64,000 bases of DNA, taken from the NCBI GenBank assembly GCA_023395735.1, contig JAEWYI010000026.1, positions 1,403 to 65,402 of the forward strand. The letters run 5' to 3'. This document shows positions 1 to 64,000 of the stretch, one piece after another. Each line of letters opens with the position of its first letter. Positions within the stretch are counted from its first letter, which is position 1. The translations under genes and the position numbers were made by a program. The notes under the pieces were generated by a model that did not search any database, was not told the DNA's origin, and worked only from the letters and a program-made list of their open reading frames with translations. Origin of the DNA: Cyanobacteria bacterium OH_SFB_17. Its GTDB lineage: Bacteria; Cyanobacteriota; Vampirovibrionia; Gastranaerophilales; Gastranaerophilaceae.

Positions 1-1
1 G

Positions 2-331
2 TTAACATTTGAGCAAATTGAAGAAAAATATCCTCAAATGCTTGAGCAAATGCACGAAAATCCTTGTTCATACAGCCCTGAAAACGGAGAAGCAGTTGGA
101 GATTTTGACAAGCGAGTTGATACTGTCATAAAAAAAATCGTAGAAGAAAATATTGGTAATAGAGTAATTATTGTTACTCATCCAGATGTCATCCAAGCTG
201 CAATAAGCAGTGCGATTATGCTATCTCCAAGGCATCAGGCGAAAGTTTATATAAGAACAGGTAGCGCAACACAAATAAGTTATTTTGAACCTTGGGCAAG
301 TTTAATGTATTCCGGTTATATCCCGCTTTAA
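2..331 (+). CDS. histidine phosphatase (phosphoglycerate mutase-like) family protein, C-terminal part; 5' end lies outside the window
   Basis: The frame is open from base 2 (LTFEQIEEKYPQMLEQ...). The RVIIVTHPDVIQAAIS segment resembles the second catalytic-His region of histidine phosphatases. Confidence 0.5.
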   Translation, partial: LTFEQIEEKYPQMLEQMHENPCSYSPENGEAVGDFDKRVDTVIKKIVEENIGNRVIIVTHPDVIQAAISSAIMLSPRHQAKVYIRTGSATQISYFEPWASLMYSGYIPL

Positions 332-388
332 ATTTAATTTAATAAACTAAATTTTTTAGGCTTGCTATAAAATAAATCATGTTGTGAG

Positions 389-595
389 TTAGAAAAAGTC
401 CCTGATATCAATTTTTAGTGCAGTTGCTAGTTTTGTAAGTAATTTAATCGATGGAATTTTTTGTCCGTTTTCAATCATTCCAATATAAGATTTTGCGCAA
501 TCTGCTTCAAGCGATAACTCACCTTGAGACATATTGTTTTTTAATCTTATTTCTTTAAGTTTTATTGCGATATTTTTGCATATTCTTTGGTACAT
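389..595 (-). CDS. XRE-family helix-turn-helix transcriptional regulator
   Basis: IKLKEIRLKNNMSQGELSLEADCAKSYIGMIENGQKIPSIKLLTKLATALKI is a classic Cro/C1 HTH. I chose the internal ATG (MYQRICKN), because the longer ORF-track N-terminus looks non-coding. Confidence 0.7.
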   Translation of the reverse strand: MYQRICKNIAIKLKEIRLKNNMSQGELSLEADCAKSYIGMIENGQKIPSIKLLTKLATALKIDIRDFF

Positions 596-678
596 TTCTT
601 TATTTGGGTATAAGATATTTATATTGTCGTCCACAAATAGTGGATAGCAAGATAAATAAACTTTGGAGAAATCAAATT

Positions 679-1365
679 GTGAGTACAAAAGTATGTAAAA
701 ATTTATTAGCATTCACATTGGCTGAAATATTGATTGTAATAGGAATAATTGGCATAATTGCGGAGCTAACTTTACCCCCATTAGTTACAAATATTCAAGA
801 ACAGGTGTTAAAAACTTCTTTTAAAAAGGCTTATTCTGTAGCTTCTCAGTCTTGGTCGCAAGTTGTTGCTGAAAACCCTGAAACTTATATTGCAAAAGGC
901 GGATCTGATTGCACGTGGCCAGATGGTATTACAGCAGATTACAATTCTCCAGATGGAAGAACTGATGCTTTTAAATCTAAACAAAAGGTTATAAAAACAT
1001 GTCAAAATGAATCAGGATGTTGGTCACAAAATTGGGAAAGTTATTTAGATTTATTTGGAATGTCATCGTATCTTCCAAGTCGTTATAGTTGGGTTACAGC
1101 GGATGGAATGTGTTGGTCAAATCCTTGGGTTGGCCTTGATGAAACTCATATTCTAGTTGATACAAATTGTAATAAAAAACCAAATAAAATTGGGCAGGAT
1201 ATGTTTTCAATGTTGCTTGGTAAGGATGGAGTTGTTTATTTTTATATTGATGATACCTCTACATATGGAAAACCTGTCTCTAGCGGGTATGTTTCCCCTC
1301 AATTAGATGATCCGGCTGTTATTAATGGACGAAGTGTGAGTTTCAAAAATTGGTTACAAAATTAA
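679..1365 (+). CDS. prepilin-type N-terminal cleavage/methylation domain protein (type IV pilin / pseudopilin-like)
   Basis: The N-terminus is VSTKVCKNLLA-FTLAEILIVIGIIGIIAELTLPPL, i.e. a pilin leader plus a hydrophobic helix with Glu at +5. A GTG at 679 is in frame. The upstream part of the 565 ORF overlaps the divergent HTH gene. Confidence 0.7.
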   Translation: MSTKVCKNLLAFTLAEILIVIGIIGIIAELTLPPLVTNIQEQVLKTSFKKAYSVASQSWSQVVAENPETYIAKGGSDCTWPDGITADYNSPDGRTDAFKSKQKVIKTCQNESGCWSQNWESYLDLFGMSSYLPSRYSWVTADGMCWSNPWVGLDETHILVDTNCNKKPNKIGQDMFSMLLGKDGVVYFYIDDTSTYGKPVSSGYVSPQLDDPAVINGRSVSFKNWLQN

Positions 1366-1389
1366 ATAAATTTTGTATTTTGAATTTAT

Positions 1390-2202
1390 TTAAATAATCA
1401 TTTTGTAAATTTCGTTTTTGTTAAGTCCGTACAAGTCTGCCAAAATTGTAGAGATGTCTTTTGCGCCGAAGTTGCGCTTTTTAAGTTTGTTAATTTTTTC
1501 AAGAATTTCTGTTTGCGCAACTTCGGCACTTTCTTGTTTATATATCATTGCAACAATTTCACCTTTTAAGGTGTTATTTTTAAAATATTCAATAACGTTT
1601 TCAACGTTTTCGATTACAACTTCTTCAAATATTTTTGTAAGTTCTCTGCCAACTGCAATTTTTGATTCTGGATTGAATTTTTTGATGTAATCAAGTGTTT
1701 TTAATAATCTGTTTGGAGATTCGTAAAAAACAAGATTGGTGTGGGCAAATTTTTGCAGTAAGGCAAAAATTTGCCCTTCTGTTTTCGGTAAAAACCCTGT
1801 AAAAGAAAAATCTTCGCCGTTTCGAGGTACTTGAGCAAGAAATGTTGTCAGCGCGCTCGCGCCAGCGAGCGCACTGATATTAATATTATTTTTTCTTAAT
1901 TCCTCGATTAAAACAGAACCCGGATCGCAAATCATAGGCATGCCTGCATCAGAGACAAGCGCAATTTTTTTGCCTTCGCTTAGCAAGTTTAAAAACATGT
2001 TCACTCTTTCGCGCTCGTTAAATTTATGATAAGAAATGAGTTTTGTTTTTATCTCAAAATGATTTAGTAATTTTTGAGTGTTTCTGGAATCTTCGCAAGC
2101 GATTATATCAACATTTTTAAGCACTTCGACTGCTCTAAATGTCATATCGCCCAGATTTCCAATCGGAGTTGGAACTATGTAAAATTGAATATTCTTTGTC
2201 AT
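1390..2202 (-). CDS. rsmI: 16S rRNA (cytidine1402-2'-O)-methyltransferase
   Basis: YIVPTPIGNLGDMTFRAVEVLKNVDIIACEDSRNTQKLL is the tetrapyrrole-methylase-fold RsmI signature. Length is 270 aa. Confidence 0.9.
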   Translation of the reverse strand: MTKNIQFYIVPTPIGNLGDMTFRAVEVLKNVDIIACEDSRNTQKLLNHFEIKTKLISYHKFNERERVNMFLNLLSEGKKIALVSDAGMPMICDPGSVLIEELRKNNINISALAGASALTTFLAQVPRNGEDFSFTGFLPKTEGQIFALLQKFAHTNLVFYESPNRLLKTLDYIKKFNPESKIAVGRELTKIFEEVVIENVENVIEYFKNNTLKGEIVAMIYKQESAEVAQTEILEKINKLKKRNFGAKDISTILADLYGLNKNEIYKMII

Positions 2203-2327
2203 AAGTTAAATGTATCAAAAAGTAATTGAATTGTAAACTTTTATTACTTACAAGCTCAAAATATCGCAATAAATTTTTATTTTGTATCTTTTTATATACG
2301 GTAGGTTTAAAAAGGATAGGTGTAATA

Positions 2328-3041
2328 ATGATTAATATTTCAAAAATCGGAACTATTATAGGGAAATTAGCAGGTGTATCAAAAAGTGCTTTAAAAGCAG
2401 AAAATAAATTGTTGAAAAATGAGCTTGGTCTGGTAAGAGAGGAGTTAGCTACAGCTACAACTCAATTAGGAAAGGCTAAGAGTGTTATTTCTGAAGCTGA
2501 AGCTTTAAAAGCAAGAACTTTTGCTTCTATTTCGACAGGCAAAGAACAATATAGCATTTTTTCAAATAATATTAAAAAAATTGCCCAAGGCGAAGCCCAA
2601 GTAAAAAGTTCACTTGAGAGAGTTGCAACAAATCAGGCAATTCCTGAAGATTATCAAGTCATAAATGAATATTCAAAATCATTAAAAAGCCATTATCATA
2701 AATTGTCAAAAAATCCTCAATTTTTTGAGCGAGCAGATGAACTTCTTCAAACAGAGTTGAAAGCCACTGACAAAGATATGTTTAGTCCGGATTTTGCAGA
2801 ATGCTATATTAAAAAGGTAAAATACAATTCAGATCCATATGCGATTTCGGTTGATTCTAAAAAGTATCAAAGTGAGCTCGAAACTGCTAAGAAATCTTTA
2901 CGTTCAGTCTATAATAGACAAAGTATAAGTAATGAAGTAACAAACTTTGCTTATAAACATAACTCTATGTATCCGAACACATATAGTTTACGCAATGCGG
3001 TAGTGAGCAAGAATGTTAAGACATACGTTCCTCAGCAATAA
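2328..3041 (+). CDS. hypothetical protein (coiled-coil N-terminus)
   Basis: The ORF has an internal ATG preceded by aaaaggatagg (MINISKIGTIIGKLAG...). I recognise no family. Confidence 0.5.
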   Translation: MINISKIGTIIGKLAGVSKSALKAENKLLKNELGLVREELATATTQLGKAKSVISEAEALKARTFASISTGKEQYSIFSNNIKKIAQGEAQVKSSLERVATNQAIPEDYQVINEYSKSLKSHYHKLSKNPQFFERADELLQTELKATDKDMFSPDFAECYIKKVKYNSDPYAISVDSKKYQSELETAKKSLRSVYNRQSISNEVTNFAYKHNSMYPNTYSLRNAVVSKNVKTYVPQQ

Positions 3042-3090
3042 TTCCAATTTCTTGTAATTGAGTGACTAATTCTTCTTGTTTGATTTTCCC

Positions 3091-3119
3091 TTGATAATAT
3101 TTTATGTTTAAACTAACAT
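3091..3119 (+). promoter_or_regulatory. putative sigma70-type promoter TTGATA-17-TAACAT upstream of tpiA
   Basis: Hexamers read directly from the sequence with a 17-nt spacer, about 35 nt upstream of the tpiA ATG. Confidence 0.3.
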
Positions 3120-3154
3120 TATCGAGTGAATAAAACACTAGAAGGAGAAATAAA

Positions 3155-3946
3155 ATGTCAAGAAAACCAATTATTGCCGGAAACTGGAAAATGAATTTGC
3201 TTCAAAGCGAAGCTAAAGAATTATTTTGCGGAATAAAAGAATTTGTGAAACAATATTCAGCTGATCAATTGCCTACAATTGTTGTTGCACCTACCTTTAC
3301 ATCAATTGCAGCTGTAGAGTCACAAAGATGCGATTGTGGATGCAGAGATAAAATATTTACATCTTCTCAAAACTGCCACTGGGAAAAATCAGGCGCTTAT
3401 ACAGGAGAAATTTCTGTAGAAATGGCGAAAGATGCAGGATGTGAATATGTTATAATCGGCCACTCAGAAAGAAGACAATATTTTTCAGAAACTGATGAAA
3501 TGATTAATAAAAAAGCAAAAGCTATTTTGGCAGGCGGACTAATTCCGATTATTTGCTGTGGTGAATCTTTAGAACAAAGAGAAGCTGGCGTTACAGATTC
3601 TCATATTGCAAGCCAAATCAAGGCTGCTCTTGAAGGATTATCAGAAGATGAAATTTCAAAATCAGCAATTGCTTATGAACCAATCTGGGCAATTGGAACA
3701 GGCAAAACTTGTGATTCTGATGAAGCAAACAGAGTAATCGCGATGATCAGAAATGTTGTTAAAGAAGTTTCAACTGCAGCTGCAGGAGATGCTATCAGAA
3801 TTTTGTACGGTGGAAGCGTAAACCCTGGTTCAATCGAAGAACAAATGTCAAAATCTGACATTGATGGTGCTTTAATCGGTGGCGCTAGCTTGAAAGTTGA
3901 CAGCTTCAATGAAATTATTGAAAAAACAATGAAAGTTGCTGTTTAA
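3155..3946 (+). CDS. tpiA: triosephosphate isomerase
   Basis: Motifs IAGNWKMN, AYTGEIS, IIGHSERR, AYEPIWAIGTG and YGGSV are present. The RBS is aggaga. Confidence 0.95.
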   Translation: MSRKPIIAGNWKMNLLQSEAKELFCGIKEFVKQYSADQLPTIVVAPTFTSIAAVESQRCDCGCRDKIFTSSQNCHWEKSGAYTGEISVEMAKDAGCEYVIIGHSERRQYFSETDEMINKKAKAILAGGLIPIICCGESLEQREAGVTDSHIASQIKAALEGLSEDEISKSAIAYEPIWAIGTGKTCDSDEANRVIAMIRNVVKEVSTAAAGDAIRILYGGSVNPGSIEEQMSKSDIDGALIGGASLKVDSFNEIIEKTMKVAV

Positions 3947-3956
3947 TTAATATATG

Positions 3957-3990
3957 AAAAAGGCGCGAAGCATCGCTTCGCGCCTTTTTA
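3957..3990 (+). terminator. rho-independent terminator after tpiA
   Basis: Stem GGCGCGAAGC / GCTTCGCGCC (3962-3971 / 3975-3984), 3-nt loop, followed by TTTTTA. Confidence 0.8.
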
Positions 3991-4095
3991 TTTGCATGGA
4001 ATTTTATCACAATTTGTAAAAATCTTGATTTTGATATTAATTTAAAGTAAACTATTTAAGCAGTTAAAATATATTAATCAAGGAGGATAATAACT

Positions 4096-4347
4096 ATGGC
4101 GACTCAATTTAGCGGAGCTCCGCAAGTTAAAACAAGAACAGCGTTACTAATTTTTATCAAAGGTTCATCAGCGCCGATAGTTTTGTATGTCGAAAATCCA
4201 AAAGCAGTATATGATGAGCTTCAACAACTATTGAAAACTCAAGCCCCAACCTTGATTGAAAAAGAAGGCGTTGGTCCGATTAAAAAAGTTACTTTTAATA
4301 TGAACCAAGTTTCGGCTGTAGCGCTTCAAGATGAGCAGTACGTGTAG
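4096..4347 (+). CDS. hypothetical small protein
   Basis: An aaggagg RBS lies 8 nt upstream and the 83-aa sequence looks globular. It sits directly upstream of yceD-rpmF. A faint resemblance to DUF3107-type small proteins is unverified. Confidence 0.6.
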   Translation: MATQFSGAPQVKTRTALLIFIKGSSAPIVLYVENPKAVYDELQQLLKTQAPTLIEKEGVGPIKKVTFNMNQVSAVALQDEQYV

Positions 4348-4361
4348 ATTAGAGAGATAAA

Positions 4362-4877
4362 ATGTCGATAGAAAGATTAATTGTAAAGATAGATGATATC
4401 GAAAACTCAAACGGAAAAACATTAAATATTGATTTTGAAAATTATTTAGAGGGAATTGAATCAAAAGAACCATTTTATGCGGAATTGGTTGCGATATCTA
4501 TGGGCGATTTTATAAAATTGTCAGGTCATATTCAAGGGGTTGTTACTCTGAAATGTGACTTGTGCTTGAGTGATTTTGATTATGAAATCGATATTGATAT
4601 AGATGAAATGTTTGCAAAAAAAGCATTGATTGATGAATATGGAGCAGAAATCGAGCTAAAGGACGGTCAATTTGTTACAGATCTTAACGGGGCAAAAGAG
4701 ATGGATATTTCCGATATTTTGTATCAATCTGTAATATTAGATTTCCCAAATAAAAAAGTTTGTGGTATAAATTGTAAAGGTGGGGATATTTTCATTCGTG
4801 ATGAAAATGAACCAAAAGAAGAAATTGACCCAAGATTGTCGATTTTTAAAGATATAAAAATTAAGAAAAATAGTTAA
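4362..4877 (+). CDS. yceD: YceD/DUF177 family protein (23S rRNA accumulation protein)
   Basis: Cys pairs CDLCL ... CGINCKG are present, and it occupies the conserved position immediately upstream of rpmF-plsX. Confidence 0.8.
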   Translation: MSIERLIVKIDDIENSNGKTLNIDFENYLEGIESKEPFYAELVAISMGDFIKLSGHIQGVVTLKCDLCLSDFDYEIDIDIDEMFAKKALIDEYGAEIELKDGQFVTDLNGAKEMDISDILYQSVILDFPNKKVCGINCKGGDIFIRDENEPKEEIDPRLSIFKDIKIKKNS

Positions 4878-4938
4878 GTAGTCATTTAGTTTTAAACTAG
4901 AAAGAAATATAAATAAATAGATAAGGAGCGAAAATCAA

Positions 4939-5274
4939 ATGGCAGTACCTAAGAAAAGAACAGGACATTCAGCACAAGGACACAGACGTTCTAACTGGAA
5001 AGCAACAAAACCTGAAACAACAAAATGTTTAAATTGCGGAGAGTTAGTTTTGACTCACACAGTTTGCACAGCTTGTGGTTATTATAAAGGCAAAGCAGTA
5101 AGCATTAAATCAGCGGATTACGTTGAAACAACTGTTGAAGCGCCTAAAAAAGAAGCTAAAAAAACAACAAAACCTAAAGTAAAAAAAGCTGAAAAAGTTG
5201 AAGAAGCTAAAGTTGAAGAAGCAGTTGTAGAAACTGTTGAAGAATCAAAAGAAGAAACAACAAGCGAAGAATAG
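4939..5274 (+). CDS. rpmF: 50S ribosomal protein L32 with a Lys/Glu-rich C-terminal extension
   Basis: MAVPKKRTGHSAQGHRRSNWK ... CLNCGELVLTHTVCTACGYYKGK is the L32 zinc-ribbon core. About 50 extra KE-rich residues follow. Confidence 0.9.
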   Translation: MAVPKKRTGHSAQGHRRSNWKATKPETTKCLNCGELVLTHTVCTACGYYKGKAVSIKSADYVETTVEAPKKEAKKTTKPKVKKAEKVEEAKVEEAVVETVEESKEETTSEE

Positions 5275-5373
5275 AAAAAAGTTATATGGTGATAAAGTTG
5301 TGAAATTTAAATTTAAATTTTTTCAATTTTATCACCTTATATGTTTATAGATTAATAAACTAAAGAGGATAGA

Positions 5374-6444
5374 ATGACAAGAATAGCAATAGATGCAATG
5401 GGCGGAGACCATGCTCCACGCGAAATAGTTGCCGGTGCTGTTTGGGCTGCGGCTGATTATGGTGTTGCAATTGAATTGGTTGGAAAACAAGACAGAATAG
5501 AATATGAGTTGGCGCGTATCTCACGAGAAGGATTTATTTCCACTGCCGGTGGCTTTAAAGACCAAAAAATTAAAATAGATACGTCCAAATTAGATATAAA
5601 AATTACTCCCGCGACAGAAGTAATTGAGATGGGCGAAGCTCCAGGACAAGCGATTAGAAAGAAAAAGAAATCTTCAATAGTTCTTGCAGTTGATGCAGTT
5701 GCAACTGGAAGTTCTGATGCGATTGTGGCTGCTGGTTCGACTGGTGCTGCTATGGCTTCAAGTTTGTTTGGATTGGGTAGAATCCCAGGAATTGACAGAC
5801 CTGCTATTGCGGTTACTTTACCGACGATGAAAGAACCCGTTGTTATTATTGACGGTGGAGCAAACAGCAGTTGTACTCCTGAGATGTTATTTCAGTTTGC
5901 GGTTATGGGGACAACTTTTTCAAAAAACGTTTTAGGAATTGAAAAACCAAGAGTTGGAGTTTTGAATATAGGTGAAGAGGCTGGTAAAGGTAATGAGCTT
6001 GCTCAAATGACTTACAAGCTTTTAGAAGATAATCAAGATAAGCTTCATTTTGTTGGAAACATTGAAGGTAGAGAAATTTTCTCAGGTACTTGTGATGTTA
6101 TTGTTTGTGACGGCTTCGTTGGAAACGTTGCTTTGAAAATAACAGAAGGTACTTCCGGCATGCTTTTTAGAATGTTAAAACAAGAATTCAAAACGGATCC
6201 TTTGGCGAAGATCGCTGGATTAATCGCAAAACCTTTTATGAAAAGAATTTATAGAAAAATTAATTACGAAGAATTTGGCGGAGCACTTTTGCTTGGTGTT
6301 AAAGGAATTACCGTAATTTCTCACGGAAGTTCTAAAGCTTATGCGATTAAAAATGCAGTTAGGGTGGCAAAAGAAGCTGTAGAGACAAGTGTAAACAAAA
6401 AGATTGCTGATTTCATGGATGGAAACAGCGAAACTTCAAATTAA
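5374..6444 (+). CDS. plsX: phosphate acyltransferase PlsX
   Basis: MTRIAIDAMGGDHAP... and GNIEGREI ... CDGFVGNVALK are present, and it sits between rpmF and fabH. Confidence 0.95.
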   Translation: MTRIAIDAMGGDHAPREIVAGAVWAAADYGVAIELVGKQDRIEYELARISREGFISTAGGFKDQKIKIDTSKLDIKITPATEVIEMGEAPGQAIRKKKKSSIVLAVDAVATGSSDAIVAAGSTGAAMASSLFGLGRIPGIDRPAIAVTLPTMKEPVVIIDGGANSSCTPEMLFQFAVMGTTFSKNVLGIEKPRVGVLNIGEEAGKGNELAQMTYKLLEDNQDKLHFVGNIEGREIFSGTCDVIVCDGFVGNVALKITEGTSGMLFRMLKQEFKTDPLAKIAGLIAKPFMKRIYRKINYEEFGGALLLGVKGITVISHGSSKAYAIKNAVRVAKEAVETSVNKKIADFMDGNSETSN

Positions 6445-6536
6445 TTTGTTATAATTTGATAAAGAGTATAAAATATGGTTAGAATAGTTCGAGTGAAATT
6501 CACTCTTTAATTATTCAGATTTGGTGGAGAAGAACA

Positions 6537-7547
6537 ATGGTTAATAATTTGATTCCTTTAAAAATAGCAGGTGTAGGGTACAGTGTACCTGATACCGTTG
6601 TTACAAACGAAGATTTAACAAAACTGTATGACACATCTGACGAATGGATTTATACAAGAACCGGAATAAAAGAAAGACATTTGGTTTCGGGCGAACAAAA
6701 TGCTGTTGATTTAGGTGAACAGGCGGCGAAAAATGCGTTGGAAAAAGCTAAGATTTCAGCAGAAGACATTGATTTGATTATTGCTGCGTCTTCAGCCCCT
6801 CCTGATTTGTATCCTTCTATTGCGTGCCGAATTCAAGCAAGAATAGGTGCAAAAAAGACTATTCCTGCGTTTGATGTTACCGCAGCATGTTCAGGCTTGA
6901 TTTATACATTAGATATAGCGCAAGCTTATATTGCATCAGGAAAATATAAAAACATTTTGCTTGTTGCAACTGATAATAATTCAAGATTATGTGACTGGTC
7001 AGACAGAAGCGTTTCGATTTTGTTCGGTGACGGTGCAGGAGCTATGGTCGTTACTCAAGCAGAAGACGGCGTAAACGATGTATTGGCAATAAGTATCAAT
7101 GCAGACGGTTCTATTGGTGAGTATTTAACTCTTCCTTTGGTCGGACAAAATTGTCCTTTGGTTGAGCCTTGTAGCCAAAAACCGGCTTATATCAAAATGA
7201 ACGGAAAAGAAGTTTACAAATTCGCGGTTAGAATTGTTCCAGAGTATATTGAAAGATGTTTGGAAATGGCAGGAATGAAACCTGAAGATGTAGATTATTT
7301 GATTCCACACCAGGCAAACCAAAGAATTATTGATGCTATTCAACAAAGACTTGGTTATGATGATAGCAAGGTTGTTTCAAATATTCAAAATTACGGAAAC
7401 ACTTCTGCTGCTTCTGTGCCTATCGCTTTGGCAGAGAGCGTTGAAAGCGGAAAGGTTAAACTTCCTTCTACAGCTATTCTTTGCGGCTTCGGGGCAGGCA
7501 TGACTTGGGGTGTTGCAATTGTTAGACTTAGAGAAGGTATTTGTTAG
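6537..7547 (+). CDS. fabH: 3-oxoacyl-ACP synthase III
   Basis: TSDEWIYTRTGIKERH, the active-site region AACSG, HQANQRII and GFGAGMTWG are present. Confidence 0.95.
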   Translation: MVNNLIPLKIAGVGYSVPDTVVTNEDLTKLYDTSDEWIYTRTGIKERHLVSGEQNAVDLGEQAAKNALEKAKISAEDIDLIIAASSAPPDLYPSIACRIQARIGAKKTIPAFDVTAACSGLIYTLDIAQAYIASGKYKNILLVATDNNSRLCDWSDRSVSILFGDGAGAMVVTQAEDGVNDVLAISINADGSIGEYLTLPLVGQNCPLVEPCSQKPAYIKMNGKEVYKFAVRIVPEYIERCLEMAGMKPEDVDYLIPHQANQRIIDAIQQRLGYDDSKVVSNIQNYGNTSAASVPIALAESVESGKVKLPSTAILCGFGAGMTWGVAIVRLREGIC

Positions 7548-7568
7548 TAAAAGTAAAATGAGGGCATT

Positions 7569-8498
7569 ATGGGCAAATTAGCATTTATGTTCCCTGGACA
7601 AGGTTCACAGTCTGTCGGAATGGGAAAAGATTTATACGATAATTTTGAAGAAGCAAAATCTGTTTTTGACAAGGCGGATGAGGTTTTGGGCAGAAGTATT
7701 TCGAAAATTTGTTTTGAAGGCCCTGATGAAGATTTGAAACAAACAATAAATACTCAGCCAGCAATTCTTATGACTTCAATTGCTGCATTAGAGGCTTTAA
7801 AATCTAAATTAAATGTTGAGCCTTCTTTTGTTGCTGGTCATAGCTTGGGTGAGTATGGCGCACTTTATACATCGGGTGTTCTTTCTCTTGAAGATACAAT
7901 CAAATTGATTTCAAAAAGAGCAGAGTTGATGGCAAAATCTAAAGGCGGCGCAATGGCGGCTGTATTGGGACTTGCAGATGATAAGGTTCAAGATGCTTTA
8001 AAACAAGTTAAGTCAGGGTATGTTGATGTTGCAAATTATAATTGCCCTGGACAGGTTGTTATTACAGGGGAAGAAGATGCTATCAAAGAAGCAGGCGAAA
8101 TATTGAGTGCTTCTGGTGCTAAAAGAGTTCTTCCGCTTGCTGTTTCAGGAGCCTTTCATTCTCAAAAAATGAAGGATGCTGCAGACGAGTTTGAAAAATT
8201 TGTTTCAGGTGTTGAGTTAAATGATGCCAAAATTTCGGTTGTAACCAATGTTGATGCAGAGATTACCACAGGAGCAGATGCTTTTAAGTCAAAAATGCCA
8301 AAACAAATTTATTCATCGGTTTATTGGACACAAAGCGTTCAAAAGATGATTGAAAACGGTGTTGATACTTTTGTTGAAATCGGACCTGGTAAGGTTCTTG
8401 CAGGCCTTGTTAAAAAGATTAATCCTGAAGTGAAAATTTATAATGTTTTTGATAAAGCTACATTAGAAGCTTGCGCTGAAGAGTTGGTTAAAAATTAA
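7569..8498 (+). CDS. fabD: malonyl CoA-ACP transacylase
   Basis: FMFPGQGSQ, GHSLGEY and AFHS motifs are present. Confidence 0.95.
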   Translation: MGKLAFMFPGQGSQSVGMGKDLYDNFEEAKSVFDKADEVLGRSISKICFEGPDEDLKQTINTQPAILMTSIAALEALKSKLNVEPSFVAGHSLGEYGALYTSGVLSLEDTIKLISKRAELMAKSKGGAMAAVLGLADDKVQDALKQVKSGYVDVANYNCPGQVVITGEEDAIKEAGEILSASGAKRVLPLAVSGAFHSQKMKDAADEFEKFVSGVELNDAKISVVTNVDAEITTGADAFKSKMPKQIYSSVYWTQSVQKMIENGVDTFVEIGPGKVLAGLVKKINPEVKIYNVFDKATLEACAEELVKN

Positions 8499-8590
8499 TT
8501 AAATTAACTGTGTAAATGTAGGCACAGATTGTTGTTAACTTATGAGATGCCGAAAATAATTCGACATGACCTAAAAAAAAGGAGTAAAAA

Positions 8591-9319
8591 ATGACAGATA
8601 AAAAAGTTGCACTGGTAACAGGCGGTTCAAGAGGCATAGGTAAAGCTTGTGCGATAGAACTTGCAAATGCAGGTTATGACATTGCTATTAATTATGTTGG
8701 AAATGAAGATGCTGCAAATTCAACAGTTGAAGAAATTAAAGCTGTTGGAGTAAATGCTATTGCTTTCAAATTTGATGTTACGGATAAAGAAGCCGTTGAA
8801 GCAGGAGTTTCTGCAGTAATGGAAAAATTTGGAAAAATCGATGTTTTGGTAAACAACGCAGGAATTACAAGAGACGGTCTTTTTATGAGAATGTCTGCTG
8901 AAAACTGGGAAGCTGTTATCAATACAAATTTAAACAGTGCATATTATGTTTCAAATCCTGTTGTTAAAATTATGATGAAACAACGTTCTGGTGCAATTAT
9001 CAATATGGCAAGTATTTCAGGCGTTTTTGGTAATGCGGGACAAGCAAATTACTCTGCGGCAAAAGCAGGTTTAATCGGTTTGACAAAATCTTTGGCAAAA
9101 GAATTGGGTTCTAGAAACATTAGAGTTAATGCTGTTGCTCCTGGCTTTATTAAAACAGATATGACAAAAGATCTTAATCTTCAAGGTATTGAAGAACATA
9201 TTCCGTTAAAAAGATTGGGCGAGCCTGCTGACATTGCAAAAACTGTTAAGTTTTTGGCAGAAGATGCAACATATATTACAGGTCAAGTAATCCAAGTTGA
9301 CGGTGGTTTGGTTATATAA
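8591..9319 (+). CDS. fabG: 3-oxoacyl-ACP reductase
   Basis: SDR motifs TGGSRGIG, NNAG and YSAAK are present, within the fab cluster. Confidence 0.95.
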   Translation: MTDKKVALVTGGSRGIGKACAIELANAGYDIAINYVGNEDAANSTVEEIKAVGVNAIAFKFDVTDKEAVEAGVSAVMEKFGKIDVLVNNAGITRDGLFMRMSAENWEAVINTNLNSAYYVSNPVVKIMMKQRSGAIINMASISGVFGNAGQANYSAAKAGLIGLTKSLAKELGSRNIRVNAVAPGFIKTDMTKDLNLQGIEEHIPLKRLGEPADIAKTVKFLAEDATYITGQVIQVDGGLVI

Positions 9320-9350
9320 TTTAATGATTTTTAACAATTATGTTAATTTC

Positions 9351-9378
9351 TTGCAAAAAAATCTTTAAATAGTATAAT
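9351..9378 (+). promoter_or_regulatory. putative promoter TTGCAA-16-TATAAT upstream of acpP
   Basis: Near-consensus hexamers read directly from the sequence, about 45 nt upstream of the acpP ATG. Confidence 0.4.
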
Positions 9379-9423
9379 TCTTATTGGATAGTTAGATATT
9401 TACAAAGAAAAAAGGAAAAAAAA

Positions 9424-9654
9424 ATGAGCACATTAGAAAAAGTTAAAAAAGTAGTAGTTGAACAATTAAGTGTTGATGAAGCTCTTGTAACACCTGAAGC
9501 TAGCTTCACAGGTGATCTTGGTGCAGATTCTTTAGACACAGTTGAATTAGTTATGGCTTTCGAAGAAGAGTTCGGTTGCGAAATTCCTGATGAAGAAGCT
9601 GAAAAAATTCAAACAGTTCAAGACGCTGTTTCTTATATCGATTCTCATTCGTAG
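9424..9654 (+). CDS. acpP: acyl carrier protein
   Basis: [19 protein letters not shown] contains the phosphopantetheine attachment site. Length is 76 aa. Confidence 0.95.
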
Positions 9655-9762
9655 TCGATATTTCAAATTGTATAGTGTGAAGGGGGATGTATAATTCTTT
9701 TAACATGCATTCCCTTTTATTACTAATGGAAGATTAAAGATTAATTAAGAATATATAGGTTT

Positions 9763-11019
9763 ATGATTATGACAAAAAAGCGTGTAGTGATAACAGGTAT
9801 GGGAGCGATTTCACCTCTAGGAACAGGGGTTGAATCTTTGTGGAACAATCTGATTGCCGGTAAAAGTGGAATTTCTCTAACAACCGCAATGGACATGGAA
9901 AAGCATCCCGTTAAAATTTCTGGCGAAGTCAAAGACTTTAATCCTGCAGATTATATGGATCCAAAGGAAGCTAAGAAAATAGACAGATTTACTCAATTTG
10001 CTCTTGTGGCGGCTGATGAAGCTGTTAAAGATGCAGGATTGGAAAGTGTTGAAATTGATCCTTATAGAGTTGGCGTAATCGTAAGCTCTGCAGCAGGTGG
10101 TTTCAAAACTTTTGAAAAAAATCACCAAGCAATTTTGGATAGAGGACCGAGCAAATGCTCTCCTTTTACAATTCCTATGATGATAGTTGATATGCCATCT
10201 GGTAAGATTGCTATGAGATATCAATATAAAGGTGTTAACAAAGCTGTAGTTTCAGCTTGTGCTTCATCAAATCATTCAATCGGTGATGCTTTCCGTGCAA
10301 TTCAATACGGTGATGCTGATATTATGATTGCAGGTGGTTGTGAAGCTACTATTTGTGACGTTGGTGTTGGTGCATTTACAAGTGCAAGAACTTTGTCAAA
10401 AAGAAATGATGAACCTGAAAAAGCATCTCGTCCTTATGATAAAGACAGAGATGGATTTGTAATGGCAGAAGGTTCTGGCGTTTTGATATTAGAAGAATAT
10501 GAACATGCTAAAGCCAGAGGTGCAAAAATTTATGCTGAAATTGTTGGATATGGACAAACAGCAGATGCTTATGACATTGTTGCTCCAGACCCTGAAGGTA
10601 AAGGTGCAAAAAAAGCAATGGAATTAGCTTTGGAAGATGCAAATATGAAACCGAGTGAAGTTCAGTATGTAAATTCACACGGAACAAGTACAGGTTTAGG
10701 CGATATTGCAGAATCTCAGGCGATTGCGAAAGTTTTTGGAGACAAGGAAGTAAATAAAGACTTGTTGGTAAGTTCAACAAAAAGTATGCATGGACACATG
10801 CTTGGTGCTACAGGTTCTGTTGAAGCTATTGCTTGTATCAAGTCTATAACTGAAGGAATTGTTCCTCCAACTATTAACCTCGATAATCAAGATGAAGAGG
10901 TTGCTAACCTTGATTATGTACCTCACAAAGCAAGAAAACATGAGGTGAAAGCAGCGCTTTCAAATTCATTCGGCTTTGGCGGACATAATGCATCATTGAT
11001 TTTCAAAAAAGTTGATTAA
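9763..11019 (+). CDS. fabF: 3-oxoacyl-ACP synthase II
   Basis: RVVITGMG, ACASS, the HGTST region and FGFGGHN are present. The start could instead be the ATG at 9769. Confidence 0.95.
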   Translation: MIMTKKRVVITGMGAISPLGTGVESLWNNLIAGKSGISLTTAMDMEKHPVKISGEVKDFNPADYMDPKEAKKIDRFTQFALVAADEAVKDAGLESVEIDPYRVGVIVSSAAGGFKTFEKNHQAILDRGPSKCSPFTIPMMIVDMPSGKIAMRYQYKGVNKAVVSACASSNHSIGDAFRAIQYGDADIMIAGGCEATICDVGVGAFTSARTLSKRNDEPEKASRPYDKDRDGFVMAEGSGVLILEEYEHAKARGAKIYAEIVGYGQTADAYDIVAPDPEGKGAKKAMELALEDANMKPSEVQYVNSHGTSTGLGDIAESQAIAKVFGDKEVNKDLLVSSTKSMHGHMLGATGSVEAIACIKSITEGIVPPTINLDNQDEEVANLDYVPHKARKHEVKAALSNSFGFGGHNASLIFKKVD

Positions 11020-11062
11020 TAATTTAGTTTGAATTTAATTTTTGTTCAAGCATGACTATGAT

Positions 11063-11096
11063 AAAAAAGTGATTACAATACGTAATCACTTTTTTG
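11063..11096. terminator. bidirectional hairpin terminator between fabF and a convergent small ORF
   Basis: Stem AGTGATTAC / GTAATCACT (11068-11076 / 11082-11090), flanked by an A-run on the left and a T-run on the right. Confidence 0.7.
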
Positions 11097-11107
11097 TTGT
11101 TAAGTTT

Positions 11108-11269
11108 TTAGTCTTTGTCTTCAAATGGGATACTCATTGAGCTTTTACCTTTTGAAACGTTTTTAGGTCTGCCGCATTGTTTTCCATGAGAGGATGCGTC
11201 GCATTTTAGCATTCCTTTATTAGCCTTGATAGAAGGTCGCTTTCTTCCCATTCCACTGCCTTTAGACAT
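11108..11269 (-). CDS. small basic protein (53 aa), absent from the ORF track
   Basis: My own translation of the reverse strand gives MSKGSGMGRKRPSIKANKGMLKCDASSHGKQCGRPKNVSKGKSSMSIPFEDKD. It is preceded by caggaggaatttgtATG, and the hairpin at 11063-11096 lies just downstream. Confidence 0.5.
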   Translation of the reverse strand: MSKGSGMGRKRPSIKANKGMLKCDASSHGKQCGRPKNVSKGKSSMSIPFEDKD

Positions 11270-11391
11270 ACAAATTCCTCCTGAAAAAAGTAATCAAATA
11301 CATTATTTAACCTTAAAGGAAAAATATCTATCCCTAAAATGGTTATTCAGGTGCTTATATTAAGTTTTATACTTTTTGCTAAAATTATTTC

Positions 11392-11419
11392 TTGCATAGT
11401 TTTTTTTATTTGTTATTAT
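11392..11419 (+). promoter_or_regulatory. putative promoter TTGCAT-16-TATTAT for rpmI-rplT
   Basis: Hexamers read directly from the sequence, about 100 nt upstream of the rpmI ATG. Confidence 0.4.
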
Positions 11420-11425
11420 AGATAA

Positions 11426-11518
11426 ACAAGCCGAAAGATTTATGGCCTTGGCGTGCCATAAATTTGCAGGTGAGCCTTATGGCTCGAAGAGTACTTAATT
11501 CGATAAGGAGAAAAGAAA
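11426..11518 (+). promoter_or_regulatory. structured 5' leader of rpmI-rplT (candidate L20 autoregulatory element)
   Basis: There are two adjacent hairpins, TTTATGGC...GCCATAAA and GAGCC-TTAT-GGCTC, just before the SD aaggaga. Confidence 0.35.
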
Positions 11519-11740
11519 ATGCCAAAAATGAAAACACACAAATCAGGTGCTAAGCGTTATAAAGTAACCGGTACCGGAAAAGTTTTGAGAAGACATGCCG
11601 GCATAGGTCACCTTCTTGCTAACAAAAGCTCTAGCAGAAAAAGAAAATTATCAGGAGCTTTGGAAGTTGCTGAGAGCCAAATGGATTTGGTTTCTAAGCA
11701 GTTACCGTACAAAAAATATTCAAGAAAATGTTCAGGTTAG
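11519..11740 (+). CDS. rpmI: 50S ribosomal protein L35
   Basis: The N-terminus is MPKMKTHKSGAKRYKVTGTGKVLRRHAG, and it is paired with rplT. Confidence 0.9.
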   Translation: MPKMKTHKSGAKRYKVTGTGKVLRRHAGIGHLLANKSSSRKRKLSGALEVAESQMDLVSKQLPYKKYSRKCSG

Positions 11741-11751
11741 GAAGGTGAATT

Positions 11752-12102
11752 ATGAGAGTAAAACGTGGTAATGTAAGTCGTAACAGACACAAAAAAATAT
11801 TAAAATTAGCTAAAGGCTTTAAAGGTGCAAGAAGCAGAATATTCAAAGTTGCTAACTGCGCTGTAATGAAAGCTTTAAAATATTCTTACAGAGACAGACG
11901 TGTTAGAAAAAGAAACATGAGAAGACTTTGGATTGTAAGAATCAATGCAGCTGTTAGAGCACAAGGCATGAGCTATTCAAGATTTGTAAATGCTTGCAAA
12001 AAAGCTAACATTCTTGTTAACAGAAAAATGCTTGCTGATCTTGCAGTTAATGACAAAGAAGCTTTTGATGTTGTTTTAGAAACAGCAAAAGCAGCAGTTT
12101 AA
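11752..12102 (+). CDS. rplT: 50S ribosomal protein L20
   Basis: [28 protein letters not shown] ... [11 protein letters not shown] matches L20. Confidence 0.95.
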
Positions 12103-12117
12103 TTATTTTTTAAATTT

Positions 12118-12156
12118 TCAAAAGGGCCGTTGATTTAATAATCAACGGCCCTTTTC
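12118..12156 (+). terminator. rho-independent terminator after rplT
   Basis: Stem GGGCCGTTGAT / ATCAACGGCCC followed by TTTTC. Confidence 0.8.
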
Positions 12157-12234
12157 GGCAATGTATTTTATAATCAATGATAGTATTATTAAACTTATAC
12201 TTATTAGGCTGCTTTCACTTTTTTAAGGAGGTGT

Positions 12235-12885
12235 ATGTTAGAAAGTTTGGTATATGCAGGTGTTGTATTTGTAGGGTTTTCAGCGATTATGAACCCATTA
12301 TCTGCGATTCCAATTTTTCTGACATTGGTAGGGAATAAAAGCGAGGAAAAATCCAGAGAGATTGCTTTTAAATCTGTTTTGACTGCATTTGTTATTGTTT
12401 TTACATTTGCACTTGCTGGGCAACTTTTTTTAAATATATTTGGGATAAGTTTCACGGCTTTGAGATTGGCAGGCGGAGCTTTGGTTGTTTTGATAGGCTA
12501 TGAGATGCTTCAGGGCAAACAATCTATGGTGACGAGCCCATCACAAGAGGTCATTGAAAAAACCAAGCAAGAGGAAACTTCTGTTGCTTTTGCACCTTTG
12601 GGAACTCCGCTTTTGGCCGGCCCTGGGGTTATAATCACCGCAATGAATTTCGCTACGGGAAGCTTTTATCATTTTTTCATAACAATTTTAGCTTTTGGTT
12701 TATTGTGCGGAATAACGTATTTTGTTTTTATATCAGGAAAAGATATAAAGCGAATGTTGGGAATAAGCAGGTTGAAAGTTTTGACCAAGATGATGGGTCT
12801 TGTTCTTATGGTAATAGGGGTTCAGATGCTAATAGAGGGATTTTACGCTGTCATTCAAGAAATGCCCAATTCGCATTATTTTTAG
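12235..12885 (+). CDS. MarC/UPF0056 family integral membrane protein
   Basis: It has six predicted TM segments, an N-terminal FSAIMNPLSAIPIFL motif and a central PLGTPLLAGPG motif. Confidence 0.8.
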   Translation: MLESLVYAGVVFVGFSAIMNPLSAIPIFLTLVGNKSEEKSREIAFKSVLTAFVIVFTFALAGQLFLNIFGISFTALRLAGGALVVLIGYEMLQGKQSMVTSPSQEVIEKTKQEETSVAFAPLGTPLLAGPGVIITAMNFATGSFYHFFITILAFGLLCGITYFVFISGKDIKRMLGISRLKVLTKMMGLVLMVIGVQMLIEGFYAVIQEMPNSHYF

Positions 12886-13292
12886 TCTTTTAACTGAAAC
12901 GGACATTTTGAGCAGCGAGCTTTTGGGTGAAGCATCAGATTGTCTTCAAGGTCATACATTTGTGCGATACGTGTAACGAGAAGTGAACCGCATTTTGGAC
13001 AGATTAAGTTTTGTTCACCTTTTAGAATTTTTGTTTTTAAGATTTCGATTGTTTCTTCGTCAGTGAAGTGGTTGTCGAATTTTTTTTCGTGTTTTTTTAT
13101 TTCTAAAAGTGAACATTTCAAACCTTTTGCGAGGTTTTGTCTTGTTGTTGTCGGCAGAAAAAGATCTTGGCCGGATTCAATATTTTCGATGATATCGTGG
13201 CTAAGGTTGCATTTTTTAGCGAGCCCGCCACTGGACAGACCCAACTTTTCTCTTTTTTCTTGAACAAACTGTGCTAATGATTTTTCTTGCAT
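12882..13292 (-). CDS. XRE-type HTH protein with a C-terminal CxxC...CxxC zinc ribbon
   Basis: The HTH is FVQEKREKLGLSSGGLAKKCNLSHDIIENIESG. The C-terminus has CPKCGS ... CSKCPF. Its 3' end overlaps the marC-like 3' end by 4 nt. Confidence 0.65.
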   Translation of the reverse strand: MQEKSLAQFVQEKREKLGLSSGGLAKKCNLSHDIIENIESGQDLFLPTTTRQNLAKGLKCSLLEIKKHEKKFDNHFTDEETIEILKTKILKGEQNLICPKCGSLLVTRIAQMYDLEDNLMLHPKARCSKCPFQLKD

Positions 13293-13351
13293 GAGATTAT
13301 TTTACCTTAAAAAAATTGATAAAACTATTAATTTTTGATATAATTATTGTT

Positions 13352-14518
13352 ATGAAAAAGATTTTATTAACAATTTTTACCGTTTCTGCGATTTTTGTAT
13401 CATCGTTGTGCGCTCATGCGCAAACAGGCGTGACTTTTCTTTATATTAACGGGTCAAACAATAATGACAAAAAAATGAAGAACTGGTATGAAAACGGTGT
13501 GAAGAAGCTTCATCCTTGTTTGAAAGCTGCTTTTGAAAATAATATACAGGCAAGACAATATTTTCTGAAAAATGGACAGTATGTAATCGAAAACAGTCCA
13601 AAAATATTTTTCTGGGGATATCGAAGCAAGGATGATTTGAGTTTTGTAGAACAAAATTTAGCTATTTCAAAGGGTTTGAGCCCTTGGGTTGCTTATCAAG
13701 TCCGCTCTATGATTACCCATTTTTTACATGATGCGATTTGGGTTCAAAAGTATCATAATATGTTACCTGTGTTAGAGGATTTGCATCAAGATGTTAAGGC
13801 GGAAGCTGTCAAAGGAAATAAAATTGTTCTTTACGGCTATTCTGCAGGAACTTTTATAACTTATGAATATTTGCTAACGAGGTTACCTTATATTAATGTT
13901 GAAAACTTTTTGAGTAATGTTAAGGTTACTGATTCTGAGAAAGCTTTTGCCTCAGAGCATCCTATGAAAAACACTTGTATGGCTGCTTTAGGGCAAGATT
14001 TGGCGGTGTTTTCAGCTGCAGGCCATATTGTGCCAAACACAGACGAGATTTCTTTTAAGAAGAATTATATGAATTTAGACAACTTGACTGATGATGTTTG
14101 TGTTCCTCCTGATACGTTAAAAGGTATAATAAATTTTGCAAGTCCGCTTGTTCTTTTTTATTCTGATATTTCTGATCCTACTTTTCAGCTGACTTATTAT
14201 AACAAGTTGTTGTTTGAGTATATTATAGAGCACGATTTATTTTGGCTTACAGTAAATTATAGAGAAGATCCTTTAGGGTTCCCGGGTGGCAGAAATTTAA
14301 CAGTGGATGAAATAGAAGATATTACAAAAATGGAAATTGAACCAAAGTCGGGCTTTATTTATGATCAGTCTAATACGTGGGGACGTAATACAGTTTTAAC
14401 AGCTCATACCTCTTATTGGGCAACAAAAAGAAACTTTTCAAAAGCTGTAGTAAGAGCTTATGTTAATGGTTATACTAAGCATTATGATGAAAATGGGAAG
14501 CCAAAAGACGATAAATAA
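13352..14518 (+). CDS. secreted protein with a GxSxG (GYSAG) serine-hydrolase/lipase-like motif
   Basis: The signal peptide is MKKILLTIFTVSAIFVSSLCAHAQ. The VLYGYSAGTF nucleophile-elbow-like motif is present. The family is not otherwise recognised. Confidence 0.5.
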   Translation: MKKILLTIFTVSAIFVSSLCAHAQTGVTFLYINGSNNNDKKMKNWYENGVKKLHPCLKAAFENNIQARQYFLKNGQYVIENSPKIFFWGYRSKDDLSFVEQNLAISKGLSPWVAYQVRSMITHFLHDAIWVQKYHNMLPVLEDLHQDVKAEAVKGNKIVLYGYSAGTFITYEYLLTRLPYINVENFLSNVKVTDSEKAFASEHPMKNTCMAALGQDLAVFSAAGHIVPNTDEISFKKNYMNLDNLTDDVCVPPDTLKGIINFASPLVLFYSDISDPTFQLTYYNKLLFEYIIEHDLFWLTVNYREDPLGFPGGRNLTVDEIEDITKMEIEPKSGFIYDQSNTWGRNTVLTAHTSYWATKRNFSKAVVRAYVNGYTKHYDENGKPKDDK

Positions 14519-14631
14519 GTGTTTTTACGGACTTTTGCTTTTTAAAAAATATTTTATAATATAAATATCAAACGCTTATTTTTGTAAATTTTGCTCCTAA
14601 TTCAGGGGAACCTGAGAAAGGAAAATTTATT

Positions 14632-15327
14632 ATGAGTAAAGTTTCATCAGTCGAATATCCGACGTATAGCGGAAGCTCTGTTTCCATTGGTGGTTCAAAA
14701 GCAACAACAGGACTTTCAAACGGAGTTTTGACTTCAAATTACCAGATGTCTGACAACGAGCAGGCAATTTATGATTATGCAATGAAAACATTGTTAGAAT
14801 CTTTGCCGACAGTTAATACATTGTCGCCCGAAACTCAGCAATCTTTGCAATCTCAGCTTAATGCTTACACTAACAAAGGCATAGATTCAATCAATCAAAT
14901 TTATACTCCAATGATTTCTGACTTGCAAAATGACGTGGCTTCCAGGTTTGGCAACTTGGATAACTCAATTTTTACAGATAATTTGAATCAAATTGAATCA
15001 AACAGATCTGATGCTATAAGTTCATTTGCTCAGGATATTCTTGCAAAGCAAAGTGAGTTGGAAGATGCACAGCTAAATCGACAATATTCGTTTATTGATC
15101 TGCTTACAGGTGTTTCAGATAATATTTATAGCAATGCTTTGAATGCAATATCTACAGCGCTTGGTAGCAGCTCCAACGCAAATAGTTATAACAGCAATTT
15201 GTATAATGCTTTATATAAACAATATTTGTCGAATAACACTTCAGGATCACAATTGGCTTCGTCTCTGGGAAATGCATTGGGCTTGACTTCAGGAAGTGGG
15301 GCTTCTTCTATCTTATCATTCTTGTAA
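14632..15327 (+). CDS. hypothetical Ser/Asn/Gln-rich protein
   Basis: RBS aaagga is present and the ORF ends at a strong terminator. Both ends are low-complexity S/N-rich and the centre is predicted helical. Confidence 0.55.
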   Translation: MSKVSSVEYPTYSGSSVSIGGSKATTGLSNGVLTSNYQMSDNEQAIYDYAMKTLLESLPTVNTLSPETQQSLQSQLNAYTNKGIDSINQIYTPMISDLQNDVASRFGNLDNSIFTDNLNQIESNRSDAISSFAQDILAKQSELEDAQLNRQYSFIDLLTGVSDNIYSNALNAISTALGSSSNANSYNSNLYNALYKQYLSNNTSGSQLASSLGNALGLTSGSGASSILSFL

Positions 15328-15338
15328 ATTGTATTTTA

Positions 15339-15384
15339 AAAAGTGGCGAAAATTTTTATGTATAAAAATTTTCGCCACTTTTAT
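15339..15384 (+). terminator. rho-independent terminator
   Basis: Long stem GTGGCGAAAATTTTTA / TAAAAATTTTCGCCAC followed by TTTTAT. Confidence 0.8.
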
Positions 15385-15399
15385 ACTATAATATAGATT

Positions 15400-16758
15400 A
15401 TGAACATAATTCAAACATTTGATACAATAGCCGCAATTGCAACTCCTTTGGGAACAGGAGGTGTCGGTATAGTAAGAATTTCAGGAGAAAAGAGTTTTTT
15501 AATTGGCGAAACTTTGCTTGGAAAAAAACTTGTTTCCGGTAAAATCCATCATGGATGGATAAAGGATGGCGACAATTTGATTGACGAGGTTGTCGTGTTG
15601 CCGTTTAAAAATCCAAACAGTTATACCGGCGAAGATGTTATCGAAATTCAATGCCACGGCGGGGTTAATGTTGTTAGAAATATTTTGGAGCTGGTTTTGT
15701 CTAATGGTGCCAGAATGGCAGAAAAAGGTGAATTTACAAAACGTGCTTTTTTAAATCATAAACTCGATTTATCTCAGGCTGAGGCTGTTTGTGATTTAAT
15801 TCATTCCAAAACGCAAAATTTTGCTAATAAATCGGCGAAAAATTTGTCAGGTGTTTTGGCTCAAAAAATTAAAGAAATAAGAAATGATATATTTGAAGTC
15901 TTGTCAAGAATTATAGCAGGTATTGACTTTCCAGAAGATGTTAAAGAACCGGAATATTCTTATTTGGTGAATGAATTTAAAAATGCGATTGAAAAAATTG
16001 ATAAAATTTTGGACACTGCAAAAACATCTAATATATTGAGGCAAGGTATTAAAATTGCAATTTTGGGTCGTCCAAATGTGGGCAAGTCTTCTTTGTTCAA
16101 TGCTTTATTGAGTATGCAAAGAGCTATTGTTACTGATATTGCAGGAACAACAAGAGATATTTTGACAGAAACTCTCGATATAGATGGGATTCCTGTTACT
16201 CTGGTCGACACTGCCGGAATAAGAGAGAGCGATGACGTTGAGAAGGTTGAAGAAATTGGGATAGAATTTTCAAGGCAAGCCGCGCAGGATGCTGATTTGA
16301 TTTTGTTTTTGTATGATGCATCAGTTGGTTTTAATGAAGACGACAATGCTATTTTGAGTTTATTAAATGACAAAAATTATGTTGCAGTGGCAAATAAATC
16401 AGATTTGGGTAAAGCGCAAAATGATTCTTTGATTTCTCAATATAATATAGAACCTTTGTATGTTTCTGTGATTAATAGTGAAGGTTTTGATTGTTTAAAA
16501 GAAAAAATTAGAGATTTAGTAGGGCAAAATTCATCAGAAAATTTGGAATTTGTAACGAATAACCGTCAACAAGATTGTTTGGCTAAATCTAGAGAAAGTT
16601 TGAATCAAGCGCTTTTGGCTGCACAGATTGAGGAACTTCAGGATTTGATTTCTATAGATGTTAAATCGGCGCTTTTGTATTTGGATGAAATAACAGGAGA
16701 GGTTATTACAGACGATATTTTAAATAATATTTTTGACAATTTTTGCATAGGAAAATAA
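15400..16758 (+). CDS. mnmE: tRNA modification GTPase MnmE
   Basis: DTIAAIATP, G1 GRPNVGKSS, DTAG and the C-terminal CIGK motif are present. Confidence 0.95.
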   Translation: MNIIQTFDTIAAIATPLGTGGVGIVRISGEKSFLIGETLLGKKLVSGKIHHGWIKDGDNLIDEVVVLPFKNPNSYTGEDVIEIQCHGGVNVVRNILELVLSNGARMAEKGEFTKRAFLNHKLDLSQAEAVCDLIHSKTQNFANKSAKNLSGVLAQKIKEIRNDIFEVLSRIIAGIDFPEDVKEPEYSYLVNEFKNAIEKIDKILDTAKTSNILRQGIKIAILGRPNVGKSSLFNALLSMQRAIVTDIAGTTRDILTETLDIDGIPVTLVDTAGIRESDDVEKVEEIGIEFSRQAAQDADLILFLYDASVGFNEDDNAILSLLNDKNYVAVANKSDLGKAQNDSLISQYNIEPLYVSVINSEGFDCLKEKIRDLVGQNSSENLEFVTNNRQQDCLAKSRESLNQALLAAQIEELQDLISIDVKSALLYLDEITGEVITDDILNNIFDNFCIGK

Positions 16759-16759
16759 T

Positions 16760-18091
16760 ATGTTCAAGACTTATTCCAAATATATAAAAGAACTTTTTTC
16801 ACTTGCTTTTCCTATGATAGTAGGGAATTTGGGAATTGTTTTGATAGGGGCAGGAGATGTTTTTGTTGCGGCAAGACATTCAACGGATACTTTGGCTGCA
16901 ATAAGTATAGGCAATTCAATTATAGGTTGCGTTTTCCTTTTTGGTATGGGATTGTTGGCAAGTATATCACCGCTATTATCTAATTTTAGGGGAGAAAAAT
17001 CTAATATAAAAAAATATTTTCTTCCGACAATATATTATTCAATTTTTTGGGGTGCACTATCGTGTTTGTCGGTGTTAATTTTCATTCCTTTGATTGATCA
17101 TTTAGGTTTTGAAGGTCATTTGATTCCTGATATAAAAGAATATATGTTTATTTCTTCGTTCTCAATTTTTGGCGCGTATTTGCAGATGGCTTTAAAGGAA
17201 TTTTTGCAGGCTTTTGAGATTGTGATATTTCCTAATTTAATAAATATTTTCGGAGTCTTTTTGAATTTATTTTTATGTTTTGTTTTAGTTTTTGGATTAC
17301 TTGGATTTCCGCAACTTGGAGTCGTTGGGCTAGCTTTTGCAACTTTGATATCAAGAACTGTTTTGGGCTTGATTATGCTTGGATATTGCCTTACTCTGAC
17401 AAAAATAAAAGTTTATCATGATAGACAATATTTTGTAAATTTGGTTAAAATAGGTTTTCCGATAGCGATGGCAATTTTGATTGAAGTTTTTGCTTTTAAT
17501 GTTATTACAATATTTGTTGGTCGAATTTCAGGGGTGTTTGCAGCGGCTCAAAATATTTTGTTGACAGTAACGACTGCGACTTTTATGATTCCGATGGCGA
17601 TATCAAATGCTTTGGCTGTTAAGATTGGTTTTGCAAACGGTGCCGGTAATTTTATGGATTTGAAGCGCTATGCTTATTCAGGATTGGCTGTTTCAATAGG
17701 ATTTATGGCTTTTTGTGCGTTGTGCTTTTTAATTTTTCCGTCATTTTTCATACATATTTTCACAAAAGATGCAGCCTTGCTTAAAATTTGTGTTCCAGCT
17801 TTGGTTTTGGCTGGTGTTTTCCAGATTTTTGACGGAATGCAAGTTTCATTGGGGGGAATATTCAAGGGCTTGAAAAAAACTAAAATTATTATGTTAGGTG
17901 ATTTTTTGGCTTATATAATGTTGGGGCTTCCTCTTGGGATTGTGCTTGCTTTTAAATTTAAAATGGAATTGTTTGGTTTTTGGGTTGGTTTAACTATTGC
18001 GATTTTTGCTTTGGCGATAATATTTTTACTGTTATTGCGACGAGAATTTAAAAAATCTTGTTACAGAAGTAATAGTAAAACTCTGTTGTAG
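16760..18091 (+). CDS. MATE family efflux transporter
   Basis: About 12 TM segments, an N-terminal LAFPMIVGNL motif and a length of 443 aa. Confidence 0.85.
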   Translation: MFKTYSKYIKELFSLAFPMIVGNLGIVLIGAGDVFVAARHSTDTLAAISIGNSIIGCVFLFGMGLLASISPLLSNFRGEKSNIKKYFLPTIYYSIFWGALSCLSVLIFIPLIDHLGFEGHLIPDIKEYMFISSFSIFGAYLQMALKEFLQAFEIVIFPNLINIFGVFLNLFLCFVLVFGLLGFPQLGVVGLAFATLISRTVLGLIMLGYCLTLTKIKVYHDRQYFVNLVKIGFPIAMAILIEVFAFNVITIFVGRISGVFAAAQNILLTVTTATFMIPMAISNALAVKIGFANGAGNFMDLKRYAYSGLAVSIGFMAFCALCFLIFPSFFIHIFTKDAALLKICVPALVLAGVFQIFDGMQVSLGGIFKGLKKTKIIMLGDFLAYIMLGLPLGIVLAFKFKMELFGFWVGLTIAIFALAIIFLLLLRREFKKSCYRSNSKTLL

Positions 18092-18236
18092 TTTGAAAAA
18101 TTATCATTATAAATTGTACACAATACAATATAAATTTTTGTAATAATTTTTGGAGCTAACTAGCAAATTTTTTTTTTAGCTGTATTATAAAAATGAAACT
18201 TTTTTAGTGAAAAAATAAAATATACTAGGGGGCAAA

Positions 18237-19499
18237 ATGATTACAGAAGGTGTTTCTGCACGACCTTATGAGAATCGTTATCAAAAGACTCAAAAAAGGC
18301 CAAATGTAAATTTTAAATCACAATCAGCTAATTTAAAAACTCTCGAAGACAATCAAGAAAAGGATTCCAAATTTGGAATTAAAACCTTAACAAATATGTT
18401 AGGTGTAGCTGCTTGGCTTGGTATTGTCGGATATAGTATCAAAGATTTAAAGTTGCTACAGAGAAAAAGTCCTGAGGTTGTTGCTGCTTCTGTGAAATCA
18501 TTAAAAAAACAAGTGTTAAGTTATTCAGAAAAAGCTGCTGATCAAAATGCAAATCAAAAAGTTCAGCAAGCGCTTGAAAATACAGACTCAAAAGGTTTGA
18601 GAAAAAAATTATATAACATCGGAAATTGGTTTCAAAATGCTAAAATGAAAACAGGTGGTGAACTTTTTAATAATTATTTATACGCTCTAGGAACTCTTAT
18701 TGTTATGCCTGCAGTTGTAATGTTTAGTCCTATTGGTAAAAAGGATTCATCGAAAGAAGATAAATTATTTGCTGTTTTAAGACAGCCTGTCTCTGTTGCA
18801 TCAACTTTGGGTATGCAATTTACTTTCGACAAATTGATTGATAAATATGTTCCTGAAGTTATTAAACAAAATCAATTAGAAGATAAAGCTATACTTGATG
18901 AAAAAGGAAAAATTAAATTTGTCGATGAAAACGGCAACTTTATTATGAAAAATTATGATGCTGTAAAATTCAATTCTGATGAAGCAAAAGAGGGGTTCAA
19001 GACTTTAGTTTCTACTGATAAAGAAAAAGGCGGACTAAAAGGAATTTTGAGCGCAGATGAGCTTAAAGAGCTGTTTACAAATAAGTCTTTTGAGTCTGAT
19101 GAAGCTTCTACTTATGAAAACAAGCTTGTTGATATTATTAACACAAAATTCGCAGATAAAAAGCTTAAACTTGAAAGTTTGGATGATATAGCTAAAAATA
19201 GTGAATCTTATTTGAATTTTAAAAAATTGCATGAAGTTGAAGCCTTGGGCTTAGAGCAAATGCTGCTTAAGTTTAAACGATTTACAACCGTTTTGGATTT
19301 GAAAACAATTGTTACCCAAAAAAGCAAAACTTGGGTAAATGTTGTTGCTGCATCAATAATCGGATGTACATTCTTGAATGTCGTTTATGGAAAAATGATG
19401 AAGGCTTTAAGAGGCAAAATCGCAACAGATGATGTAAAACAAAAGGAGCAACCTCCTGTTTTAAATGTTGTTTCTGAAAACGGAAAGGAGGTTAAGTAA
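18237..19499 (+). CDS. hypothetical membrane protein (420 aa)
   Basis: RBS aggggg is present. There are several predicted TM segments and a Lys/Glu-rich middle. Its stop overlaps the next start (TAATG). Confidence 0.6.
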   Translation: MITEGVSARPYENRYQKTQKRPNVNFKSQSANLKTLEDNQEKDSKFGIKTLTNMLGVAAWLGIVGYSIKDLKLLQRKSPEVVAASVKSLKKQVLSYSEKAADQNANQKVQQALENTDSKGLRKKLYNIGNWFQNAKMKTGGELFNNYLYALGTLIVMPAVVMFSPIGKKDSSKEDKLFAVLRQPVSVASTLGMQFTFDKLIDKYVPEVIKQNQLEDKAILDEKGKIKFVDENGNFIMKNYDAVKFNSDEAKEGFKTLVSTDKEKGGLKGILSADELKELFTNKSFESDEASTYENKLVDIINTKFADKKLKLESLDDIAKNSESYLNFKKLHEVEALGLEQMLLKFKRFTTVLDLKTIVTQKSKTWVNVVAASIIGCTFLNVVYGKMMKALRGKIATDDVKQKEQPPVLNVVSENGKEVK

Positions 19500-20254
19500 T
19501 GAATATCTCCTTGAATAATCAAATTAACAACAGTTTTAAAGGTAATTCTTATGTCGAAGATTACAGACAGGTTAAGAAAGAATTTAAAGAGGCTGTAAAA
19601 GCAAAATCAAGTAAGGAAGTTTTTGACTCTCTTTATAAAAGGCTTGACTCTGTTGAAAAGACGGTCAAAGGTCAAATTTCTAAACCGAGTATTCCTGCAG
19701 TATTCAGGCATTTAGTTAAATTTTGCGCAAAATCTAACTCAAAAACAGGTAATAAGGTTGTAGATACCGCAAGTTTACTTACAAATATTGTGCTATGGGG
19801 CAATGTCGGAAAAGAGGCTGTCGGAACTACCATGTACACGGTTCAGGCTTGGACAAATACGGATTTGCCAAAAGATAAGAGAAAATTTGTCGGGCTGTAT
19901 GATTTGTCAGTCGGACTTGTTTCTACTGCGTTTTCTTTTATTTTTGGTGTAGGACTTGAAAAATCTATTAAAAAGAAATATAAAAATATGTTGAAACCGT
20001 TGACAAGTTCTTCAGATGCTGCACTTCGTTCAAGAGCAGGTGCTGCAATTGTAGGTTTGGCTGCATTCTCTTCTTTTGCTCTTCAAACAATAGTAGGAAA
20101 ACGTATTGTTGCTCCGGCAGTAGCTACGCCTGTTGCAGGACGATTAAAGAAAAAACTTGAAGATAAAGAACTGCAAAAAAATAGCGGTGAAAAATCTGAT
20201 GTTAAATATACAAAACAAGGTTTTGTTGATACAAAGAAAAGTAAGTTTGTATAA
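19499..20254 (+). CDS. hypothetical membrane protein (251 aa)
   Basis: RBS aaggagg is present and it is translationally coupled to the upstream gene. The N-terminus is MNISLNNQINNSFKGN. Confidence 0.6.
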   Translation: MNISLNNQINNSFKGNSYVEDYRQVKKEFKEAVKAKSSKEVFDSLYKRLDSVEKTVKGQISKPSIPAVFRHLVKFCAKSNSKTGNKVVDTASLLTNIVLWGNVGKEAVGTTMYTVQAWTNTDLPKDKRKFVGLYDLSVGLVSTAFSFIFGVGLEKSIKKKYKNMLKPLTSSSDAALRSRAGAAIVGLAAFSSFALQTIVGKRIVAPAVATPVAGRLKKKLEDKELQKNSGEKSDVKYTKQGFVDTKKSKFV

Positions 20255-20280
20255 TTAAACTTGAATTTTGTAAATATGTA

Positions 20281-20320
20281 AAAACAAAGAGCTGAATCGT
20301 TTGATTCAGCTCTTTGTGAG
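20281..20320. terminator. bidirectional terminator between convergent genes
   Basis: Stem AAAGAGCTGAATC / GATTCAGCTCTTT with a 4-nt loop. Confidence 0.8.
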
Positions 20321-20338
20321 AAGAGTAAATGTATTAAC

Positions 20339-22363
20339 TTACTCTTGGCAACCGAAAGCGATTGTAACGTGTTCTTTAGGGTTAACTGCTGAGATTTTGT
20401 TTCCTTTAGGATCAACAAGATAAGCAACCTCGTCGCCGGTAGTTTGGAATAATCCCATAGTTCCGCTAAGGGCAGTTCTTGAGAAGTCAACAGGAGCGAT
20501 AACAAGAGCTTTTCCAGCATCTTGTAAGCTTCTTCCTGCTGCACGGAATTGACCTTGCATAGTTTCCCCAAGAGCGATACCTGTACCGTTAGAAATGCTT
20601 TCAACGGCGTTTCCTGCGTTAGATATCATACCACCGGTTGTTCTGCCTACTGTACCGATAAGGCTACCAACAAGAGTGAATGGCATAGAAACAAATCTAG
20701 CTACTGCGTTTGGTGTTTTCTTGCAGTTGATTTGAGCTGTTAGGATTTGTTTTGGCAAATCAGCTTTGCATCCATCGCAATCTTGGATAGTTGTAAAGGA
20801 CAGCTTTAATGCACCTTTTTGGCAGCCAGATGGTCTTATTACTTCAACAATTTTACCGTTAACTCTTGAACCGGCAGGATAAGTTTTGCCGTTGATTGTT
20901 ACATCTTCAAGTGTTGATGTTGCAAATTGTTGGCCAACGTGTGAAGATTTAGCATTGATTTCATCTAAGAATTCTAATTTCAAAGTAGGAATTTTTACTA
21001 TTTCTTCATTTTCCATGTATGCTTTTTTAGCGCATCCGCAGTCTGTGCTTGCGGTAGTTGGGTTTTTATCATAACCTGCTGCTACACGTACAGTTTGAAG
21101 CATAGAAGCAAGATCTGCTCTTGAAGCATCTTTACATGGGCTAATTGTGTTAGGATTTGGACTATCTTTTAAAGCACCTGTTTCAAGAGCTTTAGCGATA
21201 GGGATTTGAGCCCAAGATGGAACTTTATCTCCGTCGCAGTATTTGCCAAGAATTTCTTGTGCTTTGCAAGAATCCATATCACAGTTTATACCATGAGCAA
21301 GTGCTGTAAGTGCTTCTGCACGAGAAACAGGACTTTTTGGTTTAAATTTATTGCCAGGATATCCGGCCATTATGCCGCTTTCAACAGCTTTCGCGATATA
21401 AGGATTAGCCCAGTGGCTTTTCGGTACATCTTTGAACATCTGTTTAGATTGCAAGCAATCGCATCCCGCAATATTGTAATTGAAGCCTTTAGTCATCATT
21501 GCCGCAAATTCAGCACGTGATACAGGAAGGCTAGGTTTGTATGTTCTGTCAGGGTATCCTGCAACAACATTGTTTATTGCAAGTCTATCGATAGCGCATC
21601 CAGCCCAATATCCATCTGGAACATCAGGGAAAACGCTTACCAAGGGTGCAGCCGCACCTGTTGTAGAGCTAGAAGCTTCAAAAGGCACGAATGACTTTTT
21701 GAGTGCTTCCATAGAGCTGCAAGTTTGGATTTCGATAGGGCAAGCTGCCGCATCTGTTTGACAGCAGTTTCTGTCAACGTTTACACCTTTAAGTGTTGTT
21801 GGGCATCCGCAAGGTGCTGCTGCGCCTGTAATGATAGGCAATGTTTCGCAACCGCATCCAACAGGAGCTGCTGCACCAGTCAAGTGCTGATCAGAAGCAA
21901 CTGTTACGCCAGGGCGAGATGCCATAGATGAAGATTGAGCTTGGTCTATTTCCCAAGCTGTTTCAGTTGAGTAAATCGCATTTTTCTGTTCCCCAATATA
22001 GTTGTTGTCGCCGTAAATAGCGTTTGGATATGCGTAAACTTGCTTCATGTCTAACTCTGCGCAACTGGTGTTCGGACAGATAGCGCTTGCTGGGTCAGTT
22101 GTTTTACATGATGTATCTCCGCAAGTATCGCAAGGATCTTTTTTGCATCCACAATCATCCTTTACTTTACATCCGCAAGAGTTTTTCTGCAAACCGCAAA
22201 TTGGACATTTTGCAGTTTCAGGCGTAACAATTGTTTTGCATGTCGGACATGCACTTGTTACTGGGCTTGATTTACATGGGCATGCTGCATTTGCACTCGA
22301 AAATGAACACGTTGCTATTCCAACGGCAATCGCAGCTGCCACAGTAAGTTTTCTAATCGTCAT
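20339..22363 (-). CDS. secreted triple-SLH-domain envelope protein with a Cys-rich N-terminal region
   Basis: The start follows aaggaggtaaaaATG, and the signal peptide is MTIRKLTVAAAIAVGIATCSFSSANA. Three SLH repeats are present (FPDVPDGYWAG..., FKDVPKSHWAN..., DKVPSWAQ...). Confidence 0.85.
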   Translation of the reverse strand: MTIRKLTVAAAIAVGIATCSFSSANAACPCKSSPVTSACPTCKTIVTPETAKCPICGLQKNSCGCKVKDDCGCKKDPCDTCGDTSCKTTDPASAICPNTSCAELDMKQVYAYPNAIYGDNNYIGEQKNAIYSTETAWEIDQAQSSSMASRPGVTVASDQHLTGAAAPVGCGCETLPIITGAAAPCGCPTTLKGVNVDRNCCQTDAAACPIEIQTCSSMEALKKSFVPFEASSSTTGAAAPLVSVFPDVPDGYWAGCAIDRLAINNVVAGYPDRTYKPSLPVSRAEFAAMMTKGFNYNIAGCDCLQSKQMFKDVPKSHWANPYIAKAVESGIMAGYPGNKFKPKSPVSRAEALTALAHGINCDMDSCKAQEILGKYCDGDKVPSWAQIPIAKALETGALKDSPNPNTISPCKDASRADLASMLQTVRVAAGYDKNPTTASTDCGCAKKAYMENEEIVKIPTLKLEFLDEINAKSSHVGQQFATSTLEDVTINGKTYPAGSRVNGKIVEVIRPSGCQKGALKLSFTTIQDCDGCKADLPKQILTAQINCKKTPNAVARFVSMPFTLVGSLIGTVGRTTGGMISNAGNAVESISNGTGIALGETMQGQFRAAGRSLQDAGKALVIAPVDFSRTALSGTMGLFQTTGDEVAYLVDPKGNKISAVNPKEHVTIAFGCQE

Positions 22364-22556
22364 TTTTACCTCCTTGTGTTTACTCGAGGTCATTTATTAA
22401 ACAAACCTCTTAAAATTAATTCAAAAAAACTTATTACACTGATTATGTATTCTAATGGCGTTAGTAAACATTGCCAAAAAAGGTTATCTGCTCGGGCTAT
22501 TTATAATCTATTTAGTAATAACATATTAGTTGATTTTGAAGATAATTTTGTCCGTA

Positions 22557-22590
22557 AAAATACCTACACGAGCTGTCTTAGGTATTTTTT
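22557..22590. terminator. bidirectional hairpin in the SLH-gene upstream region
   Basis: Stem AAAATACCTA / TAGGTATTTT with a 12-nt loop, an A-run before and a T-run after. Confidence 0.45.
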
Positions 22591-22677
22591 CGGACTTTTC
22601 AAATTTAAATAATACGTTATACTTAAAATGTAAGTTCAAGGAGCTTATAAAGCCGGTAGTTAAGGCCCACGCCCAAG

Positions 22678-23061
22678 ATGGCAAGGTCGTTTGCTATTTA
22701 CAAAGATGTAATCTTTGTTCAGAAAAGTGGAATTATGGGGTATATTCATTGTTGCGGGGGGATTCGCAAAGCAAAAAGTTATGCACTTAGTCCACAGAGG
22801 GGTTATTTATATGCTCAGGTAGATTTATTACAAGAGTGTCCCGTTTGCTTTCATACGGTCGTTCAGATAACCAGAATGGATTTAAATAATAACGTTTCTG
22901 TTTGTAGAAAAATTAATGATAAAGCAAGAAAACTTTTTGATAAAATCAAATCGGAAATTTTATATGAAAAAGATAAATACAAGTTTGTGACAAATCCAAC
23001 GTCAAAATTTTATCTTTATTACAACGAATACGGAATTAAAAAAAGTGTTATTCAAATATAA
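22678..23061 (+). CDS. hypothetical Cys-rich (CC...CPVC) protein; start uncertain
   Basis: The C-terminal two thirds look protein-like. The RBS is weak, with an alternative ATG at 22735 (MGYIHCCGG). A terminator follows at 23174. Confidence 0.4.
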   Translation: MARSFAIYKDVIFVQKSGIMGYIHCCGGIRKAKSYALSPQRGYLYAQVDLLQECPVCFHTVVQITRMDLNNNVSVCRKINDKARKLFDKIKSEILYEKDKYKFVTNPTSKFYLYYNEYGIKKSVIQI

Positions 23062-23173
23062 GTTCATTAAAGTTGGGATTGTTTGAAAACGGAAAAGAAT
23101 TTAGTAATAACCAGTTAAAAATACATAGCACACACTATCCTAAATAGAATCGATTCTTTTATCTTACTCTGAC

Positions 23174-23202
23174 GGGGAAGCTTTTGCTTCCCTCTTTTTT
23201 TA
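23174..23202 (+). terminator. rho-independent terminator
   Basis: Stem GGGAAGC / GCTTCCC with loop TTTT, followed by TCTTTTTTT. Confidence 0.7.
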
Positions 23203-23292
23203 TAAGAAAATACATTAGAATTAGTTATTATTTAAAGTGTAGTATTAGATAACTGGCTAGTGTTTAGTATATAAATAGAAATTTAAGGAATT

Positions 23293-23496
23293 ATGATGAA
23301 GTTATCGAAAAGAGAGTTGGAAATCCTTGAGCTAATCAGTTGGGGTTACTCAGACAAGGAAATTGCTTGTAACTTAAAAATATCAGCAAGAACAGTTCAA
23401 ACTCACGTAACAAGAATAGTGATAAAGTTGAATGCAAGAAATAGAACTAATGCAGTTGCCAATTATATGAGACAAAATTATATGAGTTTTGCCTGA
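23293..23496 (+). CDS. stand-alone LuxR/GerE-type HTH transcriptional regulator (67 aa)
   Basis: LSKRELEILELISWGYSDKEIACNLKISARTVQTHVTRIVIKLNARNRTNAV is a complete GerE-type HTH with no receiver or ligand domain. Confidence 0.8.
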   Translation: MMKLSKRELEILELISWGYSDKEIACNLKISARTVQTHVTRIVIKLNARNRTNAVANYMRQNYMSFA

Positions 23497-23577
23497 TTTG
23501 CTGAAAAATAGATTAATTTATTAAATTGCAACATCTAAGTTGTTGCTAGTTGTTATGCAAAAAAAAGGAGAGTCATA

Positions 23578-24066
23578 ATGAAGAGAATAATATTGCATTG
23601 GACTGCAGGTGGAGCTTTTCCGACTTCTTATGAGAAGGAGAGGTATCATTTTTTGGTAGATGGCTTGGGAAAAATTCATTCAGGTAAATTTAAACCCGAA
23701 GCTAATTTGGTTTGTCGAAAAGGAATGTATGCAATGCACGTAGGTGGCGGAAATACAGGTTCAATTGGGGTTTCGATGTGTGGAATGGCCGAATTTAAAA
23801 ATAAAAATAACCAAGGAAAATTTTCCATTAACAAAGTCCAGTTTGAATCAACAATGAAATTATGCGCCAAACTTGCGAATGACTACAAAATAAACTTAAT
23901 TCCGCAAAATGTTATGACTCATTATGAATTTGGGGAGAAAAATCCTAAAACGACCAGTCACGGAAAAATAGATATAATTTTTATTCCGCCTTATCCATGG
24001 ATTGCAAAGGAAGATTGCGGAAGTTTTATAAGATCAAAAATTCGTTGGTATCAAGAAAATATTTAA
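23578..24066 (+). CDS. N-acetylmuramoyl-L-alanine amidase (Amidase_2 / T7-lysozyme-PGRP fold), probable endolysin
   Basis: IILHWTAG (Zn ligand region), YHFLVD, HVGGGNTGSIGVSMCG and THYEF are present. The RBS is aaggaga. Confidence 0.75.
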   Translation: MKRIILHWTAGGAFPTSYEKERYHFLVDGLGKIHSGKFKPEANLVCRKGMYAMHVGGGNTGSIGVSMCGMAEFKNKNNQGKFSINKVQFESTMKLCAKLANDYKINLIPQNVMTHYEFGEKNPKTTSHGKIDIIFIPPYPWIAKEDCGSFIRSKIRWYQENI

Positions 24067-24081
24067 TGGAGAGGGTTTTAA

Positions 24082-25626
24082 ATGCAAACTTTATTTTATA
24101 ATTTATCTGGAGGAATAAGTCAGTCACAGAGCAAAACTGCAATGGGGTTGGAAACAAAAAAGCTTTATTGGACTGATGCTGAAAATATAGAAATTTTACA
24201 AAATAGCGGAATTATAAGGCAAAACGGAAACACTCGGCTTTTTACTTTGCCAGACAACGATGAAATAATAACGCTTCATCAAATGAAAGATATTGACTCG
24301 TACAATCTTTTAGTAGCTACAAAAAGCGGAAAACTTTATGTGTATTCTACTAAGAGTCTTACATTAACTGAATTGGATAAAAAAATAGATAGCTCAGTTC
24401 CTCTTTTTTGTGTTGAATATTTAGATGGGATTGTTTGCGGAAGTGAAAAAGATTCTCTTTTTTATATAAATAACGATGTTGGTTTTGCTGTGGAAAGCTG
24501 TAATCTTCTAGACTCTTTAGGTGCTCCGATTATGGTAAATGCGATTGGAATTTACAGCGGCAGAATTTGGGTTGCATCAAAAGCTACATTATATTATTCA
24601 GCACTTGGAAAATATAATGATTTTACTTCAGAAAATGATGCAGGTTATATTAATAATTTTTATACAAACACTGATGATATTTGCGCATTGAAAACGTATC
24701 AGGATTATCTGGCAATTTACAAGGAATCATCGGTATATTTGCTTTCTGGGTCGAATAATGATGATTTTAAGATTACCCCTTTTGCTGATAAAGGAACAGC
24801 CTCTGCTTTTGGGGTTGTTACTGTAAATAACAAGCAATATTTTATTAATGATGGTGTTTTTTCACTTGAGCAGGCAGGTTTGTTGAGGCAAATTCAGTTG
24901 GGCGCTGAGATTTCAATTCCTATTCAAAAAGAATTTAATCAGTTTGACAAAACCAGATTTTCAAAATTAATCGTTTTGCATTATGCAAACAAACATCAAG
25001 CGTGGTTTTTTCTTCCTTATCAAAATGATGAATATTTTCATACTATATGGATTTTTGATTATGTAAGCGAGGCTTGGTTTAAGAGGGTTGTGCCTCAAAA
25101 TATTACGTTTGCTTGTTTGTGTAATGGTTCAATTCTTACAGCAGATTCAAGCGGAAACGTTTATAAAGAAGATTTTGGAAAAACGTTTGATGGGCAGCCA
25201 ATTAAATTCCTTTGGAAATCCCCATTTTTAGCCTCAGGAAATTCAAATGTGAGAAAAACTATCGAAGAATTTTATTTTATCTTGGATGAGGATTACGATA
25301 ACGATTTTCAATTTTCAGTGTATAAGGATTATGATGCAGAATATAAAGATGACGGAGACAAAATTTATTCTTCCAATTCGACAAATCTTCTTTGGCATAA
25401 TGATTCATTGAATTCAAACAGAAATTATTGTTGGCCAGTTGAGTTGGTGAACAAATCCGCCTCAATGTCAAAGCCTGTTTTATGGTCGACAGGTGCAGAT
25501 TCTATTTATAAAGCTGAAATTTCAGAATCAAATTATGCCGTCCAGCTTTGTGTGGAAGGGAGCTCAATTGAACATAATGTTGCGATTATAGGTTTGGAAT
25601 TTAAAGAAATTTATACAGATGAGTAA
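24082..25626 (+). CDS. podoviral tail tubular protein B / nozzle-like protein
   Basis: The N-terminal FYNLSGGISQSQ matches the NLKGGISQQP signature I recall from the T7 gp12 N-terminus. The remainder is beta-rich and repeat-like. Confidence 0.55.
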   Translation: MQTLFYNLSGGISQSQSKTAMGLETKKLYWTDAENIEILQNSGIIRQNGNTRLFTLPDNDEIITLHQMKDIDSYNLLVATKSGKLYVYSTKSLTLTELDKKIDSSVPLFCVEYLDGIVCGSEKDSLFYINNDVGFAVESCNLLDSLGAPIMVNAIGIYSGRIWVASKATLYYSALGKYNDFTSENDAGYINNFYTNTDDICALKTYQDYLAIYKESSVYLLSGSNNDDFKITPFADKGTASAFGVVTVNNKQYFINDGVFSLEQAGLLRQIQLGAEISIPIQKEFNQFDKTRFSKLIVLHYANKHQAWFFLPYQNDEYFHTIWIFDYVSEAWFKRVVPQNITFACLCNGSILTADSSGNVYKEDFGKTFDGQPIKFLWKSPFLASGNSNVRKTIEEFYFILDEDYDNDFQFSVYKDYDAEYKDDGDKIYSSNSTNLLWHNDSLNSNRNYCWPVELVNKSASMSKPVLWSTGADSIYKAEISESNYAVQLCVEGSSIEHNVAIIGLEFKEIYTDE

Positions 25627-25711
25627 ATATTGCACTTGAGAATAATTGTAATATTTTTACGTAAATAACTACCGCGAATTTTCGCAAAAAAAAAGAAAGG
25701 AAAACAAAAAA

Positions 25712-26575
25712 ATGAGTGATTTGACAACAAACAGCTATTCTGCTTTTATTCCAGAAATTTGGAGCCAAAAGTTGAATACAATGCTATCAAAAAGTTGTGT
25801 TATGCTTCAATGTGTAAACAGAAATTATGAAGGTGAAATTAAAAATCAGGGTGATAGTGTGAAAATTATTACGCCGGCAGAAGTTTCAATTTCAACAATG
25901 GGTTCTTCCGCAATAACTTATAATGAGCTTGCTCCAGAAGAAACAGATTTGGTTATTGATCAAAAGAAATTTTTCGCATTTAAGATTAATGATGTTGCAC
26001 AAGCCCAAGCAAACCAATCAATTATGGAAGCGCATCTTCAAAATGCTAAAAAAGCGATAGAGCAGGTTCAAGATTCTTTTTTGCTTGGACAACACGCTTA
26101 TGTTGATTCTGCAAATATTGTAGAAGGCGGTTCTGCAATTGTGCTTGATAAATCTACAATTTATGCAAATTTTGTAAAATTAGCATTGAAATTGAAAAAT
26201 TCAGATGCTGTTTCTAATAACCAAAAACCTTGGGTTGTAATCAATCCGACAGTAGAAGCATTTTTGCTACAAAGCACAGAATTTATTGGTGCTCATAACG
26301 TTGCAGATGAAACTCTAAGAGAGGGTGCAATCGGAAGAATTGCAGGCATGGACGTTTTGGTTAGCACAAATTTGAGTGACGTTGATGGTAAATTCTATGT
26401 TTTAGCCGGTACAAACGAAGCGATTACTTTTGCTTCTCAACTTTCTAAAATTGAAAGCTTAAGAGACCAAGATAGCTTCTCTGATTTAGTTAGAGGCTTA
26501 TATTTGTATTGGGCAAAAACTGTTCAGCCTAAATCTTTGGCAAAAATGGTTATAACTGTTCCTGCATCCGTGTAG
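25712..26575 (+). CDS. phage major capsid protein (P22-coat/HK97-fold-like)
   Basis: The N-terminal SAFIPEIWSQKLNTML...NYEGEIKNQGDSVKI pattern is typical of coat proteins. It is followed by a very strong terminator, as is common for highly expressed capsid genes. Confidence 0.65.
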   Translation: MSDLTTNSYSAFIPEIWSQKLNTMLSKSCVMLQCVNRNYEGEIKNQGDSVKIITPAEVSISTMGSSAITYNELAPEETDLVIDQKKFFAFKINDVAQAQANQSIMEAHLQNAKKAIEQVQDSFLLGQHAYVDSANIVEGGSAIVLDKSTIYANFVKLALKLKNSDAVSNNQKPWVVINPTVEAFLLQSTEFIGAHNVADETLREGAIGRIAGMDVLVSTNLSDVDGKFYVLAGTNEAITFASQLSKIESLRDQDSFSDLVRGLYLYWAKTVQPKSLAKMVITVPASV

Positions 26576-26593
26576 GCGTATTAATAAAAAAAT

Positions 26594-26638
26594 TAGCGGG
26601 GCAAAAAAGGCAAAGCCTTTTTTGCCCCGCTTGATTTT
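26594..26638 (+). terminator. strong rho-independent terminator after the capsid gene
   Basis: 16-bp stem AGCGGGGCAAAAAAGG / CCTTTTTTGCCCCGCT followed by TGATTTTT. Confidence 0.85.
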
Positions 26639-26652
26639 TGAAAGGAAAAAAT

Positions 26653-26898
26653 ATGTTTAGCAATATAAAAATAAAAATTACAGAGCTCGCTTATTCTGCT
26701 GTGACTATCGCAGAAGATACTCTTTCCACATCAACAGGCCAAGACAAAAAGAAAGCTGCTGTAGAATATGTTGTTTCTATGCTGCCTATTGCAGGGCCTT
26801 TTAAACCTGTTTTAATTTTACTTTTGTCAAAATTTATAGATCAGGCAGTAGAAAGCGCTGTTTCATATATGAAAAACATAAAGAATTCGGAGGAATAA
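26653..26898 (+). CDS. small phage protein with an LL-H-holin-like C-terminal motif
   Basis: GQDKKKAAVEYVVSMLP...LLLSKFIDQAVESAV resembles the conserved tail of LL-H family holin-like proteins. It has one hydrophobic stretch. Confidence 0.35.
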   Translation: MFSNIKIKITELAYSAVTIAEDTLSTSTGQDKKKAAVEYVVSMLPIAGPFKPVLILLLSKFIDQAVESAVSYMKNIKNSEE

Positions 26899-27762
26899 AT
26901 GGAGTTCGAAAATATAGATTCATCTTATGCCGAAGGCCAAGATGACCAATTGCAAGCGGTTAAGAGTGATGAAAAGAATATTTTGTCGCAAAATGAGGAA
27001 TCATTTACTCATATTAACGAGAATATTGAAGAAGTTGAAAATTCTAAAATCATTAATGTTGAAAAAGAACTTTATGACGAAGTTTTGGATAAACTTGATA
27101 TTCAAAAAAAGAATGTTGACGATATACAAAACCAAAATGTTGAGAAAACACAGGTTGTTCAAAACAATTTTCAAAATTCTTTGATAAAGTCAAATGTTGA
27201 AAAAGCAATAAAAAATGATTTTATAAAAATTCAGCAAATGCAAAAAGCAGGCTTGATAAATTCTGCACAAGGGCAAAATTTACAAAAACAAGTACTAAGA
27301 AAAGCGTTTGATACTTTAGTACAGGCAGAAAAAAGCAAAGCAACTGCATTTTCTCAAAATTCAGTAGGCAAAAATTCAAATGAAATGAGCGCTCTTGAAG
27401 ACTTTACAAAAACAAATCCAGACTTTTTCAATGCAAATGGGAGAAAGGAAGTTTATGAGTTTTTGAAAACCGGTGTAGGTTCTATTGGAAAAGATGAATT
27501 GAATAAAATATCAGAAATTGTAAGAATAGTTGAAAAATCAGCAATAGATAGATATTTGCAAAAGGTGTCTTACGAAAAAACTTTAAAAGATTCAAATGAA
27601 ACTGCAAAGAAAAGATTGACTGCAAATGCGCAAAAATCTCGTTCTGCTGTGAATCTTTCAAGAAATTTTACACGTGAGCAAATCGGCAAAATGTCAAGTG
27701 CAGAATTTACAAAGTATGAGTCACAAATTATGGAACAGCTTAAAAAAGGGCTCATCAAGTAA
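26899..27762 (+). CDS. putative capsid scaffolding protein
   Basis: It is acidic and Gln-rich with predicted coiled coil. The C-terminal FTREQIGKMSSAEFTKYESQIMEQLKKGLI resembles the DUF4355-type scaffold ending. The RBS is ggagg. Confidence 0.5.
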   Translation: MEFENIDSSYAEGQDDQLQAVKSDEKNILSQNEESFTHINENIEEVENSKIINVEKELYDEVLDKLDIQKKNVDDIQNQNVEKTQVVQNNFQNSLIKSNVEKAIKNDFIKIQQMQKAGLINSAQGQNLQKQVLRKAFDTLVQAEKSKATAFSQNSVGKNSNEMSALEDFTKTNPDFFNANGRKEVYEFLKTGVGSIGKDELNKISEIVRIVEKSAIDRYLQKVSYEKTLKDSNETAKKRLTANAQKSRSAVNLSRNFTREQIGKMSSAEFTKYESQIMEQLKKGLIK

Positions 27763-27831
27763 GGAAAATAGGGTAGGGGCTGGGGTTTTTATATGCTCCT
27801 ATCCATAATTCCTATCCAAAAAGGAGAGAAG

Positions 27832-28470
27832 ATGAATTATTTTGATTTAATTAACAAATGTCTTGTCGAATTAAATTACAAAACGTGTGAATCGTTTACT
27901 GATTTGACAAAGAACGATCATGAGAAAATAAAAAATATTTTAAATATAATTAACGCAGAAGTTTGCGGATTTGATAATTGGAATTTTCTTTTGAGAAAAT
28001 TAGATGTGTTTTTGCCTAAAAATACTTCTGAAATTTTTAATAGTGTTGACGGAAGAATCCATGCTATTTATATTGACGATAAAAAGTATGAATATTTCCA
28101 CGATTTTGAAAAATTTATGCTAAACAGGCAACCCGCAAATACATATACAGTGTTTAATGACAAAATTCTTTTGCCGCTATTTAGTCAAAATAAAAATGCG
28201 CAAATCATTTATTATACAAATAATTTTGCGAAAGATGAAAACGGAAGCGACATTCTTTCTATGATAGCAGAAAAACATCAATCGTCGATTCCTTTTCCTT
28301 TTGTTGAGCCAATTTTGGTCTATGGTACATGTATGAGACTAAAAGGTAACACTGAATACAGCAAATTTTCTTACTGGTATGGTATGTATAAAGATTCGCT
28401 TGCAAATATGCGATCTAAAATAGGTTCAGATGCCTTGGCAACACCAAAAATCAAGCTCGAAAGGCAATAG
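27832..28470 (+). CDS. putative tail tubular protein A / head-tail adaptor-like protein
   Basis: The N-terminal DLINKCLVELNY...KIKNILNIINAEVCGFDNWNF parallels the pattern I recall from the T7 gp11 N-terminus (VNDILASIGE...RILNKINRQIQSRGWTF). The RBS is aaggaga. Confidence 0.4.
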   Translation: MNYFDLINKCLVELNYKTCESFTDLTKNDHEKIKNILNIINAEVCGFDNWNFLLRKLDVFLPKNTSEIFNSVDGRIHAIYIDDKKYEYFHDFEKFMLNRQPANTYTVFNDKILLPLFSQNKNAQIIYYTNNFAKDENGSDILSMIAEKHQSSIPFPFVEPILVYGTCMRLKGNTEYSKFSYWYGMYKDSLANMRSKIGSDALATPKIKLERQ

Positions 28471-28681
28471 TAAAATTTAAAAATGAAAAACAGGAAGGCT
28501 TAAAAAGTTAAACTAAAAAACAGGCAAGTCAGATGAAAGGAAATATCGAAACATGCCCAATAGATTTTAGTTTCCCATTCTTAGTCCCCCCTGTTAAGAT
28601 TTTACACTAGCCGAAATATAAATAGCATGACTATTATATACTTTTTTTTGGAAAAACACAAATAATTATAAGAAATGTAAT

Positions 28682-29116
28682 ATGAAAAACTTAACAAAAC
28701 AACAAAAACAATTTGTACAAGAATACATCAAAAGCCTTGATGCTGAACAATCTGCGCGCAATTCTGGTTATAAAACTAAGGATTTGAAAATTGTAACGGA
28801 ACGTTTACTTTCTAACAATTTCGTAATAAAAGAGATAAATAATCAGTTAAAAAAACAGATTTCAGCTTTGAGGGTTAACAAGGGGTATGTTGTACAAAAA
28901 TTCCTAGAAATAGCAGAATTTTCTCTTGAAGAAGAAGATATTTTAGATAAAGACGGTGGTTATACAGGCAAAAGAAGGCTTAGAGATGCTACGGTCGGAC
29001 TTCGGGCTTTGGAATCTTTGTGCAAGCATTTAGGCTTCAGTGAAAAAGATGGGGCTGACATTGATGATAGTCCTAAAATTATTACGATAAGCAATCTTGA
29101 TGAAAATAAAATATAG
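28682..29116 (+). CDS. terminase small subunit
   Basis: LTKQQKQFVQEYIKSLDAEQSARNSGYK is the HTH-like N-terminus typical of Terminase_2/P27-type TerS. Confidence 0.75.
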   Translation: MKNLTKQQKQFVQEYIKSLDAEQSARNSGYKTKDLKIVTERLLSNNFVIKEINNQLKKQISALRVNKGYVVQKFLEIAEFSLEEEDILDKDGGYTGKRRLRDATVGLRALESLCKHLGFSEKDGADIDDSPKIITISNLDENKI

Positions 29117-29127
29117 GAGTTCTAAAA

Positions 29128-29484
29128 ATGAAAAAAGACATAATTACTGATGAGCAAAGACTTTTAAGCAGTGCATCTTTGGATGATTTGATAAAGATGA
29201 AAATGGAAGAAGAAATGCTTAAGGAATTTGAAAAATCTAAAATCGTTAAGGAAAAACAGGTTATTACTGATATTTCAAAGGTGCCTTCAGATTTAATCTT
29301 TAGTAAAGGATCTGTTTTTAAAATTTTTAACAGAAAAAACAAGCTAGAATCTTTTATCAATGGAATTCAGGCTGAGGCAATGTTGGGTTTGCAGACTGCA
29401 TTGAGGGAAAAAATTAAATCAGGACAAATGGATGCTTTTTCAACGGAAAATGCTTATGTGAAATTTGAGAAAATTGTTTTGTAG
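29128..29484 (+). CDS. hypothetical phage protein
   Basis: RBS aggag is present, and a convergent terminator lies downstream. No family is recognised. Confidence 0.5.
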   Translation: MKKDIITDEQRLLSSASLDDLIKMKMEEEMLKEFEKSKIVKEKQVITDISKVPSDLIFSKGSVFKIFNRKNKLESFINGIQAEAMLGLQTALREKIKSGQMDAFSTENAYVKFEKIVL

Positions 29485-29520
29485 TTTAATTTTAAAATAA
29501 TTTTACTAGATACATCAAGA

Positions 29521-29564
29521 GGGTCCAACTATTTAAACAAAGTTTTGTTTAAATGGTTGGACCC
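29521..29564. terminator. bidirectional terminator between convergent genes inside the phage block
   Basis: Long hairpin GGGTCCAACTATTTAAACAAA / TTGTTTAAATGGTTGGACCC. Confidence 0.8.
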
Positions 29565-29595
29565 ACAAATTTTAAAACGAGGTTTTATGTTTGTA

Positions 29596-30051
29596 TTATT
29601 GAAGAATTATTGAAAAAATTTCATTTGCAAAAAGTACAAAGAACAAAAGCAAAACAAGTATAGCTAAAGCTTTTTGTGTATCTGCAAATAAAAATTCTCT
29701 TTTATTTTTTCTTAAATCTTTTATTCCTACAAATTCGTCTGTAAAAGGTTTTGCAGGGAGTGATTTTTCCATTTCTTCTATCACTTTTCCAAGTTTAACT
29801 TTTATCAAAAAGTTATAAGAGTCCATATTCATCCACCAAAGAATACAAATGGTCATGCCTGCAGCTGAAAAAATCAGAGTTGACGTTAGTCCATAAGCAA
29901 AAGTGAAATCTTTGGTTAAGAACATGATTAAAATCAAACCTAGGTTAAGAACAAGATAAAATTTGTTTGTAAAAAAACTTCTGTCAACAAAATGTTCTTT
30001 TTGCTCTGTGTAGAGCTTGTATTGTTGGAATAAAATTTCGTCAGAATTCAT
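29596..30051 (-). CDS. small multi-pass membrane protein on the opposite strand (moron-like)
   Basis: The N-terminal cytoplasmic segment is FQQYKLYTEQKEHFVDRSFFTNKFY, followed by 3-4 TM helices. It is the only minus-strand gene in the block. Confidence 0.65.
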   Translation of the reverse strand: MNSDEILFQQYKLYTEQKEHFVDRSFFTNKFYLVLNLGLILIMFLTKDFTFAYGLTSTLIFSAAGMTICILWWMNMDSYNFLIKVKLGKVIEEMEKSLPAKPFTDEFVGIKDLRKNKREFLFADTQKALAILVLLLFFVLFANEIFSIILQ

Positions 30052-30094
30052 ATAAACACCAGCCTTTCGTTGGAATAATTGTAAGGGTATATAG

Positions 30095-30643
30095 ATGAAA
30101 AGTCAAGAGTTAAAATCATTTAAGTTTGTCAAGATAATAATTGACAGAAAAAATAATCAATTTAAAAATTTGCATTTTTTACCAAAAATCGTTGATTTGT
30201 ACAAAAAATTTTCAAAATATTTATCAGATGATTATTTTTTGAATAGAGACAAAAACATTATTGATGCAGTAATGCAGCTTATAGAATCAGTGGGTCCCTA
30301 TTTTTGGGTGGTTGTAGATAGCGAAAGTCAGAAATTTGCAGGAATAGGTTTTTTAGAAAATTGGGTGGGAAGTAAAAATCAAGCTCATTCGGTAGAGGTT
30401 ACGACATGTTTTCATCCTGAATACTGGGGAAAATATACAAAAATTTGTGCTAAAAAATTTATAAAATATTGTTTCAAAAAATATAAATTAAAAAAGATGA
30501 AAGCATGTATTTTTCCTCAAAACACAAGGGTTAGGGCTTTGTTGAAACAGGCCGGTTTTAAATATGAAGCAAGATTGTATGCAGAAACATTGAAAGATGG
30601 AAAATTTCAAGATATCGAAGTTTTTTCAATAATTCGTAAATAA
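30095..30643 (+). CDS. GNAT family N-acetyltransferase (RimJ/RimL-like)
   Basis: HPEYWGKYTKICAKKFIKYCFKKYKLKKMKACIFPQNTRVRALLKQAGFKYEARL is a typical RimJ/L-type GNAT core. Confidence 0.75.
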   Translation: MKSQELKSFKFVKIIIDRKNNQFKNLHFLPKIVDLYKKFSKYLSDDYFLNRDKNIIDAVMQLIESVGPYFWVVVDSESQKFAGIGFLENWVGSKNQAHSVEVTTCFHPEYWGKYTKICAKKFIKYCFKKYKLKKMKACIFPQNTRVRALLKQAGFKYEARLYAETLKDGKFQDIEVFSIIRK

Positions 30644-30655
30644 AGGAGATTAATA

Positions 30656-32317
30656 ATGGAATTTAACAAAACTTATGAAGATTTAACAACAACACTAGAG
30701 GCAGATGAGGAGTTGCTTTTAGTTCAGAAACTTCCACAAAAATATGATGAATATGAAGCTTCCAGAACAGAGCAGCTGACCGACATAAAATTAATGCGTG
30801 ATACTATTTATACAAATCAGGTTCCCAAAATCAACGGTTGGGATTCAAAAATTGAACTTCCTGATATTTATGAGTTAGCGCAGACATTAAAATCACACAT
30901 TAGTGACAATTTGTACTCTCATCCGGATGCAATGTTTGATGTGTCAGGTACAAATCCTCAGTCGCAAGCTTTCGCCAATCGCCAAAAGGCTATGTTGGTA
31001 AATACTTTTGAGCAAATGAAGCTTGAAAATGAGTTGGAAAAAGTTATAGACGGAATTGTTGAATCAGGAGAATCAACTCTTTTTGTGGGGTGGGAAACCG
31101 ATATAAAATCAATAAGAAGAGCTCAAAATATTGAAGAGCAACTTGTTGCGCCAACTGATGACGGGTTTGTAGTTGAAAGCAAAATTGTATATGATAATCC
31201 AAAAATTAAATATATAAGTCCTGAAGATTTTGTTTTTGATACAGTTTCCAAAGATAATTGGGATGGCTGTTTAAAAATTTATCGAAATTATTCAAATATT
31301 GAGGAATTGGTTATTAACAAAGCAAATAATTTGTTGACCGAAGAAAAAATCGAGACTTTGAAAGGGGTGGTGGATAATAAATTTAAAAAAGATACAGATA
31401 AGTCAGTAGATGACAAAAGGGTTGAAGTTCTTGAATGTTGGGGTGATATTGAGTTAAGTAATGGAGAAATTTTAAAAAATTGGCTTGTCGTTGTGGCAGC
31501 AAGACGAGAAATCATAAGATTTGAACCAAATCCTTTTATTGCAAATCCATTTATCCACGCAAATATTATTGAATGTCCAAGAACATGTCGAGGAATTTCT
31601 CCTCTCAGAGTTGCTTTAATTTTAAATAATATTTCATCCACAATTTTAAACAAACAAATTGATGCTCTTGCCTTGATGATGAATCCACCATACTTGGCGC
31701 CTAAAGGTTGTTTCAAAGGGGAGCAGGTTGTAAAACCTGGAAAAATTATTGAGTATGATTCAGCACTTATGCCTACAGCTCCTACTGCACTAAGTTTTGA
31801 TAAAGCAATGCAGGGATGGGAGTTTTTGACTTATTTTAAATCGACTATTGAAAGTGCAACAGGGATTTTTAATAATATGTCCGGAAATCTTCAAACAGAG
31901 CAACGAACAGCAACAGAATTGAATTATTCTGTATCAGGGCAAACAACAAGATTGAATATGATGCTTGATGCAATTAATCGAAAAATTATAATTCCTATGG
32001 TAGAAAAAACAGCCGAGTTGATTGCAAATTTTAAAATTGGCCGCGAAATGATAAGTATTAATGATAGGGGAAGAACCTATTTTATTGAAATAGATGATGG
32101 GATAAGAAATGCAAATTATATATACAGATATGGTGACAGAAAAGCAACAATGGAGAGAAAAACAAAAATCAATGAGGTTTTCACAATCGTAAAATCGTTC
32201 GCAGAAGTACCTGCTGTTTCAAACCGTATAAACTGGCTTGAGTGTTTTAAATTTGCTCTTGAACAGTATGGAATTGAAAATGCTAATAATTTTTTGATTG
32301 ATAATACTTTGAATTAA
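30656..32317 (+). CDS. putative portal (head-tail connector) protein, podovirus type
   Basis: The size is 553 aa and it sits next to terL. The RGISPL...MMNPPY and EQRTATELNYSVSGQT segments parallel T7 gp8 segments as I recall them (YGRSYI...LVNPAG, ERVTAEEIRYVASE). Confidence 0.6.
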   Translation: MEFNKTYEDLTTTLEADEELLLVQKLPQKYDEYEASRTEQLTDIKLMRDTIYTNQVPKINGWDSKIELPDIYELAQTLKSHISDNLYSHPDAMFDVSGTNPQSQAFANRQKAMLVNTFEQMKLENELEKVIDGIVESGESTLFVGWETDIKSIRRAQNIEEQLVAPTDDGFVVESKIVYDNPKIKYISPEDFVFDTVSKDNWDGCLKIYRNYSNIEELVINKANNLLTEEKIETLKGVVDNKFKKDTDKSVDDKRVEVLECWGDIELSNGEILKNWLVVVAARREIIRFEPNPFIANPFIHANIIECPRTCRGISPLRVALILNNISSTILNKQIDALALMMNPPYLAPKGCFKGEQVVKPGKIIEYDSALMPTAPTALSFDKAMQGWEFLTYFKSTIESATGIFNNMSGNLQTEQRTATELNYSVSGQTTRLNMMLDAINRKIIIPMVEKTAELIANFKIGREMISINDRGRTYFIEIDDGIRNANYIYRYGDRKATMERKTKINEVFTIVKSFAEVPAVSNRINWLECFKFALEQYGIENANNFLIDNTLN

Positions 32318-32326
32318 TTTTCTTAA

Positions 32327-32355
32327 TAACGCGCCAGCGTCGCTGGCGCATTATT
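32327..32355 (+). terminator. GC-rich hairpin after the portal gene (weak T tract)
   Basis: GCGCCAG-CGTCG-CTGGCGC hairpin, flanked by AATAAC and ATTATTAATT. Confidence 0.45.
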
Positions 32356-32419
32356 AATTATTAGGTATTATGGGAAACTACAATCCATTTTGAGAATAAA
32401 ACATAGTCGGGATTTTTAC

Positions 32420-33712
32420 ATGAAATATAATTTATTAAAGTCGCAGAGAGAATTTTTAGAGATTCCGCATGATTACAGCTTGGATGTGGCTGTTTATCAG
32501 GGAGGTTTTGGCTCCGGAAAAACTTTTGCAGGGTCTCTTCTTGGAATTTTATTATGTATGAAATTTCCTGGAATAAGAGGGCTTGTTGGCGCTCAGACAT
32601 ATACTTTGGTCAGAGATACTACACTTCAGACTTACTTTGAGCATTTGGATAATCTTAAATTTAAGGAAGGGAAAGATTATGATTGGTCTTCTTCGCTTCA
32701 AAAATTGACTTTTAAAAACGGTTCTGAGATTTTGTTTCGTCATTTTGATGAGCCAAATAAGTTGAAATCTTTAAACTTAGGATTTGTTGAAATCGAGGAA
32801 ATGTCAGACATTCCTTTTTCTACGTTTAAGATGCTTTTGGGTAGAATGAGGCAGTCGGTAAAGTCTAATTGGCAAGATTTTACTTACAGGATTTTTGGGC
32901 ATACAAACCCTGAATTTCAAAGGGGTTGGGTATATAAAACTTTTTTGGAAGATATAAAACCTAATTACAGACTTATTTCTGCTCCTACAACACAAAATAT
33001 TTATTTACCTGAGGGATTTTGTGATGAGTTGAAAAAATTGTACGATGAAGAGTATTATAGAATTTTTGTTCTTGCTCAAAACGGGGAATATGATAAGGGG
33101 CTTATAATAAAAGATTTTTCATCCGAAAATATCAAAAATATTGAGTATCAGCAAGATATGGATTTGCATATTACTTGTGACTTTAACGTTGATCCAATGG
33201 CGTGGATTTTAGCTCATAAAACCGAAGAAAAAGTTTTTTTCTTTGATGAACTTGTGATTGAAAACACAACTACTGCAAAGGCATGCGATGAATTTTTCTA
33301 CAGATATCCAAAGCACAAAGGTAAAATTATAATTAACGGAGATGCATCAGGGGATAATAGAAGCTGTACAAGCGAGTTTACAAATTATGTAATCATAAAG
33401 AAAAAACTTGAAAGCTTTGGTTATCAAGATGTTGAAATTAAAATTAAGGCTTTTAATCCGCCAATAAAAAACAGAATTATGGCTTTCAATTCAAAAGTTC
33501 GCTCGGCTGATGGTGAGGTGAAGCTTTTTGTTGATAAAAAATGTGAAAAATTACTATATAATATATACAATTTGAGATACAAAGAAGGTTCTTCAAAAAT
33601 TGATTTGCCGACTTATACTCAAATAAAACAAGCAAAAGAATTGAAATTTCTTGGGCATCCAATGGATGCCGCCTCATATTTGGTTGAATTTTATTGGCCA
33701 ATTTCTTTGTAA
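32420..33712 (+). CDS. terminase large subunit
   Basis: Walker A is GGFGSGKTFAG and Walker B-like is LGFVEIEEMSD. The C-terminal nuclease-like region is CDFNVDP ... INGDASGD. I chose the start at MKYNLLKSQREFL. Confidence 0.85.
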   Translation: MKYNLLKSQREFLEIPHDYSLDVAVYQGGFGSGKTFAGSLLGILLCMKFPGIRGLVGAQTYTLVRDTTLQTYFEHLDNLKFKEGKDYDWSSSLQKLTFKNGSEILFRHFDEPNKLKSLNLGFVEIEEMSDIPFSTFKMLLGRMRQSVKSNWQDFTYRIFGHTNPEFQRGWVYKTFLEDIKPNYRLISAPTTQNIYLPEGFCDELKKLYDEEYYRIFVLAQNGEYDKGLIIKDFSSENIKNIEYQQDMDLHITCDFNVDPMAWILAHKTEEKVFFFDELVIENTTTAKACDEFFYRYPKHKGKIIINGDASGDNRSCTSEFTNYVIIKKKLESFGYQDVEIKIKAFNPPIKNRIMAFNSKVRSADGEVKLFVDKKCEKLLYNIYNLRYKEGSSKIDLPTYTQIKQAKELKFLGHPMDAASYLVEFYWPISL

Positions 33713-33788
33713 CAAATTGTTAATATAATTAAAGGTTATTAAAAAATATTCCGATATAAAAAAAGGATGATATAAAAGGAGTATTTTA

Positions 33789-34880
33789 ATGAGACTTTCA
33801 GGTATAAACTGGGGTAATTTGACACCCGATCAAATACTTGATATGGAAGAAAGCGGCGTAAGCGTTCCTTCTGAATATCTCGATTGGGCAGAGTCAATGA
33901 ATGGAAAGACCGACGACACCTTTGATGAAGTCACATCTACTGATTTGAACAATGATGCAGGTAGTACGAATGAGGCAAAGGCTTTGTATGAAGCTCTTTC
34001 TGATGAAGGTGTTTCGTTGATGGAAATTGCAGATATCTTTGAAAATAAATGCGAAGTTCAGGAATCAGATATGCTTGAGGCTATGACTCAGTTAAAACAA
34101 GCGCAAGAAGAATCTGATAGCGTTTCAAATCAGCTTGATAACGAAACAGCAACAACTATGTCCGAATTGGATGATCTTTTGAACCAGCTTGGGATTTCTC
34201 AAAACAATAAAAATTCAGGGACAAATACTTCAGGCGATGATTCCAATGATATTGTGGATAATATTAACGGAGTAGTTAATGATTCAACAGGAGTGACAAA
34301 CGGGCTTACCGCAAAACTTCAGGCTATCGGTTCAAAAATTTTATCGGTAGCAAAAAAAGCGACTAATGCTTCAGAAACTGCTAATCAAACTCTTGATATT
34401 GCAGACAAACTGGCTGATAAGGGCGGTATAAATCTTGCCAAAACATACGTTGGAGCAACTCTTGGAGGTGCAGCAGGCGGAATACTCGCAGGCGGTGGAA
34501 GCATCGGTTTGGCTGCAGTAGGCCTTATCGGCGGATTTTCTTTGATTCCTGTAATTGGCGTAGGCGTCGGAATCGGAATGCTGTTGGGCGGATTGTTTGG
34601 CGGCGGCAAAAAGAAAAAATATGCCAAAGAAGCTCAAGAAGCAAATCAAGCTGGTCAGCAACTCCAGAGTTTTGCAGATCAGGCAAAAGCTCAGTCTGCA
34701 GAAGCTGCAAAAGCTAATGGTTTCTCCCTTGTCACAGGTTCAAAAGCTGTTCAGGCTATTAAAAAGGCAGCTTCGTCGATTTCAGCTGAGCAAGCAGGAA
34801 CAGGCAGTGATTCTGTGGATTCAAGCACTCCTGAGGTGAGCACTGAAAGCGATGACTCAAATCCAAAGAAAAAAATATAA
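33789..34880 (+). CDS. hypothetical phage protein with an acidic N-terminal half and a Gly-zipper transmembrane segment
   Basis: RBS aaggag is present. The TM segment is GATLGGAAGGILAGGGSIGLAAVGLIGGFSLIPVIGVGVGIGMLLGGLFGGGKKKK, and the tail is Ala/Gln-rich. Confidence 0.55.
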   Translation: MRLSGINWGNLTPDQILDMEESGVSVPSEYLDWAESMNGKTDDTFDEVTSTDLNNDAGSTNEAKALYEALSDEGVSLMEIADIFENKCEVQESDMLEAMTQLKQAQEESDSVSNQLDNETATTMSELDDLLNQLGISQNNKNSGTNTSGDDSNDIVDNINGVVNDSTGVTNGLTAKLQAIGSKILSVAKKATNASETANQTLDIADKLADKGGINLAKTYVGATLGGAAGGILAGGGSIGLAAVGLIGGFSLIPVIGVGVGIGMLLGGLFGGGKKKKYAKEAQEANQAGQQLQSFADQAKAQSAEAAKANGFSLVTGSKAVQAIKKAASSISAEQAGTGSDSVDSSTPEVSTESDDSNPKKKI

Positions 34881-34898
34881 GATATAAATAGGTATTTT

Positions 34899-34946
34899 AT
34901 CAAAGCGGCGAAAAATCTTCGATTTTTCGCCGCTTTGATGTTTTAT
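34899..34946 (+). terminator. strong rho-independent terminator
   Basis: 19-bp stem ATCAAAGCGGCGAAAAATC / GATTTTTCGCCGCTTTGAT followed by GTTTTAT. Confidence 0.85.
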
Positions 34947-34961
34947 GAATGAGAGGTTTTT

Positions 34962-35192
34962 ATGTATAATTTATTACATTATTCGCCAATAATTATAGCG
35001 GTGATTGTTTTTTTGATACAGCAGAGAATAGTCGTTACTCCAGAGCAGTTGGAAAGAAAGCATCGTGAGATATTAAATGATGCAGAAGAGCGCTTTGCAA
35101 CATTGAGCAGCGTGAGGGACTTGAAAGAGCAGTTTTGTGATATGAAAGAAAAAATTGATAAAATTTATGATTGCATTATCGCAGTCAAGTGA
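34962..35192 (+). CDS. small single-pass membrane protein (76 aa)
   Basis: RBS gagagg is present. The N-terminal TM is YSPIIIAVIVFLIQQ and the tail is predicted coiled coil. The stop lies 3 nt from the convergent speE stop. Confidence 0.5.
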   Translation: MYNLLHYSPIIIAVIVFLIQQRIVVTPEQLERKHREILNDAEERFATLSSVRDLKEQFCDMKEKIDKIYDCIIAVK

Positions 35193-35195
35193 TTT

Positions 35196-36032
35196 TTAGA
35201 CTAGCTCTTTCAAAAAATTAGGAAGAGCAAAACAGGCTTTATGATATTCTTTGTTATAAATCTTACAAGTTTTTGTTATGGATTCACAACGTTTTTCATC
35301 AATGTATGATAACGGCTGTACTTCAGTTGAACAAAACGCCCAAGACCAATAGCCTCCGGGATAGGTTGGAATCGGAGAGGCGTAAATTGATGTTATCGGA
35401 AAAACCTTTTTTAATAATTTATAGATTTTTTTGATTTCGTTTTGGTTTACTATCGGCGATTCTGATTGAGCGCAGACGATTCCATTTTTTTTGAGTGAGT
35501 CTTTAACGTCGTTGTAAAATTCTTTAGTGAAAAGTCCTTCGCCTGCACCTAAAGGGTCTGTGGAGTCAATCAAGATTATGTCGTATTCGTTTTTTTTGTT
35601 TTTTATAAAGCTTACGGCATCTTCGATTATTATTTTAACTTTTTTATTATCAAGTCCTTTCGAAATGGAGGGAAGATGTTTTTTGCAAGCTTTTATAACA
35701 AGTTCGTCTATTTCGCACAAAACAATATTTTCAACAGTGTTGTGTTTTAAAACTTCTTTTATCGTGCCGCCGTCGCCGCCTCCTATGACAAGTATTTTTT
35801 TAGGATTTTTATGTGAAAGCATTGGAACGTGAGTTATCATCTCGTGATAAAAATATTCATCACCTTCTGTTGTCATCATAAGGCCATCAAGGGTTAGAAC
35901 TTTTCCCAAGCTTGAATCGGTCTCGATGATTTCTACTTTTTGGTAAGGTGATTTTTGAGAGAATAAAGTTTTATTTTTTTTTATAGCTATTCCAAATCCT
36001 GCAGGTGTAATTTCTGTGTAGAAATTTTTCAT
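35196..36032 (-). CDS. speE: spermidine synthase (polyamine aminopropyltransferase)
   Basis: SPYQKVEI, YHEMITHVP, VLVIGGGDGG and DSTDP motifs are present. Confidence 0.9.
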   Translation of the reverse strand: MKNFYTEITPAGFGIAIKKNKTLFSQKSPYQKVEIIETDSSLGKVLTLDGLMMTTEGDEYFYHEMITHVPMLSHKNPKKILVIGGGDGGTIKEVLKHNTVENIVLCEIDELVIKACKKHLPSISKGLDNKKVKIIIEDAVSFIKNKKNEYDIILIDSTDPLGAGEGLFTKEFYNDVKDSLKKNGIVCAQSESPIVNQNEIKKIYKLLKKVFPITSIYASPIPTYPGGYWSWAFCSTEVQPLSYIDEKRCESITKTCKIYNKEYHKACFALPNFLKELV

Positions 36033-36064
36033 TTTTTACCTCCTGAAATTTGGTTTATATTAAT

Positions 36065-36382
36065 TTATGATAGAGTGTTGGACATTACATGAAAATGCAG
36101 GTGAAAGATTACTTGTCCTTCTTCTTTTCCTGTGTTTACGTGAAGCCTGTATGATTTTATCTTCATTATTTTTGCGACTTCTTTTACGCCTTTTAGCAAT
36201 TCTGCCATCAAGTTTGCATCTTCAAGCTCGTTTAAAGAATCTACGTGAAATTTTGGAATCACCAAAACATGTACTTTTGCTTTTGGGTGAAGGTCGTTTA
36301 TCGCAATCACGTAATCGTTTTCAAAAACTTTTGTTGAAGGTATTTCTCCATTAATGATTTTACAAAAAATGCATTCTGTCAT
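36065..36382 (-). CDS. HIT family (histidine triad) protein
   Basis: CIFCKIINGEIP and the HLHFHVM triad are present. Confidence 0.9.
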   Translation of the reverse strand: MTECIFCKIINGEIPSTKVFENDYVIAINDLHPKAKVHVLVIPKFHVDSLNELEDANLMAELLKGVKEVAKIMKIKSYRLHVNTGKEEGQVIFHLHFHVMSNTLS

Positions 36383-36483
36383 TATTTAATCTCCCTAAAT
36401 ATGTTGTCTATAATTTATTTTCCATAGGGATTATAGCACAAATCATGTATTTGGTGAAAATAATTAATAGTCAAAATTTGCAT

Positions 36484-36508
36484 AAAAAAAAGGGGATTTT
36501 CATCCCCT
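36484..36508 (-). terminator. minus-strand rho-independent terminator in a non-coding gap
   Basis: The reverse strand reads AGGGGAT-GAAA-ATCCCCT followed by TTTTTTTT. Confidence 0.6.
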
Positions 36509-36696
36509 CCCCTAGTTTTAAAAGTTTTAGTCTGCAGTCTGTTGAATGACTTATGCAGCTTCAAACTCATCCCTCCCCAGGGCCTAGAGCGTATAGTCGG
36601 AATATGTTAGTGGAGTCGGCACTGTTTTTTACAGCGCTTTTTATATGGAAAATTTTATTTGATTCCAAAAATTTATTTATATATACGGCAAACATC

Positions 36697-36717
36697 GCAA
36701 AAAACGGCATCGCCGTT
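36697..36717 (-). terminator. minus-strand terminator downstream of the 70-aa membrane protein gene
   Basis: The reverse strand reads AACGGC-GAT-GCCGTT followed by TTTTTGC. Confidence 0.5.
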
Positions 36718-36812
36718 GAATCTTTTTTGGTTAGCATTTTAATAGCCTCCAATACCCAACACATGCATGATATGCCTTTTTTAGCTTAAATTAATCCTAT
36801 AAAAAGATGAAA

Positions 36813-37025
36813 TTATTGGTCATTGATTGAAGATTGTTCATTTTGTTGCATTTGTCTTGCATAATTTACTTGTTGAATCGCTTCTGTTTGAGCTTGGTTA
36901 ACTTCATCCCTTGTTTTTTTGTCAACATTTCCAATAGGAGTCTTGGGGTCAAATTTAATCAGCGGATTGAATGCAAGTATTACAATTGCAATTATCAATG
37001 TAATCAAAAGTGTCCAAATATTCAT
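36813..37025 (-). CDS. small single-pass membrane protein (70 aa)
   Basis: RBS aaaggaga is present. The N-terminal TM is IWTLLITLIIAIVILAF and the tail is Gln-rich. It sits directly downstream of proS. Confidence 0.55.
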   Translation of the reverse strand: MNIWTLLITLIIAIVILAFNPLIKFDPKTPIGNVDKKTRDEVNQAQTEAIQQVNYARQMQQNEQSSINDQ

Positions 37026-37066
37026 TTTTATCTCCTTTGGATTTGGTTGAATTATTTTTATTTTAA

Positions 37067-38791
37067 TTAGCCTAAAATTTCTTTAATCAATTTTTCGACA
37101 GCATCTTCAGGTTTAAGTTGTTCTAATTCGCCTGTTTTTCTTGTTTTGAATTCAACGTTGCCTTCTTGAATCGTTCTTCCGACTGTAACCCTATAAGGAA
37201 ATCCGATTAAATCTGCATCTTTAAATTTCACGCCAGGTCTTTCATCTCTGTCGTCTAAAACAGCTTCAACACCAACTGAAAGTAATTTTTCATACATTTC
37301 TGTTGCGGTTTTCATCTGTAATTCGTCTTTTGTGCTAACAGGAACAATCACAACGTGATAAGGTGCAATTGCTGTCGGCCAAATTATTCCGTTGTCGTCG
37401 TGATATCTTTCAACCGCCGCTGCTGCTGTTCTTGAAATTCCAATGCCGTAACAGCCCATGATATATGGTTTTTCTTTGCCGTTTTCATCAAGATATACAG
37501 CATGCATAGGTTCTGAATATTTTGTCCCCAACTTGAATATGTTTCCGACCTCTATTCCTCTTGTAACTTTAAGCTCAGCGCCGCATTGAGGACAAAAATC
37601 GCCTGCTTTAACAAGACATAAATCTAAAAATTCTTCGTGAGCTTCAATATCTACGCCAAAGTTTGCACCAACCAAGTGTTTGTCTTGTTGGTTAATTCCA
37701 ACTACAAAGTTTTTCATTCCTATAACAGATTTGTCAGCAATAACTTTTACGCCTGTCATACCCGATGCTCCGATAAATCCTTTTGCCGCTGAAAATCCGT
37801 TTTGGACCATAAGATCTTCGATCTCTGCAGCTGATGCAATTCTTACTTCGTCTGCGTTAAGCGCATTTTTGAGTTTTGTTTCTTCAAGCGCTCTATCAGC
37901 TCTTATGTGAACCAAAACATATTCTTTATCTGCAACATAGACAAGTGTTTTCAAGATTACTGAGTCAGGCACGTTTAAAAATTTGCTTAATTCTTCAATA
38001 GTTGTTGTATTTGGTGTGTCAATGATTTCAGGTTTTGAAAATCCTCCGTCAAGCTGCACTTCAGGAAGTTTTGAGGTTGCATGATCTGAGTTTGCCGCAT
38101 AATCGCAACAATCGCAATAAAATACGTCATTTTCGCCCGCATCGGTTGTTGTTATAACCATGAATTCGTGGCTTACGCTTCCGCCTATCGCACCTGTGTC
38201 AGATTGAACCATTTTAGTTTCCAGTCCGCATCTTTTAAAAATTTTAGTATAAGCTTTTGCCATGTTTTGATACTCTTTGTCAAGTGCTTCTTCGCTTACA
38301 TCAAAGCTGTAGGCATCTTTCATTATAAATTCTCTGCCTCTTAATAAGCCAAATCTAGGCCTGATTTCATCCCTGAATTTTGATTGAATTTGGTATAAAT
38401 TTATAGGCATTTGCTTGTATGATTTTATTCCATCTCTTGCAATTGCCGTTATAATTTCTTCGTGTGTTGGTCCAAGGCACATATCTCTGTCGTGTCTGTC
38501 TTTTAGGCGCATAAGCTCACGTCCGTAGTGTTCCCATCTGCCTGATTCTTCCCAAAGTTCTTTTGGTTGAACAAACGGCATCAAAAGCTCTTGTGCTCCT
38601 GCATTATCCATTTCTTCTCTTACAATGTTTTCAACTTTTCTTAAAACTCTCCACATAAGCGGCAAGTAGTTGTATATTCCACTTGACAATTTTCTTATAT
38701 AGCCTGCTCTTGCAAGCATTTTATGAGAAACAACTTCCGCATCTGATGGAAATTCTCTAAGGGTTTGTACAAAAAGTTTTGACATTTTCAT
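37067..38791 (-). CDS. proS: proline--tRNA ligase (bacterial type with editing insertion)
   Basis: The protein is 574 aa. FVQTLREFPSDAEVVSHKMLARAGYIRKL, RPRFGLLRGREFIMKDAYSF and GCYGIGISR are present. Confidence 0.95.
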   Translation of the reverse strand: MKMSKLFVQTLREFPSDAEVVSHKMLARAGYIRKLSSGIYNYLPLMWRVLRKVENIVREEMDNAGAQELLMPFVQPKELWEESGRWEHYGRELMRLKDRHDRDMCLGPTHEEIITAIARDGIKSYKQMPINLYQIQSKFRDEIRPRFGLLRGREFIMKDAYSFDVSEEALDKEYQNMAKAYTKIFKRCGLETKMVQSDTGAIGGSVSHEFMVITTTDAGENDVFYCDCCDYAANSDHATSKLPEVQLDGGFSKPEIIDTPNTTTIEELSKFLNVPDSVILKTLVYVADKEYVLVHIRADRALEETKLKNALNADEVRIASAAEIEDLMVQNGFSAAKGFIGASGMTGVKVIADKSVIGMKNFVVGINQQDKHLVGANFGVDIEAHEEFLDLCLVKAGDFCPQCGAELKVTRGIEVGNIFKLGTKYSEPMHAVYLDENGKEKPYIMGCYGIGISRTAAAAVERYHDDNGIIWPTAIAPYHVVIVPVSTKDELQMKTATEMYEKLLSVGVEAVLDDRDERPGVKFKDADLIGFPYRVTVGRTIQEGNVEFKTRKTGELEQLKPEDAVEKLIKEILG

Positions 38792-38897
38792 AATTGATTT
38801 TTCCTCTCTAATCCTGATTTATCTATATTTTATCATAAAAGTATAAAACCGATAAGCCTATAGTGTAAAAAATAAATTAAGTAGTTCAAAAAAAGTA

Positions 38898-38926
38898 TTG
38901 ATTATTTAAATATCATATTGTAAAAT
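38898..38926 (+). promoter_or_regulatory. putative promoter TTGATT-17-TAAAAT upstream of cheW
   Basis: Hexamers read directly from the sequence, about 100 nt upstream of the cheW ATG. Confidence 0.4.
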
Positions 38927-39026
38927 GCAATTGTAATGGTCATGGTGTTAAGTATTATTTTAGAGTAAGAAAAGAACGGTTAAATACTAGTTGAATGCGC
39001 TGCATTAGAAAGGAGCAAGTACTCCC

Positions 39027-39497
39027 ATGGATGGTCAGGAAGAAAAATATTTAATGTTCATATTGAACGAAGAGCATTATGGAATTCCTATCTTGAAAGT
39101 AAACGAAATTATTGGATTAATGGATATTACTCCTATTCCTAAAACGCCAATGTTCATGAAAGGTATCATTAACCTGCGTGGAAAAATAATTCCGATAATG
39201 GATTTAAGATTGAAATTTTCAATGCAAGAACGAGCTTATGACGAGCAAACTTGTATTATTATTGTGGAAATTCCTATAGCCGGAAGAACAGCTTTTATTG
39301 GAGTCGTGGTTGACAAGGTCGCTGAAGTTGTCAATGTACTTGATTCTGATATAGAATTACCTCCTCAATATGGTCAAGAGGTTGAATCAGGCTTTTTAAC
39401 AGGTATTGGAAAAGTAAAAGAAAATGTGGTAATGTTGTTAGATATCGAAAGAATTGTCAATTGTTCTGAAGTTACCGATATGGTTCAACATATTTAA
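39027..39497 (+). CDS. cheW: chemotaxis coupling protein CheW
   Basis: YLMFILNEEHYGIPILKVNEII and GIINLRGKIIPIMDLR are present. Length is 156 aa. Confidence 0.9.
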   Translation: MDGQEEKYLMFILNEEHYGIPILKVNEIIGLMDITPIPKTPMFMKGIINLRGKIIPIMDLRLKFSMQERAYDEQTCIIIVEIPIAGRTAFIGVVVDKVAEVVNVLDSDIELPPQYGQEVESGFLTGIGKVKENVVMLLDIERIVNCSEVTDMVQHI

Positions 39498-39550
39498 CAG
39501 AAAAGAAAATAAGTAAAGACGGTATGTAGTTTTAATGGAGAATTAAAAAA

Positions 39551-41014
39551 GTGGATTGGATTAAAAATTTAAAAATTGCGCACAAATTAGCTGTAATGAT
39601 TGTTTTTTCATTGGTTTTTGTGTTGTTTATCGGTATAACGGGTTTTTTCTTTAATAGCAGATCATCAGATGGTATAAGCAAGCTTTATAATGAAAATTTG
39701 CTTTCAGTATCCAGATTGGGTGTTATTAGAGGAAACTATGAGCAAGGTATAGCTGATGTTTTATATTTGTTTGATGACATCAGTGCTGCTCAAAAAAAGC
39801 ATTGGAAAGAAGATTTGAATGCTTTGAGAGCCGAAAACAAAGAGTTGCTTACTGAATATAAAAACAGCAAAATCAGCGATTATGAAAAAGAAAGATTGAC
39901 TGGGGTATTGGACAGAGCTGCTGTGTTCTGGCCTAATATGTATACTGCAATCAGCTACGCTGAATCAGGAAACCTTGCAATGGCAAGTAAAACTTTCAAC
40001 GAAAACTTGCATTATATTATAGAAGAAAGACAGCTCTTGGATGAGCTTATCAAATATAACCAAGATATTGCTGATAAAATTAACACGCAAAACGAAAATG
40101 ATGCAAAGGCATCAAGCACTATCTTGATTGTTTCTCTACTTCTTGCTTTCATCTTGCAAATGGGATTGGGATATATGATTTCCAAGATGATTACAGATCC
40201 TATTTCTCAAGCGGTAGGTGAGTTGGAAGAAGGCGCTAACCAAGTTGCTGCCGCTTCTCAACAGCTTTCAGCAGCAAGCGAGCAACTTGCAGAAGGAACA
40301 TCTGAGCAAGCAGCCGCTATTCAAGAAACATCAGCTTCTATAGAAGAGTCTGATTCAATGGTTAAGCAAAATACAGATAATACTCAAGAAGCAGCTGTTT
40401 TAGCAAGAAAAGCTAAAGAATATGCTGAAAAAAGTAATGTTGCGATGGACAATATGGTTGTATCAATGGATGAGCTTAAAAAATCAAGCGACGAAATTGC
40501 AAAAATCATAAAAGTAATTGATGAAATTGCTTTCCAAACAAATATTCTAGCTTTAAATGCTGCGGTAGAAGCTGCAAGAGCAGGTGATGCCGGTAAAGGT
40601 TTTGCGGTAGTAGCTGAAGAAGTTAGAAACTTGGCTCAAAAATCAGCCCAAGCAACTAAAGATACTGCAAAAATTATTGAAAGAAATATTCACCTTTCAT
40701 CTCAAAGCTCAGAAGCTACACTTCAAGTGAATGAAGATATTAAAGAAATTAATACTCAAGCTCAAAAAGTAAGCGAACTTCTTAGCGAAATCGCTGTAGC
40801 TAGCAAAGAGCAAGCTCAAGGAATCGAGCAAATAGACAAAGCTATAAGACAAATGGAACAAGTTCTTCAAGCAAATGCTACAACAGCAGAAGAAAGTGCT
40901 TCAGCATCTCGTGAATTGTCAAGTCAAGCAGTAAGCGTTAAAGATATCGTTGGAACACTATATGCAATGGTAGAAGGCGCAGAAGCTTTGAATCGTAAAT
41001 TGATGAAATATTAA
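39551..41014 (+). CDS. methyl-accepting chemotaxis protein
   Basis: It has an N-terminal TM, a sensor region, a second TM and a HAMP region. The highly conserved signalling hairpin [40 protein letters not shown] is present. The start is GTG. Confidence 0.9.
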
Positions 41015-41031
41015 TCGATTAAAATAAATAT

Positions 41032-41080
41032 CAAGTGCTCATTTTGGCTTTTTTAAACCAAGTTGAGCACTTTTTATTTT
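41032..41080 (+). terminator. terminator after the MCP gene
   Basis: AAGTGCTCA ... TGAGCACTT stem with an internal TTGG/CCAA extension, followed by TTTTTATTTT. Confidence 0.6.
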
Positions 41081-41143
41081 TTACATATTGTAAGTAGATT
41101 GAAAATTGTGTTATAATTTAAAAAGAATGAGTTTGAGGCAATA

Positions 41144-42139
41144 ATGGTCAGAATAAGAAAAGCTAGGTTTTTAGACAAATTTAAATTGAAGAAAATGATT
41201 TCATTTTTAAGTACTGATGCTATTAATCAGTATACAAAAGTGTTGTTGGATTTTCCTTTCAAAAATCTTCATTCTCTTCTTCCTCTTCGTTGGAAATTTT
41301 TACCAGAGTCTTATGTAATAGAAGATGCCGGTGAAATTATCGGTATGATTACTCTTGCTCCAGCGTCAGGCAATCCTTATAAATTGACAATTACTCGTTT
41401 GTTTTTAGATCATGATTATTTTAATGCGGGTAAGCAGCTCGTTGATTTTGTAATCTCAAAATATGGAGCAAGCGGTGCTAGTGCATTTCTTGCATTAATT
41501 GACGATTCTCACGACGAGTTGATTCATTTGTTTGTCGATGGCTGTGGTTTTAGGCAGTGTTCTTGCGAGCAATTGTGGAAAATGGAAAATTTCCATGTGA
41601 AAAAACAATCTACGACTTTTTTTAGACCGTTTAAAAATTCTGATGCGCAGGCAGTTGCAATGTTATTCAACGACTCTGTTATCCAACATTTTAAGCATTC
41701 TATATCCCGAACAAAAAGCGAATACCATGAGCCCTTATTTTATGGCTTAAAAAATTCAGTAAAATTTAAATATGTTGTCGAAGATGATAATTTAAAAACA
41801 ATAAAAGCCTATTTTTCAATTACGACAGAAGATGATTCAAATTATATTCTGGATGTTACTTCTTCGCCTTGGTATGACTGTTCTTGGGAAGATATTATGA
41901 ATTTTGCAATCAAACAAATATCCAGAAGAAAAAAAGAATTTTATTTGTTTGTTAAGCTGAAAAAATTCACTACAACATCAGAAAATTTCGAGAAGTTTTT
42001 AGTTGATAATAATTTTAAATGCATTCAAAACCAGCTTATCTTGGTAAAAGATTTTTATAAAGTTATAAAAGAAACTGAGCCGAGCAAGTCTGTATTGTTA
42101 TTCAGCGACGTTTTGGAAAAACCGGTATTTAAAATATAA
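41144..42139 (+). CDS. probable tandem GNAT-fold acetyltransferase-like protein
   Basis: VIEDAGEIIGMITLA ... LFLDHDYFNAGKQLVDFVISKYGASGASAFLALI fits a GNAT core. A second FRPFKNSDAQAVAMLFNDSV start suggests a duplicated domain. This assignment is weak. Confidence 0.45.
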   Translation: MVRIRKARFLDKFKLKKMISFLSTDAINQYTKVLLDFPFKNLHSLLPLRWKFLPESYVIEDAGEIIGMITLAPASGNPYKLTITRLFLDHDYFNAGKQLVDFVISKYGASGASAFLALIDDSHDELIHLFVDGCGFRQCSCEQLWKMENFHVKKQSTTFFRPFKNSDAQAVAMLFNDSVIQHFKHSISRTKSEYHEPLFYGLKNSVKFKYVVEDDNLKTIKAYFSITTEDDSNYILDVTSSPWYDCSWEDIMNFAIKQISRRKKEFYLFVKLKKFTTTSENFEKFLVDNNFKCIQNQLILVKDFYKVIKETEPSKSVLLFSDVLEKPVFKI

Positions 42140-42142
42140 GGT

Positions 42143-42943
42143 TCATTGTGAGACAAAATCTTTTTTTATATTTATTGCCATTTTTGTTTTGTTATAAAAA
42201 AATTGTTTAACTTCGACAAAATTTGCTCTGCCTTCAGAATTATTTTTTATAGCACTTAATTTCCCCCCATATCCGACGACTTCCGGTTCAAATGAATTTA
42301 AGTGATAAAATTCTTTTTTCGCTTTTGAATTAACGCTGTCAAGTGCATCTACAATCTTTTTAACGGTTTCAATTGTTCCTTTATTATCGCCAGACAATAT
42401 GTTTACTGAATTATAGTTTTTGAATTTTGTGTTTATAAAATATCTTATGTCGCTTTTTTGTGACCTTGGATGGACGTGAAAAAGAATTTGTCGATTAGTT
42501 TTTGTGTTTATTAAGTTTAAAATAGCACAATCGTGTGGGGAATTTGTTCCAAGAGGGACGTCTAAACTGCCTTCCAGCCAACCTCCACCAAGGTCCGTAT
42601 TTGTTATTAATGTCGAAAATCCATCAGATTTTTGACTTGGACCTTTGTATTCACTTAGTGGGATAGATTTTTTACTTACAGCATATCCATAAAACTTTCT
42701 ATATAATCTTTCAATTGTTGTTTTGGGCTCAATTTGTGAGTAGGCTCTGTAATAAATTGCATCTGGGAAACTTATAGGAGTTCTTTTTGCTGATACTTTG
42801 GTTTGATTTACTAAAATAATGTTTTCAATAGCAGCCTTGCTTTCAGGCATAGATGCCCGAGGAGCTTTTGAGCTAATAGGATTTTTGGTATTCGATCTAA
42901 CAAAAACACCTACTTTATTCAATAAAGAAGAAACACTTACCAT
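42143..42943 (-). CDS. hypothetical protein (266 aa)
   Basis: A long ORF with no recognisable family and no clear RBS. Confidence 0.5.
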   Translation of the reverse strand: MVSVSSLLNKVGVFVRSNTKNPISSKAPRASMPESKAAIENIILVNQTKVSAKRTPISFPDAIYYRAYSQIEPKTTIERLYRKFYGYAVSKKSIPLSEYKGPSQKSDGFSTLITNTDLGGGWLEGSLDVPLGTNSPHDCAILNLINTKTNRQILFHVHPRSQKSDIRYFINTKFKNYNSVNILSGDNKGTIETVKKIVDALDSVNSKAKKEFYHLNSFEPEVVGYGGKLSAIKNNSEGRANFVEVKQFFYNKTKMAINIKKDFVSQ

Positions 42944-43031
42944 ATTTAAATTAAAGCTTATAATTGAAAAAATGTGTCAATTTGTATATGAAATTTTACA
43001 TAGATTAATACTTTTGAAGTAAAATGTTTTT

Positions 43032-44132
43032 ATGAATAGTAAAAAATATGAAAAATATATGAAAAAGTGTTTTCGCTTAGCACTAAAAGCCGAAGGGAAA
43101 ACATCTCCAAATCCTATGGTAGGTTGTGTTGTTATTGACGATAGCGGAAAGATTTTGTCGACAGGTTATCACAAGCGCTGTGGACTAAGTCACGCCGAGC
43201 CTGACGCACTTTCAAAGCTTGCCCAAGAAGAATCTAAGGGCGCAACTCTAATTGTCAACTTAGAACCGTGTTCTCATTATGGCAAAACACCACCTTGTGC
43301 TGATTTAATTGTAAAAAGAGGGATTAAAAGGATTGTTATAGCTATGCGAGATCCAAATCCTCTTGTGTCTGGCAAAGGCCTTCAAATCTGCAAAAAGGCA
43401 GGAATTGAGGTTATAGAGGGTGTTTTAGAAAAAGAAGCCCAAGAATTGAATGAAGTTTTTATTAAAAATATGACTCAGAATAAAATTTTTGTTGCACTAA
43501 AAACGGCATCCACTCTAGATGGCAAAATTGCTACATCCACAGGGGACTCAAAGTGGATTACCTCTGATAAGGCAAGAGAAGAAGTGCAAAAAGTAAGAAA
43601 TCGCTATGATGCAATATTAACAACAAGTTCAACTGTTCTCGCTGATAATCCATCTCTTACCTGCAGAATGAAAAACGGTAAAAATCCTGTTAGAATCATC
43701 CTCGATAGAGAATTTAAAGTTGATTTGTCTTCGAAAGTTTATAATGAAGACGGAGTAAAAATTTATCTTGTAGTAGATAAAAATATAAATAATTCAAAAA
43801 TTAATGACGTTCCAGCCCATATAGAGGTGATTAAGTGTACTACTAACAATTGTAGGTTGGAATTAGATGAGTTGATGAATGAGCTATATAACAGAGGTGT
43901 AAAAAGCCTTCTTGTTGAAGCCGGTGGAAGTATTGGCGGAGCCTTCATTTCTCAAGGTTTAGTTGATAAAATTTATCATTTTATTGCTCCAAAAGTTTTG
44001 TGTGATAATTCAGGTAAAAGCGTATACGACGGCTTGAACATAAAAGAAATCAGCAATACTCAAAACTTTAAGTTTGTGAATATTGCTGATTTTGGACCTG
44101 ATTTAATGTTCGTTTATCGCCCTTTCGGTTAG
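43032..44132 (+). CDS. ribD: bifunctional riboflavin biosynthesis deaminase/reductase RibD
   Basis: The deaminase motifs HAEPDAL and PCSHYGKTPPC are present, plus a C-terminal reductase domain (KTASTLDGKIA). Confidence 0.9.
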   Translation: MNSKKYEKYMKKCFRLALKAEGKTSPNPMVGCVVIDDSGKILSTGYHKRCGLSHAEPDALSKLAQEESKGATLIVNLEPCSHYGKTPPCADLIVKRGIKRIVIAMRDPNPLVSGKGLQICKKAGIEVIEGVLEKEAQELNEVFIKNMTQNKIFVALKTASTLDGKIATSTGDSKWITSDKAREEVQKVRNRYDAILTTSSTVLADNPSLTCRMKNGKNPVRIILDREFKVDLSSKVYNEDGVKIYLVVDKNINNSKINDVPAHIEVIKCTTNNCRLELDELMNELYNRGVKSLLVEAGGSIGGAFISQGLVDKIYHFIAPKVLCDNSGKSVYDGLNIKEISNTQNFKFVNIADFGPDLMFVYRPFG

Positions 44133-44371
44133 AACAAGAATGCTCTAATGAAAGGTGAATCGGAGTATCTAGGGTCATTTTCAACTGTAGCCGGTTTAAA
44201 AAACTGATTTATTTTGTGAAAAACATTCTTGTTGATGTTTGTGTCAGTTCTTTTAAACGTAGTGCTATCAGCTGTTTGTACAAAGTTAACATTTTCGTGT
44301 TTAGTGAATGTCACTTTGTTTGAGTGGTTTATATTATATGGGGTAGTAGTTCTTATTGCATTTACTTTCAT
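44129..44371 (-). CDS. hypothetical small protein (80 aa)
   Basis: A perfect RBS aaggaggtaaattATG is present. The 3' end overlaps the ribD stop by 4 nt. Confidence 0.6.
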   Translation of the reverse strand: MKVNAIRTTTPYNINHSNKVTFTKHENVNFVQTADSTTFKRTDTNINKNVFHKINQFFKPATVENDPRYSDSPFIRAFLF

Positions 44372-44699
44372 AATTTACCTCCTTGAGGTTCTCTCTTTTT
44401 ATTAAGTGTTTTTCTTACACTTCATTTACACTTTTATTATGCACTATAAAGTTAATTTTGTCAACCCCTTTGATTAATAATTTTTAAAAAATATTTTTTC
44501 CATATATAACAAGGCTTTTGGGGATAAGTGCCTAAAGTACACTTATTACTAGATTGCATAACTTTTCTATTATTATACGATTACCTGATTGGGGGGTTAA
44601 GTTTTGTTAAAATATTGCTCAGGTGATTAATTGTAAAAATATCATTTATTGCGTTTAATATAATTAAATCTTTTTCATACTTCCAGCTATTCTTAATTC

Positions 44700-44730
44700 C
44701 AACAGGGCCAATAGGCCCTTTTTTTTTGTT
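44700..44730 (+). terminator. orphan plus-strand terminator-like hairpin
   Basis: AGGGCC-AAT-AGGCCCT followed by TTTTTTTTTG. No plus-strand ORF ends nearby. Confidence 0.4.
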
Positions 44731-44760
44731 ATAATTGCGTTTGATGTATATTCTATAGGG

Positions 44761-47700
44761 CTAGTTGTCAAGCGACTTTATATTAACGCCCACTTTATTT
44801 GAAAAATTCTTTTTTATTGTTGTGACTAATTCATTAGAAGAATTTACCCAAAAAATAGATGAAGAAATGATTTTTACCGAATCACCATCATTGGATACTT
44901 TTATAATAACGGGATCGGAGCCTGTGTGTGCAACCAAAATATCTTTTAGCGCTACTAATTCTTCGTACGAAATTTCTTCAAGCAATTCAAGAGTCAAAAT
45001 ATTTGAATTTTCAACAGGTTTTGCAGTTTCCAGCAAAATGCTCACACTTTCTTCATCTCTTCTTGATACTTTGCCTGATATTATAACTTTTTGTTCTGAC
45101 TGAAGATATGTATCATATTCCAAAAGTTTTTTATTAAAGCATACAATTTCAATTTTTCCAGTCAAATCTTCAACTGTTAAAAATTTAATAAATTTGCTAG
45201 GATCTTTTTTTGTCGGAATCTGTTTAACAGATGTTATAAGTCCGCAAATTGTAACCATTTTGTCATTAGGGACTTCCGGAATGTCTGAAATTTTGTGTGT
45301 CATCAAAAAAGGGAGCTTGTCTCTAATGCTTGAAAGCGGGTGGCTTGTGACATAGAAACCCAAAAACTCTTTTTCAAATGATTGAATTTGTTTATCATCA
45401 AATTCTTCATCGCTTCCACCGAGCGTAAACACCGGCGCTGCACAATCAAGACCATCAAACAAGCTGCATTGTCCAAGCGCTTTTGCTTGAGCTTCTTTTG
45501 TTGCTGTTGAAACTATATATTCTAAATTGTCCAGAAGTTGCTTTCGACTCTTTTCAATGTTAGAAAATGCGCCTGCTTTTATTAAACCTTCTAAAACCCT
45601 TTTGTTTGAACATTTTGAGTCAACTCGCGTACAGAAATCATATATTGATTCAAAATCGCCGTTAAGCTCGCGCTCTTGTATAATTGCTTCTACAACGACC
45701 TCGCCAACTTGTTTAATCGATGCCAATCCAAATCTTATGTTGTTTTCATCCGGTGTAAATTCAGAGTATGATTTGTTTATATCAGGAGGAAGGACTTTAA
45801 TTCCGTGTTTGAGCGCTTCTTCGATATAAGCTTGGGTTTTATCCTGATCATTTGCAACACTTGAAAGAAGCGCTGAAAGGTATTCAACAGGATAGTGAGC
45901 TTTAAGATAAGCCGTCTGGTATGCAACAAAAGCATAAGCTGCTGAGTGAGCTCGGTTAAAGCAGTATTCCGCAAATTTTTCAATTTGTTCAAATAATTCT
46001 GCTGCCGCTTTTGCACTCATTCCGTTTTTACCCGAACCCTCAATGAACACATCTTTTTGTTTCGCCATTTCATCAAGCTTCTTTTTACCCATCATACGAC
46101 GAACCATGTCCGCACCGCCAAGCGTATAGCCTGCAAGGGTTTGGAAAATTTGCATGATTTGTTCTTGATAAACAATTGTTCCGTATGTATCTTTTAATAT
46201 AGGTTCTAAAAGTGGGTGAGCATATGTAATTTTTTGTCTGCCGTGTTTTCTTTCCACGAAATCTGAAACCATACCTGATTCCAAAGGCCCAGGTCTAAAT
46301 AATGCAACAAGAGCACCTAAATCCTCAAATACGCTAGGTTTCAAATCTCTAACAAGTTTTTTCATCCCTGAAGATTCAAGTTGGAAAACGCCTGAAGTTT
46401 CGCCTTTTGTCAACATTTTATAAGTTTTTTTGTCGTCAAGCGGAATGTGATTTATGTCGATATCAAGGTTGTGACGTTTTTTAATCAGCTTGATGGTCTT
46501 GCTTATAATTGTAAGATTTCGAAGCCCAAGAAAGTCCATTTTTAACAGACCCAATTTTTCTAAATCAACCATTGGGTATTCTGTTATGATAATTCCTTCT
46601 TTTGAAGGCTGAACAGGTACTATTTCGTTGAGCGGTTTGTGAGAGATAATTACGCCTGCCGCGTGCATGCCGATGTTGTTTTTAATTCCCTCAATGCTTT
46701 TTGCCATATCGACTAGTTTTTTTATCTGTGGATCAGAATCGTAAAGCTGTTTAAGTTCCATTCCGTCTTGAAGAGCATCATCGATTTTGGCTTTTGGTTC
46801 TGCAGGGATTAAAGAAGCGATTTTGTTGCTTTCTGCATAAGGAATATCAAAAACTCTGGCAACTCCTTTTAAAGCAGCACGAGCTGCGAATGTTCCAAAT
46901 GTTATGATTTGGCAAACTTTATCGGCCCCATATTTTTTTGCAACGTAATCGATGACTTCTGAGCGTCTTTCAATACAGAAGTCAATATCGACATCGGGCA
47001 TGCTTATTCTTTCAGGATTCAAAAATCTTTCAAACAACAGATTGTGCTCAATCGGATCAAGCTCTGTTATGTTAAGCACATAAGCAACTATACTTCCTGC
47101 TGCGGAACCTCTTCCCGGACCGACAGGTATGCCGCTTTCTTTTGCGAAATTGATAAAATCCCACGTGATTAAGAAATAAGCTGAAAAACCCATTTGCTCA
47201 ATTACGCCGAGTTCATATTTAACACGTTCTTCAATTTCAGGCGTAATTTCTTTATATTTCGCTTTTAGCCCTTCTCTGACTTTGTATTCCAAGTAGCTTT
47301 CAACGGTGTGTCCTGACGGAACATCGTAATCAGGCAAAGGAGCTCTGCCCATTTCTATGATTACATGGCATTTTTCTGCAATCTCAACAGTATTTGCAAT
47401 CGCTTGTTCAAAAGTTTCGCTATCCAGCCATTTGAAGGCATCTCTTAGTTCTGAAACAGTTTTTACATAAAATTCGTTGTTTGGAAAATGAAAACGGTTT
47501 TCGTCAGTTTTTAAGGCATTTGTTTGTAAACACAAAAGCGTGTCATGCCAGTCTGCGTCTTCTTTTCTTAAGTAGTGGGAGTCGTTTGTTATAACAAGTT
47601 TTATTCCCAATTCTTTTGCAATTCTTATTAAATCAGGGTTAGAACGTTTTTGGATATCCAGTCCATGATCTTGAATTTCAATATAATAGTCTTCTTTGAA

Positions 47701-48189
47701 TAGTTCTTGATATTTTTTTGCTGTTTCTTTGGCTTTTTCGAGTTCTTTGTGGAGAATTAAATCGGCTATTTCGCCCTGAACACAAGCTGATAGACAAATT
47801 AATCCTTCTGAATTCTCTTTTATTAAGTCAAAATTTATTCTTGGTTTGTAATAAAATCCGTCAACGTGTGCTATTGATACAAGTTTTACAAGATTTGCAT
47901 ATCCTTTTTTGTCTTTGGCAAGTAAAACCAAGTGGTTTAACCTTGTTTTTGATGAATTTTTTTCTTTAATATCGCCTTGATAAACATAAAATTCACAGCC
48001 GATAAGTGGTTTTATTCCGTATTCTTTGGCGGTTCTGTAAAAATCAATTGCACCGTACATTACTCCGTGATCGGTAATCGCGGCTGCAGGCATGTTGTTT
48101 TCTTTTGCAAATTCGCACAACTTTTTGAGCTTAATAGCGCCATCAAGCAAAGAGTATTCACTATGTAAATGCAAAGGTACGTACTGCAT
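44761..48189 (-). CDS. dnaE: DNA polymerase III subunit alpha
   Basis: The protein is 1142 aa with a PHP domain start (YVPLHLHSEYSLLDGA), the catalytic PDVDIDF motif and a C-terminal OB-fold region. Confidence 0.95.
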   Translation of the reverse strand: MQYVPLHLHSEYSLLDGAIKLKKLCEFAKENNMPAAAITDHGVMYGAIDFYRTAKEYGIKPLIGCEFYVYQGDIKEKNSSKTRLNHLVLLAKDKKGYANLVKLVSIAHVDGFYYKPRINFDLIKENSEGLICLSACVQGEIADLILHKELEKAKETAKKYQELFKEDYYIEIQDHGLDIQKRSNPDLIRIAKELGIKLVITNDSHYLRKEDADWHDTLLCLQTNALKTDENRFHFPNNEFYVKTVSELRDAFKWLDSETFEQAIANTVEIAEKCHVIIEMGRAPLPDYDVPSGHTVESYLEYKVREGLKAKYKEITPEIEERVKYELGVIEQMGFSAYFLITWDFINFAKESGIPVGPGRGSAAGSIVAYVLNITELDPIEHNLLFERFLNPERISMPDVDIDFCIERRSEVIDYVAKKYGADKVCQIITFGTFAARAALKGVARVFDIPYAESNKIASLIPAEPKAKIDDALQDGMELKQLYDSDPQIKKLVDMAKSIEGIKNNIGMHAAGVIISHKPLNEIVPVQPSKEGIIITEYPMVDLEKLGLLKMDFLGLRNLTIISKTIKLIKKRHNLDIDINHIPLDDKKTYKMLTKGETSGVFQLESSGMKKLVRDLKPSVFEDLGALVALFRPGPLESGMVSDFVERKHGRQKITYAHPLLEPILKDTYGTIVYQEQIMQIFQTLAGYTLGGADMVRRMMGKKKLDEMAKQKDVFIEGSGKNGMSAKAAAELFEQIEKFAEYCFNRAHSAAYAFVAYQTAYLKAHYPVEYLSALLSSVANDQDKTQAYIEEALKHGIKVLPPDINKSYSEFTPDENNIRFGLASIKQVGEVVVEAIIQERELNGDFESIYDFCTRVDSKCSNKRVLEGLIKAGAFSNIEKSRKQLLDNLEYIVSTATKEAQAKALGQCSLFDGLDCAAPVFTLGGSDEEFDDKQIQSFEKEFLGFYVTSHPLSSIRDKLPFLMTHKISDIPEVPNDKMVTICGLITSVKQIPTKKDPSKFIKFLTVEDLTGKIEIVCFNKKLLEYDTYLQSEQKVIISGKVSRRDEESVSILLETAKPVENSNILTLELLEEISYEELVALKDILVAHTGSDPVIIKVSNDGDSVKIISSSIFWVNSSNELVTTIKKNFSNKVGVNIKSLDN

Positions 48190-48234
48190 ATCCCACTTCC
48201 AGTTATAATTTATACAAATTTTATAATATAAATT

Positions 48235-48582
48235 CTATATTATTTCGTTTTTCTCATTCACCTGAACGATTTTAGGAATAATTTCTTCAGATTCTTCAGG
48301 CGTCACAAACGCATAGGTTACTATAATGACTTTGTCTCCGATTTGTGCTTTTCTCGCGGCAGCTCCATTCAAGCAAATTTCTCCTGAGTTCGGTTTGCCT
48401 TTTATTGTGTAAGTCTGAAAACGCTCACCATTGTTGATGTTTAGGATTTCAACTTTTTGTCCTTCTTTTATATTGGCAGCTTTCAGCAATTTTGAATCTA
48501 TTGTAATAGAGCCGACGTAATTAAGGTTCGCATCTGTTACTGTGGCTCTGTGTATTTTTGAATATAAAAACTCTAATAACAT
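48235..48582 (-). CDS. panD: aspartate 1-decarboxylase
   Basis: [21 protein letters not shown] contains the Gly-Ser self-processing site. Confidence 0.95.
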
Positions 48583-48814
48583 TTTTCACCTCATCCGTTA
48601 CCATTTTATCAGAAAAAAAGTTAAAAATAAAATATTTTTAAAAACATTGATATCATTGGTTTTTAACTATATTGTTAAAGACAAATATTACAAAAATGTT
48701 ACAAATTAAATAGAAAAATTAAAGATTATCATTAAAATGGTCGATATAAATAGAGTTAGGAAAATGTACAGGGATTGGAAAGACAATCCTGAACAAAATG
48801 GAGGCTCGAAAATT

Positions 48815-49792
48815 ATGGGTTTAGGCGCATCACAAGCAAGATATTTAGGTTTGACAGCAAGACAGTCAAACATTGAATTTCAAGGACAACAAATCAACCA
48901 ACAAAGAACAGTTTTGGCAAACGAATCTTCATCTTACAACGCTCAGTTGTTAAGCATGAATGTTCCAACTGCACCAAATTCAAGCAACTACACAAAAACA
49001 AGTTATACTTTTTCTTCAAATTCATTAACTTGTTCTCTAGCTTCAGGTGGCGTTGTGTATAATGACAAAACAGGGAAATATACTGTTCCTTATACATACA
49101 AAACTACAGAAGATGCAGCAAAATCAGGATCTGCAACTTATTCAAAATTGACATCAACAACAACTGACCCAACAACTGGTCAGCCTGTTACAACTGTTAC
49201 CGGTTATTCTACATCATCAGGGACTAATCTTACTTTAGTAGATGGTTCAGACAAATCTGATGTTTCAAACTTGACATTAATCTTCGGCAGCGATTATGCA
49301 AAAGATGATCAAGGTGATCCTGTTAGCTACTTCAAATACACTTCAAACGGAACCACAAGATATGTTAAGCAGTCTGATTTGGATGAAAAAGCTGATACAG
49401 CAACAAACATGCCTTTCTACTATGTACAAGAAGATGCAACAGTAACTAAAGATGGTAAATTCGAAAATTGTTCAGTTAACTGGAATGATTCAGGCAGAAT
49501 GACAAGCTTCTCAGATTCTGAAGGCAATGAGTATGCATTAAGCACTACAACAACAACAGATGAAAATGCTTACAATGACGCAATGAACCAATACGAATAC
49601 GACAAGGCAGTTTATGATCAACAAATCAATGAAATCAATGCTAAGTTGGATATCGTTCAACAACAAGATAAAACTTTAGAATTGCAACTTAAACAATTAG
49701 ATACTGAACAAGCTGCAGTATCAACAGAAAAAGAAGCAGTAAATAAAGTTATCGAAAAAAATACAGAATCAACTTTTAAAACATTCGCATAA
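48815..49792 (+). CDS. hypothetical protein with conserved helical termini and a Thr/Ser-rich central region
   Basis: ggagg lies 10 nt upstream of the ATG at 48815 (MGLGASQARYLGLTARQSNIEFQGQQINQQR). The ORF-track start at 48737 is an alternative. A terminator follows. Confidence 0.6.
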   Translation: MGLGASQARYLGLTARQSNIEFQGQQINQQRTVLANESSSYNAQLLSMNVPTAPNSSNYTKTSYTFSSNSLTCSLASGGVVYNDKTGKYTVPYTYKTTEDAAKSGSATYSKLTSTTTDPTTGQPVTTVTGYSTSSGTNLTLVDGSDKSDVSNLTLIFGSDYAKDDQGDPVSYFKYTSNGTTRYVKQSDLDEKADTATNMPFYYVQEDATVTKDGKFENCSVNWNDSGRMTSFSDSEGNEYALSTTTTTDENAYNDAMNQYEYDKAVYDQQINEINAKLDIVQQQDKTLELQLKQLDTEQAAVSTEKEAVNKVIEKNTESTFKTFA

Positions 49793-49832
49793 AAATTCCC
49801 CATACCTACAATTAATGATGTACAAATCCATA

Positions 49833-49866
49833 TAGGCCCTTTTCAAAGAAAAGGGCCTTTCTTTTG
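49833..49866 (+). terminator. rho-independent terminator
   Basis: Stem AGGCCCTTTTC / GAAAAGGGCCT followed by TTCTTTT. Confidence 0.8.
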
Positions 49867-49927
49867 TTAAAATTTGCCAAAACAGCATGTTTTTTGTAAA
49901 ATGTTTATGGAATATGGGAGAAGATTT

Positions 49928-51301
49928 ATGACAGATAGACAAAGACCACACGAGCAAGACCCTAGTATAAGAAGGGGCAACTTTAAAGCTGTTGAAGATA
50001 ATTTAACTGCAGAACAAGTGAAATTGGAAGCAAACAGATGTTTGCATTGTAAAAATGCAAGATGCGTTCAGGGGTGCCCTGTAAACATTAACATTCCTGA
50101 ATTTATCGCGGCTTTGAAAGAAGATGATGTTGAAAAAGCCGGCGATATAATTAGAGAAACAAGCTTTTTACCTTCAGTTTGCGGAAGAGTTTGTCCGCAA
50201 GAAAGACAGTGTGAAGGCAAATGTGTTTTAGGAATTAAAGGCCAACCGGTTGCAATCGGAGCATTGGAAAGATATGTTGGAGACAATTCAGAGGCTAAAA
50301 ATCCTGATATTAAATCTAGCGGGAAAAAAGTTGCAGTAGTCGGCTCAGGTTGTGCAGGGATTACAGCCGCTGCTGATTTGAGAAAAGAAGGACATGACGT
50401 TGTAGTTTTTGAAGCTCTTCACAAGCTTGGCGGTGTTTTGAGATACGGAATTCCACCTTTTAGACTTCCAAGAAAATTTTTGGATAGAGAGATTAATACA
50501 TTAAAGACATTGGGCGTTAAATTTAAAACAAACGTCATAGTAGGTAAATCAATAACATTGAAGCAATTAGAAGATGACGGATTTGATGCAGTTTTTATTT
50601 GCTCAGGTGCAGGTCTTCCAAAAATGTTGGGTGTTAACGGTGAAAATTTCAATGGTGTTTATTCGGCAAACGAATTTTTAACCAGAGTCAACCTTATGCA
50701 GGCGCATGAAAAAGACACGCCAACTCCTCTTAAAATCGGAGAAAAAGTTGCGGTTATCGGTGGCGGAAATGTTGCGATGGATGCGGCTAGAACAGCGATT
50801 AGAGTCGGAGCAAAAGAAGTTTACATTGTTTATAGAAGAACAGAAGCTGAGCTTCCTGCTCGTTTAGAAGAAATAAGACATGCCAAAGAAGAAGGAATTG
50901 TATTTAAGCTTCTTCACTCTCCTGTTGAAATACTTGGTGAAGGCGGTTATGTTCAATCAATGAATTTAGAGGTGATGGAACTTGGAGAACCTGATGAAAG
51001 CGGAAGAAGACGTCCTGTTTCAACAGGTGAAATTGTTGAAATGCCTGTCGATACCGTAATTGTTGCATTGGGAACAGGGCCAAATCCAATTATTCAAAAA
51101 TCTGCCGAAGCAGATGGTTTGACATTGGATACAGACAGAAGAGGATATATTGTTGTCGATGCTGATAGCAATCAAACCTCAATACCAATGGTGTTTGCAG
51201 GTGGAGACGTGGCTCCAACCGGTGAATCTAATGCGATTAATGCAATGGGAGCAGGTAAGAGAGCTGCCAAGGCTATTAATGATATGCTTAAAAATAAATA
51301 A
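49928..51301 (+). CDS. gltA: NADPH-dependent glutamate synthase, GltD-like/homotetrameric type
   Basis: The Fe-S motifs CLHCKNARC...GCP and CGRVCP...CEGKC are present, as are the dinucleotide-binding sites VAVVGSGCAG and VAVIGGGNVAMD. I chose the start at MTDRQRPHEQ. Confidence 0.85.
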   Translation: MTDRQRPHEQDPSIRRGNFKAVEDNLTAEQVKLEANRCLHCKNARCVQGCPVNINIPEFIAALKEDDVEKAGDIIRETSFLPSVCGRVCPQERQCEGKCVLGIKGQPVAIGALERYVGDNSEAKNPDIKSSGKKVAVVGSGCAGITAAADLRKEGHDVVVFEALHKLGGVLRYGIPPFRLPRKFLDREINTLKTLGVKFKTNVIVGKSITLKQLEDDGFDAVFICSGAGLPKMLGVNGENFNGVYSANEFLTRVNLMQAHEKDTPTPLKIGEKVAVIGGGNVAMDAARTAIRVGAKEVYIVYRRTEAELPARLEEIRHAKEEGIVFKLLHSPVEILGEGGYVQSMNLEVMELGEPDESGRRRPVSTGEIVEMPVDTVIVALGTGPNPIIQKSAEADGLTLDTDRRGYIVVDADSNQTSIPMVFAGGDVAPTGESNAINAMGAGKRAAKAINDMLKNK

Positions 51302-51319
51302 TATTGAAAGGTAGTGAAA

Positions 51320-52294
51320 ATGCGAGGAAGCGAAAAAGCGGTGATGCAAGCAAAATATAATGCTGCGTATCTACGTAGTTTCGCTTCTTTTCGTTTTCTT
51401 TGCGTTTTTTATCTTGTATTGACTTTTTTATCCATGCCGGTTTTTGCTATGGATTCTTTGCTGGATTTGTCAGTTGATGACGAGATAAGAAGGAATTATA
51501 ACCCGAATAAGCTTGAGGAAGATATTGGCTTGCCTTCTTTGCCTAAAGTTTTGAATGAAAAGGAGTATGTAGCCCCCGCAGTGAATAAAAACCCGACGGT
51601 CCCAACTAGACCAGCAACTCCTGTGAAGTATTCAGAAAAGGCCCAACAGCCTAAAAAGGCCACAGTAAAGACTTCTTATACAAAACCTGCACAAAAGCCT
51701 TCAGGTTTAGCTGGAACAGCAGTTATGCAAAAAGGTACAGTCATAAGGGTAAAGTTGATGAATGACGTTTCTGACAGGACAAGAAGGGGCTCTAAACTAT
51801 CTTTTGTCTCAAGGTATCCGGTGACAACAACTTATTATACAATTCCTTCAGGAACAACATTTACAGGAGAGGTGGTAGCTTCTCACAGACCTCAGTTGAC
51901 CGGAAATGGCGGTTTGATTGTGATTAGAGTTAATGGAGTTATTATAGATGATAAGCTTCATCCGATAAACGCAAAGGTTACAAAAGCCAATTACAAATTT
52001 ATATTTTTCAACAATATTAAAGGGAAAAGACGTTATGTAGCGAGTATGTTCAACTCAATGAAGCCAGGATTCAGGTTTTTTAGAAAAATGTCAGCGATAA
52101 GTTTCGATTTGGCAAGAGATGGCTCAAGCATTTTAGTTTCTCCATTTTCGCTCGCAATAGGGGCTTTGGGTGCTGCCGGTAATGTAATGATTTCTCCAGC
52201 GATTGCTTTATTTTACAAAGGAAACAGTATATATTTGCGCAACGGCAGTGATTTAGAAATCAAGCTGGTAGAAGATATGTTTGTTTTGAAATAA
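51320..52294 (+). CDS. hypothetical secreted/anchored protein with a Pro-rich linker
   Basis: The signal-anchor is FRFLCVFYLVLTFLSMPVFA. The C-terminal roughly 190 aa resemble the C-terminal domain of the SLH protein (my own comparison). Confidence 0.6.
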   Translation: MRGSEKAVMQAKYNAAYLRSFASFRFLCVFYLVLTFLSMPVFAMDSLLDLSVDDEIRRNYNPNKLEEDIGLPSLPKVLNEKEYVAPAVNKNPTVPTRPATPVKYSEKAQQPKKATVKTSYTKPAQKPSGLAGTAVMQKGTVIRVKLMNDVSDRTRRGSKLSFVSRYPVTTTYYTIPSGTTFTGEVVASHRPQLTGNGGLIVIRVNGVIIDDKLHPINAKVTKANYKFIFFNNIKGKRRYVASMFNSMKPGFRFFRKMSAISFDLARDGSSILVSPFSLAIGALGAAGNVMISPAIALFYKGNSIYLRNGSDLEIKLVEDMFVLK

Positions 52295-52313
52295 TTTAAA
52301 TTTTATTAATGCA

Positions 52314-52350
52314 AAATAAAGGCCGCAAACAATGTTTGCGGCCCCATTTT
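52314..52350. terminator. bidirectional terminator
   Basis: Stem GGCCGCAAACA / TGTTTGCGGCC, with an A-run before and a T-run after. Confidence 0.8.
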
Positions 52351-52369
52351 TATGAACTGTACTCAAAAA

Positions 52370-52648
52370 CTATTTTCCGTTAACGATAGTTTTGAATTTT
52401 TTACCAGCTGAGAAAGCAGGAACTGTTTTAGCAGCGATTTTGATTTCTTTACCAGTTTGAGGGTTTCTACCATTTCTAGCAGCTCTCTTACGTGGTTCGA
52501 ATGTACCAAAACCAACCAAAGTTACTTTTTTGCCTTTAGCAACTGTTTTTTGGATTGTATCTACCAAAGCGCCAAGAACTTCGCTTGCGTCTTTTTGAGT
52601 AACTTTAGCTTTTTTTGCAATCTCTTGTACTAATTCTTCTTTGTTCAT
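52370..52648 (-). CDS. hup: HU family DNA-binding protein
   Basis: MNKEELVQEIAKKA ... GFGTFEPRKRAARNGRNPQTGKEIKI matches HU. The RBS is aaagggg. Confidence 0.9.
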   Translation of the reverse strand: MNKEELVQEIAKKAKVTQKDASEVLGALVDTIQKTVAKGKKVTLVGFGTFEPRKRAARNGRNPQTGKEIKIAAKTVPAFSAGKKFKTIVNGK

Positions 52649-52913
52649 AATAATAAACCCCTTTCTTAATGTGTACATAGAATATTATATTGAAACTAAA
52701 CAAAAACGCAAGTCTTTTTACGAAAATTAATATAAATTCACTATTTTCGGGCTATTAGATGCTGTAATCGTATGATAAATCAGACTTTTCGTTGACAATT
52801 GAGCTGTTTTTTGCCTTTATCAGCTCTTATTCAAGGCATGTGGTCAATCATGCTTAACATTATTGTGAAAAGTTCTGTGTTTAAGCTATAATGTTAATAG
52901 ATAGGGGATTCGC

Positions 52914-54113
52914 ATGTTTTTTAAAAAAAATATTTTACAGTTGAAGAAGTTTTTTCAAAAACGGGAAAAATTATCTAATAAAATATATTTTTCAATAAGT
53001 TCAGAAGGTTTCGGCCATTCGTCGAGAGTTATGGCCATTGTAAGCAAGCTAGATAAAAGAAATTATTTGGTAGGCACTTATGATTATGCTTACGAAAGAC
53101 TTAAAGCACAAGGACTTCCGTGTTGCAAAGTCTCTCAGGAACTTAAGTTTGTCGGGCATGACGGTGCTTTTGATGTTGCAAAAACAATTGTAAAAAATCA
53201 GGGTTGGGTTGTTAAATTCAACAAAATGATAGATGAAGAAGTTGAAATTCTTAAAAAATCAGGCGCTTCTTGCGTTGTGGCTGACGGAAGAATGATTCCT
53301 GTCATGGCCGCAGAAAAATTAAAATTACCATGTATTACAATAACAAATCAAAGTGCTTTTTATCCGTTTTTTCAGCAAGACAATTGGTTGATAAAACTGT
53401 TGGGCGTTTCTTTTGATTCTTGGATGAGAATGTATTTTAGCTCGACTGAAGAGATTTTAATTCCTGATTTTGAGCCGCCTTACACTATTTGTTTGCCTAA
53501 CTTGAGTCATAATAGAAAAATAATGAAGCGCACTAGATTTGTCGGTCCTTTGGTTAAGTTTGATGCTGATGAAGTTGAGGCGATAGAAAGAAATAATGAC
53601 AAAACTTATATCGTTGTTTCTTTGGGCGGGCATGCTTACAGAAAGCCTTTATTTGATTGTATAATTGAGGCGGCAAGACTTTTACCTGATGTGGAATTTG
53701 AGTTGTTTACATTTTTTGAGACTGAAAATCCGCCTTCAAACGTTCATTTGCAAGGCATGATTCCTGATATTTCTCCGTACTTAAAGGCTGCTGATATCAT
53801 AATCGCGCAGGCCGGTCATTCAACGGCTATGGAAATTCTTTCATTAGGTAAGCCTTCAATTATTGTTCCTGATTTAAATCAAATTGAACAAGAAAATAAT
53901 GCCTCAAGAATGGCTAAATTAGAGGTTTCTGAGGTTATTGTGCAAGATGAATTGTCTGCCGATAATATGGTTGAATGTATACAAAAAGTAATGAAAGATG
54001 ATAAATATAAGAAAAAAGCTCAATTTTTTGCTACAATGTCAAAAGAGATGAATGCAAAACAGAGAGTTGCAGATATTTTAAGTGAGTATGCAATGAGGTT
54101 ACATAAGTATTAA
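52914..54113 (+). CDS. MurG-like (GT28 C-terminal type) glycosyltransferase
   Basis: The N-terminus has ISSEGFGHSSRV and the C-terminus has AQAGHSTAMEILSLGKPSIIVP...EQENNA. Confidence 0.7.
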   Translation: MFFKKNILQLKKFFQKREKLSNKIYFSISSEGFGHSSRVMAIVSKLDKRNYLVGTYDYAYERLKAQGLPCCKVSQELKFVGHDGAFDVAKTIVKNQGWVVKFNKMIDEEVEILKKSGASCVVADGRMIPVMAAEKLKLPCITITNQSAFYPFFQQDNWLIKLLGVSFDSWMRMYFSSTEEILIPDFEPPYTICLPNLSHNRKIMKRTRFVGPLVKFDADEVEAIERNNDKTYIVVSLGGHAYRKPLFDCIIEAARLLPDVEFELFTFFETENPPSNVHLQGMIPDISPYLKAADIIIAQAGHSTAMEILSLGKPSIIVPDLNQIEQENNASRMAKLEVSEVIVQDELSADNMVECIQKVMKDDKYKKKAQFFATMSKEMNAKQRVADILSEYAMRLHKY

Positions 54114-55456
54114 TGAAAGAGAGAATTGTTTTATTTTCAATAATTTTTGGTTTGGCGATATTTTTATATATCTTCCAAAATTATTTTAATTCGTTATGGG
54201 CGTTTATCTTTTTAGTTTCAGCAATGATTGTTTATGCTTTTTATATGAACCTTGCAACTTTGCACAAAAAGCGTCAGTTGAAGAAAAATCCTAAAGTTAT
54301 TAACCCTAACTATAGACCCTTTGTGTCAGTTATGGTTCCTGCACACAATGAAGAAAGTGTTATCGCAAGCACTATTGAAAATATTTTGCAGATGGATTAC
54401 GAAAAATTTGAAGTTATCGTAATTGATGACAGAAGCGAAGATAATACAGCCTCAGTAGTCAGAGCTCTTGAGCAAAAATATGAAAACGTAAAGGCTCTTG
54501 TAAGAGATAAAGAAGCCTATCCAGGAAAATCAGCAGTATTAAACGATGCGCTTCCGATAGCGCAAGGTGAAGCCATTTTGGTTTTTGATGCAGATGCAAG
54601 AATTGAGAAAGATTTTTTATCTAAATTGATTCCAAACCTTGAGCCCGAAGATGTTGGTGCTGTTCAAGCAAGAAAAGTTGTTAGCAATAAGGATTTTAAT
54701 TTCTTAACAAGATGTCAAAATAACGAGATGACTTTGGATACAAACTTTCAAGTAGGTCGTGATGCGGTTAAAGGGGCGGTTGAGCTTCGAGGAAACGGTG
54801 AGTTGATAAAAAGGGTTGCACTGGAAGATATTGGCGGATGGAATAATGAGACAATAACAGATGATTTAGACATGTCAACTCAACTTCACATCAACGGATG
54901 GGACGTTAGATTTTGTCCTGAAGCTATTGTCTATGAAGAAGCGATTATTTACCTTGTTCCATTGTTTAGACAAAGAAGAAGATGGTTAGAAGGTAGCATA
55001 AGACGTTATTTAGAACGCTTTGGCGAGGTTTTAACATCCAAAGATATGTCTTTGAGAGCAAGTTTGGATATGACAGCGTATATTTCGGAATTTATAATGC
55101 CGATATGGTTTATTATGGAAGCTTTATCCCAAGGAATAAGAATTGCGGCTGGATTTGCGCCTAAAAATTGTATTTTTTCTTCAATTATTGCCGGTGCTGC
55201 AATCGCTATTTGTTTTACTCTTGCTGCAAGATACAGCTTAAGACGTTACGATAATTTGAGTCGTTTTCAGGCTTTGAAGCAGGCAATTGAAACTTCAATC
55301 TATTTAGTAGTAATTTGGTTCCCTGTTGTTATGTTTATTTGTTTTAAAATTTTATTTCTTAAAAAAGACATGACTTGGGGGAAAACAACTCATGGATTGA
55401 TTAAAGAAGAAGAACAGCACTTGCAAGAACAGCAAGCAGAATTACAAAATGTATAA
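54113..55456 (+). CDS. membrane-bound GT2 family processive glycosyltransferase
   Basis: VSVMVPAHNEE, VIDDRSEDNT, FDADA, TDDLD and QRRRWLEG (QxxRW) are present, with flanking TM helices. Its start overlaps the upstream stop. Confidence 0.8.
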   Translation: MKERIVLFSIIFGLAIFLYIFQNYFNSLWAFIFLVSAMIVYAFYMNLATLHKKRQLKKNPKVINPNYRPFVSVMVPAHNEESVIASTIENILQMDYEKFEVIVIDDRSEDNTASVVRALEQKYENVKALVRDKEAYPGKSAVLNDALPIAQGEAILVFDADARIEKDFLSKLIPNLEPEDVGAVQARKVVSNKDFNFLTRCQNNEMTLDTNFQVGRDAVKGAVELRGNGELIKRVALEDIGGWNNETITDDLDMSTQLHINGWDVRFCPEAIVYEEAIIYLVPLFRQRRRWLEGSIRRYLERFGEVLTSKDMSLRASLDMTAYISEFIMPIWFIMEALSQGIRIAAGFAPKNCIFSSIIAGAAIAICFTLAARYSLRRYDNLSRFQALKQAIETSIYLVVIWFPVVMFICFKILFLKKDMTWGKTTHGLIKEEEQHLQEQQAELQNV

Positions 55457-55480
55457 AATATAAATAGTCAGGAGAAATTA

Positions 55481-56008
55481 ATGCCGATAGTAGAAGAAGT
55501 TAAGCAAAAAATTAGAAGTATAAATGATTTCCCAAAACCGGGGATTGTCTTTAAGGATATCACAACAGCTCTAAAAGATGCTGAAACATTGAAAAAGATG
55601 GTTGATTTTCTTGCAGAAAATTTTAGCGGAGAAAAAATTGATTATATCGTTGGATTGGAATCAAGAGGGTTTATTTTTGGAGTTCCTGTTGCGTATCAGC
55701 TTAACGCGGGTTTTATTCCAATCCGAAAGCCAAACAAATTGCCTGCAAAAACGATTAAAGAATCTTATCAACTTGAATATGGTTCAGATACAATCGAAAT
55801 GCACGAAGATGCATTGAAAAAAGGCGATAGAGTTTTGATAGTTGATGATTTGCTTGCTACAGGCGGAACAGCTGCTGCTGCTTGTAATCTTGTGACAAAG
55901 GCAGGTGCAGAAATTGTAGGTTGCGCTTTTGTGATTGAACTTGTTGATTTACAAGGCAAAAACAAGCTTCCTAAGGATTGCAGAATTGTTTCCATGTTAG
56001 AATATTAA
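55481..56008 (+). CDS. apt: adenine phosphoribosyltransferase
   Basis: FPKPGIVFKDIT and the PRPP motif VLIVDDLLATGGTA are present. Confidence 0.95.
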   Translation: MPIVEEVKQKIRSINDFPKPGIVFKDITTALKDAETLKKMVDFLAENFSGEKIDYIVGLESRGFIFGVPVAYQLNAGFIPIRKPNKLPAKTIKESYQLEYGSDTIEMHEDALKKGDRVLIVDDLLATGGTAAAACNLVTKAGAEIVGCAFVIELVDLQGKNKLPKDCRIVSMLEY

Positions 56009-56021
56009 TAAAAACTTATAC

Positions 56022-56062
56022 AAAAAGAAGCCCGATTTATTATTAAATCGGGCTTCTTTTTG
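56022..56062. terminator. bidirectional terminator
   Basis: 18-bp stem AAAAAGAAGCCCGATTTA / TAAATCGGGCTTCTTTTT. Confidence 0.85.
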
Positions 56063-56066
56063 TTCA

Positions 56067-56414
56067 TTATTTTTTGTATTTTTTTATAATTGAAATAATA
56101 TCTTCAATTTGTGTCTCTTGTGAAATTTTATTATTTTCAGTTTTTTGAAAGATAATTTGAGAAAAACTTTCTTTTATATTTTTTAGATTGATTTGAGAAA
56201 AGAGCTTATATCCCTGCTTAACTCCTTCTTTTTTCTTCCAAAAGGTTGTAGAGCCTATTGTAAAGGTGAATGAATCATCATTTGTTCCAATTTTTTTTGC
56301 TTCAAGCTCAGCTTTTTCAAGCAATGTTTTTGGTAAACTTTTTCCGTGAGTTTTAATTGAAAGGCTAGCTTTAAAATTTGTAGCGTTTTGTTGTGTTAAT
56401 TGGGGTATTTGCAT
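56067..56414 (-). CDS. hypothetical protein (115 aa)
   Basis: RBS gaggag is present and the N-terminus is MQIPQLTQQNATNFKAS. Confidence 0.5.
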   Translation of the reverse strand: MQIPQLTQQNATNFKASLSIKTHGKSLPKTLLEKAELEAKKIGTNDDSFTFTIGSTTFWKKKEGVKQGYKLFSQINLKNIKESFSQIIFQKTENNKISQETQIEDIISIIKKYKK

Positions 56415-56544
56415 TATTTTTCTCCTCTGTGTCTTATTTTATTGTACTTGCCTAAGAATAAATGTCGAGTAAATTTTTTATTAAGAATGTAGCAGAAGGT
56501 ATAAAACCCTTACTATGGCTTAATATTTAGACTTTAACATTTTG

Positions 56545-57105
56545 TTATAAATTGAAGTATTGCATAACATGGTTTTGTATTAATTGATTAATAGTTGCTG
56601 CCGATTTTTTAACATTAGCGAAATCATGTATTTTTTCAACAGATAAACTATTTTTATAATTATCAGTGGTTCCCGGATTATAAATTTCAGCAAGTTCAAA
56701 TATAGAATAAGGTTCTAGATTCTTCTCACAGGATTTGCTTCCAAGATAGAACGATTCGCAATTAAATTGTCTGTCAGATTGAAAAATTTCTTTTGTCAAT
56801 TTAGCTAATTTTGAATATATAGGGAGATTATAGTCACAATTACCAAATTGATTGTTGAGATTCAAAGGTCTACCGTTTAAAACAAATGAAGCACCTTTAC
56901 TCTCTGTGAATTCGGTTACATCAACAACTAAAAAATTATTGTCAAAAGAATCAGGAAAGTTTTCAAAAACACTTTGAAAGTCTCGTTTAATATTTTTATT
57001 ATTTACCTGTGTTATTAATCTATGCCAAACAAAATCTTGCATTGTCGGTCTTACATTATACCTATATTTTATTGCTCCAATATTTTTGATATTATTAATT
57101 GCCAA
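56545..57105 (-). CDS. hypothetical protein (186 aa), TTG start
   Basis: aaggag lies 7 nt upstream of the TTG at 57105. The N-terminus is (M)AINNIKNIG. Confidence 0.55.
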   Translation of the reverse strand: MAINNIKNIGAIKYRYNVRPTMQDFVWHRLITQVNNKNIKRDFQSVFENFPDSFDNNFLVVDVTEFTESKGASFVLNGRPLNLNNQFGNCDYNLPIYSKLAKLTKEIFQSDRQFNCESFYLGSKSCEKNLEPYSIFELAEIYNPGTTDNYKNSLSVEKIHDFANVKKSAATINQLIQNHVMQYFNL

Positions 57106-57172
57106 AATGTTACTCCTTTATAGTGGAGTAACATTTGAAAATAAAATTTTTTGCTATTTTAACTTTGAAATA

Positions 57173-58636
57173 TTACAAATTCGCAATTTTTGTGTAGAAA
57201 TCGTTAGCTTGTTCAAATTTATAAGAAGCATTAAATAGTTTTGATTCTTCAAGTGCAGGTGCCAGAATCTGTAATCCGATAGGCATACCAGTTGAATCAA
57301 ATCCAGCAGGAACGCTTATTCCAGGGATACCTGCAAGGTTTGCACTGATTGTTGCAATATCTGTCAAGTACATCGCAAGCGGATCTTCTGTTTTTGAACC
57401 AAATTCAAACGCTGTATTTGGGCATGTTGGAGAGATTAGCAAGTCAACTTGGCTGAATACTCTGTCAAAATCTTGTTTTATCAATGCTCTTAGCTGTTGA
57501 GCCTTTTTATAATATGCATCGTAATAGCCAGAGCTTAAAGCGTATGTTCCAAGCATTATACGACGTTTAACTTCAGGTCCAAATCCTTCTGCGCGCGTTT
57601 TTGTATACATTTCCATAAGTGTTTTTGCATCAGGTGTTCTGTAGCCGTATTTTACACCGTCAAATCTTGCTAAATTTGAACTTGCTTCAGCTGTCGCTAC
57701 AATGTAGTATACTCCGATTGAGTGCTTAAGATATGGAAGCGAAACTTCTTGAATTTCAGCTCCAAGAGCTTTGTATGTGTCGATAGCATTTTGAACTGCT
57801 TTTTGAACGTCTTCGGATACACCTTCGCCCATAAGTTCTTTTATTACGCCGATTTTCATTCCTTTAATATCGTTGTTTAGATTTTTTGAATATTGTTCAA
57901 CAGGAATGTTTAATGAAGTTGAATCTTTAGCATCAACCCCTGAAATAACTTCCAATAACATTGCAGCATCTTCAACTGTTCTTGCGAAAGGTCCGATTTG
58001 ATCAAGTGATGATGCAAATGCAATTAGTCCATATCTTGAAACTCTTCCATAAGTTGGTTTCATTCCTACGATACCGCAAAAGCTTCCTGGCAAACGAATA
58101 CTTCCGCCTGTATCTGAGCCAAGTGACAATGTTGCTTCACAAGCGGCAACGCTTGCTGCTGAGCCGCCTGATGAACCTCCAGGAACTTTGTTTAAATCCC
58201 AAGGGTTTCTTGTTTTTTGAAACGCAGAGTTTTCAGTAGAGCTGCCCATTGCAAATTCATCTAAGTTTGCTTTTCCGACAATCGGAACCAAGTTGTTCAA
58301 TAGTTTGTCTGTGATTGTTGCATTGTAAGGAGAAACGAAATTTTCTAAAATTTTGCTTGATGCTGTGGTTTTAGAGTCTATTAAATTCATATTGTCTTTT
58401 AACGCAAGCGGAACACCAGCCAAAAGAGGGAGATCTTCGCCTTTTGCAATCTTTTCATCAACTTTTTTTGCTGTTTCAATCGCTGTATCTTTTGTAAGAG
58501 ACATAAAAGCTTGAACTTTGTCTTCTACTTCATTAATTCTTTCAAAAGTTGCTTCTGCTAATTCAACTGCAGAAATTTCTTTATTTTTCAGCGCTTTTTG
58601 TTGTTCAGCTGCTGATTTTTTTAATATCTCTTTCAT
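57173..58636 (-). CDS. gatA: Asp-tRNA(Asn)/Glu-tRNA(Gln) amidotransferase subunit A
   Basis: The amidase signature [12 protein letters not shown] is present. Length is 487 aa. Confidence 0.95.
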
Positions 58637-58814
58637 TAATTTCTCCTTAAAATATCCTCTTGATTCAATTATATGATAAACATAGTAAAAGAAAAAATAA
58701 CAGTAAGATAAACCTTGTGCATGCGGTAATTATTTGTTACAATTTTTTATAGTTAGTATAGCAAAAAATATTTTCAGGGGGTTTATATAATTAAGTTATA
58801 AAGGAGGTTTCACA

Positions 58815-59321
58815 ATGTCTATAAACGCAATTTCTCAAGCAAATAGAAATATTGCTTTTAAATCAACAGCAGATAAAAAATCACAATACGAAAATCCAGT
58901 ATCAAGAAGTACAGAAAAAAATCTTGCCATTTTAACTGGCGTAGGCGGCTCAGTTGTAGTTGGTGCTATTGCTACAGGGCTTTCAACATTTGTTGTCCCG
59001 GCAAAGGACGTTGCAAAAGGCGGATTTTTTGCGAAAAATAAAATCGCTGTAGGTATAGGTGCCGCAGCTGCATTAGTTTCTCTTGCATTTACTCTTCCTG
59101 CAAAATTGTATAACACAAAGGTTAATGTATATGTAAAAGAAAAAGAAATGGATGTTTTCAGCCGTGATAGGTCCTTAAAAACAAATCTTACCGAAGAAGT
59201 AGATAAAGAAGTTAAAAATTCTGAAATTTCTCTAGATAAAAAACTAGATGATAACTTAAAACTTCAAATGGCTAATAAAGGTGCTGCTATCGGAATAGCA
59301 AATGTAACACCTAATGCGTAA
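58815..59321 (+). CDS. hypothetical two-TM membrane protein
   Basis: RBS aaggagg is present. The N-terminus is MSINAISQANRNIAFKS. It is a paralog of the next gene. Confidence 0.6.
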   Translation: MSINAISQANRNIAFKSTADKKSQYENPVSRSTEKNLAILTGVGGSVVVGAIATGLSTFVVPAKDVAKGGFFAKNKIAVGIGAAAALVSLAFTLPAKLYNTKVNVYVKEKEMDVFSRDRSLKTNLTEEVDKEVKNSEISLDKKLDDNLKLQMANKGAAIGIANVTPNA

Positions 59322-59333
59322 AGGTTCGATTTA

Positions 59334-59903
59334 ATGGCAATTAATCCTGTATTATATAATCCAATCTGTTTTCGTGCTGAAAATTCTTCAAATCAAAATG
59401 CTGAAAATCAGTACGACAAGAACCCTGTCTCTACAAAAGGGGAAAGGGCTAAACTTTTTGCTACCACTGCCATTGCCGGTCTTGGGGTCGGGCTTCGTTC
59501 GCTTTGGTATTTATATGACGATGGTTTTTTAGTCGAAGATGTATACAAAACAGGGTCAAAAATTGTTGACAAAAATAAAAAAAATCTTACAGGATCCAAA
59601 AAAGAATTGGCCAAATTGGGCGCTTTCGGGGCTTTGACCGCTGGGTTTGTCGCGCTGATTGCGGCTGTTTATACAGCTTATAAAACGCCAGATGTTATGT
59701 ATAATGGAAAAGTTAATGCATTTGTAAAAGGTAAAGATATGGATATCTATACAAGATCAAACAGTATTGAAAAAAGTTTGTATGACGAAATGAACGAGAA
59801 AGCAAAAGCAGCAACAACTAAAGAGGAAAAAGAGAAATTAAATCAACAGTATCTTAAATTGCGCGCAGCAAAAAATCAGGTGCCTGATTCTATTAAAAAA
59901 TAA
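59334..59903 (+). CDS. hypothetical two-TM membrane protein (tandem paralog)
   Basis: It shares NPVS and YNxKVNxxVKxKxMDxxxR motifs with the upstream gene. Confidence 0.6.
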   Translation: MAINPVLYNPICFRAENSSNQNAENQYDKNPVSTKGERAKLFATTAIAGLGVGLRSLWYLYDDGFLVEDVYKTGSKIVDKNKKNLTGSKKELAKLGAFGALTAGFVALIAAVYTAYKTPDVMYNGKVNAFVKGKDMDIYTRSNSIEKSLYDEMNEKAKAATTKEEKEKLNQQYLKLRAAKNQVPDSIKK

Positions 59904-59921
59904 GGTTTAATAAGGATAAAC

Positions 59922-59956
59922 AAAAAAGGCGCCAGCATCGCTGGCGCCTTTTTGTT
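59922..59956. terminator. bidirectional terminator
   Basis: Stem GGCGCCAGC / GCTGGCGCC with loop ATC, an A-run before and a T-run after. Confidence 0.85.
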
Positions 59957-59975
59957 TTATTCTTTTGCAAGTCAT

Positions 59976-61100
59976 CTACACACTAGTTGTTGCTTTAGTT
60001 TTTTCAATTGCCCCAATTAAAGTGTCAGCCACTTGTTTTTGTTCTTCAGCAGTAAGCTCAGGGAACATAGGAAGAGAAATTACAAGTTTTGTATTTTCTT
60101 CTGTGTAAGGAAGTGAGCCCTCATCCATTCCCAAATCAGCATGAACTTTTTGCATGTGAAGAGGTACCGGATAATAAAGCATAGCTCCAATTCCTGATTC
60201 TTGAAGAATTTTATGAACTTCATCTCTGTTAGGAATTTTTATTGTATATTGGTGATAAACGCAGTATGTGTTATCCATTTCAACCGGAGTTGTAATATCT
60301 GCACAGTTTTTAAACAATTCATTGTATCTGTATGCGTTTTCTCTTCTTTTTTTGTTCCAAGAGTCGATGTGTTTGAATTTTACTCTTAAAACAGCTGCTT
60401 GAACTTCATCCAGTCTACTGTTTACACCGATTTCATCGTGGTAGTATCTAACAGTCATCCCGTGATTTCTAAGCGAGTTTACTCTGTCGTTAATCACTTG
60501 TGAATTTGTTGTTAAAAGACCGCCATCGCCCATCGCACCAAGGTTTTTAGTAGGGAAAAAGCTGAAACAGCCGATGTCACCGAAAGAACCAACCATTTTA
60601 TCTCCGATTTTTGCTCCTATTGCTTGGCAGCAGTCTTCGATTACGTATAAATTGTGGCGTTTAGCAATATCCATAATTACTTCCATGTTTGCAGGTTGTC
60701 CGTAAAGGTGTACAGGTATAATTGCTTTTGTTTTTGGTGTTATTGCGTTTTCGATTTTTTCAGCATCAAGGTTGAATGTATCTTTGTCTATGTCAACAAA
60801 TACAGGAGTTGCACCAACTATGCTAATTGCTTCTGTTGTTGCAATAAAAGTGAAAGCTGTTGAAATAACTTCATCTCCAGGTCCAATATCCAAAGCTCTT
60901 AAAGCTAAGTGAAGAGCATCAGTTCCTGAGTTTAGGGTTATTGCGTGGTTTACACCAACATATTTCGCTAAATCTTCAGATAAAGCTTTGTTGTGTGGTC
61001 CAAGAATGTACGCTCCTGAGCGTAAAACTTCGACAACTTCTTTTTCAATTTCTGCGCCGATTTCTTTATATTGACGTTTTAAATCTAGAATAGGTATCAT
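59976..61100 (-). CDS. DegT/DnrJ/EryC1/StrS family PLP-dependent sugar aminotransferase
   Basis: IPILDLKRQY, NSGTDALHLAL and FFPTKNLGAMGDGG (PLP lysine region) are present. Confidence 0.9.
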   Translation of the reverse strand: MIPILDLKRQYKEIGAEIEKEVVEVLRSGAYILGPHNKALSEDLAKYVGVNHAITLNSGTDALHLALRALDIGPGDEVISTAFTFIATTEAISIVGATPVFVDIDKDTFNLDAEKIENAITPKTKAIIPVHLYGQPANMEVIMDIAKRHNLYVIEDCCQAIGAKIGDKMVGSFGDIGCFSFFPTKNLGAMGDGGLLTTNSQVINDRVNSLRNHGMTVRYYHDEIGVNSRLDEVQAAVLRVKFKHIDSWNKKRRENAYRYNELFKNCADITTPVEMDNTYCVYHQYTIKIPNRDEVHKILQESGIGAMLYYPVPLHMQKVHADLGMDEGSLPYTEENTKLVISLPMFPELTAEEQKQVADTLIGAIEKTKATTSV

Positions 61101-61232
61101 ATAAATCTCCTTCTCATCTTCTACCTTACTCTAGTTTAGCACAGTATTTACATGCCTTTACATAATTTTAATTTCAAAAAATTAAGTTTGAAACCTTTGT
61201 AAATAAGCTATTTGGATGTGTTTTGTAGATTG

Positions 61233-61973
61233 CTAAGGTTTAAAGTTAGGTATTGTTTTTGAGAGTTCTTCATAATTAGGTAATTTTTTGTTTATTATTA
61301 CAAAAGCAGCCGGGCTTGCTCCATTTTCTTTTTGTGGGTTTATGTTTGCTGGGTCGCAAGCGGTTATTTTTTCTTTTGTTCCATGTCCGCAAATTCCGTC
61401 TTTTGTTTTTTCTTTTGCATAAAAATTTATGTCATTACCGGTTTTGTAGCCAATGGTTAGGTGAAATGTATCTTTTCCTATTCTGTTTGGCGGTTTTTTC
61501 CCGTTTAAATCGACGAGCAGCCAGAACCCTTCTTCATCGCTTTCAATGGAAAAAATTGTGCCGTCAAGAAATATGTAAATATCGCGATTATTGTTTGTTC
61601 TAAAATCAAATTCACTTTTTTCGTTTCCCCAATATTCAAGCGTTTTTTCAGGAAGCAGATTGATATCATTTGGATTGTTTTTATTTATCTGCTGAGCAAT
61701 ATTTAAATATTTTTTTAAATCTTCAAAATCAGGGTTTTTCCCAGTTAATTTTTTTTGATACTCAAAGCAAACTCCTAATTTGTACGGACAAAAATTTTCG
61801 CCTTTCCATTTATCAATTGCGTCTTGCATTGTTGAATTAAATTTGCTTAGCTTGTCATAAATATGAGCCTGATAAGTATCTTTTTTTAGTGCCGGGATTG
61901 TAAGAATAAAAAGAGTGCCGATTATTAACATCGTTATCAAAATATCATACAAGTTAAATCCATTTTTTTTCAT
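61233..61973 (-). CDS. pilin/pseudopilin-like protein with a degenerate N-terminal helix
   Basis: The N-terminus is MKKNGFNLYDILITMLIIGTLFILTIPAL. The C-terminal DLNGKKPPNRIGKDTFHL is shared with the 679-1365 pilin-like protein (DTNCNKKPNKIGQDMFSM). Confidence 0.6.
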   Translation of the reverse strand: MKKNGFNLYDILITMLIIGTLFILTIPALKKDTYQAHIYDKLSKFNSTMQDAIDKWKGENFCPYKLGVCFEYQKKLTGKNPDFEDLKKYLNIAQQINKNNPNDINLLPEKTLEYWGNEKSEFDFRTNNNRDIYIFLDGTIFSIESDEEGFWLLVDLNGKKPPNRIGKDTFHLTIGYKTGNDINFYAKEKTKDGICGHGTKEKITACDPANINPQKENGASPAAFVIINKKLPNYEELSKTIPNFKP

Positions 61974-62026
61974 ATTTATCCTTTATTTTATAAACCAGAG
62001 CTGACGCGTATCATTATATAAACATT

Positions 62027-62062
62027 AAAAGAGCGAATTTACAATCGTAAATTCGCTCTTTT
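62027..62062 (-). terminator. terminator downstream of the wHTH gene
   Basis: Stem AAAAGAGCGAATTTAC / GTAAATTCGCTCTTTT. Confidence 0.75.
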
Positions 62063-62081
62063 AAAACATTCTTAATCTTTA

Positions 62082-62291
62082 TTATCTTAATTTGATTTTT
62101 AAAGAGTTTCCGCTTTTTGCAAGTTCAACTTTGTCTTCTCTTGCAAGCCATCCAAGGCCTAATTCAGCAAAGTTGCTTTTCAAGTCTAAATCTTTTTTCA
62201 TTTTTGAAAAAGTAGCCTGACCTTCATTTTCTGCTAAATAATCGTAAATTTGTCCTGCTGAAAGTCCAATTTCTTGTTCCATAGATTGCAT
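62082..62291 (-). CDS. small winged-helix (DUF2582-like) protein
   Basis: IGLSAGQIYDYLAENEGQATFSKMKKDLDL...LGLGWLAREDKV fits the small wHTH family. aaggag lies 9 nt before the ATG at 62291, whereas the ORF-track start at 62300 abuts the SD. Confidence 0.6.
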   Translation of the reverse strand: MQSMEQEIGLSAGQIYDYLAENEGQATFSKMKKDLDLKSNFAELGLGWLAREDKVELAKSGNSLKIKLR

Positions 62292-62399
62292 ATTTATCAT
62301 CTCCTTTGTAAGTGTAACCTTGTTGCTGTGTCAACTTGCCAGTATTATAAACAAAACAAAAGGCAAATTCAAGTCCACCAAAAGTAGTATTAGGCTAAT

Positions 62400-64000
62400 T
62401 TATAATTTGTTTTCCATTCTTCGTATTTTGAATTTAATTCTAGCCGATTCTTTTGCATTTGGTTCAAGACTTACGTAGGCTTTATATTGTTTTAGTGCTT
62501 TTTCAGTGTTTTTGTTTGATTCATAAAGCTGTGCTAATTTAAGATGAGCCTTGGCGTTATTGAGGTTGATGGACAAAGAAAGCGAAAAATATTCGATTGC
62601 AGCTGATTTTTTACCAGATTTTAGGAATTTTTCTCCAGAATCATAGTAATTTTGTGCGATTTCCATTGATTTGTTAATATAATCCATTGCGTTCAAGGCT
62701 TGTACGTTAGACGGTTCGTTTTGCAAAACTTTAGAAAGCGCAATCTTTGCGTTATCAAACTGACGGTGATAGATAAATATTTCTGCCAAATTTAAATTTT
62801 CAGCTTTGGTTTTTGCTAATTCTATAGCTTTATTAAATTCAACATTTGCGTTTTTGTAATCATCCTCGCTCAAGTATGCTTCGCCTTTTAAAATTGTAGT
62901 TATAAGTGAAGTATCTTTAGAGTTTAGAATTTTGTTAAGAGTAACTTTTGATTTGTCAGGTTGGTTTGTCAATTTTTCAAGTCTGAGTTTTGCAAGGTGA
63001 AGTTCTAAATCTTCAGGGTTGGCATCGATTGCTTTGTTTATGTTTTCAAGCGCTGTAAAGAGATTTTGGTTATATCCCAGAACAGCTTTCCCTGCATCTA
63101 TTTGCGCAAGCCCGTAGTAGGAGCCAGCAAGACCTTTAAGTGCCCTGTTTTTATATCGTGGGATGTTCACTAAATCTTCGTATGAAACTGTAGCTTGTTT
63201 GTATTTTCCATAAGAAAGCTGAGCGTCTGCAAGTTTCATTTTTGCTTCGGCAGAATCAGGTGCGATGGCAATTGCTGTATTTAAGCTATCGATTGCAAGC
63301 TCACCATCGCCTCTTTTGTTGTACAAATCTGCTAAATCCATATATGAAAGAATAAATTCTGGTTTTGTTGAAATTGATTTTTTAAATGCGACAATAGAAG
63401 CTGCGGTATTTCCTTGTGCGGCATAGGCTTTTCCCATAAGATTGTATATTGCAGGTGAATTTGGGGTTATTGAAAGCGCATTGTTAAGGTAAAAAAGAGC
63501 TTGCGCGTAATTTTTTTTGTAGATTTCAATTTGTGCAAGGTGATACATTGCAGTCGTGTTTTGAGTGTTCAAAGTTAATGCTTGCTTAAACTTGCTTTCG
63601 GCTTCTGAATATTTTTTTTCTCTCAAATATATTGTGCCCAGATTATCGACAGCACTTGAGTATTTTGTATCTTGTAATATTGCATTTTGAAAATAATTTT
63701 TCGCTTCATTAATCTTTCCAAGTTGAATAGAAACTACTCCTGCTGCGTTGTAGGCTTTTGCATTTTTTTTATCAAGACTTATTGCTTTTTCAAATTCTAA
63801 AAGCGAATCAGCAAATAATTTATCAGAAATTCCTCTGTATGCCATATTTGAAGAGGCTGTTCTTTGATAATAAATTATACCTTGAGCGTAGTGAAGGTCT
63901 GAATTTTTAGGGTTTTGTTTCAATAAGGTTTCTACATCTTTTTGTGCTGAATCAAGTTTGAATTGTCTTGCGTTTGAGATGATTTTGTATGTTTTTGCTT
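62400..64000 (-). CDS. tetratricopeptide (TPR) repeat protein, N-terminus outside the window
   Basis: There are many 34-aa TPR units (e.g. AKAYNAAGVVSIQLGKINEAKNYFQNAILQD). The reading frame stays open upstream of the TTG at 63923 through to base 64000. Confidence 0.8.
   Translation of the reverse strand, partial: AKTYKIISNARQFKLDSAQKDVETLLKQNPKNSDLHYAQGIIYYQRTASSNMAYRGISDKLFADSLLEFEKAISLDKKNAKAYNAAGVVSIQLGKINEAKNYFQNAILQDTKYSSAVDNLGTIYLREKKYSEAESKFKQALTLNTQNTTAMYHLAQIEIYKKNYAQALFYLNNALSITPNSPAIYNLMGKAYAAQGNTAASIVAFKKSISTKPEFILSYMDLADLYNKRGDGELAIDSLNTAIAIAPDSAEAKMKLADAQLSYGKYKQATVSYEDLVNIPRYKNRALKGLAGSYYGLAQIDAGKAVLGYNQNLFTALENINKAIDANPEDLELHLAKLRLEKLTNQPDKSKVTLNKILNSKDTSLITTILKGEAYLSEDDYKNANVEFNKAIELAKTKAENLNLAEIFIYHRQFDNAKIALSKVLQNEPSNVQALNAMDYINKSMEIAQNYYDSGEKFLKSGKKSAAIEYFSLSLSINLNNAKAHLKLAQLYESNKNTEKALKQYKAYVSLEPNAKESARIKFKIRRMENKL

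Follow-up and report, generated by a model that had tools for sequence, protein, structure and literature searches.

Positions 22678-35192 of the window, a 64,000-nt stretch of contig JAEWYI010000026.1 from the Gastranaerophilales genome Cyanobacteria bacterium OH_SFB_17 (GCA_023395735.1), hold a cassette of phage-type genes. These encode a GerE/LuxR regulator, an Amidase_2 endolysin, a podovirus nozzle, an HK97-fold coat protein, a holin, a scaffold, a tubular-A-type adaptor, TerS, an SU10-type portal, and TerL. Fourteen genes form a set that is conserved among related loci and spans approximately 11.5 kb; in the window, everything, including the lysis genes and the regulator, lies within one locus. 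An initial annotation described the block as co-oriented, which is correct for most genes (plus strand) but not for the gene at 29596-30051. The features are as follows.

22678-23147, plus strand: o127 family gene, first of the conserved set, encoding a small β-rich protein
23157-23193, plus strand: conserved noncoding block AATTATCTTACTCT between o127 and the LuxR gene
23293-23496, plus strand: stand-alone GerE/LuxR-type helix-turn-helix (HTH) regulator, 67 amino acids (Pfam PF00196, 9e-19)
23578-24066, plus strand: Amidase_2 endolysin (PF01510, 1.2e-11; PHROG 5867 endolysin, 7e-30)
24082-25626, plus strand: tail nozzle (hub) protein, β-propeller type (AF2 model and Foldseek)
25712-26575, plus strand: major capsid protein, HK97 fold, P22-coat-like family (PHROG 267, 1.8e-47)
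26595-26631, no strand assigned: strong two-way intrinsic terminator, a 17-bp-stem hairpin and T-run 3' of the coat gene
26638-26898, plus strand: holin, Holin_LLH family (PF09682, 1.5e-7; PHROG 6918)
26899-27762, plus strand: putative scaffolding protein (orthologue HMM matches in relatives)
27832-28470, plus strand: adaptor/tail tubular protein A (PHROG tail families; weak PDB match)
28682-29116, plus strand: small terminase subunit, TerS (PF03592, 3.5e-14; PHROG 51, 5e-18)
29128-29484, plus strand: o118 family gene, a conserved set member found in 74 loci and in the phage genome L101 (see below)
29596-30051, minus strand: 8xMP membrane protein (PF24838, 6e-18)
30095-30643, plus strand: RimJ-like GNAT acetyltransferase, an integral set member (PF13302, 1.9e-10)
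30656-32317, plus strand: portal protein, SU10 type (PF23899 SU10_portal, 7e-22; PHROG 332, 2e-32)
32390-33712, plus strand: large terminase subunit, TerL (PF04466, 5.5e-19; GGFGSGKT motif)
33789-34880, plus strand: 363-amino-acid low-complexity membrane protein, outside the conserved element
34962-35192, plus strand: o76 family gene, encoding an N-terminal transmembrane helix and a coiled coil

The cassette is flanked by host genes (MnmE, MatE, and an SLH protein, speE, HIT, proS, and CheW). The speE stop lies 3 nt past the last open reading frame (ORF) of the block, and proS lies 1.9 kb from the cassette. The cassette has a GC content of 32%, and it equals the host in GC3 (0.259 versus 0.266) and codon usage (RSCU distance 0.106 versus 0.098). 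The ordinary chromosomal flanks, the closeness of speE, and the host-like composition had all been noted in the initial annotation, and each was confirmed.

Searches with Pfam, PHROG, AF2/Foldseek, and orthologue HMMs also upheld its calls for head, tail, packaging, and lysis genes. The AF2 model of the nozzle (pLDDT 68) has the Pa223 nozzle 9nwi_Y as its top Foldseek match (E = 2e-16, TM 0.62) and also matches the nozzles of PhiM1, VP1, SU10, P22 (gp10), and T7 (gp12); its N-terminal NLSGGISQ motif resembles the N terminus of T7 gp12. The coat protein shares 31 to 41% identity with many phage capsid proteins. The hairpin that follows its gene, first described with a 16-bp stem and found here to have one of 17 bp, has counterparts of differing sequence at the same place in 48 of 52 relatives. 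Family searches gave no match for the ORF at 26899-27762, but its orthologue HMM matches an ORF between portal and coat in relative L001, an ORF directly 3' of the portal in L102, and L101 as well, suggesting a scaffolding protein; its N-terminal third is variable among orthologues. The adaptor ORF opens at 27793 with a conserved start at M14, and PHROG tail-protein families 6013, 394, and 10775 are matched by 22 of 25 orthologues. Its PDB match is weak (9k09_d, tail tubular protein A, E = 0.024), and in relatives L103, L104, and L109 the adaptor lies between coat and nozzle. A gp11/gp12-type adaptor-nozzle pair is thus indicated by the nozzle fold, with weak but consistent evidence from the adaptor.

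The portal has 1,550 homologues. TerL likely starts at the ATG at 32420, since orthologues align from residue 11. Scored against the PBSX family TIGR01547, it reaches 85.5 bits, under the curated cut-off of 105, and by this measure it is related to that family yet not a curated member. The initial description of the block as T7-like finds no support as a family assignment. The portal-adaptor-nozzle architecture does resemble the podovirus tails of T7, P22, and SU10, the nozzle is similar in fold to T7 gp12, P22 gp10, and the SU10 nozzle, and T7 likewise has a terminator after its coat gene. However, the coat belongs to a family other than that of T7 (PHROG 267), and the T7 portal family PF12236 (Head-tail_con) is only faintly matched (15.7 bits, cut-off 27), so that the portal is not of the T7-like (Autographiviridae) kind. 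Nor does the cassette encode the phage RNA polymerase, DNA polymerase, internal core proteins, fibers, or tailspikes of these phages; no ORF for a phage single-subunit RNA polymerase was found in the block, the 80 loci described below, or L101.

At the head of the cassette, o127 has orthologues in 61 loci, with an invariant HCC...CPxC motif and a dN/dS of 0.14. Its AF2 model had no match in the PDB and a sole match in BFVD, an uncharacterised gut-phage protein. Although every ORF had been thought intact, alignment and frame analysis revealed a frameshift in the window copy: the A-run at 23038-23044 (A7) is one nucleotide short, and the ORF as read stops at 23061, with the conserved C terminus continuing in another frame until 23147. 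Unless this is a homopolymer sequencing error, the window copy of the cassette may be impaired. Immediately after the noncoding block AATTATCTTACTCT come a GC-rich hairpin, whose pairing is preserved though the stem sequence differs among relatives, and a T-run. Of the 10-mer TATCTTACTC, 1.39 Mb of related loci contain 51 copies here and two at other places, which makes the block a candidate for a cis-regulatory site or a leader terminator. The LuxR gene, present in 62 loci, has PedR as its best NCBIfam match (53 bits, under the cut-off of that family) and usually ends approximately 7 nt before the amidase gene in related loci.

Among the accessory genes, o118 had no match in family searches, and the 8xMP gene is confined to a subset of lineages (10 of 80 loci), with a match in L101 (3e-41). 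Free or phage relatives (L101, L103, and L104) also have the GNAT gene, where it adjoins nozzle or TerL. The 363-amino-acid ORF had no tblastn match in the 80 loci, where o76 directly follows TerL; it has a GC content of 42%, against 32% for the cassette, and its own terminator (34898-34940). By these comparisons, it is a lineage-specific insertion outside the conserved element. The o76 gene, found in 68 loci at 50 to 91% identity (dN/dS 0.115) and present in L101 and L001, may encode a lysis accessory protein.

A portal relative is encoded in 256 species-representative genomes. The best 80 of these are all Gastranaerophilales or Melainabacteria metagenome-assembled genomes (MAGs), from gut and environmental sources, and in all 80 loci the 14-gene set is colinear wherever the contig reaches it, while portals among these species differ by up to 31%. 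Disruptions number approximately 6 among 982 gene copies. Median dN/dS for the cassette genes ranges from 0.02 to 0.36, all well under 1, with values of 0.17 for the amidase, 0.11 for the coat, 0.074 for the nozzle, 0.063 for TerS, 0.040 for the portal, and 0.022 for TerL. The terminase genes evolve slowest in the set (0.02 to 0.06), an argument for selection acting on DNA packaging itself. An active phage, too, should have intact genes under purifying selection, so these features alone are no proof of benefit to the host.

The cassette has also diverged together with its host, as judged against linked flanking genes. Pairwise protein distances of TerL follow those of the flanking SecA (r = 0.89, slope 0.95), as do those of the portal (r = 0.89); the corresponding coefficients for portal and TerL are 0.81 and 0.93 against the flanking radical-SAM (rSAM) gene and 0.82 and 0.73 against ZupT. 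Chromosomal context varies. The clade of the window has SLH and speE flanks, most other loci have rSAM upstream and c0-secA downstream, eight have rSAM and then other host genes, and two metagenome loci carry the cassette inverted. Approximately 20 cassette-bearing contigs are labeled viral in IMG/VR. No clean empty site was seen among 31 rSAM-anchored loci. The initial annotation had preferred domestication to decay while naming absence from close relatives and frameshifts or stops in orthologues as signs to the contrary; the locus is not absent from close relatives, disruptions are few, and the colinearity, low dN/dS, rarity of disruptions, and co-divergence make domestication well supported.

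As first reported, the block has no integrase, repressor, replication genes, tRNA, or flanking direct repeats beyond chance. Nor was an integrase, replication initiator, repressor, or att repeat found in 128 related loci that carry or flank the cassette. No integrase is conserved in the flanks of these loci, where host genes abut the cassette. Homologues of RecT, RecE, and CI, taken from the related phage L106, in which RecT, RecE, and a CI-like repressor are present, were likewise not found in the window or the 128 loci. The cassette therefore has none of the integrase and att sites, immunity repressor, or replication module of an intact temperate prophage. It also differs from PICI and capsid-forming satellites, having no integrase or replication (pri-rep) genes and encoding its own adaptor and nozzle in place of helper tail genes.

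A free relative is known. L101 (IMG/VR UViG 3300031555_010071) is a 17.0-kb genome, complete as judged by its 129-bp terminal repeat, that holds all 14 conserved cassette genes (54% identity for portal, 58% for coat, and 63% for TerL). Beyond these, L101 encodes an excisionase-like HTH regulator and a protein for replication initiation (PHROG 270, 1e-14); no homologue of either was found in the window or the 128 related loci. L101 is a free, replicating relative with a different gene order and a GC content of 46%, and the LuxR gene was not found in it, whereas the cassette is a chromosomal resident. Because L101 combines all cassette genes with a replication module, the cassette corresponds to a mini-podovirus minus that module. 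A complete phage homologue had been expected to count against domestication if the block were merely a fragment of it and the locus were absent from close relatives; L101 is such a homologue, but the cassette amounts to approximately 80% of its genome, and close relatives do have the locus. Fibers and core proteins, whose absence had been remarked on, are indeed not in the cassette but, by comparison with L101, are not missing from it.

These features invite comparison with gene transfer agents (GTAs). Classical GTAs (the RcGTA type of Alphaproteobacteria and VSH-1 of Brachyspira) are phage-derived head, tail, and packaging clusters (for an overview, see PMC12946183). Purifying selection maintains them, they pass vertically through a host order, they do not self-replicate, and lysis releases them. 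The cassette is also phage-derived, order-wide, and under purifying selection and has no replication genes. Its structural and packaging genes are host-chromosomal and vertically inherited, as seen from the colinear loci, co-divergence, and host-like codons, and neither genes for autonomous replication, integration, or excision nor att repeats accompany them. Classical GTAs stem from long-tailed phages, and RcGTA relies on several loci that are not linked to one another and on regulators of the host, among them CtrA and GafA; in contrast, the cassette appears to descend from a mini-podovirus and has its own GerE/LuxR-type regulator in the cluster. If its size is unchanged from that suggested by the L101 genome, a head of approximately 17 kb could contain the whole 11.5-kb locus, unlike those of classical GTAs, which hold less DNA than the cluster.

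A parallel in architecture is FpGTA of Faecalibacterium prausnitzii, an experimentally demonstrated podovirus-like GTA (PMC12946183). FpGTA is a chromosomally fixed element of approximately 10.5 kb in a gut bacterium, with TerS, TerL, portal, scaffold, and coat genes, lysis by holin and endolysin, no replication or integration genes, and near-ubiquity in its host clade (PMC12946183). It differs in host phylum and in comprising two loci, with lysis, fiber, and receptor-binding genes 125 kb away (PMC12946183), and it packages 8.4 to 8.9 kb, below the size of its loci (PMC12946183), whereas L101 suggests a head above the size of the cassette. FpGTA particles have short or no visible tails and are backed by particle, proteomic, and packaging data (PMC12946183); the cassette was compared with FpGTA in architecture. 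Related portal-plus-capsid islands occur in PhiMa05 (MW495066) and in a MAG of landfill Melainabacteria, and a comment paper terms them "prophage remnants" (PMC13623518). In a Vampirovibrio-like chromosome, next to lepA-proS, the PhiMa05/landfill island holds genes for portal, scaffold, coat, and nozzle plus an o76-like gene; the window cassette is also near proS. However, the PhiMa05 island is far more divergent (22% identity for portal and 41% for coat, versus 58% for proS) and differs in gene order, and no gene for TerS, TerL, adaptor, or amidase lies within 12 kb of it; it may be orthologous to the cassette or an independent capture. We found no description of the Gastranaerophilales cassette in the literature searched.

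With its replication genes lost and its gene set intact and in constant order in at least 80 species, the cassette is a strong candidate for a new GTA-like particle system, with GTA-type DNA transfer as the leading reading. We favor, with somewhat better than even confidence, an endogenised, replication-deficient mini-podovirus that is vertically inherited under selection and most likely makes GTA-like particles carrying host DNA. Under this model, the chromosome of an ancestor shared by the Gastranaerophilales, which are nonphotosynthetic Cyanobacteriota, would have permanently taken in the genome of a very small short-tailed phage, passed down vertically under purifying selection since. That genome would have lost the replication initiator and excisionase-like regulator that the free 17-kb relative retains and acquired, at the head of its operon, the small GerE/LuxR regulator, which may control it. 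It would nonetheless specify all parts of a particle. Coat, scaffold, and portal would build a small head, and adaptor and nozzle a stub tail; TerS and the PBSX-like TerL would load DNA, probably by a headful mechanism; and holin and amidase, perhaps aided by the membrane protein o76, would lyse the producer cell. Most likely, a lysing subpopulation would thereby release phage-like particles that take host DNA to other cells.

The domestication evidence fits equally well a particle system selected for something other than gene transfer, which we regard as rather unlikely. Such a system could be a killer particle that attaches to competitors and harms them, a programmed lysis of a subpopulation that frees DNA or nutrients, or a means of interfering with infecting relatives of the ancestral phage. 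The model for the first is PBSX of Bacillus subtilis, a chromosomally fixed defective phage of approximately 28 kb. Its Terminase_2 TerS and PBSX-family TerL load host DNA into killer particles with a contractile tail, which leave the cell by lysis. The cassette has lysis genes inside its conserved operon and a TerS and TerL of Terminase_2 and PBSX-like families, with TerL below the PBSX family cut-off. PBSX, however, kills via its contractile tail, and the cassette encodes a podovirus stub instead; no toxin or receptor-binding module was found in the cassette, and the slow evolution of the terminase genes points back to packaging. For FpGTA, too, its authors leave open whether gene transfer is the selected function (PMC12946183).

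Efficient spread rather than inheritance would explain the wide distribution if the cassette were a still-mobile small integrated phage or a PICI-like helper-dependent satellite, moved between genomes by host recombinases or a distant integrase. The complete free relative, the several chromosomal contexts with the inverted configuration, and the contigs classed as viral are compatible with this account. We nevertheless consider it very unlikely: no integrase, replication initiator, repressor, or att repeat was found in the window or the 128 related loci, host genes directly abut the cassette, its distances follow those of flanking host genes with a slope near 1, its codon usage is host-like against 46% GC in the free relative, and none of the rSAM-anchored loci is a clean empty site. 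A recently decayed, functionless prophage remnant, the main alternative in the initial annotation and suggested by the lost replication and lysogeny modules, the o127 frameshift, the terminase-free PhiMa05 version, and the "remnant" label given to related Melainabacteria islands (PMC13623518), is scarcely credible, since 14 genes that stay intact and colinear over at least 80 species at such portal divergence and low dN/dS, with TerL conserved as much as SecA, contradict neutral decay, which by now would have ruined the reading frames.

The GTA-like reading can be taken further, though only tentatively, to a functional, order-wide, podovirus-type GTA derived from a 17-kb mini-podovirus, with outward packaging resembling lateral transduction and a LuxR switch at the ATTATCTTACTCT-terminator site. 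Because the head would hold more DNA than the locus itself and terS lies in the middle of the cassette, packaging would begin within the chromosome and proceed outward from there. If this is true, the downstream TerL, o76, the hypervariable c0 gene, secA, and regions beyond would be moved at high frequency, and the cassette would be the first GTA in the Cyanobacteriota, in their nonphotosynthetic branch.

The phage-derived block at window positions 22678-35192 (the cassette) holds 14 conserved genes in about 11.5 kb once an insertion is set aside. ORF listing and profile searches bore out nearly all the gene calls of the initial annotation, and its observation of the block stands with four corrections.

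Cassette genes with an assignment (window coordinates) and the grounds for it
23293-23496, stand-alone GerE/LuxR helix-turn-helix protein (PF00196, 9e-19)
23578-24066, Amidase_2 endolysin (profile search)
24082-25626, predicted nozzle, 514 aa (fold match of AlphaFold model)
25712-26575, major capsid (coat) protein (PHROG 267, 1.8e-47)
26638-26898, Holin_LLH holin (profile search)
26899-27762, putative scaffold, 287 aa (position only)
27793-28470, tubular-A-type adaptor, 225 aa (weaker grounds: PHROG tail families, PDB profile, gene order)
28682-29116, Terminase_2 small subunit, TerS (profile search)
29596-30051, minus strand, 8xMP membrane protein (PF24838)
30656-32317, SU10-family portal (profile search)
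32390-33712, Terminase_3 large subunit, TerL (profile search and GGFGSGKT motif)

The same searches gave no assignable role to the conserved families o127, o118 and o76 or to a GNAT acetyltransferase. The ORF at 24082-25626 has vague sequence matches and no PDB match by sequence profile; fold comparison alone succeeded. An AlphaFold model made with 37 homologues as input (pLDDT 68) has the Pa223 nozzle as its top fold match (E = 2e-16, TM 0.62) and resembles PhiM1, VP1, SU10, P22 gp10, T7 gp12, and three cyanopodophage nozzles, so that the modeled product matches a nozzle protein of the short-tailed phage type. For the adaptor, 22 of 25 orthologues match PHROG tail-protein families, the profile finds the cyanophage A4 "tail tubular protein A" in PDB (E = 0.024), and the gene is flanked by coat and nozzle in relatives whose gene order is canonical. 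We called 26899-27762 a putative scaffold by position; an HMM of its orthologues matches the ORF between portal and coat in L001 (an island in the PhiMa05 record) and the ORF right after the portal in the related locus L102. TerL is nearest to the PBSX family (85 bits, under the cutoff of 105). Orthologues of TerL begin aligning at the ATG at 32420 (MKYNLLK...) and those of the adaptor at the ATG at 27832 (MNYFDLINK...), and the longest-ORF starts of these genes, at 32390 and 27793, are probably not the real ones.

The genes had been described as co-oriented, which fails for one conserved gene, 8xMP (PF24838). This gene lies antisense inside the cassette and occurs only in the window's clade and a few other lineages (10/80 loci), and also in L101 (IMGVR_UViG_3300031555_010071), a free relative; we therefore regard it as ancestral and repeatedly lost.

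The cassette is widespread in one bacterial order. Its portal has 1,550 homologues in the protein collection; the best 120 of these are 77 to 100% identical and 549 to 576 aa long, and the named ones among them come from Candidatus Gastranaerophilales or Gastranaerophilaceae MAGs. With each GTDB species represented by a single genome, a portal relative turned up in 256 genomes. The best 80 of the 256 (portal 69 to 83% identical) are Gastranaerophilales or Melainabacteria MAGs, a few with plainly wrong bin names, from human, chicken, rabbit, horse, yak, and reindeer gut, from lakes, and from soils. When every window protein was compared with these 80 loci by tblastn, the cassette proved colinear in every locus whose contig reaches it, in the order o127-LuxR-amidase-nozzle-coat-holin-scaffold-adaptor-TerS-o118-(8xMP)-GNAT-portal-TerL-o76. 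Of 982 gene copies, about 6 have disruptions away from contig ends.

One of the disrupted copies is the window's own o127 (ORF 22678-23061), so the earlier statement that every ORF is intact does not hold. Compared with more than 60 orthologues, it is frameshifted in an A7 run at 23038-23044, a run that in relatives is one base longer (A8 in the related loci L007, L030, and L075) or interrupted. The conserved C terminus (KKCYSN-SSLK-GLFEN) runs on in another frame to 23147, and a -1 slip on A_AAA_AAA_G would bring it back. The frameshift may reflect a sequencing error in the homopolymer, a genuine inactivation, or slipped-strand switching (phase variation). A lambda-Q-like antiterminator had suggested itself for o127 because the gene lies 5' of a conserved motif, a terminator, and the lysis and structural operon, and because of its Cys motif; this idea found no support in structure, the AF2 model of an orthologue being beta-rich (pLDDT 75) with no PDB match. 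The sole BFVD match of that model is an uncharacterized gut-phage protein.

The 363-aa ORF at 33789-34880 (o363) has no counterpart in any related locus (tblastn, 80 loci), and in relatives o76 starts within tens of bases of TerL, which marks this ORF as an insertion restricted to the window's lineage. Its GC content is higher than the cassette's, at 42%, and a 20-bp-stem terminator of its own lies at 34898-34940. The product is acidic in its N-terminal half, with a Gly-rich membrane segment and a tail rich in Ala and Gln; similarity to upstream ORFs, of which it might have been a paralogue, is not significant. At the portal|TerL junction, other lineages have unrelated insertions of their own (e.g., a 188-aa secreted protein in L030); together with o363 at TerL|o76, these identify the junctions as insertion hot spots.

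Selection on the cassette genes is purifying throughout. Median dN/dS per gene (Nei-Gojobori, pairs with 0.1 < dS < 1.2) is 0.022 for TerL, 0.040 for the portal, 0.063 for TerS, 0.074 for the nozzle, 0.11 for the coat, 0.115 for o76, and 0.14 to 0.36 for all the others, with 8xMP highest at 0.36; the check that the initial annotation had named thus returns values well below 1 for every gene (0.022 to 0.36). Measured against linked host genes only, pairwise protein distances of portal and TerL correlate with those of SecA (r = 0.89 for both) and of the radical-SAM protein (r = 0.81 and 0.93, respectively), and TerL diverges at a rate equal to that of SecA (slope 0.95). Composition is that of the host, as had been noted: in comparison with 22 host genes of the window, GC3 is 0.259 versus 0.266, and the RSCU distances (0.106 ± 0.014 for the cassette versus 0.098 ± 0.017) are indistinguishable. 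Co-divergence and host-like composition are together what a resident locus passed on vertically would show.

The chromosomal setting fits the earlier description of ordinary host flanks in the window: to the left lie MnmE, MatE, two unknowns, and an SLH protein, to the right speE, HIT, proS, CheW, and a chemoreceptor, with no tRNA found and no flanking direct repeats beyond chance. Across relatives the commonest context is (FliI)-ZupT-radical SAM on the left and c0, a hypervariable protein family, followed by secA on the right. The speE-HIT flank is confined to the window's closest relatives and the SLH flank to the window alone; proS lies within 2 to 6 kb of the cassette in the window and L030. 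We scanned metagenomes for empty sites from the upstream radical-SAM gene, which left 31 loci with room to judge. The cassette comes directly next in 21, the cassette plus c0 is inverted in 2, and other host genes follow in 8 (e.g., fabD-fabH-plsX in L169, L170, and L180); a clean radical SAM-to-c0 junction was found in 0/31. The radical SAM|cassette junction is a recurrent rearrangement breakpoint.

Proteins of the c0 family are 515 to 666 aa long; their N terminus MGLAASQARFLAITSRK is invariant, a coiled coil at the C terminus is conserved, and the middle is hypervariable. In 50 species, c0 lies about 120 nt 3' of o76 on the same strand (e.g., L030 14030-15712); the window's sole version is a divergent paralogue of 351 aa that lies 13.5 kb away, at 48737-49792. 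Searches of Pfam, NCBIfam, and PDB profiles gave c0 no match. In two gut metagenome contigs, cassette and c0 are inverted together relative to the upstream ZupT-radical SAM pair (L168 4399-11874, L206 485-8914).

The 5' end of the cassette has a distinctive regulatory anatomy. LuxR and amidase genes are typically about 7 nt apart, so that LuxR heads a lysis-nozzle-coat transcription unit; 3' of the coat gene the window has a strong hairpin terminator (26595-26631), and in 48 of 52 relatives a hairpin, of unrelated sequence, is kept there. Between o127 and LuxR, a conserved noncoding block, AATTATCTTACTCT, abuts the 5' side of a GC-rich hairpin with a T-run (window 23157-23193 including the hairpin at 23174-23193), and its conservation is above that of the surrounding coding sequence. 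The 10-mer TATCTTACTC is found 51 times at this site, against two occurrences anywhere else in 1.39 Mb of related sequence. We rejected the 12-mer as a host promoter motif of general use, since it is specific to one site in the 1.39 Mb. The ATTATCTTACTCT-terminator region is a candidate cis-regulatory site that may gate read-through into the operon, with AATTATCTTACTCT possibly serving as a protein-binding site or a leader terminator signal. No Rfam family reached its gathering score within the cassette, AATTATCTTACTCT block included, and RNAalifold found no consensus structure in the conserved leader because the hairpins do not align. Most species (L030 and the majority of other loci) have a longer LuxR ORF (median 84 aa): its start lies some 17 codons further 5', at a conserved GGAAATATTATGAAT block, and the extra N-terminal stretch is hydrophobic. 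The window's clade has a 67-aa LuxR and a different conserved leader, GAAAATACATTAGA ... GTGTAGTATTAGATAACT.

Free relatives point to the ancestor. Close IMG/VR relatives are all short contigs amounting to the cassette itself. More distantly, L106 (36-kb contig, portal 36% identical) is an ordinary temperate phage in which RecT, RecE, and a CI-like repressor adjoin an o127-like gene, portal, coat, adaptor, and nozzle, and L103, L104, and L109 have the canonical order TerS-TerL-portal-scaffold-coat-adaptor-nozzle-GNAT. L101 (portal 54%, coat 58%, TerL 63% identical) is a 17,135-bp contig of 46% GC whose 129-bp terminal direct repeat (128/129 identical) marks it as a complete genome of about 17.0 kb, which is unusually small for a terminase-packaging podovirus. 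All 14 conserved cassette genes are among its roughly 20, and it further encodes an HTH protein resembling an excisionase or regulator and a replication initiation protein (PHROG 270, 1e-14; Pfam HTH_36); the complete genome has no LuxR gene, integrase, or polymerase. Neither the window nor any of the 80 genome loci and 48 metagenome loci has a homologue of the free relatives' extra genes. The cassette therefore corresponds to a mini-podovirus genome that has lost its replication and regulatory module and gained a GerE/LuxR regulator. Tail fibers and internal core proteins, listed initially as missing, are absent from L101 as well, and the encoded particle is probably structurally complete. 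The candidacy of c0 as the missing fiber fails on the same genome, which has no such gene, so no fiber is needed to account for the set. Of the label "T7-like," the adaptor-nozzle architecture is shared; membership in the family fails: an RNA polymerase is lacking, the portal falls short of the T7 family's threshold, and the coat is from another family.

In the literature on phages, prophages, and GTAs of Gastranaerophilales and Melainabacteria we found no description of the cassette. To our knowledge very few GTAs are known, nearly all in Alphaproteobacteria. By architecture, the closest described system to the cassette appears to be FpGTA of Faecalibacterium, reported in 2026 as the first podovirus-like and first gut GTA; it has a 10.5-kb TerS-TerL-portal-scaffold-coat operon and a second locus with fiber and lysis genes, and its 40-nm particles hold 8.4 to 8.9 kb of host DNA (PMC12946183). 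Classical GTAs have a head capacity below the size of their locus, whereas a head of about 17 kb, if unchanged, would exceed the 11.5-kb cassette. A comment published in 2026 on PhiMa05, a wrongly assigned "jumbo phage," pointed out islands with portal and capsid genes in two places, a Vampirovibrio-like contig and a Melainabacteria MAG, and called them prophage remnants (PMC13623518). In that record ("Microcystis phage MaAM05/PhiMa05," MW495066.1), aspS, hppA, pgcA, lepA, proS, and ftsH surround a partial cassette, L001 (202577-228076), with portal, scaffold, coat, nozzle, and an o76-like gene beside lepA-proS and no terminase within 12 kb; these host genes agree with the comment's view of a bacterial, Vampirovibrio-like contig (PMC13623518). 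L001 and the window share the proS adjacency, but their cassette genes (portal 22%, coat 41% identical) are far more divergent than proS (58%).

Read from its genes, the locus is predicted to supply every component of a small head-tail particle of the short-tailed kind, along with a terminase of two subunits and a holin-endolysin pair; it cannot replicate or integrate unaided and has been kept by selection across a bacterial order. We are confident that it is a vertically inherited, selected, replication-deficient phage-derived particle locus, and conservation, selection, co-divergence, and host-like composition lend good support to the domestication proposed at the outset. In a subset of cells, some signal sensed via the GerE/LuxR protein and the conserved leader would trigger the operon; heads would assemble on scaffold and portal and be filled with DNA by a headful mechanism, and adaptor and nozzle would be added before the cell lyses. 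As no replicating phage genome is there as substrate, the packaged DNA would be chromosomal, giving GTA-like behavior. With terS in mid-cassette and a head of about 17 kb, if retained, packaging might run directionally into downstream host genes. The particle may alternatively be a killer particle or have a role in programmed lysis. A GTA-type function seems the leading reading, and we somewhat favor the composite statement, a domesticated mini-podovirus cassette with GTA-like function, over its negation. Such an element is new for its host phylum and for its type of ancestor.

The Gastranaerophilales, bacteria common in the gut and in fresh water, are known almost wholly from MAGs. If the reading is true, an order-wide particle system would be a major, previously unnoticed route of DNA exchange or programmed lysis among them, and would represent an independent domestication from an unusually small phage. 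It would correct the view of such Melainabacteria islands as mere prophage remnants and account for the repeated labeling of ~11-kb chromosomal segments as viral by virus-detection pipelines.
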